64,000 bases of DNA from Anthoceros angustus (Eukaryota; Plantae; Anthocerotophyta). The notes beneath the pieces were generated by a model. That model saw nothing but the letters and a program-made list of their open reading frames with translations, had not been told where the DNA came from and ran no database searches. Position 1 is the stretch's first letter; each line of letters opens with the position of its first letter. Shown here one piece after another: positions 1 through 64,000 of this stretch. The translations under genes were made by a program, and so were the position numbers. The stretch lies in contig MU008165.1 in the NCBI GenBank assembly GCA_010909165.1, positions 1,054,001 to 1,118,000 on the forward strand, given 5' to 3'.

Positions 1-114
1 CTTAAGGAGCAAGAAGTGGTACATGCTTATATAAGTCCATGTGGACTACTACTGAAGCCACGAACAAGCTTGTTCTGAAGTACGGTGTAACAGAGTGTGT
101 GACATCCCCTGGTA

Positions 115-3100
115 TTGTTGCAGGAAAGGAGAAGATTGGAGTATAAGGCAGCTCAAGACCTAAAACGTTTCAACGAGGTGAGTTGTGCATGTGAGAAATT
201 TGCAATGGCTGCCGAAGCCTTCTGTTGGCCATCACGTGCTGATATCTTCATTGTTGGTCAGGCTCGCCGGTACTTTGCAGGGAAGAAGATACTTCAGGCC
301 TTCAAAAAGCGTCAGTCATTTATACAGAGTTGTTGCATGCGCATTCAAGCACTGGCCAGGCGATATCTCTTTCGCAAAAGACTGAAGGGGTTAGAAAACA
401 AACAGGTGAGAGATGAGAATCCACATTTCCTGGGAGCCGTTCAACACAGACATATGTTCCTTTCAGACAAGTGTCCTAATAGAATGTTGCTGCAGGAGAT
501 ACAAACCCCTGGGTCAATTACTGTGCAAGGTGCTCCTTTGACTTGTGCTTGTCACATAGAGGTTGCAGAAGAAAGCGGAATGCTGAACGACCGTGCTGTG
601 CCTGCGGGCACAGCAGACAGTTGCTCAAAACTGCATAAACTACGACATCTACTAAAAAGGGCTTTGATTGTTGCTAGGAACACTGGCACACTTGGGCAGC
701 CTTCTAAGGCTGGACTTTCTGCAAAGAGTGGGGTGCTGGCTAAACTTGACACTGCAAGTAGAGATGATTTTGAGATGGAAAATGATGGCAAACTGCAGTT
801 GTGTTCAGATAGAGATAGGCTTATCCATTGGCTGAAGCAGTTTGCGGATGGCTGGGATGTTGCACGAGTTGAAGCAAACAGAAAGATTGGTGAAGCCAAA
901 AGCTTAGGATTGCTCACAGTAGCTATGGGCATACAGTCTGCTATGTCAGATAGGGAAAAGTCTGTGGTTCTTAATCTGGAAAGGTGTGTCAAGCAGGGTT
1001 CCCGACATGCTATCCAGATGTGGAGAACGAAGGCCAAAATGCTGGGTTTGGATCAGGCGCTGATCCAGTCAAGCAGACTATTTGAAGAGCGTCTGGAGAG
1101 AACTAAGCAGGAGTTGCCAAGCCTTGCTTTGACAGGATCAAGGCAGGACTACATGGTTGCCATCTGTCGTGCTCAATCATTGGGTATGGGTTTTGAAGTT
1201 GAACAAGCTGCAAGAACAGTAAGGAAGAGGGCACTTCAGGTAGTCAAAGTTGCTAAGCTTATGGCCTCTGCTTCGAGTCCTGGTGTCACAAATAGTTTGC
1301 GAAAATGGGCGCTACTGGAGAATACCGCTGCTCTCCTTGGGATGGGAGCAAGCGTGCTGGATTACGTCAAGAAATTTGCTTCTGAGATTAGCATGAGCAA
1401 CGCTGTAACATTTTGTGTGAAATTGAAAACAGATGACCATGAAACGATGCCAAGGATGGTGATAGGGCACAACCCTCATGCTGGGTTAGGTGGTGGTGAT
1501 GCTCAAATGTCATACCACAACTTGGAGCATGCTTTAAACAGCTTTGGTGCTTTGAACAACTATGATCTCCATCCATGGCGGTTGGGTGACCGAAATGGCA
1601 GTTTGCCAATCTGGTCCTTCGAGCAGAACTGGCAGGAAATTGATATGCTACGGGGGAGATGGCAGGAGCATATGGTGGCCAGTCGAGTTTGTAAACCAGC
1701 TGGCCTGGGTTCTGCTGTCACAGAAACTGATTGGTCAGACAGGTCGGTAAGCACAGATCCACTGGAAATCGAAGATGCTGCTGGCATGCCGCCTGTCAAT
1801 GCCAGAAACAGATTTTGTGACAGAATGCGGCAGTCAGTAGAGTTCACCTCAACAGGGAAGGTAGACATGCCTTGTCATGATATTAGTGAAAGGGTTACAT
1901 GCACAAAAGGGGAAGACGGAGCAGAGGAGGACCTAGTATTGGAAGTGGATGAAGAAAGTGAGGATGACGAGAAAAGAGATTTGGAGGGTTGCCAAATGCG
2001 TCAGTCTATTCTCATGCGATCAGATGACAGCTTCGAATGGGAACGCACTTTATGCATGCCTTTAGTTCTGACTAGACCAATGCTTGAGCAGAAGGCCAGC
2101 TGCTCGAGATTTGATCTAAGAAGGCTCACAAAACTTGACATGACATATGATGGGCTTTCTTCCATAGGAGAAGGAAATATCGGGCAATGGTGCCCTGCTT
2201 TGAGGGTTTTGGTTTTGGACAGGAACAAGCTGACCACTTTAAGGGGGGCACTAAAAGGGTGTGAAGAACTGTTGGAGCATGTCTCAGCCAAGGATAACTT
2301 CATTTCAAACATTGCAGGTCTTGAGAACCTTCATAGTCTGACCGTTCTTCACCTTGAGGGAAATTCTTTGCGCCAACTGGCAGCTGTGGTTCCAAAGGAG
2401 CCTGACAAGCCTTGGGATCGGGAAGCCAAGCCCCATGTTGACGAGACTCCTGTTTTGGCATCTCAAGGTTACAAAGAGGTTTCCTATGAAACTAACAAGG
2501 GCCTTGTATCACGGAGGCGTGCACGATTTCAGGACGATGGGTGCTCTTTACCAAATAGTTGCTGGCCCAAGTTGAAGGAGTTGAGTTTAAGCTGCAATAA
2601 AATAGGAAGAGTCTTTCGGCTAGGGAGCATCTGCCCCCATTTGGAAGTCCTGGATTTAAGCTCGAATCAATTGGTAACTTTGGGAGGATTGCAAGGGCAA
2701 GGTCTTAGTGGTCTTAAATCGCTGCGAGTCCTGGATGTTGGGCAAAACAATATGAAGGGGAGGAGTCTCTGGGAATCCTTGAAGAATTGCCCATTGCTGC
2801 TGTCTTTGGTAGCCTCCAGGAACCGGTTGACTGAGCTGCCAACTCATCCTGGGAGTGTGTTGCTTCGAGAGATTTGGTTGAATGGCAATGCCATTAGGCG
2901 GCTGGCTTGCAATGCCTGGTTGCCAAGTCTGCAAAGACTCTACTTGCAAGATAATTCTATCGACTCGTTGGAACCTCTATGGGGCTGTCCAGCTTTGGAG
3001 GTATGAAGCGAACCTGTATTGATGAACACTTTCTGAGCCATCGTAGTTCTCTGTCCCTTGGCATTGATAACCAATTGTTCGAATAGGTGCTAGATTTATC

Positions 3101-5520
3101 TTTCAACAACATCTCCGACCTATGCCAACTACGGCAGCTGGCCTGCTTCCCGTGTCTGCGGACACTGCAACTCAATGACAACCCAGTGTCGGAACAAACA
3201 GACTATGTTGACAATGTCCTGGAGGCTGTCCCCTGGTTAACAGAGCTTGATAATGAGGCCGTCTCGGAAGCATCTAAGGATAAGGCGGTGAAGACTATCT
3301 TCTCAAATGTTTTAGATGCTGTGGGACCAACCTATCTGAGAGAGAATATAGATAAACTAGTTTTCCGACCGTCAAGCTATCCAGCAAGGCATCAGCTTAT
3401 CAGAGGGGCAAGCAATTTGGCAGACCAGAATTGTCCAGACGATGGCCTAGCGTTTGTACACCGTGCGCACTCGTCGACAGCAAGCCAGAGTCCTTTACCT
3501 AGACAGGATGTGATGTCTACGAGTGCTTTATTAAGGGGCTCAGCCGATCGGGAGACTCTTTGGGCAATTATGTTGGAAATTTTGCAGTCTGCTCGGACGA
3601 GCTCCACTCTAGGATCTCGGCTGGGCATTGTGAAAACTATTAAGGACGAGGATGTGCAGGGACACCTTTGCTCAAACGATCTTGAAGCCAGGTGGAATGT
3701 CCTTGCATTTCAGGAGATGGGCTCTATTCACCGTCAACGCCTACAGACAGGATTTCGTGAGCTTACTAGTGGAGGGGCTAAGGAAGGGGAATTGGGATTT
3801 CAATCAATGAATTTTGATAGAGCATACTGCCCTGGTATGGAACACGATGTGGCTTCAGTGGGAGCACAAGTTGAGCCAGAGTTTGGTAGAGTGAGTCGAG
3901 GAAAATATGACCCGGAGCAGTCTCTCTCTGATCATATCAACTTTCGTCACACTACGTACAAGAACAAGTTCAAGATCAACTCTGGGTATAGTTGTGAGAT
4001 TGACATTTACAGATCAAGAGTTATCAGACTGCAGGCGCTGGTACGTCGACATATTGCTAGATTGAGATTTAAGAGGCTATCTATCCTTAGGCAAGAAGAG
4101 GAAGAAGAAAGAGTCGCAGAGCTGAAGAGGAAGGCCTTGAAGCAAGAAAAAGATGCCTGTATGGTACAGGCCCTCTGGAAGGGGCTTAAAGTGCGGAGAG
4201 AGGGGATCCTGCAGTCCCTGCGGGATGAAGCTCTAGAAAGGAGTCATCAGGTTCAATCTGCAGCCAAGATTCAAGCTGCTTGGAGAGGCTATAGCATTAG
4301 GTTAAGATTCCGGCAGGCATTAGACAGATGCAAGTACGTCGATGATGATGACTATGACTACGTCTCGGTTGATGAAAATGAATATGCAATGGATGATTCT
4401 TTTCTAGAAGAAGTTCTTCCAACTGGAGTTGATGACGTTACTTACTCTGGTGTCGAGTTTGTTCTGGGTAAGAAGGCGGCACACTCGCCTGCACAGGATA
4501 CCAAAGGTGCCTCTGAAGTTCTGGGTGCTGAGAAGGGATGGGAAGGAGCACACTCATCCCTGGCCATTCTTGCTGATAAGATGTGGAATAAGGTTGGGCT
4601 GCCTGTGTCTGCATGCATGGTATCACATCCCAGTACAGGAAGGTCAGGTGGTACACAACGAGTCACCCCCAGGGTTGCTACAACATCCATCACAGCACCC
4701 ATGAGAAAAAGTTTGACGGAGCAGGCACAGAAACCCATCCACCAAGCCCATTCGAGACGGAGAAAGGTAGACGAATCAGCAGCTGAGGAAAGTTGCAAGG
4801 CTAAATCAGGGGACCGCTTGAAGGGTAAACCTGGGAAGGCATTGAGTGAGGATGGAGGTGCTTGTGCCACCGGAGACGTGCCAAAACGTGCAGGAGGAGA
4901 AGAACACCAAGTACGGAATGTAGCATTAATAACGTATTCCATTACCATGTCTACAATACATGATGTTTCCCAGTGGATTTCAGGTCCATCCATTTGACCT
5001 GCCAGTAGTAACTCACACCTGCGGTTCCTTGTTGCAGGATGTTGGAGCTTGGTGTGATGATCTCCCCTACTTGCGGCGTGCTATGGAGAAGAAGAAAGAG
5101 ACGATGGTGGAAATAGTGAAAGATTGGTCTCTTGCTTACTTTCGTACCATCCACATGGAGGTCATATTTAGACCTTGCTGGCCGGCTCTGATACTTCGCC
5201 TTTGTCAGGGGTTTCAAGGATGCGAAAACAGCTGAAGCCTTCCTGAAGGCACGTGAAAAGGTGAAGGGGCATGCCCGGGCCAAAGGTGAAGCATACAAGG
5301 CACTTCTGCAAGGTTCGGACCTTTGCTTGCAGACGTGATATTCAAAAGTCATTTCTACGATCGAGGAATCAAATACAGCATGTGCTGACCCACAGATCCA
5401 CAACGAAGATTCAAAATTTTCAAAGCAAGAACAGAAGTGCGAGCGTCCCAAGCTCTGGACACCAGTGCACCTACAACAGGAAGCACGGGTACACGTGCTG
5501 TCGACTTTGCTGGTCAGTGA
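115..5520 (+). CDS. LRRIQ1: Leucine-rich repeat and IQ-motif protein (LRRIQ1-like), multi-exon. The 5' end probably lies upstream of the window and the 3' end is approximate.
   Basis: SDS22-type LRRs (LRVLVLDRNKL, LEVLDLSSNQL, LQRLYLQDNSI) with an LRR cap (LQLNDNPV..Y). IQ motifs: IQALARRYLFR, LQALVRRHIAR, IQAAWRGYSIR. Introns 3001-3086, 4911-5037 and 5127-5208 give a spliced C-terminal DWGFKDAKTAEAFLKAREKVK...DPQRRFKIF, typical of LRRIQ1. Likely further introns at 178-261 and 406-495. Confidence 0.8.
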
Positions 5521-6630
5521 GTCAGTACTTTCATAATTTACACCTGTCTCGCGTGGCTGCACCGCAGATACTACGGCTGCAGTCAGCGGCTCAAGGGAGT
5601 TCCTGAAGCCTGGAGGTGGCGGAGGAAGAGGAAGAGGTTGCTGTACTCAAACAACGTTGTCAGCCTGGGACAGATCAGAATGCTCTTCGAAGTCCTCAAT
5701 TAGGGTACGGCAACTCGTCTGCTTGGAGGTCTAGGCACTTCGCAGGCACTGACTCCATCAATCTACATATGCCTGTTTGCAGGGTCTGCAACCGGCCAAC
5801 GACAAATCCATGCACACGAGTCTTGTCACATCATCCTGCGCTGCATTGGAACTCAGGCCTTTGCTTAGCACCCCTGATCACCCCATCGCCAAGCAACCGC
5901 CCAAAAAAAAGGTGAAGCGAAAGACCAGGCAAACCCAAAATCCAGCAGAGGCCCAGAAAACATCAGTCTCAGCGAAAGCGATCACAATTTTCCCCAAAAT
6001 TTAATTGTACCGCGGGCGTACGGGAACGGAGCAGCTCGAAGCTGCAGTTTTGGAGCTGGTCTTGTGTAACCTACTCACGTCGTGCTGTGTGGACTTGTTC
6101 TCACCTCTTTGTCGGACGAGGAGAGAACTAGAGCTCTCTCGCGTGTTCTTGCTCTATTCGTTTGTTGCGAATTCTGGGATTGGCTACGGATTTGTAGCGA
6201 GTGGAACAATTTCGACTGTCTCATGGCTGCCTTGGACCAGGGTTTACGCTGCAGCAAACCTTCGGAATTTTATTGATTTCGCGTTGCACCTGGACATCGT
6301 TGCGTTAAGCGTGTAGCTGCTTCCGAAGAACTCTTTCGCAACAAGTGCTGATTGTGTCGCAGCGCAACGTGGACACTGCATTCCACGGCAGGCGGCTTAA
6401 GGGAGTGGCCAGCTATTCATCTGGAATCCTGAATGACCTAATTCCTGCCATCAGTTGAGACGCGTGCCTTGGAGGTCGGAGGTCAGCCGTAAGGGGATGG
6501 TGCTGCATTGGCAACGTCGAAGCAAGCGCAAAGGGGATCTGGAGCAGCTGAGACACATCGGGCGCATGAAGCGGGCCCGGTGAAGATGTGATGTTCTGAC
6601 ATCAGTGACGACCTCAGAAGCGTTGTGGAG

Positions 6631-7207
6631 ATGATTACCAGGACTAATTTGGCGGAGCAGCTGCGGGACTATCAGCTACGGTCTTCGCATCAATGGAGGA
6701 CACTGGCTTTTTTCTCTTCCACCAACACCATTTCTTCCAGGTCCGAAGCGAGTCTATGTTGATTGTCCTAACTCGTACCCTCTTGGTGATTTGCGAAGGC
6801 TTGTTTCTACTTGTTTCTTGGTCGGGTTGTGGTTGCTTGACCGTCAGTTTTGCGCTAGGAGTTAGTGCTGGTGCTCTTGGCAGTAGGGCTGGTTTGCGTG
6901 AGTAGAAGAGGATCTTGCATGCAAGATAGTGATGTGTATGGCTGGTCCTAGGTTTTCTCTCATCTTTACAAGTTCAGGGAGTGATCTGTGTTGCCCGTAT
7001 TGTATTGGCAGGGCAGAAGCGACTCAAGCGGGTGTCCTCTGTTGCGTTTTTTTTGCATTGTGGATTGGAGCAGTTGTTGCGGTATACAATGGGAACGGTG
7101 TGGTGGCTGCACTTCTCATTTTCTTGGCCATGCTGATGCTGGTGTCCTTGAGAGTCATCCGGCAACGCAAGACTGCAAGAAGGAAACAGAAAGGGATCCT
7201 GCCATGA
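6631..7207 (+). CDS. Small conserved plant transmembrane protein of unknown function (~101 aa, 2 exons: 6631-6740 and 7012-7207)
   Basis: Spliced product MITRTNLAEQLRDYQLRSSHQWRTLAFFSSTNTISS-R-AEATQAGVLCCVFFALW...RKTARRKQKGILP. It matches the plant 'MITRSNLAEQLREYQIRS' family, with two hydrophobic helices and a basic tail. The GT-AG intron 6741-7011 is in the correct phase. Confidence 0.85.
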
Positions 7208-9022
7208 CATGAGAAGGGTATTGAAGCATGGAAGGAACACAGGTTTCTAAAATATACGTGGCGTGACGCACCATCTGCCATGATTCTGAATAGTGCATGC
7301 TGCGAGGGTGCATCGACCGATGTAGGCTCATTGAAATGAGAAACGACATCTCCATGGTAAAGCCCCTGAGCGGCCTCGGGCTTGAAGGACTTGTGGGCCT
7401 CCACGACAGGGAAGGACATTCACAGTAGTAGGCTAGGGGTTTTCTTTCAGAACGTTACGGTGTTCAACGGTTTCAAGGATTTGAAAAGATGGTGCACCAC
7501 CTATGTATACACATGGTCCTAGAACTGGTAACTTGGTTCTTCATACGAAGTTGTCTGACCAAATTATGGCAGGCACTCTAATTGATCTCTGAAGAAGTAG
7601 CCTCCGAGCATGTCCAAGTATCTAGCTGGAGGACTGTTTGCCGCTGTGCTGCAGCATAAATTGTGTCTCTAAATGCCGTGTCATGTCGTACAGGAAACCT
7701 CCACTAAGGCTATCGTTTCCACGTCAAAGTTTCCTGGCACCTTAATACAGAGCGGTAGCAGGCTGCAAGCGATTTGTGTCGTTTCTTCAAACTGTTTATG
7801 CCGGTCTCAGAGTTGTTGTTTGTATGGTTGTTACTGCTTTTCTTGGGATGACGATGTTTAACAACACAGTGCCTTTGCATGTCGACCCAACGCGGTGAAA
7901 TCTTGGCGCCCACACGAATACGACAAACCGAGGTTAGGTATCACTGCATGCCGCGTCATCTGACCCGGCCAAAACGGCAGGGTTTTTGATGATGAGGCTG
8001 GTTTTCCACCGAGCGGCCAAACAAACCCATGTCGGACCGGTTTGCAGTAGTATCGGGACAGCCAACATGACATATTCCGAAAACACGTTTCGTACCACCT
8101 TGAATGTATTTCCGTTATAGTTCTCAAATGTCGAATGGAACTTGGGGAGCACAGAACCGTGAAGGATGCGTATTTGATTCCTGTTTGGGACATGTCCTCG
8201 GCAGATGCAAGGATGATGTCCAACGTGAAACACAGGATGGTGATCGCTGATGAGAAGTTGCATTTTACATATGTATCTTGCAAGATACCTGTCAGTAGAG
8301 GACATAGGTAGGTATGCAGTATGATGATGATTGTCCACTAGGGGTAGCTAGATATCTATTTGGAGGCACATTGATGAGCCTGCTGTTGCTGGTAGCCCCA
8401 GTTGGTGAGGCAATGCGGTCGGGCAGGAGGCCAGGACACGCCAGGTGAGCTGCTGACGGATTTGTGTCTCAGCAGTGTGGCAGTGTGGCAGTGTGAAGTT
8501 GCTAAGTGGAGCTTTGGGGCGGCTACAAACGTCAGAGCTCGTGAGCCATGTGACATGACAGAGAGCCCGCTTACCATGGCCGATGTCGGAGCTTTCCTTT
8601 CACGAGTTGCTTGTTTGTGTCATTGCTTTCCTCGGGAAAGGGAGGCGCACACACGACCTTTGGGAGACTGTATGAGAGAGCAGTTATCGAGGTAACAAGA
8701 GTATTAGCAGGCGTGCGAGCAGTGGCAGCAGGGGCGCGGGATAGCGGAGATCCCAGATCCCGGAAATCGGGGTCCCTGCAGAGCAGCAGTACGTAAAGAC
8801 ACGGTTATAGGCTCGGTGGGTACCGATTCCGAGGAGGAACGGACGGTTCCAGTCTGCGAGCGGCGAGAGTGGAGCCCTAGGTGGTCTGTACGTACACTTG
8901 GTCCCTGGAGCCGCCAACTGCCTGCCTGCCTGCCTGCTCGCCCGCCAGCCTACAACAGGACCATTGCGTCGCGTTTCATTGCGACAACACGCTCTTTCCG
9001 CAGTGGAGGACCGGAGTCGCTG

Positions 9023-9571
9023 ATGGCGGGAGCAGACTCGGGAGCGGTGCAGCAGGGGAGCTCGCCGGCGTCGGGTCGGGACATGAAACGGGACGTGACT
9101 CTGGAGGAACTGAAGAAGCGCATGGGAGAATTTGCGTACGAGCGAGACTGGGACCAATTCCACAGCCCCCGCAATCTGCTGCTCGCTCTGGTATGTAGAC
9201 TGGGCCACCGGGGTGTGAATGAGGAGATAGTCTTGAATTCTGCTTCGCTCTGTGCTTGCTGCTCGCTGCTCGCTGCTCCCTGCTCCCTGCTTGCCTTGAC
9301 AGTGTGTGGATTGCAGGTAGGGGAAGTAGGCGAGCTGTCTGAAATCTTTCAGTGGAAAGGCGAGGTTCCGCGGGGCCTGCCCGGGTGGAATTCAGCGGAG
9401 AAGGAGCACCTCGGGGAGGAGCTCTCGGACGTGCTGCTGTACCTGGTGCGCCTGGCGGACATTTGCGGCATCGACCTGGGGCAGGCTGCTCTGCGTAAGC
9501 TGGTGCTGAACGGCAAGAAGTATCCTGTGGACGAGAGCAGAGGGAAGGCCAGCAAGCCCGCCGCTGCTTGA
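9023..9571 (+). CDS. DCTPP1: dCTP pyrophosphatase 1 (MazG-like all-alpha NTP pyrophosphatase), intron 9191-9316
   Basis: FAYERDWDQFHSPRNLLLAL|VGEVGELSEIFQW...HLGEELSDVLLYLVRLADICGIDL..KKYPV is the DCTPP1/RS21-C6 signature. Confidence 0.95.
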   Translation: MAGADSGAVQQGSSPASGRDMKRDVTLEELKKRMGEFAYERDWDQFHSPRNLLLALVCRLGHRGVNEEIVLNSASLCACCSLLAAPCSLLALTVCGLQVGEVGELSEIFQWKGEVPRGLPGWNSAEKEHLGEELSDVLLYLVRLADICGIDLGQAALRKLVLNGKKYPVDESRGKASKPAAA

Positions 9572-10253
9572 AACGGGCGCGAACTTGAGAGCGAGTGCCA
9601 CTGCAAGCAAGGCAGCCGAAAAAGCACGAATTGATGCAGCAAACTTGCCAAGCGTGCGTACTGCTAGTCAACCTGCCTGCTCCCGGATCCGGGACCACAC
9701 CAAGGCAGGCACTTTGGCTCGTTCAAGAACGCTGAGCAAGAACGTAAACCACTAGTTTATCTCATGAAAGGAGTAGCGTTTCCTTCACTCTCTCAGACTG
9801 GCAGACTCCGGTGCTGAGATGTTTCCCGGAATCACTGTAGGTACTCTGCGAATCTCCCTTGTTGCTGTTCATCTTAGAGTATGGGGTCGGGAGGATAATG
9901 CGATCACTGATTCCGTTTTTATTTGTAGACTAGGCGTGTTGCTCTCATGTGGCGAGGAGACAGCAGGCCTAGGCTGCTGCCAGTGCCTCACCTCATCCTG
10001 ATTTCTGCCTGCTGATCCGAGGGCGCAGGCAATGTACGTGTTTGTGAACAAGCGACACGCTTCCACCAAACACGCGGACTGGAGTGGATATGTAGACACA
10101 TGTACGGCGGAGAAGCAGAAAAGATGTGGGTACAGCTTTAGAAGCAGTGGGTACAGCCTTTAGGCAAGTGTCTCAAGTCCCGGGTCGGCATTACGGCATG
10201 TACCGTTTAGGGAATAAAGCAACCCGACAGCAAAATCTGCAGCCACATCAGCC

Positions 10254-13200
10254 ATGGCCGGCCAGCTCCTCTGCCTCCTCCTGCTGCCTCTCCTGTTGCC
10301 CTCTGCCTCGGCCCGGCTGCCATACAATGTGTCCTTCGATCACAGGGCGCTGGTCATCGATGGGCAGAGGAGGATTCTCAATTCCGCAAGCATTCACTAC
10401 CCGCGGGCAGCGCCCGAGGTCTGTCTCTGCCCGCACCTTCCCTGGACCGATGCAATTCTGTTTCTGGTAGGCGCTCAATGCCAATTGGGTGTACATCATT
10501 CCATGCCAGATGTGGCCGGGCCTGATCGCCAAGGCCAAGGAGGGAGGGGTCCAGGTCATCCAGAGCTACGTCTTCTGGAGCGGGCATGAGCCCACCAGGG
10601 GCAAGGTGCGTGTAGTTCCCGCCGCATCACTCTCCAGAGCTTCCCTCCTTGCTCTCGTCTCATTTCATGTCTTTGTGGGTAGTACAATTTCCAAGAAGAA
10701 TACGACCTGGTCAAGTTCATCAAGCTGGTGGGAGAAGCTGGGCTCTTCTTTAACTTGCGAATTGGACCGTATGTCTGCGCTGAGTGGAACTTCGGGTACC
10801 CGGATACATTCAGAACCACACGTTTGCACTTGTTGCGAGAGGATGACATGGTCCTCAATTTAATTCCTTCGCTTGGATACAGGGGATTCCCCGTTTGGCT
10901 TCGTCATATTCCCGGTGTAGAATTTCGTACAGACAACCCCCAGTTCAAGGTCAACATCTCTGGTTGCATCGGAGGGCTACATAGTCAGTCTTCTACTGTG
11001 CACACATGTCCACCGCCAAATCTATCACCTCACGAGGTGCAGATTCTGTCGGTGTGTGTCAGGAGGAAATGCAAATCTTTGTGAAGAAGATAGTGGACCT
11101 GGTCAGGGACAGCAAGTTATTTGCCTGGCAAGGTGGTCCAATTATTTTAGCGCAGGTTCTGAGCACTTTTCTCTGGCCGTCTACTCTTCCTTCCTCCCTG
11201 TTCGCACGTCCTTTGCGACTGTTGCATACTTTTCTCACTGCCGTTTTCCTTTCGTTTGAGCATCATAAGTTTCTTGATAGAGAATACTGTTTGGAAGAAG
11301 GATTTCTGATATGCTTCTATTCGATATTCTTGTGGCATCAACTCTCGTCACAAGAAGAACAATGCTCATATTCTTCTGGCACTTATGCTGGATTTTCTTT
11401 AGATCGAGAATGAGTATGGCAATATAGAAGGAAGCTATGGAGCTGCTGGAGAAAGGTATGTTAACTGGGCGGCCGAAATGGCTCTGGAACTTGATGCCGG
11501 TGTTCCTTGGACAATGTGCCAACAGGAAGATGCACCACCTGCCATTGTGAGCTGACTAAATCATTCTGGAAAGTGATGATAACTTTGTACTAGCAGATTT
11601 CTTTGTCTCATTCTGCCTTTCCTGTTGGACAGATCAATACTTGCAACAGCTTCTATTGTGATGGATTCAGACCCAATACAGGCAACAAGCCAGCTCTTTG
11701 GACAGAGAACTGGAATGGCTGGTATGTCTTTGTTGATCTCTCTTCTGTAGTATCACCACTATGTAAACCATCCATTACTTAGTTCTGACATGAACCAGGT
11801 GACTGTACAGGTTTCAGTCATGGGGGCAACCCGCACCTCACAGACCTGTGGAGGACAATGCTTTTGCTGTGGCACGATTTTTCCAGCGAGGGGGTAGCTA
11901 CCAGAACTATTACGTGGTGAGCTAGCACGTCGAACCTAGATCCCTTGTTGCACATGAACTCGGCAGTCATTGGTCTCAGTACCTGGTTGGCAGTACTTTG
12001 GTGGGACAAACTTTGGACGGACCTCAGGCGGCCCATTTATAACTACCAGTTACGACTATGATGCTCCAATAGATGAATACGGTAAGGTTTCACTCGATGG
12101 ATGAAATTGTTCCAAAACCGAGAGTGTGTATCACCGTCCCCTGTCTTACGTGGCCTTCACTTGCACCAGGCCAGAAAAGACAACCAAAATGGGGTCACTT
12201 GAAAGATCTACATGAAGCATTAAAGCTCTGTGAGCAGTCTCTGGTATCTGTTATTGGAGAACCTGCCTATGCTCGGCTTGGGCCCAACCTAGAGGTCTGC
12301 ATTGTGCCCTCTTGTAGGTTGTAGTTGTTTGCAAAAGTCCGTCGGTGTCGTGGACTTCATATTTCTTAAACAGTGGTATGCTTGTACAGGTACATGTGTA
12401 CTCCAACCTATCAGAAGGCAACAGTCCAGCAGGCTCATGTGCAGCTTTTCTATCAAATACAGACCCGGAGTTTGCTGCAACTGTGGACTTCAATGGCAAG
12501 ACTTATGATTTGCCTCCTTGGTCTGTCAGCATTCTGCCTGATTGTCATACAGTAGTCTACAACACTGCCCAGGTATGTTCCTTTGCATGAGAAGTGAGGG
12601 GCTTGCCCTGGCTCTGTCTGTTTGCGTCCTAACATTAAGGTTCAGCACTGAAACATGCAGGTGAGGTCTCAAACATCTGTCTATAGCTACAGACGGCAAG
12701 AGCAGCGTCCAAAGCCCAGCCAATCGAGCGCCCCATTCGAACCAACTGGAGCAGAGCTAGTATGGGAGTCATATCCAGAACCTAGGACTGCCTGGGGAGG
12801 ACAGGTCACTAAGTGGAACAGCCCTCTTGAGCAGATCAACGTCACACAGGACTCCACAGACTATCTGTGGTATGTAGTAAGGTACCAAGCACGTCCTCTG
12901 GAAATCCCTGGGACGACAAGGAACTTTGTGGTCAGCTTTGAAAATTCGTGTTGCTTTTTCGGACCAGATTTTATGTTTCGGAAGAAGAGTACACAACATT
13001 GGTCAACGGAAGCTACCAGCCACATCTGCTGTTAGCCAGCGTTAGAGATGCTGTGCACATATATGTGAACGGGGAGCTAGCAGGTACCCTCAGTGTCCCT
13101 CTGTGAGTCAGCTGTATAGGCTTTCATTCATTACTGACTGCAATTATGAGGGCTATGTCATTTGATGCTTTCAGGAACTGCAAGTGGCCGGTGGATTGCG

Positions 13201-14662
13201 GTGGATCAGCCCGTAAACTTGAAAGCTGGTGGCAATGAAGTCTCTATCCTATGCATGACCGTTGGACTCCAGGTATCGTTCTTGCTGGAAGTCAGCACTG
13301 TGTGGATGTTCAGTGATACCTGGGTGTTAACAATTTCTGCACATATGTCTGCATTGCACTTAACTGGGCTGATTGTGAATGTGAGAAGAACGCTGGAGCG
13401 TTCATGGAGAAGGAAGGCGCAGGAATTCAGGGAAGGGTGAAACTCCAAGGTCTACCGTTTGGGGATAGAGATCTCACAGAACTTGAGTGGATCCATCAGG
13501 TTTGTAACTTTCGCAACCCTGCAGTTGGCAAGTGCGGCACTTAGACCTTGGCCTGATCTAGGACCTAAGGCCTGTGATCCTATCGTGACCACAGTAGAAG
13601 TACAAGCGTTTTCTCTTGTGTAGGTGGGATTGAAGGGAGAGTACTGCGGGATTTTCAATGAAAGTGGAGCTAAAAGGGTTGCATGGTCTTCTGGAACATC
13701 AGCTACCGCCCATCAACCGCTGACTTGGTTCAAGGTACAAGTCTAAACAGAGACTCTTGTGGAGAAAGGAGACATGAAAGGCACGCTGAAAACTTGCTTC
13801 TGGGGGAGTTACAGACCCGATTCGATGCTCCGGATGGAGAAGATCCAGTGGCCCTTGACCTGGGCAGTATGGGAAAGGGCCAGCTGTGGGTGAATGCTCG
13901 CAGCTTGGGTCGGTTTTGGCCATTAATGAAGGCTCCAAATAGCAGTCTCTGTGATACCTGTGACTACAGGGGCACCTACAACAAGCAGAAGTGCGCAACA
14001 GGCTGTGGAGAACCAACCCAGCGATGGCAAGTTACTCCTCACAAGAGCCTTTCATTCATGAGTGCGGCTGTATCAGCTGCTCTAACCGGCGCAAGACTTC
14101 TGTTCCTTCAGGTACCATGTTCCACGAGGGTGGTTAAAACCTAAGGACAACCTCCTGGTCCTTGTGGAAGAGCTCAACGGAGATCCATCCGGTATTGCCA
14201 TTGCCACACGTACCCTCACCCATGTTTGCAGCCATGTATCATCCAGCCATCCTCCACCACTGGAGAGCTGGGGAATCCAGATGGTCGTGTCGCCAACCCA
14301 GGTTCTGCACCCTGAGGTCAGACTAGAGTGTGATGCCGAGCGAATCATTTCTGCCATTACCTTTTCGAGCTTCGGCAATCCATTCGGCAGTTGCAGGGGG
14401 TTTCAAAAGGGATCCTGTCACGCTGCCAACTCACAAGCTGTGTTGGAGAAGGTAGCCAGGCAGTTTTCTGAAGTTCCTCACCTCAACAGGTCAACCTGCT
14501 CCGGCTTTTAACTTCTCCAGGATGCACCTGTGCAGGCATGCTTGGGACGCCGACAATGCACCGTGGAGGTATCTGTGAGGAGTTTTGTAGCAGATCCTTG
14601 CCCAGAACATATCAAGAGCCTGGCGGTACAGGCTGTATGTGAAGAAGGCGATCGTGGAATAG
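10254..14662 (+). CDS. Beta-galactosidase, GH35, with signal peptide and C-terminal SUEL/galactose-binding lectin domain; many short introns
   Basis: Signal peptide, then [113 protein letters not shown], and lectin motif [11 protein letters not shown]. Stop TAG at 14660-14662. Confidence 0.95.
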
Positions 14663-15370
14663 ACGATGGGAACTAGGTTTCTGCAGGCTGAGCTTGTTCT
14701 GACAAGTGTGTGTCGCAAAGGGGATGTCAACCAACTTCCAACCCATTGACGGACGAGGTTTCGGTGGTACTTCTCTGTACATATGTTGTGTTATTCATCT
14801 TCGTGTCCTCAAGTGATGTTCGATGCTACAAAGAAAGCCGGATATCTTTTGTTGAATGTATCGATATCTCGATACATACACATTTGTCCCTTTGCCTTGG
14901 CTTTTCCTTTGATGTATATTCCAAAAGTGTACAAACTGTAGAACTGACGACGTCATCAAGTCCTGGAACATGTCTTCGTCTAGCCGATCCCAGCCGTGTA
15001 ACACCAGCGTCTTGATGCTGAAATTTTCCTGCAGCCCTCGAGAAAACGCGTTGGTGAACCTAGGTGGACCAAACGGCTTCGTAAGCTCAAGTTGCAGCCA
15101 CTCAGCAGTCTTCCGCTCCTGAAGGATCGTGATCAGCAATAGAATCCAACTCTCAACATCGTCCAAATGCTGCGAGTGAACTATGTACGTGGAGTTTGGT
15201 GGTGTTGCTGTTTTCTTAGGGCTCCCAATTCGTGTGTGACGAAGAAGCTGGCACGTCTGAGGTGATACAGAGCAGGGTTGGAGCGAAGCACGCGAGCCAG
15301 GGCTTCTCCCAGCCCCGGCTCCACAGCCTCCTGGCCTGCCGGACACCAAGAACAAGCTCGACACTAAGTA

Positions 15371-15513
15371 CAAGCTCTATGGTGGAGTGATTGAAAGTAG
15401 CAAGAGGATTTTGGGCCGTGTTCAAGCAGCTATTTAGCAAGTGTCCTCGCCCACAGTGTGGTCCGCTGCTCAAAATCCTCCTGCTGCTTTCAATCACTCC
15501 ATCGTAGAGCTTG
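15371..15513 (+). ncRNA. Candidate pre-miRNA / hairpin RNA (46-bp stem, 51-nt loop)
   Basis: Arms 15371-15416 and 15468-15513 are reverse complements with 5 differences. Four of them are G:U pairs when the + strand is folded. Confidence 0.5.
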
Positions 15514-15584
15514 AGCCTTGAACCGTGGCGCAAGCAGAGCTCCCGGCCTGGGCCCAACACTTCATGTCCACCGTCCAGAAGTAG

Positions 15585-16302
15585 GTGCCCCAGGAACCGT
15601 TTAGGTGCCTGGAAAACGTTGACATGTACACAAAATGTGGCAGCTTGGAGGATGCCCGAACTGTCTTCGCCAGAATGGTGACCCGAGATGTTGTGATTTG
15701 GACTGCCAAGATAAGCAGGATACGCCGATCACGGGCTTGGCCTAGAAGCCGTCAAGTTGTATGCAAGTATGGAGCAGGAGGGCCCTGTGTGCACGAAAAG
15801 CATTTGATAATTGTCTGCTGGATCGGCTGTGACATGGATTGTATGATTGCTGGAAATGTTGAGCATGGGTGATTTGGTCGAGAAGCCCTGGCACTGGATG
15901 CACGTATGCAACAGCAGGGTATCTCTGCTGTGACATATGTTTGCCTCCTGAAAGCACGTGCTGAACTCGCAGAGTTAAATGAGGGCAGAAAGCTTCACCG
16001 TCAAATTCAATAGCAAGGGCCTGGTGGACGTGTACGCAAGGTGCGGCGACTTGATGGATGCTCACTGACTGTTGAACAGATTGCTGACAGGAGACGTGGG
16101 CACTTGGAAATGCCAGGATTGCAGGATATGTGCAGCATGGTGTTTGTCAAGAAGCTCTGGCTCTGTATGCAATGACGCAGCAGGTGAACATTAATTCAGC
16201 TGATAGGGCAACATTTATATGCTTGCTCAACTCCCACGACTAGCAGAGATAGCTGAGACTGTAGCTGAAGTTGCAGCACAGGCAATGTCAACCTTCGCGA
16301 CC
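15585..16302 (+). pseudogene. PLS-class PPR gene remnant, copy A
   Basis: VDMYTKCGSLEDARTVFARMVTRDVVIWTA, IAGYVQHG and ATFICLLN motifs, with frameshifts and stops. Confidence 0.8.
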
Positions 16303-17982
16303 TCGGGAGATGAGGCCACGAGAAAGGCGTGCTGCCCCAAGGGCTCAGAAGCCTCCTGCTGTTAATATTAGGCGATAGACTGTAGTACCTGGCAGTGCCG
16401 GTGCTGCAATGGACAAGTTCACTTTGGCATTGGAAAGCCTTGTCCACAGTGGGATAATTGGCAAGGTGTAATCCTTAGATTGTGGCTGTAGCTAATTGGC
16501 GTGCCTGGGCCTGAATGTGTTGCCACCTTGAATTGAGATTCGGCACCTTGTTTATAGGAGCCCGGAGATGGCTGAAGGTGGAGGTTAATGTGTTTCTTAA
16601 TCAAAGATTAAAGAAGAGTGAAGAAAATGTGATCGAGACAAGCAACAGCGAGGAGAGTGTCATTGAGACAAGCATTAGTGAGGAAAATGTGATGGACATG
16701 GGCAACAGTGAGGAGGATGTTAGTGGGATTCGGAAAGAGCGTAGGCCTCACGGAGGCCTGGTGTGGGGTTTTTTGGTCGGAGCCTTCTTTGTTTGTTTCC
16801 TCTCCGTTGTTTTCTCACCACAGCATCTACAAGACAGGCTGTTAGGGGTGCAGTTTTGGGGCCACAGCTTGCAGACGATGTGTGTGGGTTTCAGCTACAT
16901 AGTTCGTAACTGGCGCTTCGATGTTTGTGAAACTCCCGGGAGCCTGTGTGTGGGTAGGCATTTAAGTTCTTCCTTCTGTGGATGGCTCCTTTTTTTTTTC
17001 TGCAGGTGGCTACAGCTCAGAGGCTATATCTTATGCCGAAGCCCTGGTGGAGAGCAAGTTTGTTCCTCAGTTCCAGATGATGCAGCTTGGGGATCTCTAC
17101 AACCATGTCTTTCTCAAGGGATTGCCATCAAGGACGGAGGAGACTCTGGTTACTCTAATGGCTGGCGAAGTTGATGTCAGTCAAAGCGTCGTCATCTGCC
17201 ATAGTGAATCGGGAGCTTGGTATCCTCCTTTGTCCCAAACAACTCCTTGTCCTCCTGGAGGATGTGAGCAACCACTGTATGTGATAGGGCAGAACCATGT
17301 TTGAGACAGACTTGGTGACTGCAGACCATGTGGACCGCTGTAACTTGAGGGATGACGTATGGGTTTCAACAGACTTTCACACGGGATCGTCTGCCCGGAG
17401 TGGAGTTCATGCATCTAAGCTTGTGAAGGTGCCTCAGATCGTTGATGTGCATTTCTTTGATCCTAGCTATGTCCAAGCTTGCAGAATGCCTGCAGGGAGG
17501 TGCCTATACGTCAACTGTCGGGATGCTTTGGAACCCCAACGCTTTTTGTTTCTGATCTTTAAGTGGGAGATCAGGAAAGGATGGGGCACTCTTATCAAGG
17601 CTTACATGTAAGAGTTCACTGTGGAGGACAATGTTGTGCTACAGCTTTTGACAGATGTTTTTTATTCAGATCACGATATTGGTCGTTCATTCAGTCCTGA
17701 TAAAGCGAAGTCCACGACTTTGCTTTATGAAGGACATTTGAAGGAAAGGAACGTGAAGGAGCGGATAAGGCGGGATCCTAGTGAAGTTATTCGTAAAGCA
17801 GTTCTTCGGATGCTTCCCAGGAACAAGCTGAGAGATGTAGGTCCCGCTACTTGTTTCGATGCTTTGGGGCTGTTTGTGATCATTTCTCCATACCGAAGAA
17901 TGACTGGCATTTTGGTTGCTTTGGTACTGTTTCCCTTTGATGACAAGCCTCTGGAGCCACTTGTAATGCCTCCTAGAAAGGT
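16303..17982 (+). pseudogene. Inverted, circularly permuted duplicate of the uL13-glycosyltransferase locus: uL13 3' end, spacer, 5' two-thirds of the glycosyltransferase, filler, then the uL13 upstream exon and intron
   Basis: 16303-17682 is the reverse complement of ~56302-54815 and ~17726-17982 of ~56656-56303. The copy has frameshifts and a retained, partly deleted intron. Confidence 0.9.
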
Positions 17983-18699
17983 GTGTAGGATCTATCTAGT
18001 GCATTCGCACACAAAGGACGAATTCACGTTGCAGCAACACCATGCTCCCTGTTGTGAGTTCTGTTGTTCTATCATGTTCGGAAAGCACCTCGCATCTTCC
18101 TTACCCCTGGCCTAACTTTGTGTGGAATATTTCATGTGAACTCAGGCAGTCAAAGCAGATTTGGTGCTCGACAAAGTTGTTGCTGGCAGCGTGCTAACTG
18201 GCATGGAAAATGAGTGTTGCTTGCAAATCTACTCCTCTCGTAAGCGTGTTGCCATTGCATCATTAGGGTTGTGTGTTTGAGAAGGCTTCCGTGGATATGT
18301 TGATTGTTCGGAACGGCAAGACTGTGTACAACCGTCAGTGCATGTTCACGTATGTAGATTTAGTCCACTATCAAAGCTTTCACCTTTGTTCTATCCTTCC
18401 TTCACGAGAGCTGACAGGTCCTATCAGATGCAATGTCCCTCCCTGCCTGCTGGAATGCAATGTCCCTCCCTGCTTCCCTGCCTGCAGCAATGTATCTTCT
18501 TGAAGGAACAGGAATTCTTGGTTGCTGTAAGCTGTTAATGCTCTCCGGGGTTTTTTCCTGAGAGGACACAGCCTCATGAGGGACCGTCGGACAGAGACGA
18601 GGATACTGAACGAACTGCGTGGTCTGCCTGTGCTAATCATGCGCTTTGCCAAGAAGCCCACAAGCTGTACGCTAGTGTGGAGCAGGAGGTCCATGTGTC

Positions 18700-19570
18700 A
18701 CCCAATCACGTCACGTTTGTACCTCCTACCCTGAAAACCGTGTGAAAACATTGGAGCTTTGATTAAGGGTAACCACCTTCACTCTCATATTCAAGACAAA
18801 GGTCTTGTCATGAACATGGTTGTTGGTAGCTGTCTCGTGAGATGTGGGAGCTTAGAAGATGCTCGAAAAGTATTTGATGGATTGTCCGCTAGATCGGCTC
18901 TGACCTGGACTTGCGTGATTGCTGGATATGTTGAGCTTGGGTAATTTAGTCAAGGTGCCCTGGCACTGCATGCAAGTATACAACAGCATGATTTCTCTGT
19001 AGCAGGTGCTGTGACATACGTTTGCCTCCTAAAAGCATGTGCCTAAGTCGCAGCATTCAAATGAGGGCAGACAGCGTTCATCGCCAAATTCAAGAAAGTG
19101 GACTTGAGGATGATGTGAATATCGGCAAGGTCCTGGTAGAGGTGTATGCAAAGTGCGGCAACTTGATGGATGCTCTCCAATTGTTGGACAGATTGCAGAC
19201 AGGAGATTGTGGGCACATGGAAATGTCCTGATTGCAGGATATGTGCAGCATGGTGTTTGTCAAGAAGCTCTGGCTCTGTATGCGATGACACAGCAGGTGA
19301 ACGTCATTTCAGCTGATAGTGCAACATTTATATGCTTGCTCAACTCCCACGAGTAGCAGACATAGCTGGCACTGTAGCTGAAGTTGCAGCACGGAAATGT
19401 CAACCTTCGCAGCCTCGGGAGATGAGGCCACGAGAAAGGCGTGCTGCACCAAGGGCTCAGAAGCCTCCTGCTGTCAATACTAGGCGATAGACTGTAGTAT
19501 CTGGCAGTGCCGGTGCTGCAACGGACAAAATCACCTTGGCATAGGAAAGGCTTGTCCACAGTGGGATAGT
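18700..19570 (+). pseudogene. PPR remnant copy B, plus a truncated second copy of the uL13 3' end insertion (19415-19568)
   Basis: CGSLEDARKVFDGL..TWTCVIAGYV and EVYAKCGNLMDA. Same junction as at 16303: cttcgcagcc|tcgggagatgagg. Confidence 0.8.
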
Positions 19571-19788
19571 TAGAGTGCAACTACCAATCCTGGACACCAC
19601 GCTGGCCGCACCACGCTCGCCGCACCGAGAAGGTGCGACCCATTACGTTTGGCGTCCACCTTTCCACATCAGTGGTCATTAGAGTTGGCCCTACTCTCTA
19701 CTCGTCCATCAGATCATGGCTTCGGTGTGTACATAGCGAAATCCCAAAATACGCACGATTGCACTGGTGTTCACAGCAGCGGGGAGCC

Positions 19789-22700
19789 ATGGCGACGGCA
19801 CCGGGGCTGGCGCGCAAGCTGAAGAAAGTTTTGGAGACCCGTGCCGACTCCCCGGAGCTGCTGCCATCAGTGGGAACTCTCTCCACTTTCTACACCGAAA
19901 ACACGCTGCAGGCCCGCAGGAACCTGCGAGCTACGATTGAGAAGCGTGCACTGATGATCAATGACGAGTTCCTCAGAGCATACGAGTCCGCTCAGAAGGT
20001 CCTACACTCTTGCGGAGTTGCCCTGTAGATCCTAGGGTTTTGCTCCAGCAGTATGTATGTGTTGGATCTAACGCTTTATGTCGAGGTCCGTGGTCTTAGG
20101 TGATCTCATGTGTGTTTGCCAGGCTCTGGACGTGGTGGAGTTGGAGGTCGCTGGGTTAGCAGAGTGCTGTGATAGGTTAGGCTTCACCTTCAATCTCTTG
20201 TGTTCCGATGTTTGGTATAAAGTCTGGTCTTCACGTTTGTGATGATTTGACAGAATAGCCAAGTCATTGAGCAGCTGGAGTGCCACTACTGGCGATATAG
20301 TGACAGCTACAGACAGACTCAAGCAGGAGCTTGAAAACACCAACCAAAGACAAGAACTGATTGCAAACTTTCTGCACAATTATCAGCTCTCTCCTGAGGA
20401 GGTATGCATGTTCGTGTGAGGAGGATGTAACTGTCTGGTATCCTTCCTCGTTAGGCATGAACATTCGATCCGGCATTCCCAGGTGAATGCATTACGCGAA
20501 GATGATCTCAATGAGAACTTTTTCAAGGCACTCACACGTGTGCAAGAGATACATTCTAACTGCAAGGTTCTATTGCGTACACATCACCAGGTATTTTCTG
20601 TTCTGTCGAAACTTGTTGTTCATCTTTGACCTCTTAATGCCTCTCCTAATCGTTTGTGTTCTTCCTCTCTTCAGCGAGCAGGGCTAGAGTTGATGGACAT
20701 GATGGCTGTTTATCAAGAAGGGGCATATGAGCGACTTTGCAGGTACTCAGCTGCTGCACAGTATGAAAGCATTGAAGTCTTGCCCCGATCATAAATAGGT
20801 GCCAACTACAGGATATTTTCGTCGTATCTTTGCTCTAATTAGTCATCCTGGTGCCTTTTGTTTCGCATGCTGCAGCTCATCATCTGCCCGTTTCTCAGTC
20901 TGCTGATTCTGGCAGGTGGGTGCAGGCAGAGTGTCGTAGCCTCGGTGATAATGATACCCCTGAAGTCAGCGAGCTGTTGAAAACTGCTGCAGCAGCTTTG
21001 AAAGAAAGGCCGGTTCTTTTCAAATATTGTGCAGAGGAGGTGAGGGGATACCGCGCCGTCTATTGCTGTGTATGAGAAAGGCTGCAATCTGATGTCATTC
21101 CCAGATTGGTGCAGACCTTTCACTCAGTTAACCATCTTTGACTGTAAATGATAGGTGGCCAACACAAGACACAACGCCCTGTTTAGGCGCTTCCTCAGTG
21201 CACTTACACGAGGAGGTCCTGGTGGAATGCCCAGACCTATAGAAGTACATGCACCTGATCCGCTCCGATATGTTGGTGACATGCTTGCATGGCTTCATCA
21301 GGTAAAGCTAGGACAAAATCTCCAAAGTCTTCTAGGATTGCATCTTGAGATTAATTGTAGGTTGAACTGAGACACATCACTTCCTTCTGCAAAATTCAAC
21401 AGGCCTTGGCATCAGAGCATGATCTTGCTCTGGCGCTCTTCAACACAGATGCCACATTAGCCAATGGCTCTCGGAAGGGCTCATTTGATGGGTCAGCATC
21501 CAGGCGCTTTTCTAGAGATGTGGACAGAGACGAGAGCAAGGTTGAGACAGACATGGCTTTTGTACTTGATCGAGTATTTGAGGGAGTATGCCGGCCCTTC
21601 AAAATAAGGGTGGAACAGGTCTTGCAATCACAGCCGGGTCTTCTGTTGGCTTATAAGCTCAGCAATCTACTAGAGTTCTATACACACACCGTAAGTAGCT
21701 TTGTGTACAACGACGTGTGACCCTTTCCAGGTTGCAACCTAGTGGTCAAACTTGACAAATGACATGGTTTCGTGGCAAATTTGCAGGTCTCTGAATTACT
21801 TGGGCATGGTGCAGCTCTTTCAGCAACAGTAAGAGATTTGACAGATGTATCCAGGCAGACTTTCTTTGATATCATGAAGGTGCATGGAGACAAGCTTTTG
21901 AGATATCCAACTCCTGTTGCAGCGGACTTGTCACCTCCTGCAGCAGTAGGGGAAGGAGTTTCATTGTTACTAGAACTTATTGACAACTACGAGAGGATGA
22001 TGGTCCCAGCGGGTGGCAACAAACCAGACTTCGATCCAGTCATCGATGCTATTCTGAACCCTTTGAAACAAGTGAGTTCTTATGCAGCCAGCACTAGAGA
22101 GTTTTACTTTCACTGGAGAACGCAAAGCTAACTGTCTGTGTGGATGTCTACAACAGATGTGTGAACGTGCTGCAGAGTCATATGTGGGGAAACCTCAAAT
22201 GACACACGTCAGGAAACTTAGCAGTGGAGGCATAGACACTGGTCGCAGCTCTGGCACACAACGCAGGGCTAATACGGTTGAGAATATCTTGACTGGCTCA
22301 CACATCTCCATTCCCACTCAAGTAAGAGTCATTCCAGTTTCTGTTCCCACTTCCTCCACAAGCACGTCATTCTGTATGTCCTACTCCTTGGATCTAATAC
22401 GTGCGTGGTTTGATTGCAGGGAGTGACAGCCTTGCGACTCATTTTCTTGGTGAACTGCTTTTCAGCTATGCAGCAGCCTATGTTGTCACATGCTGTTGCG
22501 GAAAGCTGTGTGAACTCACTGGGAAATCTGATCGAGGGACACATGACAGCTCTTGTGCACCAGGAATCCAGTGCGATTCTTGAAAGGTGTGGCCTGAACA
22601 AAAAGCTGCAGTATATCAGTGAACGTCAATCAATGGCATCTTCGCATGCGGAAAGCGTGGCCAACGGAGCCGACGTTCACCCATTGGCTGATGTGGAGGA

Positions 22701-22959
22701 GTTGTCCCCTCTTGCGGTTGCAGAGTCTCTGCGGATTTTCTTTGGTCTCTTGGCAACAAAAGAGGGGGCTGTACGAGAATTTGAGCAGATCCAGGTTCCG
22801 CAGCTAAGGAGTGAAGCGAGCAGTAGAGTTGCGAGGGCTTTGGCAACTGCTTATGAGGCCCTTTATTTGGCTGTCAGTAATCCTGCAAATGGTTACCCGG
22901 ACCCTAAGACACTGCTCAGGCACACTCCCGAGCAGGTCCGGACTATGCTTGGAATATAA
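19789..22959 (+). CDS. COG6: Conserved oligomeric Golgi complex subunit 6, multi-exon
   Basis: [96 protein letters not shown], and C-terminal [13 protein letters not shown]. Consistent GT-AG introns. Confidence 0.95.
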
Positions 22960-23577
22960 GTTCCGGATCTTCGGATCCAGCCGGGCGTGAGGCTAGTGGG
23001 AATCCCTGCGACCTATTGTTGTCCTATTGGCTTCTGGACCACTGCCTTGTTGGTGCCGGGAGAACATTACACGTCGCTGCAAGTTGGAAAGTTGTGAAAG
23101 ACGGCCAACCTTGAAATCAACGTGGGGCTTGGATACCTGGAATGAGGTAACGGCTTAGAGAGCATAGGAGGACATAGAATGCCACTGCCTTGCATCGGCC
23201 ACATTTTCTAGAATTGCTGGGAGCGCTTTCCAGATTGAGACACGCTGGGACAGCCATCCAAATTGAGAGGCTGCGACATCGAGGAGCAGGTCATCAAGCT
23301 CCTTCACAAGAGTCCGAAGTATATTCCGGCGGCTGCACTTCACAAGACTCCGAAGCATATTCCAGCAGTTGCAGCCGCTGATGAAAACGTCTCCCACCTC
23401 CAACGAGCCAAGAAGGAAAGCACGGAGTGCGTGAGAAGCTAAGATTCCTTCCGAATCACCTCCACAAGTACCCGAAGTCGTCACGGGGGGCTGGGCGATG
23501 GGGCACCAGCCTTCGCCACGATCAGAGCGTAGAACTGGAGCCACCCATGCCAATCGGAACAGAATCCAACCACTTGA

Positions 23578-24024
23578 TATGGACATGGTTGTTGGTAGTT
23601 GTCTCGTGGGCCTGTAGTGAAATGTGGGAGCTTAGAAGATGCTCGAAAAGCATTTGATAGATTGTCCGCTAGATCGGCTTGCGTGATTGCTGCATACGTT
23701 GAGCATGGGTGGTTTGATCAAGGTGCCCTAGCACTGCATGCAAGTACATGCAACAACAAGATATCTCTGTAGCAGATGCTGTAACACATCTTTGCCTCCT
23801 CAAAGCATATGCCGAACACAGAGCATGAAACGAAGGCACGCAGCTTTTATCTCCAAATTCAAGAAACTGGAATTGGGAATGATGTGAACAGCCTGGTGGA
23901 CATGTAAGCGAAGGGCGGTCACTTGATGGATGCTTACCATTGTTTGACAGATTGCAGACAGATGTGGGCAAACGGAAATGCCATGTTGCAAGATCTGTGC
24001 AACATGGTGTTTGTAAAGAAGCTC
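23578..24024 (+). pseudogene. PPR remnant copy C, left part (interrupted by the tandem array)
   Basis: Nucleotide match to 18810-19270 (tgtgggagcttagaagatgctcgaaaag...catggtgtttgtaaagaagctc). It resumes at 34695. Confidence 0.8.
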
Positions 24025-25939
24025 CCCATGGCACTTCTTCACAGCCAGCAGCAATATGCTGCAATTGCAGCCAAATGTCCAACAAAATTGTTGTAATCCT
24101 GGCTGGAAGCGCCACAAATCTGCAAGATTCTACAAAGCTACACCCATGCATGCCTGATTATGAGAGGGCATGAGGCTGGGGCAATACATTGTTGAGATTG
24201 GGTCCCTTGCTGATTTTGCTGCAAGTTGTCCAAGGCTTCAGTGAAGTGCTCAAAGGAAATCGTCAATTCATCAATCGTAGCTTGAATTTCTTGGAGTCTT
24301 CCGACGACAGCTCTAGTTAATTCTTTCTGCTACCTGATTGGAGACCCTCATCAGCAAATCCTCAGTACCTGAATTGAGCAGCTGTCCAGCACGAGATTGC
24401 TAGACAGATTCCAATCTTTGATTCTCTCAAGCTTGCTGATCATGGGCTGCTATACCATGATTGAAGGACATTCACGGGGAGAAGAACAAGAGCAATTCAG
24501 GGATTGTGATTTGCATTGGTACGATCTCCTACGGCTCCTTAGTTCAAGTTGTTGCTTGAACATCCGCTTTTGTAGGAGTTGATCAAGCTCCGCCTGTGTT
24601 CTAAGATGGTCAACAACACTGGTGGACCAAAATTTCACATCAACGCGGCACCCTGTCCTCCACGTCATCGCAGTAAATGGTAGCTAGTCACATTTGAATT
24701 ATCAACAGGCGGAGGAATGCAGCCCTAGCGGCCATGTGGTCCAAGGATGCTATAGGTTTGAAATGCAAGTAGAATATCATGAAGCTACCACAACATCCAT
24801 ACATTGAGCACCTAGTGCTCTCATACCATATTAATTTATGAGCGGAAGCTCTAAGCAAAATTGCACAACAAAGCAAGATGAAATTAATTAAAATCGATGA
24901 CAAAATTATCTTAAATACATGTAACGCGGTGTTGTAATGACCGTTCACGATTAACCTAAATATTAAAAAGTAATCACTGGTAGGTTAAACTAATTCCCCT
25001 ACTTCTAACATATCACAAAATAAGTGCAATTGATTGATGGTGTTCCTTTTTGTATTTCATGGTGAGCACACAATTTGCTACAGCTTCTCCTATGGTTTTG
25101 AGGAGAGTGCATCTAAGGCATAGATGCTTGCAACACCATCTCTACTTGGAGTACTAAAATAAAACTCCTCATTGGATTTGTGAAACAACCACTTCATTTG
25201 CACTTGCTTCAAACAAAACAACCATAAATGTGATGAAGGATCGGACAACAAAAACGACGTTGAACTCTTTGGCCATCCAGAACGAAATGCAACTTGACAA
25301 GTTGTCCTTGTCGCATTGTCTTCCTCCTGCTCCGGAAGATGCGTTACTTCAAACCAAGGATAACTAGTATTGTAGTGGACGTTTGTGATAACTCCTGGAG
25401 GATCCTGTGGTTCCACTTCATCGTGTTCTTCAAATAGTGCTCCCAAAGGTAGTGCTTCATCCATAACATCTGTTGTGAAAGGTTGTTTGTAAGTGAATGG
25501 CGCCCATTGCTCTGTAAATGCGTCCGAACCGATGTCACTTGCATCAAATTGTTTCAATTTTTCCCGATAAGTGGGTCAATCACAAGTATGCAGCAAGTGT
25601 TTTCAGCTATGTTATAAAAGGTTTTCACTTTTAAAATCTCTATGGTACCTGAGACTTCCCAAAGAAGGAAAGATCGTTTACGAGATCCTTCAAAATTTCA
25701 TTCTGGATTTTTCCCACTCTCCAAAATATGGGAACTCCGTTTGTCGCCATGGATGTAGGCTAGGAGCCACTTGTCCATCCTTAATGCCTCAACCTTTGCA
25801 TCATGCAAATTTCCGTAATAAGATTGCATAGGCGTATCGTGGAATGCGATGGCCATCGACCTTCATAAGTTACATGTGCGGTTGTCTTCATCATCTTGCA
25901 CATAAGCTTCTTCCCATGCGTCATTGTCTTGAGGCTTGC

Positions 25940-26185
25940 GCATCACTCCACGGTTGTCCATTGGTGGCTTCTTCACGAGTTTCGTGCCATGGTTCTCCAT
26001 GGGTAGCTTCTTCATTAGTTGCATCCCATGGTTGTTCATCACTCCATGGTTGGTCATCCGTGGTTTCTTTATAGGTTGCACTCCATGGTTGTTCATCACT
26101 CCATGGTTGGTCATCCGTGGTTTCTTCATAAGATGCACTCCATGGTTGTTCATATGTGGCTTCTTCATAAGTCTCACTCCACTCC
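25940..26185. repeat. Composite 15/30-nt minisatellite (ccatggttg core) encoding acidic Trp-containing repeats on the minus strand; also at 30240-30485 and 34430-34670
   Basis: Repeated catcactccatggttg / ccatggttggtcatccgtggtttctt; translates as (E)ETTDDQPWS(DEQPWS). Confidence 0.85.
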
Positions 26186-26841
26186 ACTGCGTCGGATTGG
26201 TTATCAATTTCACTCACCAATACATCTTCCCTATGGTTGCCTTCCATCTTGAATCAAAGGTAGACCGTAAACACTAAATAAGATTATGAAAAGAAGGTAA
26301 GCATGCGCACCTCCTCAAGGTCTTTGCTCTTTGCTTCTCTTGGATACTACAAGAGAGGAGCTTGACGATCTATGCCTTTGTCGCGCCGTGCGTTTGCTTA
26401 ATACAACCGCTATGGCTTTGGCACATGGTCTTAAGACATCAAAGGAACTTGTCGCTTGCAAGCTTAAAACGTCAATGTATATCGACTTGCATTCATAAAT
26501 ATAGCCTAGTATAGCACACATATATAGTATGTCCTTTATTTATATTCTCAACACACATATATAGTATGCATTCTCTATATTTATGGTCACTCCAAGTCTC
26601 ACTAAAAAGGAAAAATCTGGATCATGTGGGTTCATTTTGGAAAAATAAAATCAATGGATAGTAAAATAAATTGGTAGTTTTATATGAAATAATATGAGAT
26701 CTTTAAGGTTTTGTACGTTGGCCGTAAGTGTGGCGGTCCCTTTTTGTACCTTCCTATCTTGTGAGTTCTAACGCGAGACCCTTTGTTCTATCTATAATTT
26801 ATGGTCACGGTAATATTAAGCTTGACTATCACGCGGAAGCT

Positions 26842-27706
26842 TCATTTGCTAGACATTGACAATTGCGGTCGAGCCGCTTTGCTTTTGCGCACTCTCCACA
26901 TTATTTCGACTTGGGAAGGTCGAGTTTGCTTCAAACACCCTTTCATAACTCTTTTTGTGGCTTTTTGATTTTTCTTCTTCTTCTTCTTCTTCTTCTTGAT
27001 TTTTCTTCTTCTTCCCCTTCTGTCTTCCCTATCCAAACGCTTTTCCCTTTGATGCAACGAGAACCTCCTCAGTGCGCACCCTTCCGATGCCACTAGAATG
27101 AGTACTATGCTCCTCTTGAAGTAGGGTTCCAATGAGCTCATTAAGGGTCAGAGTTGGTGTTTTTCTCGATTTAATGCAGGATGCGCAAGGAAGAGTTCTA
27201 ATTGGAAACGAACTCGATAGAAAGGTGGAAGACTACGGAGGAGCTAAGCAACAACATCAATGTCTTGAGCTTGCTTGCCACCATGGCTAACCTTGCCTTG
27301 AGATAGCAAAACTTGCTTATGTGAGCTGCAATGTTGTCCCTCCCTTCATTCTCAGCCTAGTATTCGTTTCCGGTAGCAACTAGTGTGAGGATGTTATGAA
27401 CTTGATAAGTTTCTTTCAACTATGTCCATACATTTTCTTGTATGAAGGAACTCAACCTCGATCCGTGGCTTCATCCATACCAAAGAGTAGGATGGCAAAT
27501 GCAATCTTATTGCCTTTGTAAAACTTGGCGATGTCATCCGGTAAAGCTCTTGGGCGGTGGAGGGATAGAACCATCTACAAATTCCGGACATGTGTAGCAT
27601 CTAGAAAACCCTTCATTCTAGCCCTCCAACTCTCATACAGGTGATTTGCCATCAAATATGTCTTTTTCCGTAAAGCCCCACCATAGGATCCGGCTTGGGT
27701 AGTCAT
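26842..27706 (-). mobile_element. Ty1/Copia-type gag remnant inside the repeat unit (second copy ~31150-32020)
   Basis: Composite of both copies: DIFDG...WRARMKGFLDATHVWEFVDGSIPPP...IAFAILLFGMDE..TAANVWT..LKETY..RMKEGDNIAAHI, a Retrotran_gag_2/UBN2-like pattern. Frameshifted, with no pol. Confidence 0.65.
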
Positions 27707-27846
27707 GTTAGAAATAACCACGGGCGGGGAATGTAGGCTGGAAAGTTAGTTGAGAGGATTTTAGAAATTCGCCGTATCCTCATCCCCATCTATATCAACG
27801 GAAGGTAGCCACTAATAGCGATGCATGTGACCAAACTAGAAAGCGA

Positions 27847-28260
27847 CCATGTGCCCATAGGTGAAGTTGCAAAAGCTATAGTGATGTGAAGGGGCACTAA
27901 CTAACATCCTTCCACATTAACTTATAACGTTTCATTGTTATTTTTAGTGTTATGAAGAAAGGATAACTCAAGGGTTGTGAATAGGTGCCAGCTAGAAAAT
28001 AACAATTAGGGCACCATCCAGGTGGCATCTTTTCACCAACCGCCACAAGATCCCATGTGCCTAGAGGTGAAGTTGCAAAAGCTATAGTGATGTGAAGGGG
28101 CACTAACTAACATCCTTCCACATTAACTAATAACGTTTCATTGTTATTTTTAGGGTTTCTAAAGAAAGGAGAACTCAAGGGTTGTGAATAGGTGCGGTTA
28201 GAAAATAACAATTAGGGCACCGTGTGGCATCTTTTCACCAACCGCCACAAGATCCCATGG
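27847..28260. repeat. Two direct ~205-bp repeats at the unit junction (also 32147-32555)
   Basis: ccatgtgcc..gttgcaaaagctatagtgatgtgaagggg...ccgccacaagatcccatg occurs twice. Confidence 0.85.
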
Positions 28261-31200
28261 CACCTCTTCCGCAATATGCTGCAATTGCAAATGTCCAACA
28301 AAATTGTTGTAATCCTGGCTGGAAGCGCCACAAATCTGCAAGATTCTACAAAGCTACACCCATGCATGCCTGATTATGAGAGGGCATGAGGCTGCAATTG
28401 CAGCCAAATGTCCAACAAAATTGTTGTAATCCTGGCTGGAAGCGCCACAAATCTGCAAGATTCTACAAAGCTACACCCATGCATGCCTGATTATGAGAGG
28501 GCATGAGGCTGCAATACATTGTTGAGATTGGGTCCCTTGCTGATTTTGCTGCAAGTTGTCCAAGGCTTGAAGTGCTCAAAGGAAATCGTCAATTCATCAA
28601 TCGTAGCTTGAATTTCTTGGAGTCTTCCGGCTCTAGGTAATTCTTTCGCTACGATTGGAGACCCTCATCATCAAATCCTCGATTACTGAATTGAGCGGTT
28701 GTCCACGAGATTGCTAGGATTCCAATCTTTGATTCTCTCAAGCTTGCGATCATGGGCTGCTATACCATGATTGCAAGGACATTCACGGGAGAAGAACAAG
28801 AGCAATTCGGGGATTGTGATTTGCATTGTACGATCTCCTACGGCTCCTTAGTTCAAGTTGTTGCTTGAACATCCGCTTTGTAGGAGTTGATCAAGCTCAC
28901 TGTGTTCTAAGATGGTCAACAACACCGGTGGACCAAAATTTCACATCAACGCGGCACCTGTCCTCCGTCATCGCGATAAATGGTAGCTAGTCACATTTGA
29001 ATTATCAGCGGAGGAATGCATTCGGCCATGTGGTCCAAGGATGCTATAGGTTTGAAATGCAAGTAGAATATCATGAAGCTACCACAACATCCATGCATTG
29101 AGCACCTAGTGCTCTCATACCATATTAATTTATGAGCGGAAGCTCTAAGCAAAATTGCACAACAAAGCAAGATGAAATTAATTAAAATCGATGACAAAAT
29201 TATCTTAAATACATGTAACGCGGTGTTGTAATGACCGTTCACGATTAACCTAAATATTAAAAAGTAATCACTGGTAGGTTAAACTAATTCCCCTACTTCT
29301 AACATATCACAAAATAAGTGCAATTGATTGATGGTGTTCCTTTTTGTATTTCATGGTGAGCACACAATTTGCTACAGCTTCTCCTATGGTTTTTGAGGAG
29401 AGTGCATCTAAGGCATAGATGCTTGCAACACCATCTCTACTTGGAGTACTAAAATAAAACTCCTCATTGGATTTGTGAAACAACCACTTCATTTGCACTT
29501 GCTTCAAACAAAACAACCATAAATGTGATGAAGGATCGGACAACAAAAAGCACGTTGAACTCTTTGGCCATCCAGAACGAAATGCAACTTGACAAGTTGT
29601 CCTGTCGCATTGTCTTCCTCGCTCGTCGGAAGATGCGTTACTTCAAACCAAGGATAACTAGTATTGTAGTGGACGTTTGTGGCGATAACTCCTGGAGGAT
29701 CCTGTGGTTCCACTTCATCGTGTTCTTCAAATAGTGCTCCCAAAGGTAGTGCTTCATCCATAACATCTGTTGTGAAAGGTTGTTTGTAAGTGAATGGCGC
29801 CCATTGCTCATCAATGCGTCCGAACCGATGTCACTTGCATCAAATTGTTTCAATTTTTCCCGATAAGTGGGTCAATCACAAGTATGCAGCAAGTGTTTTC
29901 AGCTATGTTATAAAAGGTTTTCACTTTTAAAATCTCTATGGTACCGAGACTTCCCAAAGAAGGAAAGATCGTTTACGAGATCCTTCAAAATTTCATTAGT
30001 GGATTTTTCCCACTCTCCAAAATATGGGAACTCCGCTTTGTCGCCATGGATGTAGGCTAGGAGCCACTTGTCCATCCTTAATGCCTCAACCTTTGCATCA
30101 TGCAAATTTCCGTAATAAGATTGCATAGGCGTATCGTGGAATGCGATGGCCATCGACCTTCATAAGTTACATGTGCGAAGTTGTCTTCATCATCTTGCAC
30201 ATAAGCTTCTTCCCATGCGTCATTGTCTTGAGGCTTGCGCATCACTCCACGGTTGTCCATTGGTGGCTTCTTCACGAGTTTCGTGCCATGGTTCTCCATG
30301 GGTAGCTTCTTCATTAGTTGCATCCCATGGTTGTTCATCACTCCATGGTTGGTCATCCGTGGTTTCTTTATAGGTTGCACTCCATGGTTGTTCATCACTC
30401 CATGGTTGGTCATCCGTGGTTTCTTCATAAGATGCACTCCATGGTTGTTCATATGTGGCTTCTTCATAAGTCTCACTCCACTCCACTGCGTCGGATTGGT
30501 TATCAATTTCACTCACCAATACATCTTCCCTATGGTTGCCTTCCATCTTGAATCAAAGGTAGACCGTAAACACTAAAATAAGATTATGAAAAGAAGGTAA
30601 GCATGCAGCCTCCTCAAGGTGCTCTTTGCTTCTCTTGGATACTACAAGAGAGGAGCTTGACGATCTATGCCTTTGTCGCCATGGTTCTCCATGGGTAGCT
30701 TCTTCACGAGTTTGCTTAATACAACGCTATGGCTTTGGCACATGGTCTTAAGACATCAAAGGAACTTGTGCGCTTGCAAGCTTAAAACGTCAATGTATAT
30801 CGACTTGCATTCATAAATATAGCCTAGTATAGCACACATATATAGTATGTCCTTTATTTATATTCTCAACACACATATATAGTATGCATTCTCTATATTT
30901 ATGGTCACTCCAAGTCTCACTAAAAAGGAAAAATCTGGATCATGTGGGTTCATTTTGGAAAAATAAAATCAATGGATAGTAAAATAAATTGGTAGTTTTA
31001 TATATGAAATAATATGAGATCTTTAAGGTTTTGTACACGTAAGTGTGACGGTCCCTTTTTGTACCTTCCTATCTTGTGAGTTCTAACGCGAGACCCTTTG
31101 TTCTATCTATAATTTATGGTCACGGTAATATTAAGCTTGACTATCACGGAAGCTTCATTTGCTAGACATTGACAATTGCGGTCGGTTACCGCTGCTTTTG

Positions 31201-34200
31201 CGCACTCTCCACATTATTTCGACTTGGGAAGGTCGAGTTTGCTTCAAACACCCTTTCATAACTCTTTTGTGGCTTTTTGATTTTTCTTCTTCTTCTTCTT
31301 CTTCTTGATTTTTCTTCTTCTTCCCTTCTCTCTTCCCTATCCAAACGCTTTTCCCTTTGATGCAACGAGAACCTTCTCGTGCACCCTTCCGATGCCACTA
31401 GAATGAGTACTATGCTCCTCTTGAAGTAGGGTTCCAATGAGCTCATTAAGGGTCGAGTTGGTGTTTTTCTCGATTTAATCGCAGAAGATGCTCGCAAGGA
31501 AGAGTTCTAATTGGAAACGAACTGATAGAAAGGTGGAAGACTACGGAGGAGCTAAGCAACAACATCAATGTCTTGAGCTTGCTTGCCACCATGGCTAACC
31601 TTGCCTTGAGATAGCAAAACTTGCTTATGTGAGCTGCAATGTTGTCCCTCCCTTCATTCTCAAGTATTCGTTTCCGGTAGCAACTAGTGTGAGGATGTTA
31701 TGAACTTGATAAGTTTCTTTCAACTATGTCCAGACATTTGCTGCTGTATGAAGGAACTCAACCTCAGTCACCGTGGCTTCATCCATACCAAAGAGTAGGA
31801 TGGCAAATGCAATCTTATTGCCTTTGTAAAACTTGGCGATGTCATCCGGTAAAGCTCTTGGGCCAGGTGGAGGGATAGAACCATCTACAAATTCCCAGAC
31901 ATGTGTAGCATCTAGAAAACCCTTCATTCTAGCCCTTCAACTCTCATACAGGTGATTTGCCATCAAATATGTCTTTTTCCGTAAAGCCCCACCATAGGAT
32001 CCGGCTTGGGTAGTCATGTTAGAAATAACCACGGAACTGGGGAATGTAGGAAAGTTAGTTGAGAGGATTTTAGAAATTCGCCGTATCCTCATCCCCATCT
32101 ATATCATGAAGACCACTAATAGCGATGCATGTGACCAAACTAGAAACCATGTGCCCATAGGTGTTGCAAAAGCTATAGTGATGTGAAGGGCACTAACTAA
32201 CATCCTTCCACATTAACTAATAACGTTTCATTGTTATTTTTAGTGTTATGAAGAAAGGATAACTCAAGGGTTGTGAATAGGTGCCACTAGAAAATAACAA
32301 TTAGGGCACCGTCGGTGGCATCTTTTCACCAACCGCCACAAGATCCCATGTGCCTAGAGGTGAAGTTGCAAAAGCTATAGTGATGTGAAGGGCACTAACT
32401 AACATCCTTCCACATTAACTAATAACGTTTCATTGTTATTTTTAGGGTTTCTAAAGAAAGGAGAACTCAAGGGTTGTGAATAGGTGCCGCTTAGAAAATA
32501 ACAATTAGGGCACCGTCGGTGGCATCTTTTCACCAACCGCCACAAGATCCCATGGCACCTCTTCACGTGACAATATGCTGCAATTGCAGCCAAATGTCCA
32601 ACAAAATTGTTGTAATCCCAAGCGCCACAAATCTGCAAGATTCTACAAAGCTACACCCATGCATGCCGATTATGAGAGGGCATGAGGTGGGCAATACATT
32701 GTTGAGATTGGGTCCCTTGCTGATTTTGCAAGTTGTCCAAGGCTTGATGAAGTGCTCAAAGGAAATCGTCAATTCATCAATCGTAGCTTGAATTTCTTGG
32801 AGTCTTCCGGCGACAGCTCTAGGTAATTCTTTCGCTACACGATTGGAGACCCTCATCATCAAAATCCTCGATTACTGAGCGGTTGTCCGACGAGATTGCT
32901 AGATTCCAATCTTTGATTCTCTCAAGCTTGCGATCATGGGCTGCTATACCATGATTGCAAGGGCGTTCACGGGAGAAGAACAAGAGCAATTCGAGGATTG
33001 TGATTTGCATTGGTACGATCTCCTACGGCTCCTTAGTTCAAGTTGTTGCTTGAACATCCGCTTTGTAGGAGTTGATCAAGCTCCGTGTTCTAAGATGGTC
33101 AACAACACTGGTGGACCAAAATTTCACATCAACGCGGCACTGTCCTCCGCCATCGCGAAATGGTAGCTAGTCACATTTGAATTATCAGCGGAGGAATGCG
33201 GCCCTAGCGGCCATGTGGTCCAAGGATGCTATAGGTTTGAAATGCAAGTAGAATATCATGAAGCTACCACAACATCCATGCATTGAGCACCTAGTGCTCT
33301 CATACCATATTAATTTATGAGCGGAAGCTCTAAGCAAAATTGCACAACAAAGCAAGATGAAATTAATTAAAATCGATGACAAAATTATCTTAAATACATG
33401 TAACGCGTGTTGTAATGACCGTTCACGATTAACCTAAATATTAAAAAGTAATCACTGGTAGGTTAAACTAATTCCCCTACTTCTAACAAAGATATCACAA
33501 AATAAGTGCAATTGATTGATGGTGTTCCTTTTTGTATTTCATGGTGAGCACACAATTTGCTACACCGGCTTCTCCTATGGTTTTTGAGGAGAGTGCATCT
33601 AAGGCATAGATGCTTGCAACACCATCTCTACTTGGAGTACTAAAATAAAACTCCTCATTGGATTTGTGAAACAACCACTTCATTTGCACTTGCTTCAAAC
33701 AAAACAACCATAAATATGATGAAGGATCGGACAACAAAAAACGACGTTGAACTCTTTGACCATCTAGCAAACGAAATGCAACTTGACAAGTTGTCCCTGT
33801 CGCATTGCCTTCCTCTGGCTCGTCAGGGAGATGTGTTACTTCAAACCAAGGATAACTAGTATTGTAGTGGACGTTTGTGGCGATAACTCCGGAGGATCCT
33901 GTGGTTCCACTTCATCGTGTTCTTCAAATAGTGCTCCCAAAGGTAGTGCTTCATCCATAACATCTGTGAAAGGTTGTTTGTAAGTGAATGGCGCCCATTG
34001 CTCACAATGCGTCCGAACCGATGTCACTTGCATCAAATTGTTTCAATTTTTCCCGAAGTGGGTCAATCACAAGTATGCAGCAAGTGTTTTCAGCTATGTT
34101 ATAAAAGGTTTTCACTTTTAAAATCTCTATGGTACCTGAGACTTCCCAAAGAAGGAAAGATCGTTTACGAGATCCTTCAAAATTTCATTAGTGGATTTTT

Positions 34201-34694
34201 CCCACTCTCCAAAATATGGGAACTCCGTTTTGTCGCCATGGATGTAGGCTAGGAGCCACTTGTCCATCCTTAATGCCTCAACCTTTGCATCATGCAAATT
34301 TCCGTAATAAGATTGCATAGACGATACGTGGAATGCGATGGCCATCGACCTTCATAAGTTACATGTAAGTTGTCTTCATCATCTTGCACATAAGCTTCTT
34401 CCCATGCGTCATTGTCTTGAGGCTTGCGCATCACTCCACGGTTGTCCATTGGTGGCTTCTTCACGAGTTTCGCCATGGTTCTCCATGGGTAGCTTCTTCA
34501 TTAGTTGCATCCCATGGTTGTTCATCACTCCATGGTTGGTCATCCGTGGTTTCTTTATAGGTTGCACTCCATGGTTGTTCATCACTCCATGGTTGGTCAT
34601 CCGTGGTTTCTTCATAAGATGCACTCCATGGTTGTTCATATGTGGCTTCTTCATAAGTCTCACTCCACTCCACTGCGTCGGATTGGTTATCAAT

Positions 34695-35205
34695 AATTAT
34701 GCAACAGCGGTGCAGGAAAACATCAATCCAGCTGATACGGCAACATTTGTATGCTTGATCAACTCCTATGACTAGCAGAGATAGCTGGCATTGTAGCTAA
34801 AGTTGCACCACAGCAAATATCATCTTCGCGGCTTTATGTAGGATCGAGTGCATTCGCACATAAAGGAGGGATTCACGTTGCAGCAACACCGGTTCCATGC
34901 GCCGTGTTGTGAGTGCGCTTTCCGGACGAGGAAATATTTTAGACAAGATAAATTCTGTCGTTCTACATTGTCCGGATCCGTATCTCGTGACCTTCCTTAT
35001 CCCTTGCCGCACTCGGTGCGGAACATTTCATGCTGTGTTGCTTGACACAAATGATGTTGGCAGCGTGTTAGCTCGCATAAACCAGATGGAAGTGAGAATG
35101 TTGATTGCAAATCTACTCCTTTCATAAGCGTATTGCCGTTGCATCTTTGGGGTTGTGTGTTTGACAAGGCATCTGCTTCCATAAAGATAGTCGGAAGGGC
35201 AGGGA
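34695..35205 (+). pseudogene. PPR remnant copy C, right part and downstream tail; contains the empty site (34824-34842) for the 16303-17982 insertion
   Basis: INPADTATFVCLINS, then continuous sequence matching 16200-16302 joined directly to 17983-18330. Confidence 0.8.
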
Positions 35206-36165
35206 CTATGTCCCCTGCAAGGCTATGTCAATCCTCCAGTGAGCAGTGAGTCGTGGTATTACAGAACCAGTAAGGAGTATTACATAACAAGGAAGGAGGA
35301 AAATGAGCGCCATACAATATACCATGAGAGCTTATGGCCCCAAGGATAAAGACTAACGGAGACTTTATTAAAAAAGAGAGATGTGAAAACCCACCTACCC
35401 AAACCGAGGGGGACAACCGCAGGGCCAAGAGCCAGGGGCGCTAGCTCTAAAAGAACGCCAACCCCGAAGCTACCTACTGCCCCAATTATGTCGTGGTTCG
35501 AGATGAGGAAAGGTCTACCTACAACCGATGAACCACTTCTCTTGCACTTGTTGCCATCCTGTAAATAGCGTTGGCCAACGACCTCTACAAGAAGAAGAAG
35601 AAGAAGAATTTTATTTAATTCCACTAAGGACGGATTGCCGTCATGGGACTGAAATATGATAACTACATAGATTATGGTAAACTGGTCTGGACGAATGTAA
35701 AGGTAAAATTCAAACAAGACAAATAATCTTCAATCAATCAACAGTGTCAATGAAATTGTGTGAACAAGGGCCAAACACCACCAATTCATCCCCACAAAAG
35801 AAAGCCACTTACACATATATCACGCAATACATGCTTATTTATTTAAAATATGATAATATGACAAAAATAGATAATTAGATTTATTTTAAAAATTATCTAC
35901 AAAAGATTTAAAAATTAAGATACTAAATTTATAAATTTAATTATATAATTAAATTATATCCATTGCATATAAATTCTAATTTTTAGGTAATATATATGCA
36001 GATTATTTTAACTAAATTTGTTCCCTAATCAAGGACTAAATTTACATAAAATAGTACACATATAATATCTTAAAATTAGGATAAATAAAGGCTATATATA
36101 TTGTAACATAATTCGTCTACACATTACAATAAGTTCACAAAACTTTAAGTGCAAATTGCAATATA

Positions 36166-36698
36166 CAGTCACGGCCCCTAATTGGGAATTCTATAAATGG
36201 GATTCCTCTCTAAATGGGACCTCCCATCCTACTCCCTTTAGTTTATAATGTAACAAATGGGACTTTTCCCTAAATGATAATTGGGACCTGTTGAAGCATA
36301 CATTCATGTTAGTTTCACCTCCTAAATGGGATTTCTCATTTTTTACTAAAAAATCTAAAAAAGAAAAAGAATCCATTATTTCAGAGCTTTATAGACTTTC
36401 AGGTGTGATTGAAGACTCTTAAGCTAAGCTTTTTCCTTTATGATAGGTAGAGGTTTTTTTATGCTTCTTAGAGAGAGTGCTAGCTTTCAAACAACTATAT
36501 AAAGAACTGGTAAAAGTTATTTTTAGTGAAACCTATCAATCAAAATTTAAATTTTCTTTTTTTTGGGTATTTTTTGATTTGTTTTAAAGTTTATAACATT
36601 TTTATTATTTTTAAATAGGGAAAATACAATTGGGACACCTCCCTTAATGGGACCTCTAAAGGCACTCCGAACCAGTCCCAATTAGGGGGGGTGGACTG
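36166..36698. mobile_element. Tc1/Mariner(pogo)-type MITE with TA target-site duplication
   Basis: TA|CAGTCacggcccctaattggga ... tcccaattagggggggtgGACTG|TA. AT-rich interior with subterminal aaatgggac repeats. Confidence 0.75.
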
Positions 36699-37950
36699 TA
36701 CTATAATGCCAGCAACATACAAGTCATCATAGAGCACTCATGCCCTGAATCCCTGCATCCTCTTTCATGTGAGAATTTTACTTGATTCTGACAGGAAAGT
36801 GAAGCTTGCTCAAACTTGCAGGAAAGAGGCAAGTATTACTTCCCATGAAAAATGAACCTATTCACAAGGTAGAGAAGGTTGTGTAGAAAGGTCACAGGTA
36901 CCCTAATTGAGTTCTTTTCCTCCAAATGTGAGTTCCTAGTACCAACCCATGGATACAAGAATCATCCACTCTTTCAAAGCTAAGTATAGGAAGAAACGTA
37001 TCCATCACCAAATTCGTGAATTTGGTAATGGATAATCTTCTTTTTGTAGTTGGCTTTGAAAAAAGCAATTCTTTCATCAATGGGTTGGTCCACAAAACTC
37101 ACATTCGGAGGAAAAATTCAATTTTGGTTACTTGTAACCTCTCCACCCTTCCCAAACCTTATGAATAGGCCCATTATCCATGAGAAGTAATCATTGTCTC
37201 CTTCGTAGTAACTTTACTTTTATATCAAAATCAAGCAAAAACCTAATTTATACGCCAACTTTTGAAGAGAGTCTTCAAGTATCCACATGGTTCAAGACTC
37301 GCCTCAAAGTGACTAGTTGAAGACTGTCCAAAACAAAATACGTTTGAGTATATCACACTTACACATATAGGACTAACCTCAAGACTTTTTTCGATAAGAT
37401 TTATATTCATCTCGATAGATAATATATAAAAGATATGAAATTAACTAAATTAATCATTTGATAATAAAATTTTACACTAATTAATCAAATGCAATACTTA
37501 GCAATGTGTCTTATTGTATCTAGAATGCACAAAGTGATATCAAGCAAGATTTAACATATAATATGTAAAAATACATAAGTAGGAAAACAAGTAACATATC
37601 ATACAAGGATAACAATTATTGATGGCGTATATATTGAAGGTAGACCCACAAATGTTTACGTATGTTGGTTTGTTTATTACTAGAGCTTAAATCTTAATGG
37701 TCGATGCATGTTCAAGTATATCGGTTTAGCCCACTACTAGGATTGCAAGCTTCATTTTCCTGCCAAAATCAAGTAAATATCATTTCAAACATCCCATATT
37801 GTCTATAAAAATTGCCAGCCTAAAGAACTAAAAGATTCTAGGAGTGCTATTGTATATTATATTTGTAGAATACGTATACCTATTAATGTATATCGAAGTT
37901 GTTATCTACATTGTAGATTGTGTTGTAAACCTAGCGATTCGCGAATTTTT

Positions 37951-38065
37951 AAGGTTGTAAACGAGGTTGTAAACCTAGGTGTAAACAAGGTTGTAAACAA
38001 GGTTGTAAACCAGGTTGTCAACCAGGTTGTCAACGAGCCCAACATTGTAAATGGCTTTGTAAACC
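37951..38065. repeat. 12-bp tandem repeat (aggttgtaaacN), ~8 copies
   Basis: aaggttgtaaacgaggttgtaaacctaggtgtaaacaaggttgtaaacaaggttgtaaaccaggttgtcaacc... Confidence 0.85.
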
Positions 38066-38864
38066 GGCTACTCGGATAAAGATGCTCTACCCTAACCGAG
38101 TAAAGATGCTCAGCCCCGAGTATGGTATGCTGTTTGGGACTCTTCGGCAGTCGAAACATGGTGCCTAATTTTCCGCGCTTTTTTCAATTTGTTGTGGGCT
38201 ATTGATTCCTATGTATTCAACGTATTTATACTAAAACCCGTATCATGCATCATACAATACAAGCTTTTTCAAAGAAACAATTGAAAATATTCTATATGGT
38301 CAGGTATGTATGTGCGATTGCCGCTCACACTACCTCCCACGCGTCTCCTTAATGTCTACATTCGCTACCGCTCTCATTGCTTGCCTCTCCCGCCTTTACC
38401 GCCTGCCATCCTGCTTCCCCATATTTTCATTCTATCTTGCATGCGATTGCCGCTCACACCACCTCCTACCCATCTCTATCACACTTGTACAAGCCTGAGG
38501 GCACCAACGGCCAAACATTGCCACCGCGCCTCCGGTTGCCACTGTGCCTCCAATGGCCTTGGTTGACACGGCGGCAAGGTGTCCTCGATTGGCACAGTGC
38601 CCATGTCGGCATGACGGCACATTTATAGCAACCCACTTCTCGTTACTACAAAATGCAAGGCACATATGACAAGGCTGAAGGTGCATTACATTCATAAAAA
38701 AGAAATGACTAAAACTCCCACTTAATATGCAAGCTTATGAGGCTCCTTACATGCAAAATATGATGGCTTTCCTCCCCGTCATTTCCTTTGTCATATGCAC
38801 ATTTCCTTTGTTATCACACCCCATTCTCTGGTTTGTGTTATGCCCATTGCCTAACCAATTATAT

Positions 38865-39090
38865 CCACTCTCCATTCTCATTCTCTACCCACTCCAACCC
38901 GGTTGGTCCACTCCCATTCTCCATCCTCGTTCTCTACCCACTCCAACCCTGGTTGGTCCACTCTCGTTCTCCATCCCCGTTCTCTACTCACTCCAACCTC
39001 GGTTGGTATGAACAGGGACCTACCCATGGCGCAATCAAAACTTAAATCCACTCTCATTCTCCATCCCCGTTCTCTACCCGCTCCAACTTT
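38865..39090. repeat. ~45-50-bp pyrimidine-rich tandem repeat, ~4 copies
   Basis: ccactctc(a/g)ttctccatccccgttctctacccactccaacc repeated. Confidence 0.75.
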
Positions 39091-39100
39091 GGGACACCCA

Positions 39101-40290
39101 TGCCACAACCATAACCTAAACTATTTCACAACAAAACTTTTCGGAATGCACTACACATGGAACTTTGGGCAACTGAACTTAAACAAAATTTTGCACTTGA
39201 ATCCCCATGGTAACTGTGGCGCGACTTTCGCTGACGGCCAGCCAGGCTCGCACAATCCCGTGTCGTTGTAGCAAGGGGTCCGTTCCCAAGAGAATGATAG
39301 GCTCCGTTTGGCACGTTTTCAACCAATTCTCACCCCTACGTAGTGAGCGTTTCGGACTCAAGCGCGCGCGTGCACAATTCTACGACTAGCCACTCTTAAC
39401 GTTCACCGAACAAGCCCGGTGTGGCCAAATGTTTAAGGACTCGTTCACGTCCGCACCCTATCAGTCCGTTCCTCGTCCGTCTAGTCCGTTCTCCTCACCA
39501 CTCTCAATACGTCACTTCTTGGAAAAAGAGTGGGTGGGCTGCGTGGTTCGAACCTTCTCCGTCATTCCGCCGGGCCTCTCCGTCCGGGCTCTTCACGTCC
39601 TCCCGGAGTTCCCCAACTCACGCGTCCGTCGTCGACGGCTGCTCGACGAGCAAGGGTCACAGTCCCCACCCCGCACACACCACCACCGTTAGGGTCCATC
39701 ACGGGACCTTGATCGGTCTCTCCGGAGCCGTGCACCTTTCGATGACTCAGGACTCACGTTAGCAAAAGACGCACAAGGGTCTACAAGGAAACGCGGTATC
39801 CACCCCAAGAGAAAGATGCTTTACTAGAGCAACTCCGGCCCTCTTATACTACGCCCAAGGTCGGCGTCTTTATTACACTCCTATTCTGAGCTGGTGGCCA
39901 GCTCAGTGGGCCCTAGCTCGCCGCCTACTATTTCCCTCTACTCCGCCTATCTACGCCGTCGGCGGTGGGGTTGGGGTTGCTCCTGGTTCCGCCTCGGCGC
40001 TGGCGGCCCAAGCCCTAGCCCTGACAGCTGCGGCGCACCCAATCGGATGATCCGCGAGGCGGGGCCCCTTCCCCTTCCCAAAACTCTGTCAGGCTGAGCC
40101 ACCGGCAGCGGCTTGACAACGGCGGTCACCACCAAGTCCTCCTCCTCCTCTCTTGCCTCGCTGGTGGGCCCTCAAGAGATGGCTCCGTCTGAGCAAGTGG
40201 TTGGTGATTCCCTCTCGCCTCCTGAGTCTGGACCTCGAGGTCCAATCTCGACTTCAGAGTCCGGACCTCAGGGTCCGTTGAACCACCCTC
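39101..40290 (-). mobile_element. Probable LTR-retrotransposon fragment inside the foldback element
   Basis: GC-rich block ending ...ggttgtggCA on the minus strand, with a purine tract near 40065-40080 and low-complexity Pro/Arg/Glu coding remnants. No diagnostic domain. Confidence 0.3.
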
Positions 40291-41769
40291 GGGGTACGGT
40301 ATTGCTTTTGATTAATTAGTGTAAAATTTTATTATCAAATAATTAATTAATTTGATTTCATATTTTTATATATTATCTAACGAGATGAATATAAAACTTA
40401 TCGAAAAAAGTCTTGAGGTGGGTCCTATATCTGTAACTGTGATGTACTCAAAAGTATTCTATTTTGGAGAGACTTCAACTAGTCACTTTGGGGTGAGTCT
40501 TGAACCACGTGGATACTTGAAGACTCTCTTCAAAAGTTGGAGTATAAATTGCCTTTTTGCTTGATTTTGATATAAAATTAAAGCTTCTACGAAGGAGACA
40601 ATTATTACTTCTTATGGATAATGGACCTATTCACAAGGTTCGGGAAGGTTTTGTGGACTACAAGTAACTAAAATTGAGTTTTTCCTCCGAATGTGAGTTT
40701 TGTGGACCAACCCATTGATGCAAGAATTGCTCTTTCAAAGCCAACTACAAAAAGAAGATTATCCATCACCAAATTCATGAATTTGGTGATGGATGTGTTT
40801 CTTCTTATACTTAGCTTTGAAAGAGTGGATAATTCTTGTATCCATCGGTTGGTACTAGGGACTCACACTTGGAGGAAATGAACTCAATTAGGGTGACCGT
40901 GACCTTTCTACACAACCTTTTCTACCTTGTGAATAGGTTCATTATTCATGGGGAGTAATACTTACCTCCTTCCTCCAAGCTTGAGCAAGCTTTACTTTCC
41001 TGTTAAAATCAAGTAAAATTCTTGGAAGCTTGAGCAAGCTTCACTTTCCCGTCAAAACTAAGTAAAATTCTTGAAAGCTTCACTTTCTTGTCAAAATCAA
41101 GTAAAATTCTTGCAAGCTTCAGCTTCCTGTCAAAACCAAGATAAATTCTTGCAAGCTTCACCAAGCTTCACTGTCCTGTCAAAATCAACTAAATATTCTT
41201 TCAAACTTTAGTTATTTCTAATCAACAACTATTTGAAGCATGGACTGTTTTCAAGAAGGAACTTTTAGCACCCCTAGAATCAGTGCTTTGCTTCAAGTTT
41301 TGGTTTGGCTCGACTTTGCGGGTTGTCGGATCTGGACGCTTGTGAGAAACATGAAATGGAGCTTCAGGCTGATGCTGGAAATAGCGGCAGCCCGCACTGG
41401 CAGCATCCTGCGTGTGGCAGGGGTTCAAGTACAACATGTATTAGGCAGGACATTTAGGCATTGTAAGAATTAAAATTAGTAAAACCTAAAATGGCGGAGA
41501 AAGTACTCAGTTTGAATTTTGAAAGTCGGAACAAGATCTGACACGGTACACCAGAGAAAGAGGCACGTGGCCACATGTTGGACGGAGGAGTCCTTCTTGA
41601 GGATGAACGACAAGCGAGAAATGTCACAGAGTCCGCTCGCGACGGGCGGAACCCAGTGTTAAGAAAAACGCCTTGGTGAATCTGCATGCACCGAAGGGCT
41701 TCCTGAAATCCAGCCACAGGAAGTGAACAGTGTGGCATCAAGGATCGTCAGCAGCAAAGGATCCAAGTC

Positions 41770-42730
41770 ATCAGATTAGAGAGGCCTGGACGTGAATGCG
41801 GTTATTGGCCCTAGTGGCACATGCATGCCAAACGGAGCAGCCTAGTGGACGCCCAAAGAGTCTTTGATGGATTGCCTGCAAATAAGTGAGAACGCGGAAT
41901 GCCATCACTGCAGCGTATGCTGAGCATGGGCATTGCCAACAAGCCCTCAAATCGTTTTTCAAGCATCAAACAGGACACTGTTTCAGCTGACCACACAATG
42001 CCCTCCTCCTTCTCACACTTCCATACAGCTTGAGGACACTTCTTGGCCAAGCCCTTGAGCAGCGTATCCTGCTATCATGGCAATCCAAGTCACAACATCT
42101 CGGGTGACCATCCTGTCATAGGCAGTTCGGGCATCCTCCATGCAAGTTGCCACATTTTGTGTACTTGTCAATCAATCTGCTGCCAACAACCACATTAGCA
42201 TCAAAGTCTGCATTTCTGGATTAGGGCACGCAGAACTTTCCCCTTATTCAAAAAGAACCTTAAGTAGCGCAACAAAAGTCCCATGAATCATGTAACGTTT
42301 GTGTGCCTCATGAAACCATGTGCGAACATCGGAGCTCTAAGCAGCTTTACTCTCAGATTCAAGACAGGTTCGGCTATGACGTGGACTTGCATGATTGCTG
42401 GATATGTTGAGCATGGGTTTGGTCGAGAAGCCTTGGCACTGCGTGCAAGTATGCAACAGCAGGGTATCTCCATAGCAGATGCTATGGTATCTGTTTGCCT
42501 CCTCAAAGCATGTGTCGAACTCAGAGCAGACAGCAGACAGCTTCATTGCCAAATTCAAGATGTAGCATGTGAAAATCGGCCACAGCCTAGTGGACATGTA
42601 TGCAAAGTGCGGCGATTTGATGGATGCTCACCAATTGTTCAACAGATTGCAGACACGAGATGCGGGCACATGGAATTCGCCATGACTGCAGGACATGTGC
42701 AGCATTGTGTTTGTCAAGAAGCTCTGGCTG
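41770..42730 (+). pseudogene. PPR remnant copy D
   Basis: NHVTFVCLMKPCANIGAL..TWTCMIAGYVEHGFGREAL..VCLLKAC; nucleotide similarity to copies A-C. Confidence 0.75.
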
Positions 42731-44108
42731 TTAATGCCAGAGCTTACGGGATATCGTGGCCCAACTGGTTTACATGTTATGAATTGCTACACCATGCAAC
42801 CAAGATCTCAGGTCGTCAGCGTGTGATAAGTTTGGAGAAGCAAAATTTCTACGTTAGCGGGTACGAGGTCGTTGTAGTGGGTTCGTGGGTGCACTCACGA
42901 GCCAATGAAGTGTCCGTTCAGAAAATGGAAGCCAAACAGCAACGTACAAGGAATACCAGTGTTGCACCTCACGAAGGAGTGCCGCGCCGCTCCTCACAAA
43001 GGAAACAATGCCTGACATCCGGATTGATCTCGCTGGACGACAACAGCCTGAAGCGGTTTGTACTGCAGTTGGGAGGAAGGACAGTCGCTGGTGATTTTCT
43101 TTCGAAGCCGTGCCGATGCATGCCTCTCTCCCCAAGGATAGGCATTCGCGCATTTCGGGCTGCCTCAATCGAGGTCGTCGTCTTCGAACGCTGGTAGAGA
43201 TCACGATCAAGAGGGGCTGAGATGTCCTGCAAGGAGGAGGGCTCTGGGTTTCAGCCATAGCAAGCAAGCCTCGGAGCGGCACTAGTAAATTTGGGCAGTT
43301 TGAGCTAAAAAGGACATACATAGAGGGCCCCGCTGTCCTAGTAGATTGTCCTAGACCTCAATCTCAACGCTCCATCCTATGTCTGACCATGCACATCTGT
43401 AGAGCAATGGCACCACAATTCTGATCAAAAGACGCACATTTGGGAGTTAGCTCTACATACGAGCTACGAGACCTTCCAAGGTGGACAGCCACTTCGCCCG
43501 AAAACACAAGTGCCAAGGCTCGGCAAGGGAGGACACCCTTGAAATCACTTGCAAAATTCTAGTATCAGGCATGGGAGTGTGTCCGAGCAACTACATCCGT
43601 GCGACAAGGTCAAAACAAGAGCATGGCTCAAATGAGAATGGCAGAGGAAAAATGAGTTGCTGAGAAACCACTTCCTATTCGATCTTCAAGACTTGCATCT
43701 TCCTACATGCGCGCAGTGCGATTGTAAAAGCTTTCTCAAGCTTAAGCATAGAATGTCCAATGTGCAAATATGTAGCTTCTCATGATTATCGCTCTGGAAA
43801 TTTTGAAGATTCACAATTGTTTTGTACAATGATTCTGGCAAGTGTATATGGTCAGATAGGTGGTTATATATGGTCAAATTTTCACCTGTTACAATCAACC
43901 ATGTTAATTGATCCACAAAACAGTATGTTCACAATCGTCCAAGGGCAATTTACAGGAAAGCATCGTCAGTTCAGTAAGAATAAGGGATGTTCTCATGGTC
44001 TACGAAAGTGGGAAGTTTCTTGTCGTCGTCCACTTACCGCAGCGAGGACTTAACATGTTCGACCAACCTTGCCCACACAATTTAGTTACAGCTTCTGGGA
44101 GCTGTTAC

Positions 44109-45730
44109 TCACAGCCTAGACTTGATGAGTGGTGTCTGCTGTTGGAGGAAGGCTGCCGCAGCAGCAACTCCACTGCCCAATTTGATATTATAGCCAATGT
44201 CTGCTAGACAGATCTCCACACCAGATAGTACACCGAGCAATTGAAGCTGGAACCAGGTAGAGGCAGCGTTAGACAAGAAGAAGAGAAAATAGATCGGGTT
44301 CAGGGATGGCTAAAAATAGATCCTATACCTCATTCACGTTGCCCAGGTGTCCGATCCTGAAGACCTTCCCATTCACCTTGTTCAAACCTATTCCCAGATT
44401 AAGATTGTACTTCTTCCACGCTATCTTAACAACGTCATTGCTGTTGATGTGGGAGGGCACCAGCACTGCCGTGACAGTGTCGCTGTACCATTCTTCGCTC
44501 TGGGTGCAGAGTTTCAAGCCCCAGGCCTGGACTGCCAGCCTGCGGGGGAGGCACATTGCAGGTAAGCGGAGGAGAAGAATGGGCGGGGAAGGGAAGGGAA
44601 GCAGCGTCACCATGGCAACCAAGCCCTTACCTAGTGGCGGTGGCAAGGCGAGTGTGCCTGGCAAACACGTTCTCCAGTCCTTCCTGGAAGATGAGGTCGA
44701 GAGCAGCCCTGAGAGCATACAGCATCTGACTGGAGGGAGTGTAAGGCCAGTACGATCCCTGGTTGTAGAACTTGATGTAATCAGCCCAGTCGAAGAAGAC
44801 CCTGGCGGACTTGGCAGTCTGGGAAGCCTTGATGGCCTTGGGGCTGGCGCACACGATCCCCAGCCCGGTGGGTAAGGACAGAGCCTTCTGCGAGCCGGTG
44901 AGCGCCACGTCCACCCTCCACTCGTCCATGCGGAAGTCGATGGCGCCGATGGAGGACACTCCGTCCACCAGCAGCAGCGCCGGGTGGTAGGTCTCGTCTG
45001 CGCGCAATGAGGTGGTGGGTGAGCGGCAAGCCCAGAAGCAGAAGAGAGACCGTCGGGGCGCAGGGCAAGAGAACACGAGAGGAGGCGTACCCAGCACCCT
45101 ACGGATGGCCGCAATGTTGTTGGTCACGCCCGTGGAGGTCTCGTTGTGCACCACGCAGATGGCCTTCACCTCGCGCGCGGAGTCGGCCTGCAGCTTGGAT
45201 TTGAGGTGGCGGATATCCACGCCTGCTCCCCACTCCACGTCCACCACGTCCACGTTGAAGTTGAGCCGCTGCATCATGTTGATCCATAGCAGGCTGAATT
45301 GGCCGAAGCTGAAGGAGATGATCTTGTCCCCCGGCGACAGGGTGTTGGTGAGCGCGCTCTCCCAGGCTCCCGTGCCTGCAGCAGCCCACCCACGTTCCCG
45401 CCTCAGCCACTGCAGCGCAGAGCAGAGCAGGGCAGGGCAGAGCAGAGCAGGGCAGGGCAGAGCAGAGCAGAGCAAAGCAGAAAGAACCGGAATTCGGAGA
45501 GCTCAGTCGCTGTCACGAAGCTCACCAGTGGTGGGGAAGATGAAGGAGGTGGCTGTGGTGGTCTTGAAGATGCGCTTCACGTCATCCAGCACGGACTTGG
45601 AGAGCTTGGGAAATGCAGGCGAGCGGTGATCCTCGTTGTTGCGGCTCAGAGCCTGGAGCACAGGCTCCGGGATGTTGGTCGGGCCCGGCACGAACAGGTG
45701 GTTCCTGCCGGGGGCCGGGTAGTACTCCAT
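44109..45730 (-). CDS. AGT1: Peroxisomal serine:glyoxylate / alanine:glyoxylate aminotransferase (photorespiration), multi-exon
   Basis: MEYYPAPGRNHLFVPGPTNIPE, GTGAWESALTNTLSPGD, VVHNETSTGV, VDGVSSIG..VDVALTGSQKALSLPTG (PLP lysine), FRIGHLGNVNE. Ends in PTS1 ...PLIKSRL*. Confidence 0.97.
45415..45480. repeat. Pentanucleotide microsatellite (gcaga/gcagg)n in AGT1 intron 1; (cccaa)n at 45996-46021 upstream
   Basis: agcagagcagggcagggcagagcagagcagggcagggcagagcagagcagag. Confidence 0.85.
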
Positions 45731-46616
45731 CCCCACAGCCCGACCAAATTCGGAGGGTTGGCCGACTCGCGTCTCACGTCTCACACGTCTCGCGTCTCAC
45801 CAGCTCGCAGGAGCAGAGTGGCGAGGCGAGGCGAGGCGATTGCTCAGACCACGCGCTTGCAAACCAGCGCTTGTCAGCTTCTTCGCCTCGGCTCGCGAGA
45901 CTAAATGCTGGACGGAGCGCCCAGCCAGCGGTGCGAGAATGGGAGGTTGAGCAAGGTCCCGCTCGGATAAGAGAGCCATAGCTGGCCTGGCACACAACCC
46001 AACCCAACCCAACCCAACCCACACCGTGCTGCCATGCCCATGTTGTGCATGTCCCACATGCCCTGGGAGACCCGGCTTCCGGGGCACTCTGATCCCATTG
46101 GACAACGGGTCGCCACACAGTCCCCGCTGCCTGCACCACGGCCGAGTGGCGAGTGGCCAGTGGCCAGTGGCGAGGCAAACAGGGCCCACCCGATCGTCAA
46201 ATGCATGGACAAAATTGCGACGGTTGTGAGTCACAACGTTTCATTACAAACAGTAAAGCTCCACGCTCCAGCTCCACTCGTCGGGCTGCCGCTCCTCATT
46301 GGCGCCGTTTCGGCCTACTTGCCGTCATGGCTTCAACTAGAACTGCTGAGTCATCGCACCCGCCGATGCCAAGGTGTGGGGCCCTCAACAAGGCTGAGGC
46401 CGCAGCCTGCATGGGGCGTTGAGCGTTGCCGCCGGATCCTCCGACATTCCCAAGTCATCCATTGCTGGGAAGTTGGAACCAGGAGTTACGGCTCCGACAC
46501 CTGCTTCCCAGCCGGGTAGAACGCGTGGGTAACACATACAGTATGTACATCCCCACTCGCTCTCGGAATATCGTTCGGGGAAGAGGAAACTAGCACGAGC
46601 GAAGTCTCTCACCTCT

Positions 46617-49600
46617 TCATAACTCCACTATAGCTTGTTTCAGGAGCTGCACTACCTTCTCCATCCGACCAGCGGCCTGAAAAAAGGTGCCACCCAACAA
46701 GTCGGGGATTCTAGCGGGGCATAATTGCCGCAAGGTGCCCAACCATGTGGCTGAGAAGGGTAAGCGAGTTACCTGGCTGACTGCTTTCAACCTTACTTCA
46801 GCTTCCAAAACACACACACTGCCAGCCTCCTGCGCCTGGCTAACAAGCTTCTGGTGTGCCGCCCCTGCAGGCGGATTGGAATGATACTTTCAGTACCAAC
46901 ATTGTTGCTCGAAATTCTTCACTACCACCTTTGTTGCTCCGAATTCAAAACAGCAGAGTCTGAAAGGTTCTTTTGCATACTTACTTTGCTTGTCTGCACA
47001 GAGTAGGACTTCAGCCTTCGTGGTCTCCAGTTCACCGAAAATGTGTTCGCAAAGTTGCAAATGCGCACTCAGCTCATTCCTGTATTGCTGGAACGCTGCT
47101 TTCATCTTCTGATTTCCATCTGCATCCGGAATTTTCAATGTTCTTGGGTACGCAGCTTGCCAGTTATGATAAAAATCTTGGTAGCATCTGACGTTTGGTT
47201 ACCTCGCAGCTGATCTTCCAATTGGCCAAATCTACGCTTACTTTCCTTCTTCAACTCCTCACTGCGTGCATACGTGTGAGCATAGCATTTGAGAAACTCT
47301 GCTGCAGTTTGCCACTGACGCCTGAAGTAAGCAATTGACTTTATCTCAGTGATCACCTACTTGTCTTTCTCGAAGGCACTTGCCAGAGATTGAATGTGGA
47401 GATGCGCTTTTGTGGTTACTTGGCACAGAATCTGTGCAATTTTCTGTTGGGTAAGCAGGCTACTTTTTTGCTTCAGTCTGTGTAGCATGTTAGCAACTAT
47501 TCCGATTTCCCTGTATGTAGACCATGAGAGATAGATTTACAACCTGCAACCCATTTCAATCCCAACAGCTGATACATATGCTTCCTGACACCAGTCAACT
47601 TTAGAAGGAACGTGATTTGTACGTACCCACTAGAAGGATCCACCTCAACGTCGCTCTGATACTCGACCTCGACGCTTGTGTGTTCTGCTTTTATACCAGA
47701 AGAATCTCATGTGAGCAAGCCATAGCCACGGCACTGCGGCGAACGGTAGGTAATTTCCTCAGGTTTCCAGCAAACAGTCTGCAAGTACAACCACCTTTTG
47801 ATTTGTCCCTTTTACCCAAACGAGGTGTTGGCCTCTCTTGCTCCATAGCTTTTGTGGCCCATCTTCGCCTGATTCTTGGAAAGATTCGAATACAATCTGG
47901 TTGTCAATTCAGGCGGGGGAGCAATCAGTTCATGAACGCTCCAGAAAGCAGTTTCTCCAACAACATAGCCAGGTTCTTGAAGCAAAAAATACCTGCTGCG
48001 AGGTCTGGTGCTTGGCCATGCTCCAGTGAACATGCAAGATTAGGCTCCTGACAATCAGCTGGAGAGTTATCAACGGGACTTGATTCGGGGCCCTCGGACT
48101 CCTTGCGGTCTTCATTAGCTGGACCATTATGCTGGCTGCAGGTCAAGGGTGCCAAACGACGTCTACATTCAACCTCTGTCCTAGTTGCTTGCTAGACGTG
48201 CTGCTAATAACGACCAATGCCGTCACACTTTTTGAGCTGGAGTGGATACGGAGTTCGGTTTTGACGAAACAGTATCGTCCTGAAGGAATGTATCATACAG
48301 GAGACCACCCCGAAACGCTGTCAGGCAAGTACCATAGTTTGGAGCGTAGTTTAGCTTGGAAGGCCAACCTGCCCGTCGCCTCTGACGACGAAAGTTCCTC
48401 GCAGGGGCAGCCCCGTCTGCCGTAGTCGTGAATGCTGACGTACCCATACAAGGATCCTCTGGCTCTCGTTGTAAGAAAGCGGCTCCATTGTTACCCCCCT
48501 CTTCTGTCCCTGCCACTTTTTGCTTTTTGCAAGCAACAACCTCCGCAGTCACGTCCAGGGCTGCTGGGGTGGTCGCTGACACATTCCCCAACACCTCAGC
48601 TTGCTCCGTTTGATGTACTTGGCCGACGCGAACATGAGATCTCGAGATGCCTGTGAAGTGGGTGCTTTCTACTCCAAAGTTTTGCACCGTGCTCCGCCTT
48701 CGTTTACCGGAGACATGAGAGCCCATCCTTCCTGCGTCATCACTGGAAGCTTCTGCAGGCTGTCTCAACTTCCCCTTCCGAGTCCTGACACACTTTTTGT
48801 CCGTGCGTATCAAACCAGGTTTTTTATGTACTCTAGTTGCATCATCTTTCGTGTTCTTTCTCCCAGGATGTTCTCCTCCGACACGAGGCTGCCGCAAACT
48901 CTTCTTGGGTGTTGGTACGTACTCCGAGTCCTCATCATTGGCCTTGGTCTTCTTCGCCTTACTAGATAACACTGCACCACACCTAGGAATCTCGCTTGTT
49001 CCTGGTGCAGCTGGACTACTGGAAGATGATATGCCGGCGGCAGCATTTGCAGGCTCCAATTCTGGTGAGGAACTTATGGGTTTCGAACATCCTGCAATCC
49101 TGTCACCAGTCTCAACTGGCTCGGGACTGTCGTCTAGACTCTGAGCCTTACTTTCTTGCATCCTTGCCGGTTCGCTTGGATCGGGACCTTCAATTCTCTC
49201 CTGATCTGCTGATGCTCCTGGACACGGTGGCTCGACATTACGAACAGCCGATACCTTCCTGCCGCAAACCTCAGGCCTTTGATCTCGTAAGAGTCCCCCT
49301 TCATTTCCTGCCTTTCTTGCCGAGCATAGCTGCATGGATGTTTTAGACAATTGGACGCCTGCATTCTTCCCTCCGCCCACATCAGGTGCTACGGTTCTGA
49401 GGGCCAGTTGCCCGCCTACTCTTTCAGGAGTGCAGGGACAGGGGTATTTGGATGCCTCCGAATGTTCGGCATGAACCTCTCTGGCGCCGGTTGTTCCATG
49501 ACTGCGTGATGCCAGGAGTACCGAAAGGATTCTTGACCCCACACTCCGAGATTTCAGTGGCCTGGGCTCTACAAACTCTTCCACAGCCACCATTTTGGGC

Positions 49601-52193
49601 AACGGAATTATTATTCCATATGAAGCTTTCCTAGCAGCTTGAGAAGAACCAGATGCCGGCTCTGGCACTTGGCTGAGACGGGCTTCCTGCTTCCCACCGT
49701 TGTCCTAACTAGTCAACTTACGCAACTTATTGAAATGCGGCTGTGCAAACGACTTCGTACCTGTTGCAGTCTCCTCGTGTGTTGTGTTATCAACGGGATC
49801 AGGGAAGCTGACACTGTTAAGACATCTGGTCGAAACAATGTCCAACAGATGAAACGGGCAGCCAGGGATCAGCATTTTCTTATCGTCGGTGCACAGGGGC
49901 TCAATTTCTTTCTGACTATGAGAATCTTTCTTGGAGTAATGTATTGTCGGCGTCACCTTCAGCACTAAGGTCGAACGTAATAAGCGACGACTCTGAACAC
50001 CCTTGCGCCTGCACAAAAGCACGATGCAGAGCATCATCTGTGCCAGGAAGGAATATGGAGCAACGACGACAGCAGCAGCAGATGACCACGTTCAACAGGG
50101 TTGGGCACCTGCTGTAAGCCAAGGTTATTTATCTTTGAGGCAGCAACAATCTCCAGATGTGTTTCAGAGAGTCCTGCAGGTGCAGGAGTTTCGTGTTGCA
50201 GTTCGACAAGCCATCTTACACTAAAGCATACTGAGAACATTGTCAGTGCCTAGTGCACAAACAACCATGCCTGATCGTCAATGTCACAGAACCCAGCAAA
50301 CTATGAGAAGAGGAGGCTTACGATGGATTTCGATAATTTCACGGTACTGGATGTCAATTAACTGAGCAGAATTGTCCTCCTGAGAACAAGATTACATAAA
50401 TGTTGTGTCACAAAATCTGTTTCTGACAAAATTCCAGCATCAAAAGCAAATGGTTACGGAGTGTTTAGCATTTACTAGCAATGCATCTTTCTGAGAGGAC
50501 ATAGTCAAAGCATAGAAGCTGAGGTGGTCATCTCCGAAGTCAACCCATCTGTCCTCCGCTGAAGACAGATCGTTTCCATTCACGATAATCTTGTGTGCCA
50601 GGAAAGAGTAAACCCTACACAGATCTACCAAATCAGTAGTTGGAGAAACACTTAACGCGAGGGCAGCAAAGCATTCAAAGTGGAAGTATACGCACCTTCT
50701 CAAAGACCCAAGGGACTGATTCATCGCGCAGACGAAGTGTCTTATCTCAGCAGAGAGTTTTGGGCTCTTTAACCGAAGCATCTGGGACATGGCTGCTCTA
50801 GGAACTTCATCTTCGATGAGATCACGGAGGTGAGGCCCCCTTTTGAGAAGTCTAAGCAAAATCTCCGAGATGGTGGCCTGTGTGCAGAAATCCCCACATC
50901 TGGGAAGGACAACTCGGAACAACTTGTGACTGCACGAGTTCCAGTTTCGAGAGATTGGCATTTGTGAGAAACTGCCAACTTCAGTGAACCCTCAAGCAGC
51001 TGAGTAAAGAGCTCGATGCTGTAAGTGCTCCAGAGCCAGAGTTCCAGCCTAGTCATTGCAGCTGCGTCCAGTGATGGAATAAAAAACGAACCAGTCAGCA
51101 GAGCAGCGCAGGAAAGATTGTTGATTGGGGGAGCACTTGGTGATCAGGGCACACAGTGTGTCCATTGCAGCCCGCTGCAGCTTCACAGAGCCTGATTTAG
51201 CAGGAGCGAGGGCCAGGAGTCGGGGTACAAAGTGCTTGCCAAATTCTTCCTTCCCTGCAAAGAAGAGCTCACATGAACGTGAGGTCTCGCACGACGAAAC
51301 CAACTCGCCGTCCGCCCATGCCGCAGTGAAATCAACCGGATCCGAACCTGCTGCCAGTTCGCTGAAATCTTCAATGGCATAGAGAAGCTCCAGCACGGAA
51401 TTTAGCACCTCGATTCTGCTGTAGTCCCTCAGCAACAGATCGTCGTATGTTTTGGTCAGAACACGCACAATGCCTGAATCCAACACTTTGTTGAAGAAGA
51501 GAGTCCTTGACCAGCTTTGAAGGCACTTGAAAACTCCCTGCAAAGTTGCGTGGTGCAGCTCCTGGGGATACTCAGACTGCAAGACGACAATCCTGACTGA
51601 GAAATGCTCACCAGGTTTCCGATAGACGAGAAATTCTGCACGGACTATGCCTGCGGGGGAACGGACGTCCCAAACCTGCCCAAGGAAACTGATGATTTTG
51701 CGAAGCAGATGTTCCGAAGGAGCTGAATCAGGGCCCACGCTCAGCAGCGCTGTGACTTGCGGAAACACGGTCGTCATCTGTGCCTCGTCCGTGGCTTCTG
51801 CTCCTGTGCCTGTGAGCTTCCTCATGGTCCACTCGCATTCCAATTCAGATCCCCTAAACCTAGTTTGCACATTGTCCTCACGGAGACTCCAATCTAGTCA
51901 TGAAATTCCACCACTTTCTTGAGCACGCAGAAAGTCCAGAGCAAGATTCAAGACAATCTGGTCCAACAACGAGAACAAGGAGCTCCTCGGCTCCGAAGGA
52001 AATTGCCAAATGCCAGAAATTGAATTGGCAGCTGAAGGCAAAATTGAGAAAGTGAAATTGGCAGCTGTTTGAAGTTTTAATGCCTGCAGGGTTGATCAAG
52101 GATTGAAGCAAACATTGCTGCCCTGACCTTGCCACGCGGAACAGGAGAAGAGGCCGCGTGTGTGCCGGGTGTCGAAGTGATTCCTGTTTCCAT
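46617..52193 (-). CDS. ASY3: Meiotic chromosome-axis core protein ASY3/PAIR3 (SYCP2/Red1 family): N-terminal ARM + PH-like domain, HORMAD closure motif, disordered middle, C-terminal coiled coil. Start codon uncertain (52193 or 51825).
   Basis: SYCP2-like motifs CGDFCTQATISEILLRL, IRHFVCAMNQSLGSLRR|VYSF and WVDFGDDHLSFY. Closure-like GSSQAARKASYGIII. Coiled coil KMKAAFQQYRNELSAHLQLCEHIFGELETTKAEVLLCADKQ...EAEVRLKAVSQ resembles the ASY3 C-terminus. Confidence 0.8.
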
Positions 52194-52418
52194 TATCTCG
52201 GCCCGCCCGGCCCGGGCTTGAATCTGGGAATCTCCCCCGGCCACGAAATGGCTGGGGGCTGCGGGAAAGCCACGCGAAGATGAACGCCAGCCTCTCATCC
52301 TGCCGTTTCAGGCCGAACTTGCGAGGCCGAGTTGCTTGAGACATTGGTGTAATCCCATCCCGCCAGCAAGGGAATTGAAACCGGCGCCGGCGGCTCGGAT
52401 TTCTGGACAGGCGGTGCC

Positions 52419-53195
52419 ATGGCTGCAGCATTCTGTGGCTCGTGCGGAGCTTTGATCGGGTCGGGGCGTTCCTCATTGTCATCCTCCGCCTCATCAGCTT
52501 TCGGGACACTCTCCTCAGCGGAAGTTCTCAATGCGCAAGGAGCCTGCCGTGTAGGCACATCACCAGCCGGTCTGACAGTGCGTGCTGGAAAGGCCAAGCC
52601 TGGCAAGGAGGAGGAGCCGAAGAAGAGCAAGCAATCCCTGCTTTCCGCCTTCACTGATGCAATTGATTTCTCCTCTGTGAGATCGGAAGCAGATGCGGAT
52701 TTGTTGGAAGACGCACGAGCTGCCACGAAATCTGGCGAAAAGATGTCTCGGGAGCAGGTATGGATGCCACCGCAGCTCAAAGTTTTCGTTATCGACTTGG
52801 ACAGTGTTTGGCATTGCTGCGTGTTCACATCCAGCCAGCTTCCTTGCAGTACGGTGCGTTGAGGAGGAAAATTGGAGGAACGTACAGGGACTTCTTCAAG
52901 GATTACGTGGAAGGTTGGTAGATCGTGAATTGCGTGATGACCATGTGCGTGAGCTTGTAAGGAACGTCACCGAATTGGCCAGGAATGTGGAGTTTCTGAA
53001 TCCGTGTAACGTTGGTTTGTACCAGTGGATGGAGAGTATGTGGACGAAGGCTGGGTGGACAAAACCTGTAGGGTGTGCAGGAAGAACACCTCTGGTGCAC
53101 CTCGAACAGTGGACAAGCTAGGAAGATACGCGCATGTAGCATGCCTGGAAAACCAAAAGTCAGGCAACTTTTTTACTCGTCTTTTCGGCAAGTAA
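52419..53195 (+). CDS. Conserved green-lineage plastid-targeted small protein with a C-terminal CxxC..HxxC putative Zn site (exons 52419-52757, 52850-52913, 53026-53195)
   Basis: Ser/Ala-rich transit peptide ending VRA. Spliced: [82 protein letters not shown]...YAHVACLENQKSGNFFTRLFGK*. Confidence 0.88.
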
Positions 53196-53424
53196 TAGAG
53201 CATCCATGGCAACCATGGATGGTATCTTTTCGGCATGTTTTTGGAACATCATATTTCAGAGCAGGCCCCCTCCTTCTCGTTCTCTTTCTTTTATTGAGTG
53301 CATATTGCAAAGCCCCCGCTAGACGCAGACGTGCTGTAGACCGTTTCTCGTGCCGTTTACTTTCATTCTTTCTTTCTTTCTTGTGGTGAATCTGCTTAAC
53401 TTTCTGCCATGTGGTTAATCCTAC

Positions 53425-53890
53425 TAAATAAGTTTGAAAATAGAGACTTGGATTAAATTATTAGAAATAAAGATTGGTAATCTAAATGACTTTGAGATGG
53501 GTAATTGGTAATGACTTTGTGTAATCCAAAATGAACTTGATTCAAGGATAGTGTGACAAGTGATGACAATAGGATTTGAAGGACATAAATTTAACAATTT
53601 AACATAAATACAAATGCGAAGACTGTACGTACAAAAAAAGATGGCAAACTCTATCTATCTCGAGGAAAAAGGGGGAACAACCTAACGAAGGGAATAAATA
53701 TAATTACTAGATATAAATATAATCATTGCTATATTAAAGTAATGATCAAAGGTGTGCGTTCCCATCCCATTATCAGTCAGTTCACTTGACTCTCAAATCA
53801 AAATGACCTCAAAGTCACTTCGGATTTTTCTAGACTGCTTTATTTCTTCAAGAGGTCTTATTTTTGGATGTCTTTCTTCAAATTATTTTA
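53425..53890. mobile_element. Degenerate AT-rich foldback/MITE-like remnant
   Basis: Scattered inverted matches, e.g. atgactttgag (~53486) vs ctcaaagtca (~53808), and aagtttgaaaatagagac vs gtctttcttcaaatt. Confidence 0.35.
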
Positions 53891-54306
53891 TTTCGTCCGT
53901 GAAAATAATGACAGTGTCCAAGCGAAGGCCTCTCTAAGGCATAATTATATAAAACACCTGGACCGCGAAATCGATTTACACGATGTCGGGGTATCGCGAC
54001 GTCGCTTCGGACGTTTTTTTCTGAAGACGAATCGCTTCGGACATTTCTCGAGGCCGTTGGAGGCCGACTTTGGACATAAGAAGGTGCCTCCTTTCAATCG
54101 GCTCTGTTTTCCTTCTTCGGACATCTCTCGTCGAGGCCGTTGGAGGCAGACTTTGAACAATGGAAGGCGATCGGAGAAATTCGAACATGAAGGTGTCTCC
54201 GCTTCGATCGCCTCCGCTTTCTCAGACTGCAGTTCTGTACGCGTGGGACAGTTCTGTGAAGTTCCGAACACTTGCCCAACGCGGTCAGACGCCCACGATA
54301 GCCCAA

Positions 54307-56037
54307 TTAACCGGTTTGCCTACTCTCTAACAGCTTCTGCACACGCAGAAAATGAGAGAGAATCTGGAGCCCAACAACCTCAGGAGAGTACTTAGAAACC
54401 ATGGTTTCCCGAGCCTCCGACCCCTTTGCTTTCGCCTCAAGTTGGTTGCTCATCACATGCCTCATCAACTTTTGCAAACCCTCTAACGAAGGCTCCGCCC
54501 ACTGGTGTCCTTTGAACGGCCCTTGCTTCACTTGAACAAGCCTTGTTACAGGTATAGGGTAACTGTTGTCCTCTGTCATGTATTCTGTCATGCCAGACCA
54601 GTTGGTTGCAATAACAGGGAGGCCCATGGCCATGGCTTCCACATGAGGACGACCCCATCCTTCACCCCTAGATGGCAGCACAAAAGCATCTGCCAACTTA
54701 TATAGACCTGGAAGCTTGGTCTGGGGAACATGCTCGTCCAGCAGGTACAATGTTGGCCAGCTCTCAGGTGGTCTGGGATCACCCAACCCCCGCACAAACT
54801 CCTGAATCTTGCTGCCAAAATCGTGATCTGAATGAAAAGCATTTGTCAAAAGATACAGCACTACATTGTCCTCCACAGAGAACTCCTGTATATAAGCCTT
54901 GATAAGAATGTCCCATCCTTTCCTGATCTCCCACTTAAAGATACTCAGAAACACAAAGCGTTGAAGTTCCAAAGCATCCCTACAGTTGCCACATAGGCAC
55001 CTCCCTGCAGGCATTCTGGTAGCTTGGACACGGCTAGGATCAAAGAAGTGCACATCAACGATCTGAGGCACCTTCACAAGCTTGGATGCATGAACTCCAC
55101 TCCGGGCAAAAGTTCCCATGTGAAAGTCTGTTGGAACCCATACTTCATCCATTAAGTTACAGCGGACCACATGATCCGCATTCACCATGTCCGTCTCGAA
55201 CATGGTTCTGCCAATGACATACAGTGGTTGCTCATATCCTCCAGGAGGACAAGGAGTTGTTTGGAACAGTGGAGGATACCAAGCTCCCGGTTCACTATGG
55301 CAGATGACGACACTTTGACTGACATCAACTTCACCAGCCATAAGGGTAACTAGAGTCTCCTTCGTCTTTGATGGCAATCCCTTGAGGAAGACATGGTTGT
55401 AGAGATCCCCATGCTGCATAATCTGGAACTGAGGAACAAACTTGCTCTCCACCAGGGCTTCGGCATAGGATATAGCTTCTGAGCTGTAACCACCGGCAGA
55501 AAAAAAAGGAGCCATCCACAGAAGCGAGAACTTGAATGCCTCCCCAGACACAGGCTCTGGGAGTTTCACAAACACCCAGTTCTCAACCAAGTGCCAGTAA
55601 CGAGCTATGTGGCTGAAACCCACACTGACTGTGTGTAAGCTGTGCACCCAAAACTGAACATCTAACAGCCTATCTTGTACATGCTGTGGTGAGAAAACAA
55701 AGGAGAGGAAACAAACAAAAAAGGCTACCGACCAAAAACCCCAAACCAACCCTCTGTGAGGCCTACGCCGTTTCTGAATCCCACTGACATCCTCCTGACT
55801 CTTGCTCGTCTCCATCACATTTTCCTCACTATCGCTTGTCTCAATGACACTCTCCTCACTGTTGCTTGTCTCAATGACACTCTCCTCACTGTTGCTTGTC
55901 TCAATGACACCCTCCTCACTGTTGCTCGTCTCAATGACACTCTCCTCACTGTTGCTTGTCTCAATCACATTTTCTTCACTCTCCTTTAATACTTGATTCA
56001 AAATGTTTTCCTCAAACTGCCTCCCACCTTCAGCCAT
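54307..56037 (-). CDS. Intronless GT-B fold glycosyltransferase (GT4/Glycos_transf_1) with N-terminal repeats and a membrane anchor
   Basis: WMAPFFSAGGYSSEA, IGRTMFETD, DEVWVPTDF, FLSIFKWEIRKGWDILIKAY, and FVLPSRGEGWGRPHVEAMAMGLPVIATNWSG (E-x7-E motif). Confidence 0.92.
   Translation of the reverse strand: MAEGGRQFEENILNQVLKESEENVIETSNSEESVIETSNSEEGVIETSNSEESVIETSNSEESVIETSDSEENVMETSKSQEDVSGIQKRRRPHRGLVWGFWSVAFFVCFLSFVFSPQHVQDRLLDVQFWVHSLHTVSVGFSHIARYWHLVENWVFVKLPEPVSGEAFKFSLLWMAPFFSAGGYSSEAISYAEALVESKFVPQFQIMQHGDLYNHVFLKGLPSKTKETLVTLMAGEVDVSQSVVICHSEPGAWYPPLFQTTPCPPGGYEQPLYVIGRTMFETDMVNADHVVRCNLMDEVWVPTDFHMGTFARSGVHASKLVKVPQIVDVHFFDPSRVQATRMPAGRCLCGNCRDALELQRFVFLSIFKWEIRKGWDILIKAYIQEFSVEDNVVLYLLTNAFHSDHDFGSKIQEFVRGLGDPRPPESWPTLYLLDEHVPQTKLPGLYKLADAFVLPSRGEGWGRPHVEAMAMGLPVIATNWSGMTEYMTEDNSYPIPVTRLVQVKQGPFKGHQWAEPSLEGLQKLMRHVMSNQLEAKAKGSEARETMVSKYSPEVVGLQILSHFLRVQKLLESRQTG
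55800..55982 (-). repeat. 30-bp coding tandem repeat x6 (EESVIETSNS)
   Basis: gttgcttgtctcaatgacactctcctcact repeated. Confidence 0.95.
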
Positions 56038-56226
56038 CTCTGGGCTTCTATAAGCAAGATACCGAATCTCAATTCAAGGGGCCAACACATTCGTGCCCAG
56101 GCACACCAATTAGCTCCAGCCGCAATCTAAAGGCTACACCTTGTCAATTATCCCACTGTGGACAAAGCTTTCCAATGCCAAGTTGAACTTGTCCATTGCA
56201 GCACCGACACTGCCAGACCCTACAGT

Positions 56227-57340
56227 CTATCGCCTAGTATTAACAACAGGAGGCTTTTGAGCCCTTGCTGCAGCACGCCTTTCTCGTGGCCTCATCTCCC
56301 GAACCTTTCTAGGGGGCATCACAAATGGCTCCAGAGGTTTGTCATCAAAGGGATGATTGTCATCCGCAAAGATTCGGAGTTTAAGAGCTCGGTCCTGCAG
56401 CACACACAACCAAAATACCCATCATTCTTCGATAAGGAGCAATGATCACAAACAGTCCCAAAGCAACCAACATACCCATCATTCTTCGGTGAGGAGAAAT
56501 AATCACAAACAGTCCCAAAGCTTCCAAACAAGTAGCGGGACTTACATCTCTCAGCTTGTTCCTGGGAAGCATCCGAAGAACTGCTTTACGAATAACTTCA
56601 CCAGGATCCCGCCTCATCTGCTCCTTCACGTTCCTCTCCTTCAAATGTCCGACATATCTACAACAGCCACCGCCACGCACGTTCAATACACATAACCACG
56701 CAAAGCCACGCAGCTCCGACCAGCTCACCCCGTATGCCATCGGTAGAATTTGTCGGTCAGCTTCCTCCCGGACAAAGCAACGTCCTTGGCATTCAGCACA
56801 ACACAGACATCCCCCCGATCCAGATACGGAGTATACGTCGGCTTGTCCTTCCCTTGCAGCACCACGGAGATCTGTGAAGCCAGCCTGCCAAGAATCTGCG
56901 GCTCTAACAGCTCAGCGCAACAACTAAATCTCTACAATAGCCAAAAACAGACCGTGGGCCGGCCCACCCACCTGCCCCTGCGCATCAAAAACTCGCCATC
57001 TCAGCCCCTGCGTGTTGGCAGGCGTCAAACCGGCAGTGGCTCTCTGCACTCGAACAAGCAGGCATCAGACGCTGCTGTCTCCAATTCCGGGCACGAAATC
57101 GAATCTGTCAAACCTAGCTACCCACCCGCACTGCGTTTAGAGCAGCCCTGTTCATCGGACTGTCTGGAGCCTGACGGAATCCAGTCGCTCAGGAGGCCAG
57201 GCACACATGCATCGATCAAGCCCAGCCAGACCCTACAGAATCTGCAATTTGCGATTTCTAAGGGCGAGAGGCCATGCATTGACCAAATTCCAAGCAAACC
57301 TAGGCCTTCGCGAGTACACACGCCCTAAGTCGCGAATCAT
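56227..57340 (-). CDS. RPL13: Ribosomal protein uL13, bacterial/mitochondrial type, multi-exon (start approximate)
   Basis: GLRWRVFDAQGQ|ILGRLASQISVVLQGKDKPTYTP..GDVCVVLNA..KFYRWHTG|YVGHLKER..DPGEVIRKAVLRMLPRNKLRD|DRALKLRIF..HPF.DKPLEPFVMPPRKVREMRPR. Confidence 0.93.
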
Positions 57341-57431
57341 GTCTCGTGAGAAGTTCGAACGTTCAAATGGTGGTTACGGTTCGTGTGCAGAGTTTTTTTT
57401 TTGTTTTCTTTGGGAATCGTGAATTTGGTTC

Positions 57432-60022
57432 AGGGCCCCGAAGGGCTCTCATACTCATAGGCCTTGCACAACGTAGACGACAAAAAAGGAAGGCGCCTTC
57501 GAGTCACCATGGAAAATTTTATATTTATCGTATTTTTTTCTTCTTCTTTTCTTGTGTAGACCGCGCCTTCAAATCGCCTTCATCTCGCAAACCGATGTCG
57601 CAGGGCCCGAGTGAAGCGAAGACGGTCTTCCACTTGGTCTTGGCAAAGACCTTTTATCTGGACTTGCCTCTTTTGCTCAATGTCTTCAAGCTATAGAGGC
57701 TGCCAAGATGACTCAGCAGTTGGAGATGCAGAAGGCCATGTTAGAGCACGAAATGCATAGAGAGCAGCTCCAAATGGAAAACAATTTGAAGATTGTAGAA
57801 GCTCTTGCTAGACGATATGAAGGCAAAGGCTGTCTATAGGCACATAGAGCCTTCATAAGGAATATGTTTTTGGTGTTTTCCCAACCGGACTAGGCATGCT
57901 AATCTTTGATTTTGGGCAATTGCATGCTTAGATTATTATTTCAATATGGAAAGTGCGATCTGTAGGTCGGAGTTGCGTCCGTGCTTGAAAATATCTATTG
58001 GACAAGACAAGTACCGGACTTGCCACCGATCTTGCTAAAGTCCGGTGCTTGTGAGCACCGGACTTGCCACCAAATGGATACCTATGCTTGTGAGCACCGG
58101 ACTCGCAGTTCACCAGATGTCGGTGCTCATGGAGTCCGAATGATAATGAGTAAAATCTTGATAATTAAAATAAGTGAAAAATAATAATTCCATTCATAAT
58201 TTAAGGTAATAAAAAATATACTTATGCTATCATATTCATGTAAATGTAATAGGCAATCTAAAGTTTCTATTCTCCGATTTGTGAACTCCTCCTACTCCGC
58301 AACCATTTGTGAACTCCTCTTCCAAGCTTCAAATAATGCTTCTCGTCTAGCCTTTGCCTCGTTATACAATATTCTACTAAACACTCCTTGCCACATATTG
58401 ATATGCCCCTCATCGTGTAATGGGTGCATGTCTGCATCTATGTCCATAGGTTGGGGCTCATTTACCATAATGCAATAATTGTGCAAAGCACAACAAGCCA
58501 TGACCATCTGGGATGCATATTTCAACTTGACATTCAAGTTCTTCAAAATTCTCCACTTGTTCTTCAACAAGGCGAACTCATTCTCTATCTTCACCCGAAC
58601 CCTACGCATGCTCCTGTTGAATCTTGCCTTCTCATCCTGCCCACTTGTTGCAACATATGGCTTCAGCAAAAAAGGCATAAGAGGATGCGCACTATCTCCA
58701 ACAATGTATGGAGTAATAGCATGGCCTTGTACTTGCATTGTAGGCTCACTCAAAATATGGCCTTCCATCATTCTCTTCCAAAGACTGCTCTCCTTCAAAA
58801 TGGTTGCATCATGAACTCCCTCTGGATGGGTGCAGCAAACATCCAAAAAACGTTTATCTGCGTCATAAACACCTTGCAAGACAATGGAATGTATATCATA
58901 TCTACACCAGTAGGCAACCGGGTTATCGTTCTTGTCTCGTTGTGCCGCTAACTTGATTTGTGACCCATCAATGTACCCCACCACGTTAGACAATCCTGTA
59001 AGATCTTGAAATTTGGTAGGAATGACCTGTTGCCTATGACCAGATGGCCATGCGATAAATTGCGAGAACAACTTCTCCGGATTGCTTAGCACTTCTCTAA
59101 CATATAAAGTGTGCTGCACCATAGTAGCCGCACCAACTCCATACATGTCAGCAATAATGTGAGGTGACAAACCTCGAGCAAGTCGATGAAGCACCATGGC
59201 AACTGCATGATCTAAATGAAGAGGTTGGCATAGAGAAGCAAAAACAATGTGAGGTCGTAGTAGATTCACCAAAGCCATAAAATTGGGGTAGGACATTCTA
59301 TATGCAAAGCGCCATTGAGCATCACGAACGGCCGTTCCATCTACATGCCAAGCTTTCAAGTGGACATCCCTCCATAGTGCTATTTGCTGAGGATATTTCC
59401 ACCAGAGCTTCTACCTGGACTATGTGACCTCCTCTTCAATGGCTGCCTTCATTATGGATAAGAAAATGACAACAAACAAAGAGTACATTACAGAAGAATC
59501 ATAAGGGGAAAGAGATTGCCTAAGTGGAGGAGTGGATCGCATCATAGTTGACAAAAAATGATAAAATAATCTATCTATCATGATTAAACTACCAAAATTA
59601 TAATCAAAATCATAAATTAATTGAATACCTAACTAAAACTACATAAGCAGAGGAGCACTCCACCGAAAACCTCACAAAACAATAACACAACCCGAAAGAC
59701 ACAGAACATGAGAGTATGAGCATGTGGAGAGAGCGTCCCCTTTTATAGGTGGCAACTGCATTATAGGGTAAGCAATTACGTATTAGACATATCAGGTTTT
59801 CCATTAGCGAGACCGGGTCCGGACTGAAAACCCCGGCGTCTCGTCCCGTGTTTTTTGGGCCTATCATAAATGATGGACAGCGGCCGAGATTCGCCTTCCA
59901 TTGGGCGGCTGTAAAACTCGGGACGCAGTCATTCCTTATTTAGCCAGTTTTAAGTGCATTGATGAAGACGGTGAAGGCACCTTCCGTCTTTGTCATTTAC
60001 GTTGTGAAAGGCCCTTCAGGCC
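57432..60022. mobile_element. PIF/Harbinger DNA transposon with TIRs; ORF1 mostly deleted (coiled-coil tail at ~57660-57839, + strand)
   Basis: TIR cores 57460-57500 and 59973-60013 match at 35/41 nt. A convergent remnant reads LQAIEAAKMTQQLEMQKAMLEHEMHREQLQMENNLKI. No clean TSD. Confidence 0.8.
58292..59359 (-). mobile_element. Harbinger/HARBI1-type DDE transposase (DDE_Tnp_4); in-frame stop just upstream, probably inactive
   Basis: VVGYIDGSQI, GVHDATIL, YIVGDSAHPL..LLKPY, FN..MRRVRVKIENEFALLKNKWRIL, ACCALHNYC. Confidence 0.92.
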
Positions 60023-60657
60023 AGGTTTACACTATGATGGTCATGACCACCTTGTCATGGATTGGAGAGCCGGGATTGCGTGTTGCCCGTAAACCCCTTA
60101 TACACTACCCGATTATGCCATGGTGACGGGTGCAGGCACGGTTAGGTATACCACATTTTGTGACATATGCAAATGTGCACTATGTGCTGCATATACGGCG
60201 AGTTTTGGTTATCCAATATTTATATAGTTTGAAGTTAAGTCAAATTTGGAACGTGAACATGTCATGTACAGCTGAACTTGGGGACTAAAAGTACCGGGCG
60301 TGAAGCTGTGGTAGGCTCCGACTTCACGCGGGAGCTCTTGGAGGCATCGCCGCTGCTTGACACCATCGCCATTTGGAGTGTTCAGGAGGAAGGGGAGGAG
60401 GGTAAGCAGACCTTGAATCTGAAGAACGTATTTCCAACCAGGAGAGGAGGAGGTGGAGGAAGTCTCATAACCTCGTGGAGAGTTACACTTCCCAATCCGA
60501 TGCGGATCATGATTCCTTTGAGCAGGAAGAAGAGAAGGAAGAGTCGAGTTCAGATTCCTTTTCTATGAGGTCAAGAAATGAATCCTTCGACAACTTCTCT
60601 GATGACCAATCCTCCTACAGTGGTCGCAGTTAGAACTGCCTACCCTTGTGGCAATTT

Positions 60658-62583
60658 TCAATTTTCTGTTGTAAGGCCTAAGAACTCAAAGGAGTCTCCT
60701 AGGCCAAGGTTATTGACGTGACGTTCATGTAACTCTCTCCCAAGTGCCTTGGTTAAGATATCTGTAGGGTTTGCCTGAGTGGCAACATATTCCAGGATGA
60801 TTTTCCCTACTTTTATGAGGTCACGGATAAAGTGATACTCGACCTCTACATGTTTTGTTCTTGCATGGAAGACTGGATTCTTCGCTAACGCCATTGAACC
60901 TTGATTGTCAGTCCTGATTATCGTGCAGGTTGGTAAGGGGATGCCCATTTCGCTGAAGAGCAACTTACACCAGGTTATTTCCTTGGCTGCAACTGTCAGC
61001 ACACGATACTCAGCCTTTGTACTGGAGAGTGCCACTGTCGGCTGCTTCTTGCTCGACCAGCAAATTGGACCACCTGCTACACTGACCACATATCTTGACA
61101 CTGATTTCCTTGAGTCTATGTCACCAGCATAATCTGAATCGGTATAGACCTCAAGATCAAGTTGCTGTCCAGGTATGTATCCATACTTGATGCCTTTTTG
61201 TGGTGTCCCTTTTAAGTACCTAAACACTCTTTTGATGCACGTCCAGTGCTCCTATCCTGGATTTTCCAGGAACTGTGACAAGACACTAGTTGCAAATGCG
61301 ACTTCAAGTCGAGTGGTGTTAGCAGCATAAATGAGTTACCGACACCTTGTCGGTAAGGGACTGAGGCCATCTTCTCCTTGTCTACATCAATCTTAGGAGA
61401 CATTTCTTTGCTGAGTTTCAACCCACTTGGTAAGGGTGTAGGTGTTGATTTGGCATCCTTCAGCCCTAATTGCTCTGCACTGTCAAGTAGATATCTCAGT
61501 TGTGTAAGAGTGATAACCCTCTTCTGCCTGTTGCGTTGTATCTGTATACCTAGGCAACTCTGAAGAGGACCAAGATTCGACATCTTGAACTTAGTGGCCA
61601 ACAAGTCTGTTATTTTAGTGATGAATTTTGGGTTATTGCTGGACAGTATCAAGTCATCTACATGCACTGCCAGGTAACAAACCACATCGCCTTCCTTGTA
61701 AATACAAAGGCTTCCATCTACTTGGCTCTTGGTAAAACCTAAGGTTAGAAGTTCAGCATCCAGCTCTGCCTTCCAAGCCGTAGCTGATTCTTCAACCCGT
61801 ACAGAGTCTGGATCAGCTTGCATACATAATCCTCCTTTCCTTTTACTTCATATCCGGGAGGCTGCTGCATATAGATTTCTGTGTCCAACTTCTCGTTTAG
61901 AAATGTTGTTTTCACATCGAACATCTGCAGCTCATAGTCTTTATAGGCTAATACTGCACACAATGTACGCAGGGTTGCAAGCTTCACAACTGGAGCAAAG
62001 GTCTCAAGGTAGTCCAAGCCTGGAACTTGTGAAAAACCTCGAGCGACTAGTCTTGCCTTATGCCTGTAAGGTACCATTAGCCTTAACTTTTAATTTGAAG
62101 ACCCATTTGCATGAGACCATTTTTCTGCCAGGAGGTAATTTGGCCAACTCCCATGTGCCATTTTCGATTAAAGAATCATATTACATTAGTATGGGCATCT
62201 TCCACTCCTTGTAAGAGTTTGCCTCAATGCCGCAAGCATAGGAATCAGGTTCTGGGTCGAGGCGATTGCGACATGCACCTTCATGCAAGCGGAGGAAGCT
62301 ACGAAATCGAGAACCTTTGTAATGATGCAGGGGTGCGTCGTTCACGTGTAGGATAACGTCGAGCGAGGATGCAGCGAGTGGTTGTGCTCCAGTATTGTTT
62401 TCTACCAGGCGGCTCCTTGGCCTCACGAATCGGATGGATCGGACTGAAAGAGTCGACAATATCTAAATTAAGATCAGCACCACCAGGATGTTGAGGATGT
62501 GGGTCCTGCAAAACTGGTTGTTCATGCATAGCTAGCAGAGGAGCTTCCCTAACTCCTGCTTCCTGTATCTCACCAAGGGGCTA
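60658..62583 (-). mobile_element. Ty1/Copia pol (reverse transcriptase-RNase H), frameshifted
   Basis: KARLVARGFSQVPGLDYLETFAPV, DVKTTFLN..IYMQQPPG, VHVDDLIL, YTDSDYAGD..RKS, KKQPTVALSST.AEY, DNQGSMALAKNPVFHARTKHV. Confidence 0.95.
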
Positions 62584-63207
62584 TGTCGCAAAGGTAGAAT
62601 CACGAGTAACACGGTGAGATCAAAATGTGAGACGTCAAGATCGTCCCCATCAATGCTAGGTCCCAGAATGGCCCGTGAAATAGGTCACTATTAGGGCACT
62701 CTTCACTAGGGCACCTAGAACTTAATGATTTATTTATTGGGCTAGGGCATTAAGTAGTTTTCTTCAGTTGGTTACTTAAGTGGTTATTTGTTACAACCAC
62801 TAGGTGGTTACAACCACCTTTAGCCTTCTATATAAGGCATGTACTTTCTATCAAATGTAATGCAACACATATTGTATGGCATCGTCACGAAGGCGACTCC
62901 AGAGCACAGGCGTGGAAAGTTGGGAAGTGGTTCCCCCTTGGATCTTGGGAACGGGCTCAAGTAGCTCGCGCCCCTATTCGAGCACGTGTTCAAATGTTGT
63001 TCCTGACTAGAGTTGGCTAACTATGGTTGGTTGCCCTAGGTTAGTCACTCGCTCTAACTAACCTCACTGCTCTAGCTTAGCCGCCTCGTGCTACGGCTAC
63101 CAAGTATGCCACCACGGCCCTCGGCGAGATCACTTGGCTCGGTCACGGTGTCTACCATAGCACGGCGATTGACTATGTCCTTCACGGAGCTTGCTCAATC
63201 CGTGACA
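62584..63207 (-). mobile_element. 3' LTR (624 bp) of a Ty3/Gypsy element inserted into the Copia element
   Basis: Termini TGTCGC...GTGACA. On the minus strand it is immediately preceded by the polypurine tract gaggaaggaggagga (63208-63222). Confidence 0.85.
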
Positions 63208-64000
63208 TCCTCCTCCTTCCTCTAGCTTTCCGAGGAGGACTTGGGTCCAATCCATCCGTTACGAACTTGGCCAAATGTTGGAAAGCGTCCACAAATGTTT
63301 GATTCCCAGCGGGTTCTTACGGGTTGTCACCTTCCCAACTCACGAATTCTCGGATGGTCCGTCCACGCAGGCTCGCTCCCTTGTGGCTAGGATGGTCATG
63401 GCCAAGATAAGGGCATCTCCCACTTTGAAATTCTTGCGCTTGAGAGGCTGCCCTTCATGCTTACTCCTCCTCCTCCTTCCTCTGAATGTCTTCTTTGGCG
63501 GTGGCTCTCCTTCTCTAAGGAGCTCGAACTCGGTGAACTACGCCTTCCTTCCCTCTCCTTGCTTGTTTTAGATGCCTCATCTAGAAAGCTGCATGATGGA
63601 AGGACTCCTACAAACTTCTTCAACAAGGAAACGTGGAAGGTCTTGCACATCTTCCAATGTCTTTGGCAGTCTAGTTGATAAGCTCTGGAGACCTTCTAAC
63701 AAAGAAATGGACCGACATACCTATAAGCAAGCTTGGCCTTACCTTCCCGCAGCTTGAGTACCTATTAGGCGCACTCACACTAGGTCGCCAACCTCGTGCC
63801 GTTCATCTCTTCGTTTCTTGTTGGCGTGCTTTGCTCTCGATCATTGATTGTTGCCATTCTCGACTTCTGGAAATCTTGACGCATGCTCTCATTATTTCGG
63901 TGATTGACCTTTGCGTCTCGCAACACCGGCCACATACCGGTGGTGGAATATTCTTTCCATATGTCGACGAAAGGCGAATACCCGCCAGAGTGACGGGCCG
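63208..64000 (-). mobile_element. Ty3/Gypsy (chromovirus-like) integrase C-terminus and chromodomain, degenerate; continues beyond the window
   Basis: FHVSLLKKF motif after the GPY/F region, followed by an EILKRK..ENSW chromodomain-like remnant and the PPT. Confidence 0.8.

Follow-up and report, generated by a model that had tools for sequence, protein, structure and literature searches.

What leaves two neighbouring genes partly duplicated, with the two halves of the copy in swapped order? In the 64,000-nt stretch of hornwort DNA analysed here (Anthoceros angustus; hereafter the window), positions 16303-17982 hold a decayed 1.7-kb partial copy of two adjacent genes (K2P of ~0.09-0.12 relative to the donor). 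The cyclic change of order from AB to BA has been used in publications as a signature of circle-mediated duplication (PMC7450558, PMC7188851, bioRxiv 10.64898/2026.09.03.749254), and Takahashi and Innan warned that nested local rearrangements can mimic the pattern when the duplicates lie close together on one chromosome (PMC7188851). The question raised by this locus is whether its joints point to a DNA circle that was opened and re-inserted or to another route.

We compared positions 16101-18200 with the window by blastn, conducted a full self-comparison and globally aligned every junction. The source of the copy is the minus strand of positions 54815-56656, 38 kb away, and the copy stands in inverted orientation. 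Using blastn and global alignment, 16303-17682 was found to correspond to donor 56302-54815 (88.9% identity over 1376 aligned nt; K2P 0.121), 17732-17932 to donor 56650-56450 (92%) and 17932-17982 to donor 56353-56303 (92%); the start of the second segment extends to 17726, which equals donor 56656. These matches are well outside chance, with E-values ranging from 0 to 1e-14. Along the copy, the blocks follow each other as 56302 to 54815, a 43-nt filler, and 56656 to 56303, and both blocks (16303-17682, segment A, and 17726-17982, segment B) derive from the donor minus strand, which makes the order a cyclic permutation (BA for AB). Donor positions 56449-56354 are missing from the copy; they comprise the 3' end of the last uL13 intron and the first bases of the last exon. 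Segment B as a whole is 91.4% identical to the donor over 257 nt. Differences from the donor were counted at 153 of 1376 sites in segment A and at 22 of 257 sites in segment B (11.1% and 8.6%, respectively; P = 0.27; Fisher test). The two segments are thus equally diverged from the donor, which suggests one event and argues against two successive insertions. The positions of all features are given in Table 1.

Table 1. Positions, strand and supporting evidence of the copy, its donor and the PPR remnants in the window.
Feature	Positions	Strand	Evidence
R1, left flank: decayed PPR remnant up to the left junction	15790..16302	+	self-blast, 4-way alignment; PPR motifs in ORF translation
Copy segment A, part 1: last 76 nt of uL13 CDS, donor 56302 to stop at 56227	16303..16378	+	alignment, 93%; Pfam Ribosomal_L13 in ORFs of donor exons
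Copy segment A, part 2: 189-nt uL13-glycosyltransferase intergenic spacer, donor 56226-56038	16379..16567	+	189 aligned nt, 87.8%, gapless
Copy segment A, part 3: GT4 glycosyltransferase, 5' 1.22 kb, now a pseudogene, donor 56037-54815	16568..17682	+	alignment; donor ORF resembles plant GT4 / AT3G10630-like proteins
43-nt filler connecting donor 54815 to donor 56656 (inner joint)	17683..17725	+	unmatched in donor
Copy segment B: uL13 penultimate exon from second base (56656), partial last intron, last exon to 56303	17726..17982	+	alignments; splice sites
R1, right flank: PPR remnant continued	17983..18330	+	aligns to paralogue 34843-35200
R2: second PPR remnant, mosaic; 5' part groups with R3, 3' part with R1	18837..19414	+	informative sites, changepoint
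c2: second left junction and first 157 nt of insert, donor 56302-56146	19415..19571	+	self-comparison, alignment
R3	23617-24024 plus 34712-35170		self-blast, alignment
Uninterrupted paralogous site within R3; junction-equivalent between 34830 and 34843	34712..34890	+	alignments
R4	42367-42729		Pfam PPR
Intact 576-aa GT4-family glycosyltransferase ORF, intronless here, 5' part copied	54307..56037	-	Glycos_transf_1
Donor segment (1842 nt): uL13 from penultimate exon to stop, then spacer and first 1223 nt of intact glycosyltransferase ORF	54815..56656	-	alignments
Organelle-type uL13 3' exons	56227..56865	-	ORFs, Pfam Ribosomal_L13, splice sites

The two donor genes lie on the same strand, 189 nt apart, and both the donor and the 36-kb interval that separates it from the copy are intact and in normal orientation. 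The uL13 exons in this region are one ending at 56727 (5' splice GT at 56726), one at 56657-~56547 and the last at ~56394-56227. The 576-aa glycosyltransferase ORF presents 51-63% identity to AT3G10630-like proteins of mosses, lycophytes, seed plants and other plants. A close glycosyltransferase paralogue was considered as a rival donor: among the database proteins compared, which evidently include none of this species, the best match was 63% identical, so this comparison is uninformative. A Harbinger-type transposase ORF is located at 58292-59359, outside the donor segment. The loose ends of short-read contigs also point to a fourth copy of the uL13 3' region, which lies outside the window and is uninterrupted between 56303 and 56302; searching for it with a 55-aa uL13 exon query yielded no fragment from this species.

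The copy itself is a pseudogene in its glycosyltransferase part, with three in-frame stops and several frameshifts. Some of the single-base frameshifts may be assembly errors, since the assembly presents many 1-nt indels relative to short-read contigs. The 30-nt units repeated near the N-terminus number three in the copy and six in the donor (a 90-nt gap), and the divergence of the two glycosyltransferase sequences amounts to a dS of 0.23 and a dN of 0.09; the resulting pairwise dN/dS of 0.40 provides no date for the loss of function. On the uL13 side, Pfam Ribosomal_L13 matches the ORF at 17621-18115, which covers segment B. The initial annotation had taken a retained intron as a sign that the event was DNA-mediated. 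The partly retained intron and the retained intergenic spacer indeed indicate a DNA-level origin; the intron concerned is a single one, the last of uL13, and solely its 5' part is present (17836-17931). A possible intron within the glycosyltransferase part was rejected, as the stretch resembling a polypyrimidine tract and AG is coding and conserved in homologues.

Three novel joints were identified: the left flank with donor 56302, donor 54815 with donor 56656 across the filler, and donor 56303 with the right flank. In the global alignments, the first base of the copy (16303, TCGGGAGATG) aligns to donor 56302 and its last base (17982, ...CCTAGAAAGGT) to donor 56303, and the next base outward mismatches the donor at both ends. 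This indicates that the copy begins and ends at neighbouring bases of the donor, with no gap and no overlap, and that zero donor bases were lost or duplicated at the opening point between 56302 and 56303. Given the age of the event (K2P about 0.12), the fine detail of the junctions in the copy may have mutated. The inner joint connects the two distal ends of the donor interval (54815 and 56656) across the 43-nt filler, for which global alignment revealed no match in the donor. A search of the 64-kb window with exact k-mers, longest common substrings and blastn-short yielded no template for the filler above the level of shuffled fillers. The swapped order, the adjacency of the outer ends, the ~43-nt filler and the inverted insertion ~38 kb away had all been proposed from a reading of the sequence, and the alignments bear out each of them.

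The two outer joints present microhomology of 0-2 nt. We found no terminal inverted repeats bracketing the insert, and aligning the flanks to the paralogous site revealed no target-site duplication (TSD). The 43-nt filler, the scant microhomology, the lack of a TSD and the lack of flanking inverted repeats suggest that the joints were made by end joining. One breakpoint has a further property: segment B starts one base inside the penultimate uL13 exon, at the 3' splice site. A breakpoint that near a splice site is expected by chance in ~0.3-1% of cases per breakpoint.

The insertion site lies in a decayed PPR gene. Self-blast and a four-way alignment identified four copies of such PPR-gene remnants in the window (R1 to R4), and the insert interrupts R1. 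When joined, the flanks of the insert align straight over the junction to 34680-35230 in R3; their continuity in R3 indicates that the flanks are one interrupted sequence. At the junction, R3 has ~7 nt and R1 has 5 nt, corresponding to a target loss of ~2-4 nt. The R paralogues are less similar to each other (81-85% identity) than the insertion is to its donor (89%), which suggests that the R copies are older than the insertion, and the R3 site is for this reason a fair proxy for the empty site. The claim that the empty site itself is preserved in the window stands in this weaker form: the R3 site is 81-90% identical to the R1 flanks and is a paralogue, not the same locus. R3 is interrupted upstream by a 10.7-kb array (24025-34694). 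This array consists of 2.49 units of 4.3 kb and was inserted without a TSD.

We detected a second left junction, at 19414/19415, which the initial annotation had missed. Positions 19125-19571 match 16013-16456 at 90.6%, and the position of the junction is identical in the two (16302/16303 and 19414/19415). Beyond the first 157 nt of the insert, the homology of this second copy (c2) ends abruptly, ~200 nt upstream of the coding start of COG6, and the unique sequence that follows leads into the COG6 gene (Pfam COG6_N and COG6_C). The remnant to its left, R2, is a mosaic. Left of about position 15905 in R1 coordinates, R2 shares 44 sites with R3 and 15 with R1, whereas right of it 53 sites are shared with R1 and 21 with R3 (P about 1e-7; Fisher test, with the changepoint chosen post hoc). 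The two copies of the left junction differ at 12 of 158 sites. Within the 157 nt, eight sites unite both copies against the donor, eight are private to c2 and four are private to the other copy, c1. The most likely origin of c2 is a later one-sided gene conversion, in which a break in R2 was repaired from R1 across the junction and then end-joined. The acquisition by R2 of the junction and 157 nt of insert from R1 indicates that the permuted insertion is an old, inherited change. A Campbell-type insertion of a larger circle was rejected as an explanation of R1 and R2: the repeated part includes the junction, so the junction is older.

An error of assembly has to be weighed against these data, and we attach a minimal probability to a chimeric or misjoined long-read assembly as the source of the permuted order. 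The assembly is noisy, with the many 1-nt indels mentioned above, and the left junction is not bridged by at least 31 nt among the contigs listed. Short-read contigs, which come from one public DNA run that is possibly of the same sample as the assembly, do span the inner joint with its filler (17556-17810) and likewise the joint on the right (17788-18545). For the left joint, a contig among those listed covers no more than 8 nt of the flank; three loci share the 33 nt that follow the junction without a difference, a situation in which k-mer contigs break. The left joint is nevertheless present in two diverged copies, and a divergence of 9-12% between copy and donor cannot arise by misassembly.

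The copy thus displays the sequence-level features by which duplications mediated by extrachromosomal circular DNA (eccDNA) are recognised: a cyclic shift, adjacent outer ends, a closure joint and blocks of the same age. The most economical reading of the locus is a circle, opened at a single point and inserted into a break by end joining, and we hold this to be the probable course of events, with moderate confidence. A 1.84-kb nuclear stretch (the penultimate uL13 exon, the 189-nt spacer and 1.22 kb of the glycosyltransferase) would have been released or copied as free DNA, and its ends at 54815 and 56656 would have been joined by non-homologous end joining with the 43-nt filler, yielding a circle of ~1.9 kb. 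This circle would then have been broken once, bluntly, between 56303 and 56302, and the permuted linear molecule would have been end-joined, in inverted orientation, into a double-strand break of the dead PPR remnant 38 kb away. Such an insertion would have cost ~2-4 target bases and made no target-site duplication, and the donor would have stayed intact or been restored, so the event would be duplicative. Subsequently, a break in R2 would have been repaired on the R1 template, copying the left junction and 157 nt, and the new R2 strand would have been end-joined upstream of COG6. All the copies would have decayed as pseudogenes afterwards. A circle closed with filler, opened once and end-joined accounts for all three joints and for the length of one unit, since a single cut in one circle releases exactly one unit. 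The circle proposed by the initial annotation agrees with the pattern in this respect, but the joints do not reveal the order in which they were made, and our confidence is limited for this reason; that a circle existed, in what order joining and breaking took place and which repair pathways acted are all deduced from the product.

The same product would result if a linear 54815-56656 fragment broke between 56302 and 56303 and its two pieces were ligated in swapped order and in the same orientation, with the filler between them. All three joints would be identical to those left by a circle, which counts against the circle reading. The 43-nt filler suggests that sloppy end joining was at work, and the capture of several fragments with filler at plant double-strand breaks is an established repair behaviour, which also counts for swapped linear pieces. 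However, the observed product is one of eight arrangements of order and orientation, the self-ligation of a 1.8-kb fragment was presumably favoured kinetically over three intermolecular ligations, and both ends of the break between 56302 and 56303 must have persisted without loss of bases while awaiting different partners. We consider this route unlikely. Copying by replication is, in our view, quite unlikely, whether by template switching (SDSA, FoSTeS or MMBIR) or by colinear copying across the joint of a tandem or concatemer that has been lost or lies elsewhere. In the former case, the break in the PPR remnant would prime at 56302, copying would proceed to 54815, jump to 56656, continue to 56303 and return. 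With the target inverted and just 38 kb from the donor, switches are to be expected (PMC7450558, discussion), and the short distance on the same chromosome counts against a circle, as nested local rearrangements can mimic its footprint. One-sided copying did occur later at this locus, when R2 gained the junction and 157 nt. The further uL13 3' copy outside the window also favours a copying route and counts against a circle, in that an unseen donor might already carry the filler joint. What copying leaves unexplained is a stop exactly one base short of the start, which is expected by chance in ~1 of 1,800 cases; a tandem or concatemer would likewise give no cause to stop after exactly one unit. 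Moreover, the joints present no usable microhomology, and at the donor and elsewhere in the 64-kb window we found no trace of a tandem duplication or of the filler, nor a second locus with the closure joint (54815, filler, 56656).

The inner breakpoint lies no more than one base from a 3' splice site, a position that random breakage does not predict and that counts against the circle reading; it raises the possibility of an RNA intermediate. A read-through transcript of uL13 and the glycosyltransferase, circular or template-switched during reverse transcription, would have been inserted as DNA. Read-through is plausible for two genes on the same strand at such a short distance, and segment B starts where a back-splice acceptor would be expected. 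Against this, the last uL13 intron is partly kept and the intergenic spacer is kept. On its far side, the inner joint has no splice donor, and 43 unrelated nt, which match neither the upstream exon nor the intron, intervene. The insert also has no poly(A) tail and no TSD. These observations make an RNA-mediated origin very improbable. A processed retrocopy was rejected on similar grounds (part of an intron and the spacer present, poly(A) and TSD absent). Transposon capture by Pack-MULE, Harbinger/PIF or Helitron elements was also rejected: there are no terminal inverted repeats and no TSD, and the insert ends in ...AAAGGT, not CTRR. Insertion of a circle by homologous recombination, as in the Woodhouse model, was discarded as the joints are non-homologous and lack flanking direct repeats; the repeat shared by R1 and R2 includes the junction itself, which indicates that it postdates the insertion and is not a recombination repeat. 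Finally, we asked whether the two outer joints could be those of a simple inversion with end points at the PPR site and between 56302 and 56303, and rejected this given the intact and normally oriented donor and 36-kb interval.

The footprint fits a known class of events and is unusual in being small, resolved at the level of single bases and located in a land plant. Filler DNA and the capture of ectopic sequences at plant double-strand breaks have reportedly been described by Gorbunova and Levy and by Salomon and Puchta. Captures of that kind resemble the present locus in combining unlinked genomic DNA with short filler, small target deletions and no TSD; however, they are colinear with their source, and the adjacency of the two outer ends in the donor is left unexplained by them. 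A circle has been proposed in plants for the duplicative movement of genes in Arabidopsis (Woodhouse et al. 2010, PMC2869330), as we propose here. In that model, circles form and insert by homologous recombination between repeats, which predicts flanking direct repeats and needs no permutation, whereas closure and insertion are non-homologous in the hornwort and no flanking repeats are present.

Closer parallels to the permuted order come from animals. The same diagnostic was applied to human segmental duplications (A-B/C-D to B-A/D-C; Chicote et al. 2020, PMC7450558) and to eccDNA-mediated duplications (Takahashi and Innan 2020, PMC7188851). Those cases share with the hornwort copy blocks that change places but keep their orientation, joints with no more than microhomology or short indels, and a location that is not in tandem. 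The human cases span 20-130 kb or above, and the majority lack base resolution, whereas for the hornwort copy all three joints are known at base level and an uninterrupted paralogous target lies next to them. In cattle, circle-mediated serial translocation at the KIT locus (Durkin et al. 2012, via PMC12722694 and PMC7450558) is reported as a comparable case: a cyclically permuted segment located elsewhere, with non-homologous closure and re-insertion joints, that is heritable. The KIT segments are reportedly hundreds of kb long, recent, polymorphic and associated with a phenotype, in contrast to the hornwort copy, which is 1.8 kb, ancient (about 12% diverged), non-functional and in a plant, with a 43-nt filler at closure. 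Polymorphic AB to BA insertions have also been reported from human long reads, together with experimental integration of eccDNA in the mouse germline (bioRxiv 10.64898/2026.09.03.749254). Those insertions are young and polymorphic and come with colinear controls and experiment, whereas we describe a single, presumably fixed, old event. In wine yeast, the amplification of a segment from Zygosaccharomyces bailii is reported to involve a circular intermediate, invoked, as here, for copies at different loci (Galeote et al. 2011, PMC3053389); that segment differs in being 17 kb long, horizontally acquired, fungal and present in several copies.

Base-by-base records of the heritable re-insertion of a circle are few (cattle, human and yeast), and plant examples of such scars are rare in the literature. 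For germline circle reintegration, a 2025 perspective refers to animals only (PMC12722694), and eccDNA is abundant in plants, for example in rice (PMC10948907). In a limited search of the literature, we found no base-resolved AB to BA footprint of non-transposon DNA in a plant. Taken alone, the locus is an old, non-functional scar without a phenotype and is no proof of a circle. Plants do not separate soma and germline early. It is conceivable, if doubtful, that small end-joined genic circles re-enter the germline genome repeatedly in this hornwort and constitute a regular route of duplicative transposition, in which case this locus would be one of several independent permuted footprints, perhaps including the array in R3; a crude scan of pairs of blast matches, which did not take chains into account, identified tandem repeats only when searching the window for other AB to BA pairs. 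The three joints, the intact donor and the paralogous uninterrupted target, all within 64 kb, provide concrete criteria for a genome-wide census of such events in plants.

The permuted copy (16303-17982), a decayed duplicate of the donor locus (54815-56656, minus strand) with its halves swapped, differs from the donor in the number of short repeats. The glycosyltransferase N-terminus (donor 55779-55980) contains 30-nt repeat units encoding SNSEESVIET-like peptides, six in the donor and three in the copy (a 90-nt gap), and the copy has no counterpart of the 58-nt tandem duplication that the donor carries in its last uL13 intron (56407-56521). These differences indicate that repeat numbers changed after the duplication.

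The permuted copy has its inner breakpoint (donor 56656/56657; copy 17725/17726) at most one base from the 3' splice site of the penultimate uL13 exon. Because the rest of the permuted structure fits no RNA-based model, this match is left as a coincidence without explanation, with a chance of roughly 1%. A fourth copy of the uL13 3' end, located outside the window, was seen in a short-read contig (loose ends at 19415 and 19459) and is unbroken over the 56303/56302 point. Over a 30-nt stretch, 3 nt distinguish it from the donor and likewise 3 nt from each copy in the window, and it may represent a second uL13 gene, a homeologue or a pseudogene.

Several other elements were found in the window (see table). 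The tandem array, whose units are about 95% similar to one another, splits the PPR-gene remnant R3 exactly at a point that is unbroken in the remnants R1, which holds the permuted copy, and R2 (R1 coordinates 16157-16180). We found no target-site duplication, TG..CA ends, ORF of at least 170 aa or Pfam domain for this array, which represents either an insertion that was then amplified in tandem or a concatemer inserted as such. The inverted-repeat pair, whose inner edges carry short tandem repeats (40977-41200), could be an element of the foldback or long-TIR type. The uL13 exons are separated by 1.4 kb from the transposase ORF, which is upstream of them and outside the copied segment. The insertion site of the permuted copy is about 800 nt downstream of the palindrome.

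Other features in the window
Feature	Window position	Strand	Description
Near-perfect palindrome	15371-15513		46-nt arms, 89% complementary; 51-nt loop
Mosaic PPR remnant R2 with uL13 fragment	18837-19571		157-nt uL13 fragment
COG6 region	19633-22959		
Tandem array	24025-34694		10.7 kb; 2.49 units of 4.3 kb, head-to-tail
Inverted-repeat pair	36772-37497 and 40299-41022		arms about 725 nt, 91% identical; about 2.8 kb between
Harbinger/PIF-type transposase ORF	58292-59359	-	355 aa, intact-looking; Pfam DDE_Tnp_4, Plant_tran

Comparison of the assembly with short-read contigs over 15800-19800 revealed at least 17 indels of one or two bases in these 4 kb and only two substitutions. Caution is needed wherever GCA_010909165.1 shows a frameshift in an apparent pseudogene. 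Finally, the coding start of COG6 is about 200 nt downstream of the end of R2 and its uL13 fragment, which therefore make up the promoter-proximal region of this gene.

What the first reader, a model, noticed from the sequence alone, without database searches (positions are those of the whole stretch)
46617..52193. Land-plant ASY3 retaining the SYCP2/Red1-type ARM-PH N-terminal domain ahead of the closure motif
Seen: an N-terminal helical domain with CGDFCTQATISEILLRL, IRHFVCAMNQSLGSLRRVYSF and WVDFGDDHLSFY. Next come GSSQAARKASYGIII (49606-49650), a long disordered exon and a coiled coil. Established: SYCP2 has ARM-like plus PH-like domains with GDYDLQ..EAL.R, R.F...N..LG..RRV.TF and WIDF..LSFY motifs. 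Angiosperm ASY3/PAIR3 lacks this domain and begins directly with the ASY1-binding closure motif (SSQSRKISIG). Inference: this gene joins both architectures in one protein, supporting SYCP2-ASY3 orthology and placing the loss of the domain after this lineage diverged.
Basis: partly seen in the sequence, partly recalled or inferred. Interest (0 to 1): 0.8.

Follow-up and report, generated by a model that had tools for sequence, protein, structure and literature searches.

The report
Non-seed-plant ASY3 with SYCP2-type N-domain
This is the meiotic chromosome-axis gene ASY3 of a non-seed land plant (probably a hornwort), and it still has the folded front domain found in animal SYCP2 and yeast Red1 that flowering plants have lost; this is real, but it was already published for non-seed plants in 2021.

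Summary
All four quoted motifs sit at the stated places on the minus strand. Spliced RNA contigs of two sister species, plus one extra inferred intron, give an 18-exon, stop-free model of 1128 aa (ATG 51825, stop 46617-46619).

A search with exons 4-5 finds full-length proteins of about 950-1470 aa in liverworts, a moss, lycophytes and a fern, and fragments in a streptophyte alga. No named hit is a seed plant. The six full-length liverwort, lycophyte and fern proteins scanned carry Pfam ASY3-like at the C-terminus; the moss protein did not reach E 0.1.

A profile of their N-termini plus the window's exons hits mouse SYCP2 (PDB 5IWZ) at E 4e-13. A profile without the window gives 3e-5. An AlphaFold model of the closest relative matches 5IWZ over its whole length (VIA Z 27, next best 15).

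The only conserved block in the long disordered linker is RKxSxGI at aa 398. This is where SYCP2 has its closure motif, and it resembles the N-terminus of Arabidopsis ASY3.

It is not new: Tromer et al. 2021 state that Spermatophyta ASY3 lost the ARM and PH domains.

One caveat: the reading frame is intact only if a 100-nt GT..AG segment (50009-50108) is spliced out, and that was not seen directly in this species.

The parts
46617..52058 (-). Whole transcription unit of the ASY3/SYCP2-type axis core gene. The CDS runs 51825-46617 in 18 exons and the 5' UTR reaches at least about 52047.
   Evidence: Spliced RNA contigs of sister species and of the same organism. All 17 introns are GT..AG and the ORF is stop-free at 1128 aa.
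50696..51825 (-). Exons 1-4 (51825-51676, 51576-51348, 51254-51092, 50929-50696), aa 1-258. This is the ARM-like helical part of the N-terminal domain and includes CGDFCTQATISEILLRL.
   Evidence: Homolog profile hits at 7e-47 and 6.5e-28. Exon identity to Diphasiastrum is 41-57%. The part aligns to 5IWZ. The relative's model has helices at residues 1-250.
49761..50614 (-). Exons 5-9 (50614-50476, 50379-50322, 50173-50109, 50008-49957, 49825-49761), aa 259-385. This is the PH-like (Spt16M-like) part and includes RVYSF and WVDFGDDHLSFY.
   Evidence: The relative's model has strands at 258-348 and a helix at 351-368. 5IWZ is matched through model residue 377.
50009..50108 (-). Inferred extra intron of 100 nt (GTGCCC..TGCAG). 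If it is retained, the frame runs into a TGA at 50036-50034.
   Evidence: Four points favour an intron: canonical ends; a 1-nt length difference between species at 50101; relatives have 16-26 aa here, which fits 19 aa when spliced and not 52 aa when retained; the ORF is stop-free only when it is removed. Against: it is retained in organism B's otherwise spliced contigs and in organism A's unspliced contig.
49606..49650 (-). Closure-motif-like peptide GSSQAARKASYGIII (aa 398-412). The conserved core is RKxSxGI followed by PLPK.
   Evidence: It is the only conserved block of the linker across 9 species, with S and G invariant. Its position equals that of the SYCP2 closure motif at 395-414. It resembles A. 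thaliana ASY3 residues 14-23, SSQSRKISIG, as printed in PMC9957857.
47627..49605 (-). Disordered linker: the rest of exon 10 (49686-48250) plus exons 11-13.
   Evidence: The composition is rich in A/S/G/P/R. There is no conserved column beyond the motif and no Pfam hit.
46620..47510 (-). Exons 14-18 (47510-47361, 47261-47203, 47119-46985, 46864-46773, 46676-46620). This is the ASY3-like C-terminal coiled-coil region.
   Evidence: Homolog profile hits at iE 2e-4 (47363-47515) and 7e-5 (46968-47114), at profile positions 1057-1178. The same region of six scanned relatives is Pfam PF20435 ASY3-like, E 1e-8 to 1e-16. Composition is rich in L/Q/E/A/K.
51822..51872 (-). Short upstream ORF in the 5' UTR: ATG 51872, 16 codons, and a TGA that overlaps the main ATG (ATGA).
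   Evidence: Read directly from the sequence. Its function was not tested.

Best explanation
This is the ASY3 (SYCP2/Red1-type) meiotic axis core gene of a non-seed land plant, probably a hornwort, in the ancestral eukaryotic architecture.

The protein has four parts:
- a folded N-terminal ARM-like plus PH-like domain, about aa 1-385;
- directly after it, a short closure-type motif (RKASYGI, aa 398-412);
- a poorly conserved, compositionally biased (presumably disordered) linker of about 550 aa;
- a C-terminal ASY3-like coiled coil.

By analogy with SYCP2, Red1 and Arabidopsis ASY3, the proposed mechanism is as follows. The motif is captured by the HORMA domain of ASY1. The coiled coil forms tetramers and filaments with ASY4. 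The N-domain gives an extra contact to chromatin or to a chromosomal partner. All of this mechanism is inferred, not shown.

What is shown here:
- the gene structure;
- homology of both ends;
- the fold of the N-domain in a 47%-identical relative;
- conservation and position of the motif.

Seed-plant ASY3 looks like this protein cut off just before the motif.
For: - Gene model. 15 splice joints are listed in RNA contigs, 11 as clean CT..AC and four offset by divergence from the window; two further introns were inferred (one from a 4-letter joint in table 5c, one from contig ends). One extra intron was also inferred. Together they give a stop-free 1128-aa ORF.
- Relatives. phmmer with exons 4-5 against 1.84 billion representatives finds 15 hits. 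The best are full-length proteins of Diphasiastrum, Calypogeia, Adiantum, Selaginella, Riccia, Marchantia and Physcomitrium, plus Spirogloea fragments. No named hit is a seed plant; five fragment or weak hits carry no taxon name.
- C-terminus. Six of the seven full-length relatives scanned carry PF20435 ASY3-like C-terminally; Physcomitrium did not reach E 0.1.
- Colinearity. A profile of the relatives hits the window colinearly from 51597 to 46968.
- SYCP2 homology. N-terminal profile against PDB gives 5iwz_A at E 4.2e-13. The profile without the window gives 3.3e-5.
- Fold. AF2 model of the relative has pLDDT 87.6 and pTM 0.86. Foldseek gives 5IWZ at E 7e-10, TM 0.61/0.64. VIA gives Z 27.0 with 334 of 372 residues aligned, next best Z 15.3.
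- Motif. Conservation; position parallel to SYCP2 and Red1.
- Indels. The only coding-exon indel listed between species is 9 nt (at 51801); another 9-nt insertion lies in the 5' UTR. The listed 1-nt indels within the gene lie in introns or in the inferred intron. Four further indel rows were not shown.
Against: - Pfam SYCP2_ARLD/SLD models do not hit the exons (E<=10) or the full-length relatives (E<=0.1).
- The window's C-terminal exons are too short to hit PF20435 directly, so the ASY3-like label is transitive.
- The structure was predicted for a relative, not for the window's protein.
- Splicing of 50009-50108 is not seen. The same-organism contig is unspliced across 49428-50378, and organism B keeps the segment.
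- Tissue and meiotic expression are unknown.
- HORMA binding was not tested.
Confidence: 0.88

Rival explanations
1. The gene is broken or truncated in this species. The 100-nt segment 50009-50108 is exon, as in organism B's contigs. The extra base near 50101 shifts the frame, and the product is an ARM-PH-only protein of about 370 aa, or the transcript is degraded.
For: - With organism B's splice pattern the window's frame ends at TGA 50036-50034.
- B's contigs keep the segment at full depth while removing six other introns.
- The same-organism contig is unspliced here.
Against: - The 814 codons downstream stay open and conserved.
- The segment has canonical GT..AG ends and a typical size.
- Organism C shares the 'extra' base, so it is not a private lesion.
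- Relatives have no room for the 33 extra residues.
- The only coding-exon indel listed between species is a multiple of three.
Confidence: 0.09
2. Two neighbouring genes were read as one: an ARM/PH protein upstream and an angiosperm-like short ASY3 that starts at the closure motif.
For: - No single listed contig spans 49827-49957.
- Exon 10 has an in-frame start-like codon (GTG) 6 codons into the exon (49668), just before the motif.
Against: - A 1681-nt contig of the same organism joins exons 2-6 to 49428-49686.
- Contigs end exactly at the two exon borders of the missing joint.
- Relatives in seven genera are single proteins with both parts.
- The frames agree across the join.
Confidence: 0.02
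3. The N-terminal domain is a generic armadillo-repeat domain, and the SYCP2 likeness is only a shared fold.
For: - Many ARM proteins match the helical part (Z 13-15).
- Pfam SYCP2 models are silent.
Against: - Sequence-level profile hit to SYCP2 alone in the whole PDB, E 4e-13, with three motif blocks in register.
- Only 5IWZ matches ARM and PH parts together (Z 27, model residues 5-377).
- The closure motif follows at the same place as in SYCP2.
Confidence: 0.01

Closest known systems
Non-seed-plant ASY3 (SYCP2-type) proteins, e.g. Marchantia polymorpha Mp2g06990 (P0021), Diphasiastrum KAJ7558258 (P0001), Selaginella, Riccia, Adiantum. UniProt names them 'ASY3-like coiled-coil domain-containing'. 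Tromer et al. 2021 describe them as retaining ARM-PH.
   Same: - Same four-part architecture and a similar length (about 950-1470 aa).
- 47% identity over the N-domain.
- Same CGDF / RSVYSF / W.xFG..SFY motifs.
- Same RKxSIGI..PLP motif at aa 383-400 in most; Selaginella has GKTSIGI at 371 in the RefSeq models, and no such motif was found in the two Calypogeia proteins.
- Same ASY3-like C-terminus.
   Different: - It comes from a lineage not nested in any sampled group; the tree is unresolved.
- It has an extra small intron whose removal is needed to keep the frame.
Mammalian SYCP2 (N-terminal ARLD+SLD domain, PDB 5IWZ; closure motif at 395-414)
   Same: - ARM-like plus PH-like domain, homologous by sequence profile and by fold.
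- The closure motif directly follows the domain at nearly the same residue number.
- Disordered linker and C-terminal coiled coil.
   Different: - About 17% identity.
- Pfam SYCP2_ARLD/SLD models do not reach it.
- The coiled coil is of the ASY3/ASY4 type, not the SYCP2/SYCP3 type.
- A plant cohesin-binding motif may exist in the linker; none was found here.
Angiosperm ASY3 / rice PAIR3 (A. thaliana Q0WR66, 793 aa)
   Same: - The closure motif SSQ.RK.S.G resembles the window's SSQAARKASYG.
- Disordered linker.
- ASY3-like coiled coil (Pfam PF20435).
   Different: The angiosperm protein starts at the closure motif (residues 8-35) and has no ARM-PH domain. The window's protein has about 385 aa of folded domain in front of the motif.
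Budding-yeast Red1
   Same: [quoted passage not shown]
   Different: No detectable sequence similarity was tested here. Red1 forms homotetramers without an ASY4/SYCP3-like partner.

Membership tests
SYCP2/Red1/ASY3 axis core proteins (SYCP2-type) | N-terminal ARM-like plus PH-like (Spt16M-like) domain | tested here: met
   - Profile including the window's exons against 5iwz_A: E 4.2e-13. Relatives only: 3.3e-5.
- The relative's AF2 model against 5IWZ: Foldseek E 7e-10, VIA Z 27 over residues 5-377.
- The window's exons are 47% identical to that relative.
SYCP2/Red1/ASY3 axis core proteins (SYCP2-type) | HORMAD-binding closure motif directly after the N-domain | tested here: inconclusive
   A conserved RKxSxGI motif sits at aa 398, the expected place, and resembles the Arabidopsis ASY3 motif. 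Binding to an ASY1 HORMA domain could not be tested with these tools.
SYCP2/Red1/ASY3 axis core proteins (SYCP2-type) | Long disordered linker | tested here: met
   About 550 aa, rich in A/S/G/P/R, with no conserved columns and no Pfam hit. No disorder predictor was run.
Pfam PF20435 ASY3-like (C-terminal coiled coil) | Match to the ASY3-like model at the C-terminus | tested here: inconclusive
   The window's short C-terminal exons give no direct Pfam hit. They do match the relatives' profile at positions 1057-1178 (iE 2e-4 and 7e-5). Six of the seven relatives scanned hit PF20435 above its cut-off there. The joined model was not searched.
Pfam SYCP2_ARLD / SYCP2_SLD | Score above the curated cut-off of these models | tested here: not met
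   No hit for the exons at E<=10 or for full-length relatives at E<=0.1. The relatives' precomputed Pfam label is PF26290 DUF8079, listed before PF20435 and so presumably the N-terminal part.
SYCP2/Red1/ASY3 axis core proteins (SYCP2-type) | Heterotetramer and filament with a short coiled-coil partner (ASY4/SYCP3); meiotic expression | not testable with these tools
   No partner gene lies in the window. The RNA contigs show transcription, but the tissue is unknown.

The most novel reading that the evidence does not exclude
The 100-nt segment 50009-50108 is a species-variable retained intron that works as a switch. When spliced, it gives the full axis protein. When retained in this species, it gives an ARM-PH-only product without closure motif or coiled coil. 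In the sister species the segment is 99 nt long and is kept in otherwise spliced contigs.

More broadly, the Pfam 'DUF8079' of non-seed plants is the SYCP2 ARM-PH domain. That makes bryophyte models the place to find what this domain binds and how seed plants do without it.
Probability: 0.1. Interest if true: 0.4.

Novelty: new member of a known kind. Interest (0 to 1): 0.25.

Why it matters
It confirms, in one more deep land-plant lineage, that plant ASY3 descends from a SYCP2/Red1-type protein with the full ARM-PH, closure motif and coiled-coil layout. It also supports the view that seed plants lost the front domain by truncation just before the closure motif.

The point is published (Tromer et al. 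2021). It is still overlooked: recent axis papers write 'missing in plant ASY3', and Pfam labels the relatives with a DUF (DUF8079), which appears to be this domain.

The practical value is better annotation. It also points to tractable bryophytes as systems for asking what the ARM-PH domain binds.

Tried and rejected
- **Pfam on ORF pieces and single exons.** Nothing relevant.
- **phmmer of the two N-terminal ORFs against PDB.** Nothing.
- **Word search with the 273-aa ORF.** No hit within the allowed length range.
- **Word search with the full-length alignment.** Only three known relatives, because of the candidate cap.
- **Word search with the C-terminal region of P0001.** Only itself. No seed-plant ASY3 could therefore be fetched by reference. 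The closure-motif comparison with Arabidopsis rests on the sequence printed in PMC9957857.
- **Pfam on the closure regions of the window and five relatives.** No match to the start of the ASY3-like model.
- **Pattern search for the Arabidopsis REC8-binding motif (L..KLW.IL type).** No match in the linker of the window or of the relatives.
- **Enumeration of all in-frame splice paths.** It timed out, then gave 587 solutions and was uninformative. A restricted version plus the spacing in relatives singled out 50108-50009.
- **Tree of the N-domain.** Unresolved, so it does not name the lineage.
- **Pfam on three neighbouring ORFs.** Nothing.
Full report
**1. Observation**

The gene lies on the minus strand.

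| Peptide | Window position | Residues in the model |
|---|---|---|
| CGDFCTQATISEILLRL | 50898-50848 | 192-208 |
| IRHFVCAMNQSLGSLRRVYSF | 50745-50602, across an 81-nt intron | 243-263 |
| WVDFGDDHLSFY | 50547-50512 | 282-293 |
| GSSQAARKASYGIII | 49650-49606 | 398-412 |

**2. Gene model**

The runs found for the stretch are listed as 'RNA?'. Their contigs, laid on window:46450-52400 (5951 letters, within the operators' limit), carry CT..AC joints. These are GT..AG introns on the minus strand, so the runs are RNA.

- X1 is 100% identical to the window and is the same organism.
- X2/X7 (organism B) and X11 (organism C) are 90-99% alike and are sister species.

After small shifts allowed by the joints' ambiguity, 16 introns are GT..AG. 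Thirteen of them follow listed joints directly or by a one-base shift. Two more (50380-50475, 49687-49760) were placed by shifting non-canonical joints. One (50174-50321) was placed from a joint with three letters between. Intron 46865-46984 was inferred from a 4-letter joint in table 5c. Intron 49826-49956 was inferred from contigs that end at the two exon borders.

From ATG 51825 the frame is open through exon 6 and into exon 7. With organism B's pattern it then meets TGA at 50036-50034. From 50104 to the stop at 46619-46617 another frame is open for 814 codons. The break lies near 50101, where B's contigs have one base less. Organism C and the same-organism contig keep the base.

A 100-nt GT..AG segment, 50108-50009, removes the problem. 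With it spliced out, the model has 18 exons and a stop-free ORF of 1128 aa.

Four points favour this extra intron:
- It has canonical ends and the size typical of this gene's introns.
- A 1-nt length difference between close species falls in it, whereas the only coding-exon indel listed is 9 nt.
- Relatives have 16-26 residues between the LE(I/L)V and F..EDL blocks. The spliced form gives 19 and the retained form 52.
- Reading through it hits a stop.

Against it, B's contigs keep the segment while six other introns are removed. The one contig of the window's own organism is unspliced from 49428 to 50378. The intron is therefore inferred, not seen.

**3. How the joined model was handled**

I did not give the joined model to any search or fold tool. 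Exons were searched one by one by reference. The joined ORF was checked for frame, stops, composition and motif positions in local scripts. Its alignment rows were also merged in a local script for one tree.

**4. One gene or two**

The same-organism contig (1681 nt) joins exons 2-6 to 49428-49686, which holds the closure-like motif. B's contigs join 49827-47795, and C/X7 joints continue to 46675. The one joint without a spanning contig (49957|49825) is flanked by contigs that stop exactly at the exon borders.

A profile built only from other species' full-length proteins hits the window's six-frame pieces on this strand alone, in colinear order from 51597 to 46968.

**5. Relatives**

Single exons and ORFs give nothing in Pfam or in PDB by phmmer, and the first word search was blank. 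I therefore ran the exhaustive phmmer with the exon 4-5 ORF (collected). It gave 15 hits. Names come:

- Full-length proteins of Diphasiastrum complanatum (1172 aa, E 2e-19), Calypogeia fissa, Adiantum capillus-veneris, Selaginella moellendorffii, two Riccia species, Marchantia polymorpha (1129 aa) and Physcomitrium patens.
- Fragments of the alga Spirogloea muscicola.
- No named hit is a seed plant, although seed-plant proteomes are presumably well represented in that library. Five fragment or weak hits (Logan and ENA sources) carry no taxon name.

Seven full-length relatives and one Spirogloea fragment were scanned. The six liverwort, lycophyte and fern proteins hit Pfam PF20435 'ASY3-like' at the C-terminus above its cut-off, E 1e-8 to 1e-16. 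The Physcomitrium protein and the fragment did not reach E 0.1. Their precomputed label for the other family is PF26290 DUF8079, listed before PF20435.

The window's exons 2-6 align colinearly with them at 124 identical of 262 columns against Diphasiastrum.

**6. N-terminal domain**

- A profile of the N-termini plus the window's exons finds one significant chain in the whole PDB: 5iwz_A, mouse SYCP2. E is 4.2e-13, with profile positions 48-314 against chain residues 86-382.
- In that alignment GDYELQVGIVEALCRM, RIFLNLVNGILGDKRRVYTF and FWIDF..LSFY lie opposite the plant motifs.
- The full-length profile without any window row still gives 3.3e-5.
- AlphaFold2 of Diphasiastrum residues 1-395 with that alignment gives pLDDT 87.6 and pTM 0.86. 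It has helices to residue 250, then eight strands (plus one short helix) and a closing helix.
- Foldseek ranks 5IWZ first (E 7.1e-10, TM 0.61/0.64, 389 columns). Generic armadillo proteins follow at 5e-4 and TM about 0.3.
- VIA-align gives Z 27.0, rmsd 4.5 Å, 334 of 372 residues, model 5-377. The next entry has Z 15.3 and covers only the helical part.

**7. Closure-like motif**

Across nine species the only conserved block between the domain and the coiled coil is RKxSIGIxxPLPK, with S and G invariant.

In the window it starts at aa 398. In the Diphasiastrum, Adiantum, Riccia and Marchantia proteins it starts at 383-400. Selaginella has GKTSIGI at 371 in the RefSeq models. The Physcomitrium protein, aligned only over residues 1-262, has RKSSQGI at 267. 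No such motif was found in the two Calypogeia proteins. SYCP2's motif is at 395-414 and Red1's at 346-362, each directly after the domain.

A. thaliana ASY3 begins MSDYRSFGSNYHPSSQSRKISIGV, as printed in PMC9957857. Its residues 2-50 bind the ASY1 HORMA domain. The likeness SSQ-RK-S-G to the window's SSQAARKASYG is visible but short. Pfam did not link the two, and binding was not tested.

**8. Mechanism (inferred from the families named)**

- ASY1's HORMA domain closes around the motif.
- The C-terminal coiled coil pairs with ASY4 into tetramers and filaments.
- The ARM-PH domain adds a contact whose partner is unknown even in SYCP2 and Red1.

A REC8-binding motif like that of Arabidopsis ASY3 was not found by pattern.

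**9. What is known**

West et al. 2019 and a 2026 preprint (10.64898/2026.01.19.700424) state that plant ASY3 lacks the N-domain.

Tromer et al. [quoted passage not shown] They list Marchantia polymorpha in the caption of their SYCP2-type search path.

The fern Adiantum, which keeps the domain, bounds the loss more tightly than this window does.

**10. Organism**

The nearest proteins are about equally distant (about 45-48% identity) in lycophyte, liverwort and fern. A maximum-likelihood tree does not nest the window in any sampled group. Small introns and about 50% GC fit a hornwort, and other notes of this scan guess the same. I did not prove it.

**11. Verdict**

The gene is a new member of a known kind. 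The remaining uncertainty is whether 50009-50108 is spliced out in this species.

Noticed in passing
window 50009-50108 (minus strand): A 100-nt GT..AG segment is 99 nt long in sister species B, where it is kept in contigs that have six other introns removed. In the window, retention gives a premature stop. It may be a weak or regulated intron.
   Followed up: partly
window 51577-51675, 51255-51347, 50615-50695 (minus strand): Three introns (99, 93 and 81 nt) are multiples of three and free of stops. Plain ORFs of 273 and 173 aa therefore read straight through them. This can mislead ORF-based reading and dilutes single-ORF searches.
   Followed up: no
window 51822-51872 (minus strand): An upstream ORF of 16 codons lies in the 5' UTR, and its TGA overlaps the main ATG (ATGA). 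A 2-codon uORF begins at about 51901. Both are possible translational controls. They were not tested.
   Followed up: no
window 52272-52862 (plus strand): A divergently transcribed, far more deeply covered gene starts about 210 nt from the 5' end of the ASY3-like transcript (depth 146 against about 10 in run X11). Its first ORF looks like a transit peptide followed by a charged region. It has no Pfam hit.
   Followed up: partly
P0021 / L001 (Marchantia), P0001, P0005: Pfam labels these relatives with PF26290 'DUF8079', listed before PF20435 and so presumably the N-terminal part. The profile and fold matches here show the N-terminal domain is the SYCP2-type ARM-PH domain, so the DUF could be renamed or placed in a clan with SYCP2_ARLD/SLD.
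   Followed up: partly
P0005, P0018 (Selaginella), P0013 (Spirogloea): Some deposited gene models of relatives are fused to unrelated N-terminal pieces. One has a GDT1 transporter fragment; another has an unrelated N-terminal extension (cyclophilin-like by eye, not scanned). These are likely annotation errors.
   Followed up: no
window 45503-45784 (minus strand): Just downstream lies an exon whose translation looks, from memory only, like the N-terminus of a serine-glyoxylate/alanine-glyoxylate aminotransferase. Pfam gave no hit on this short piece.
   Followed up: partly
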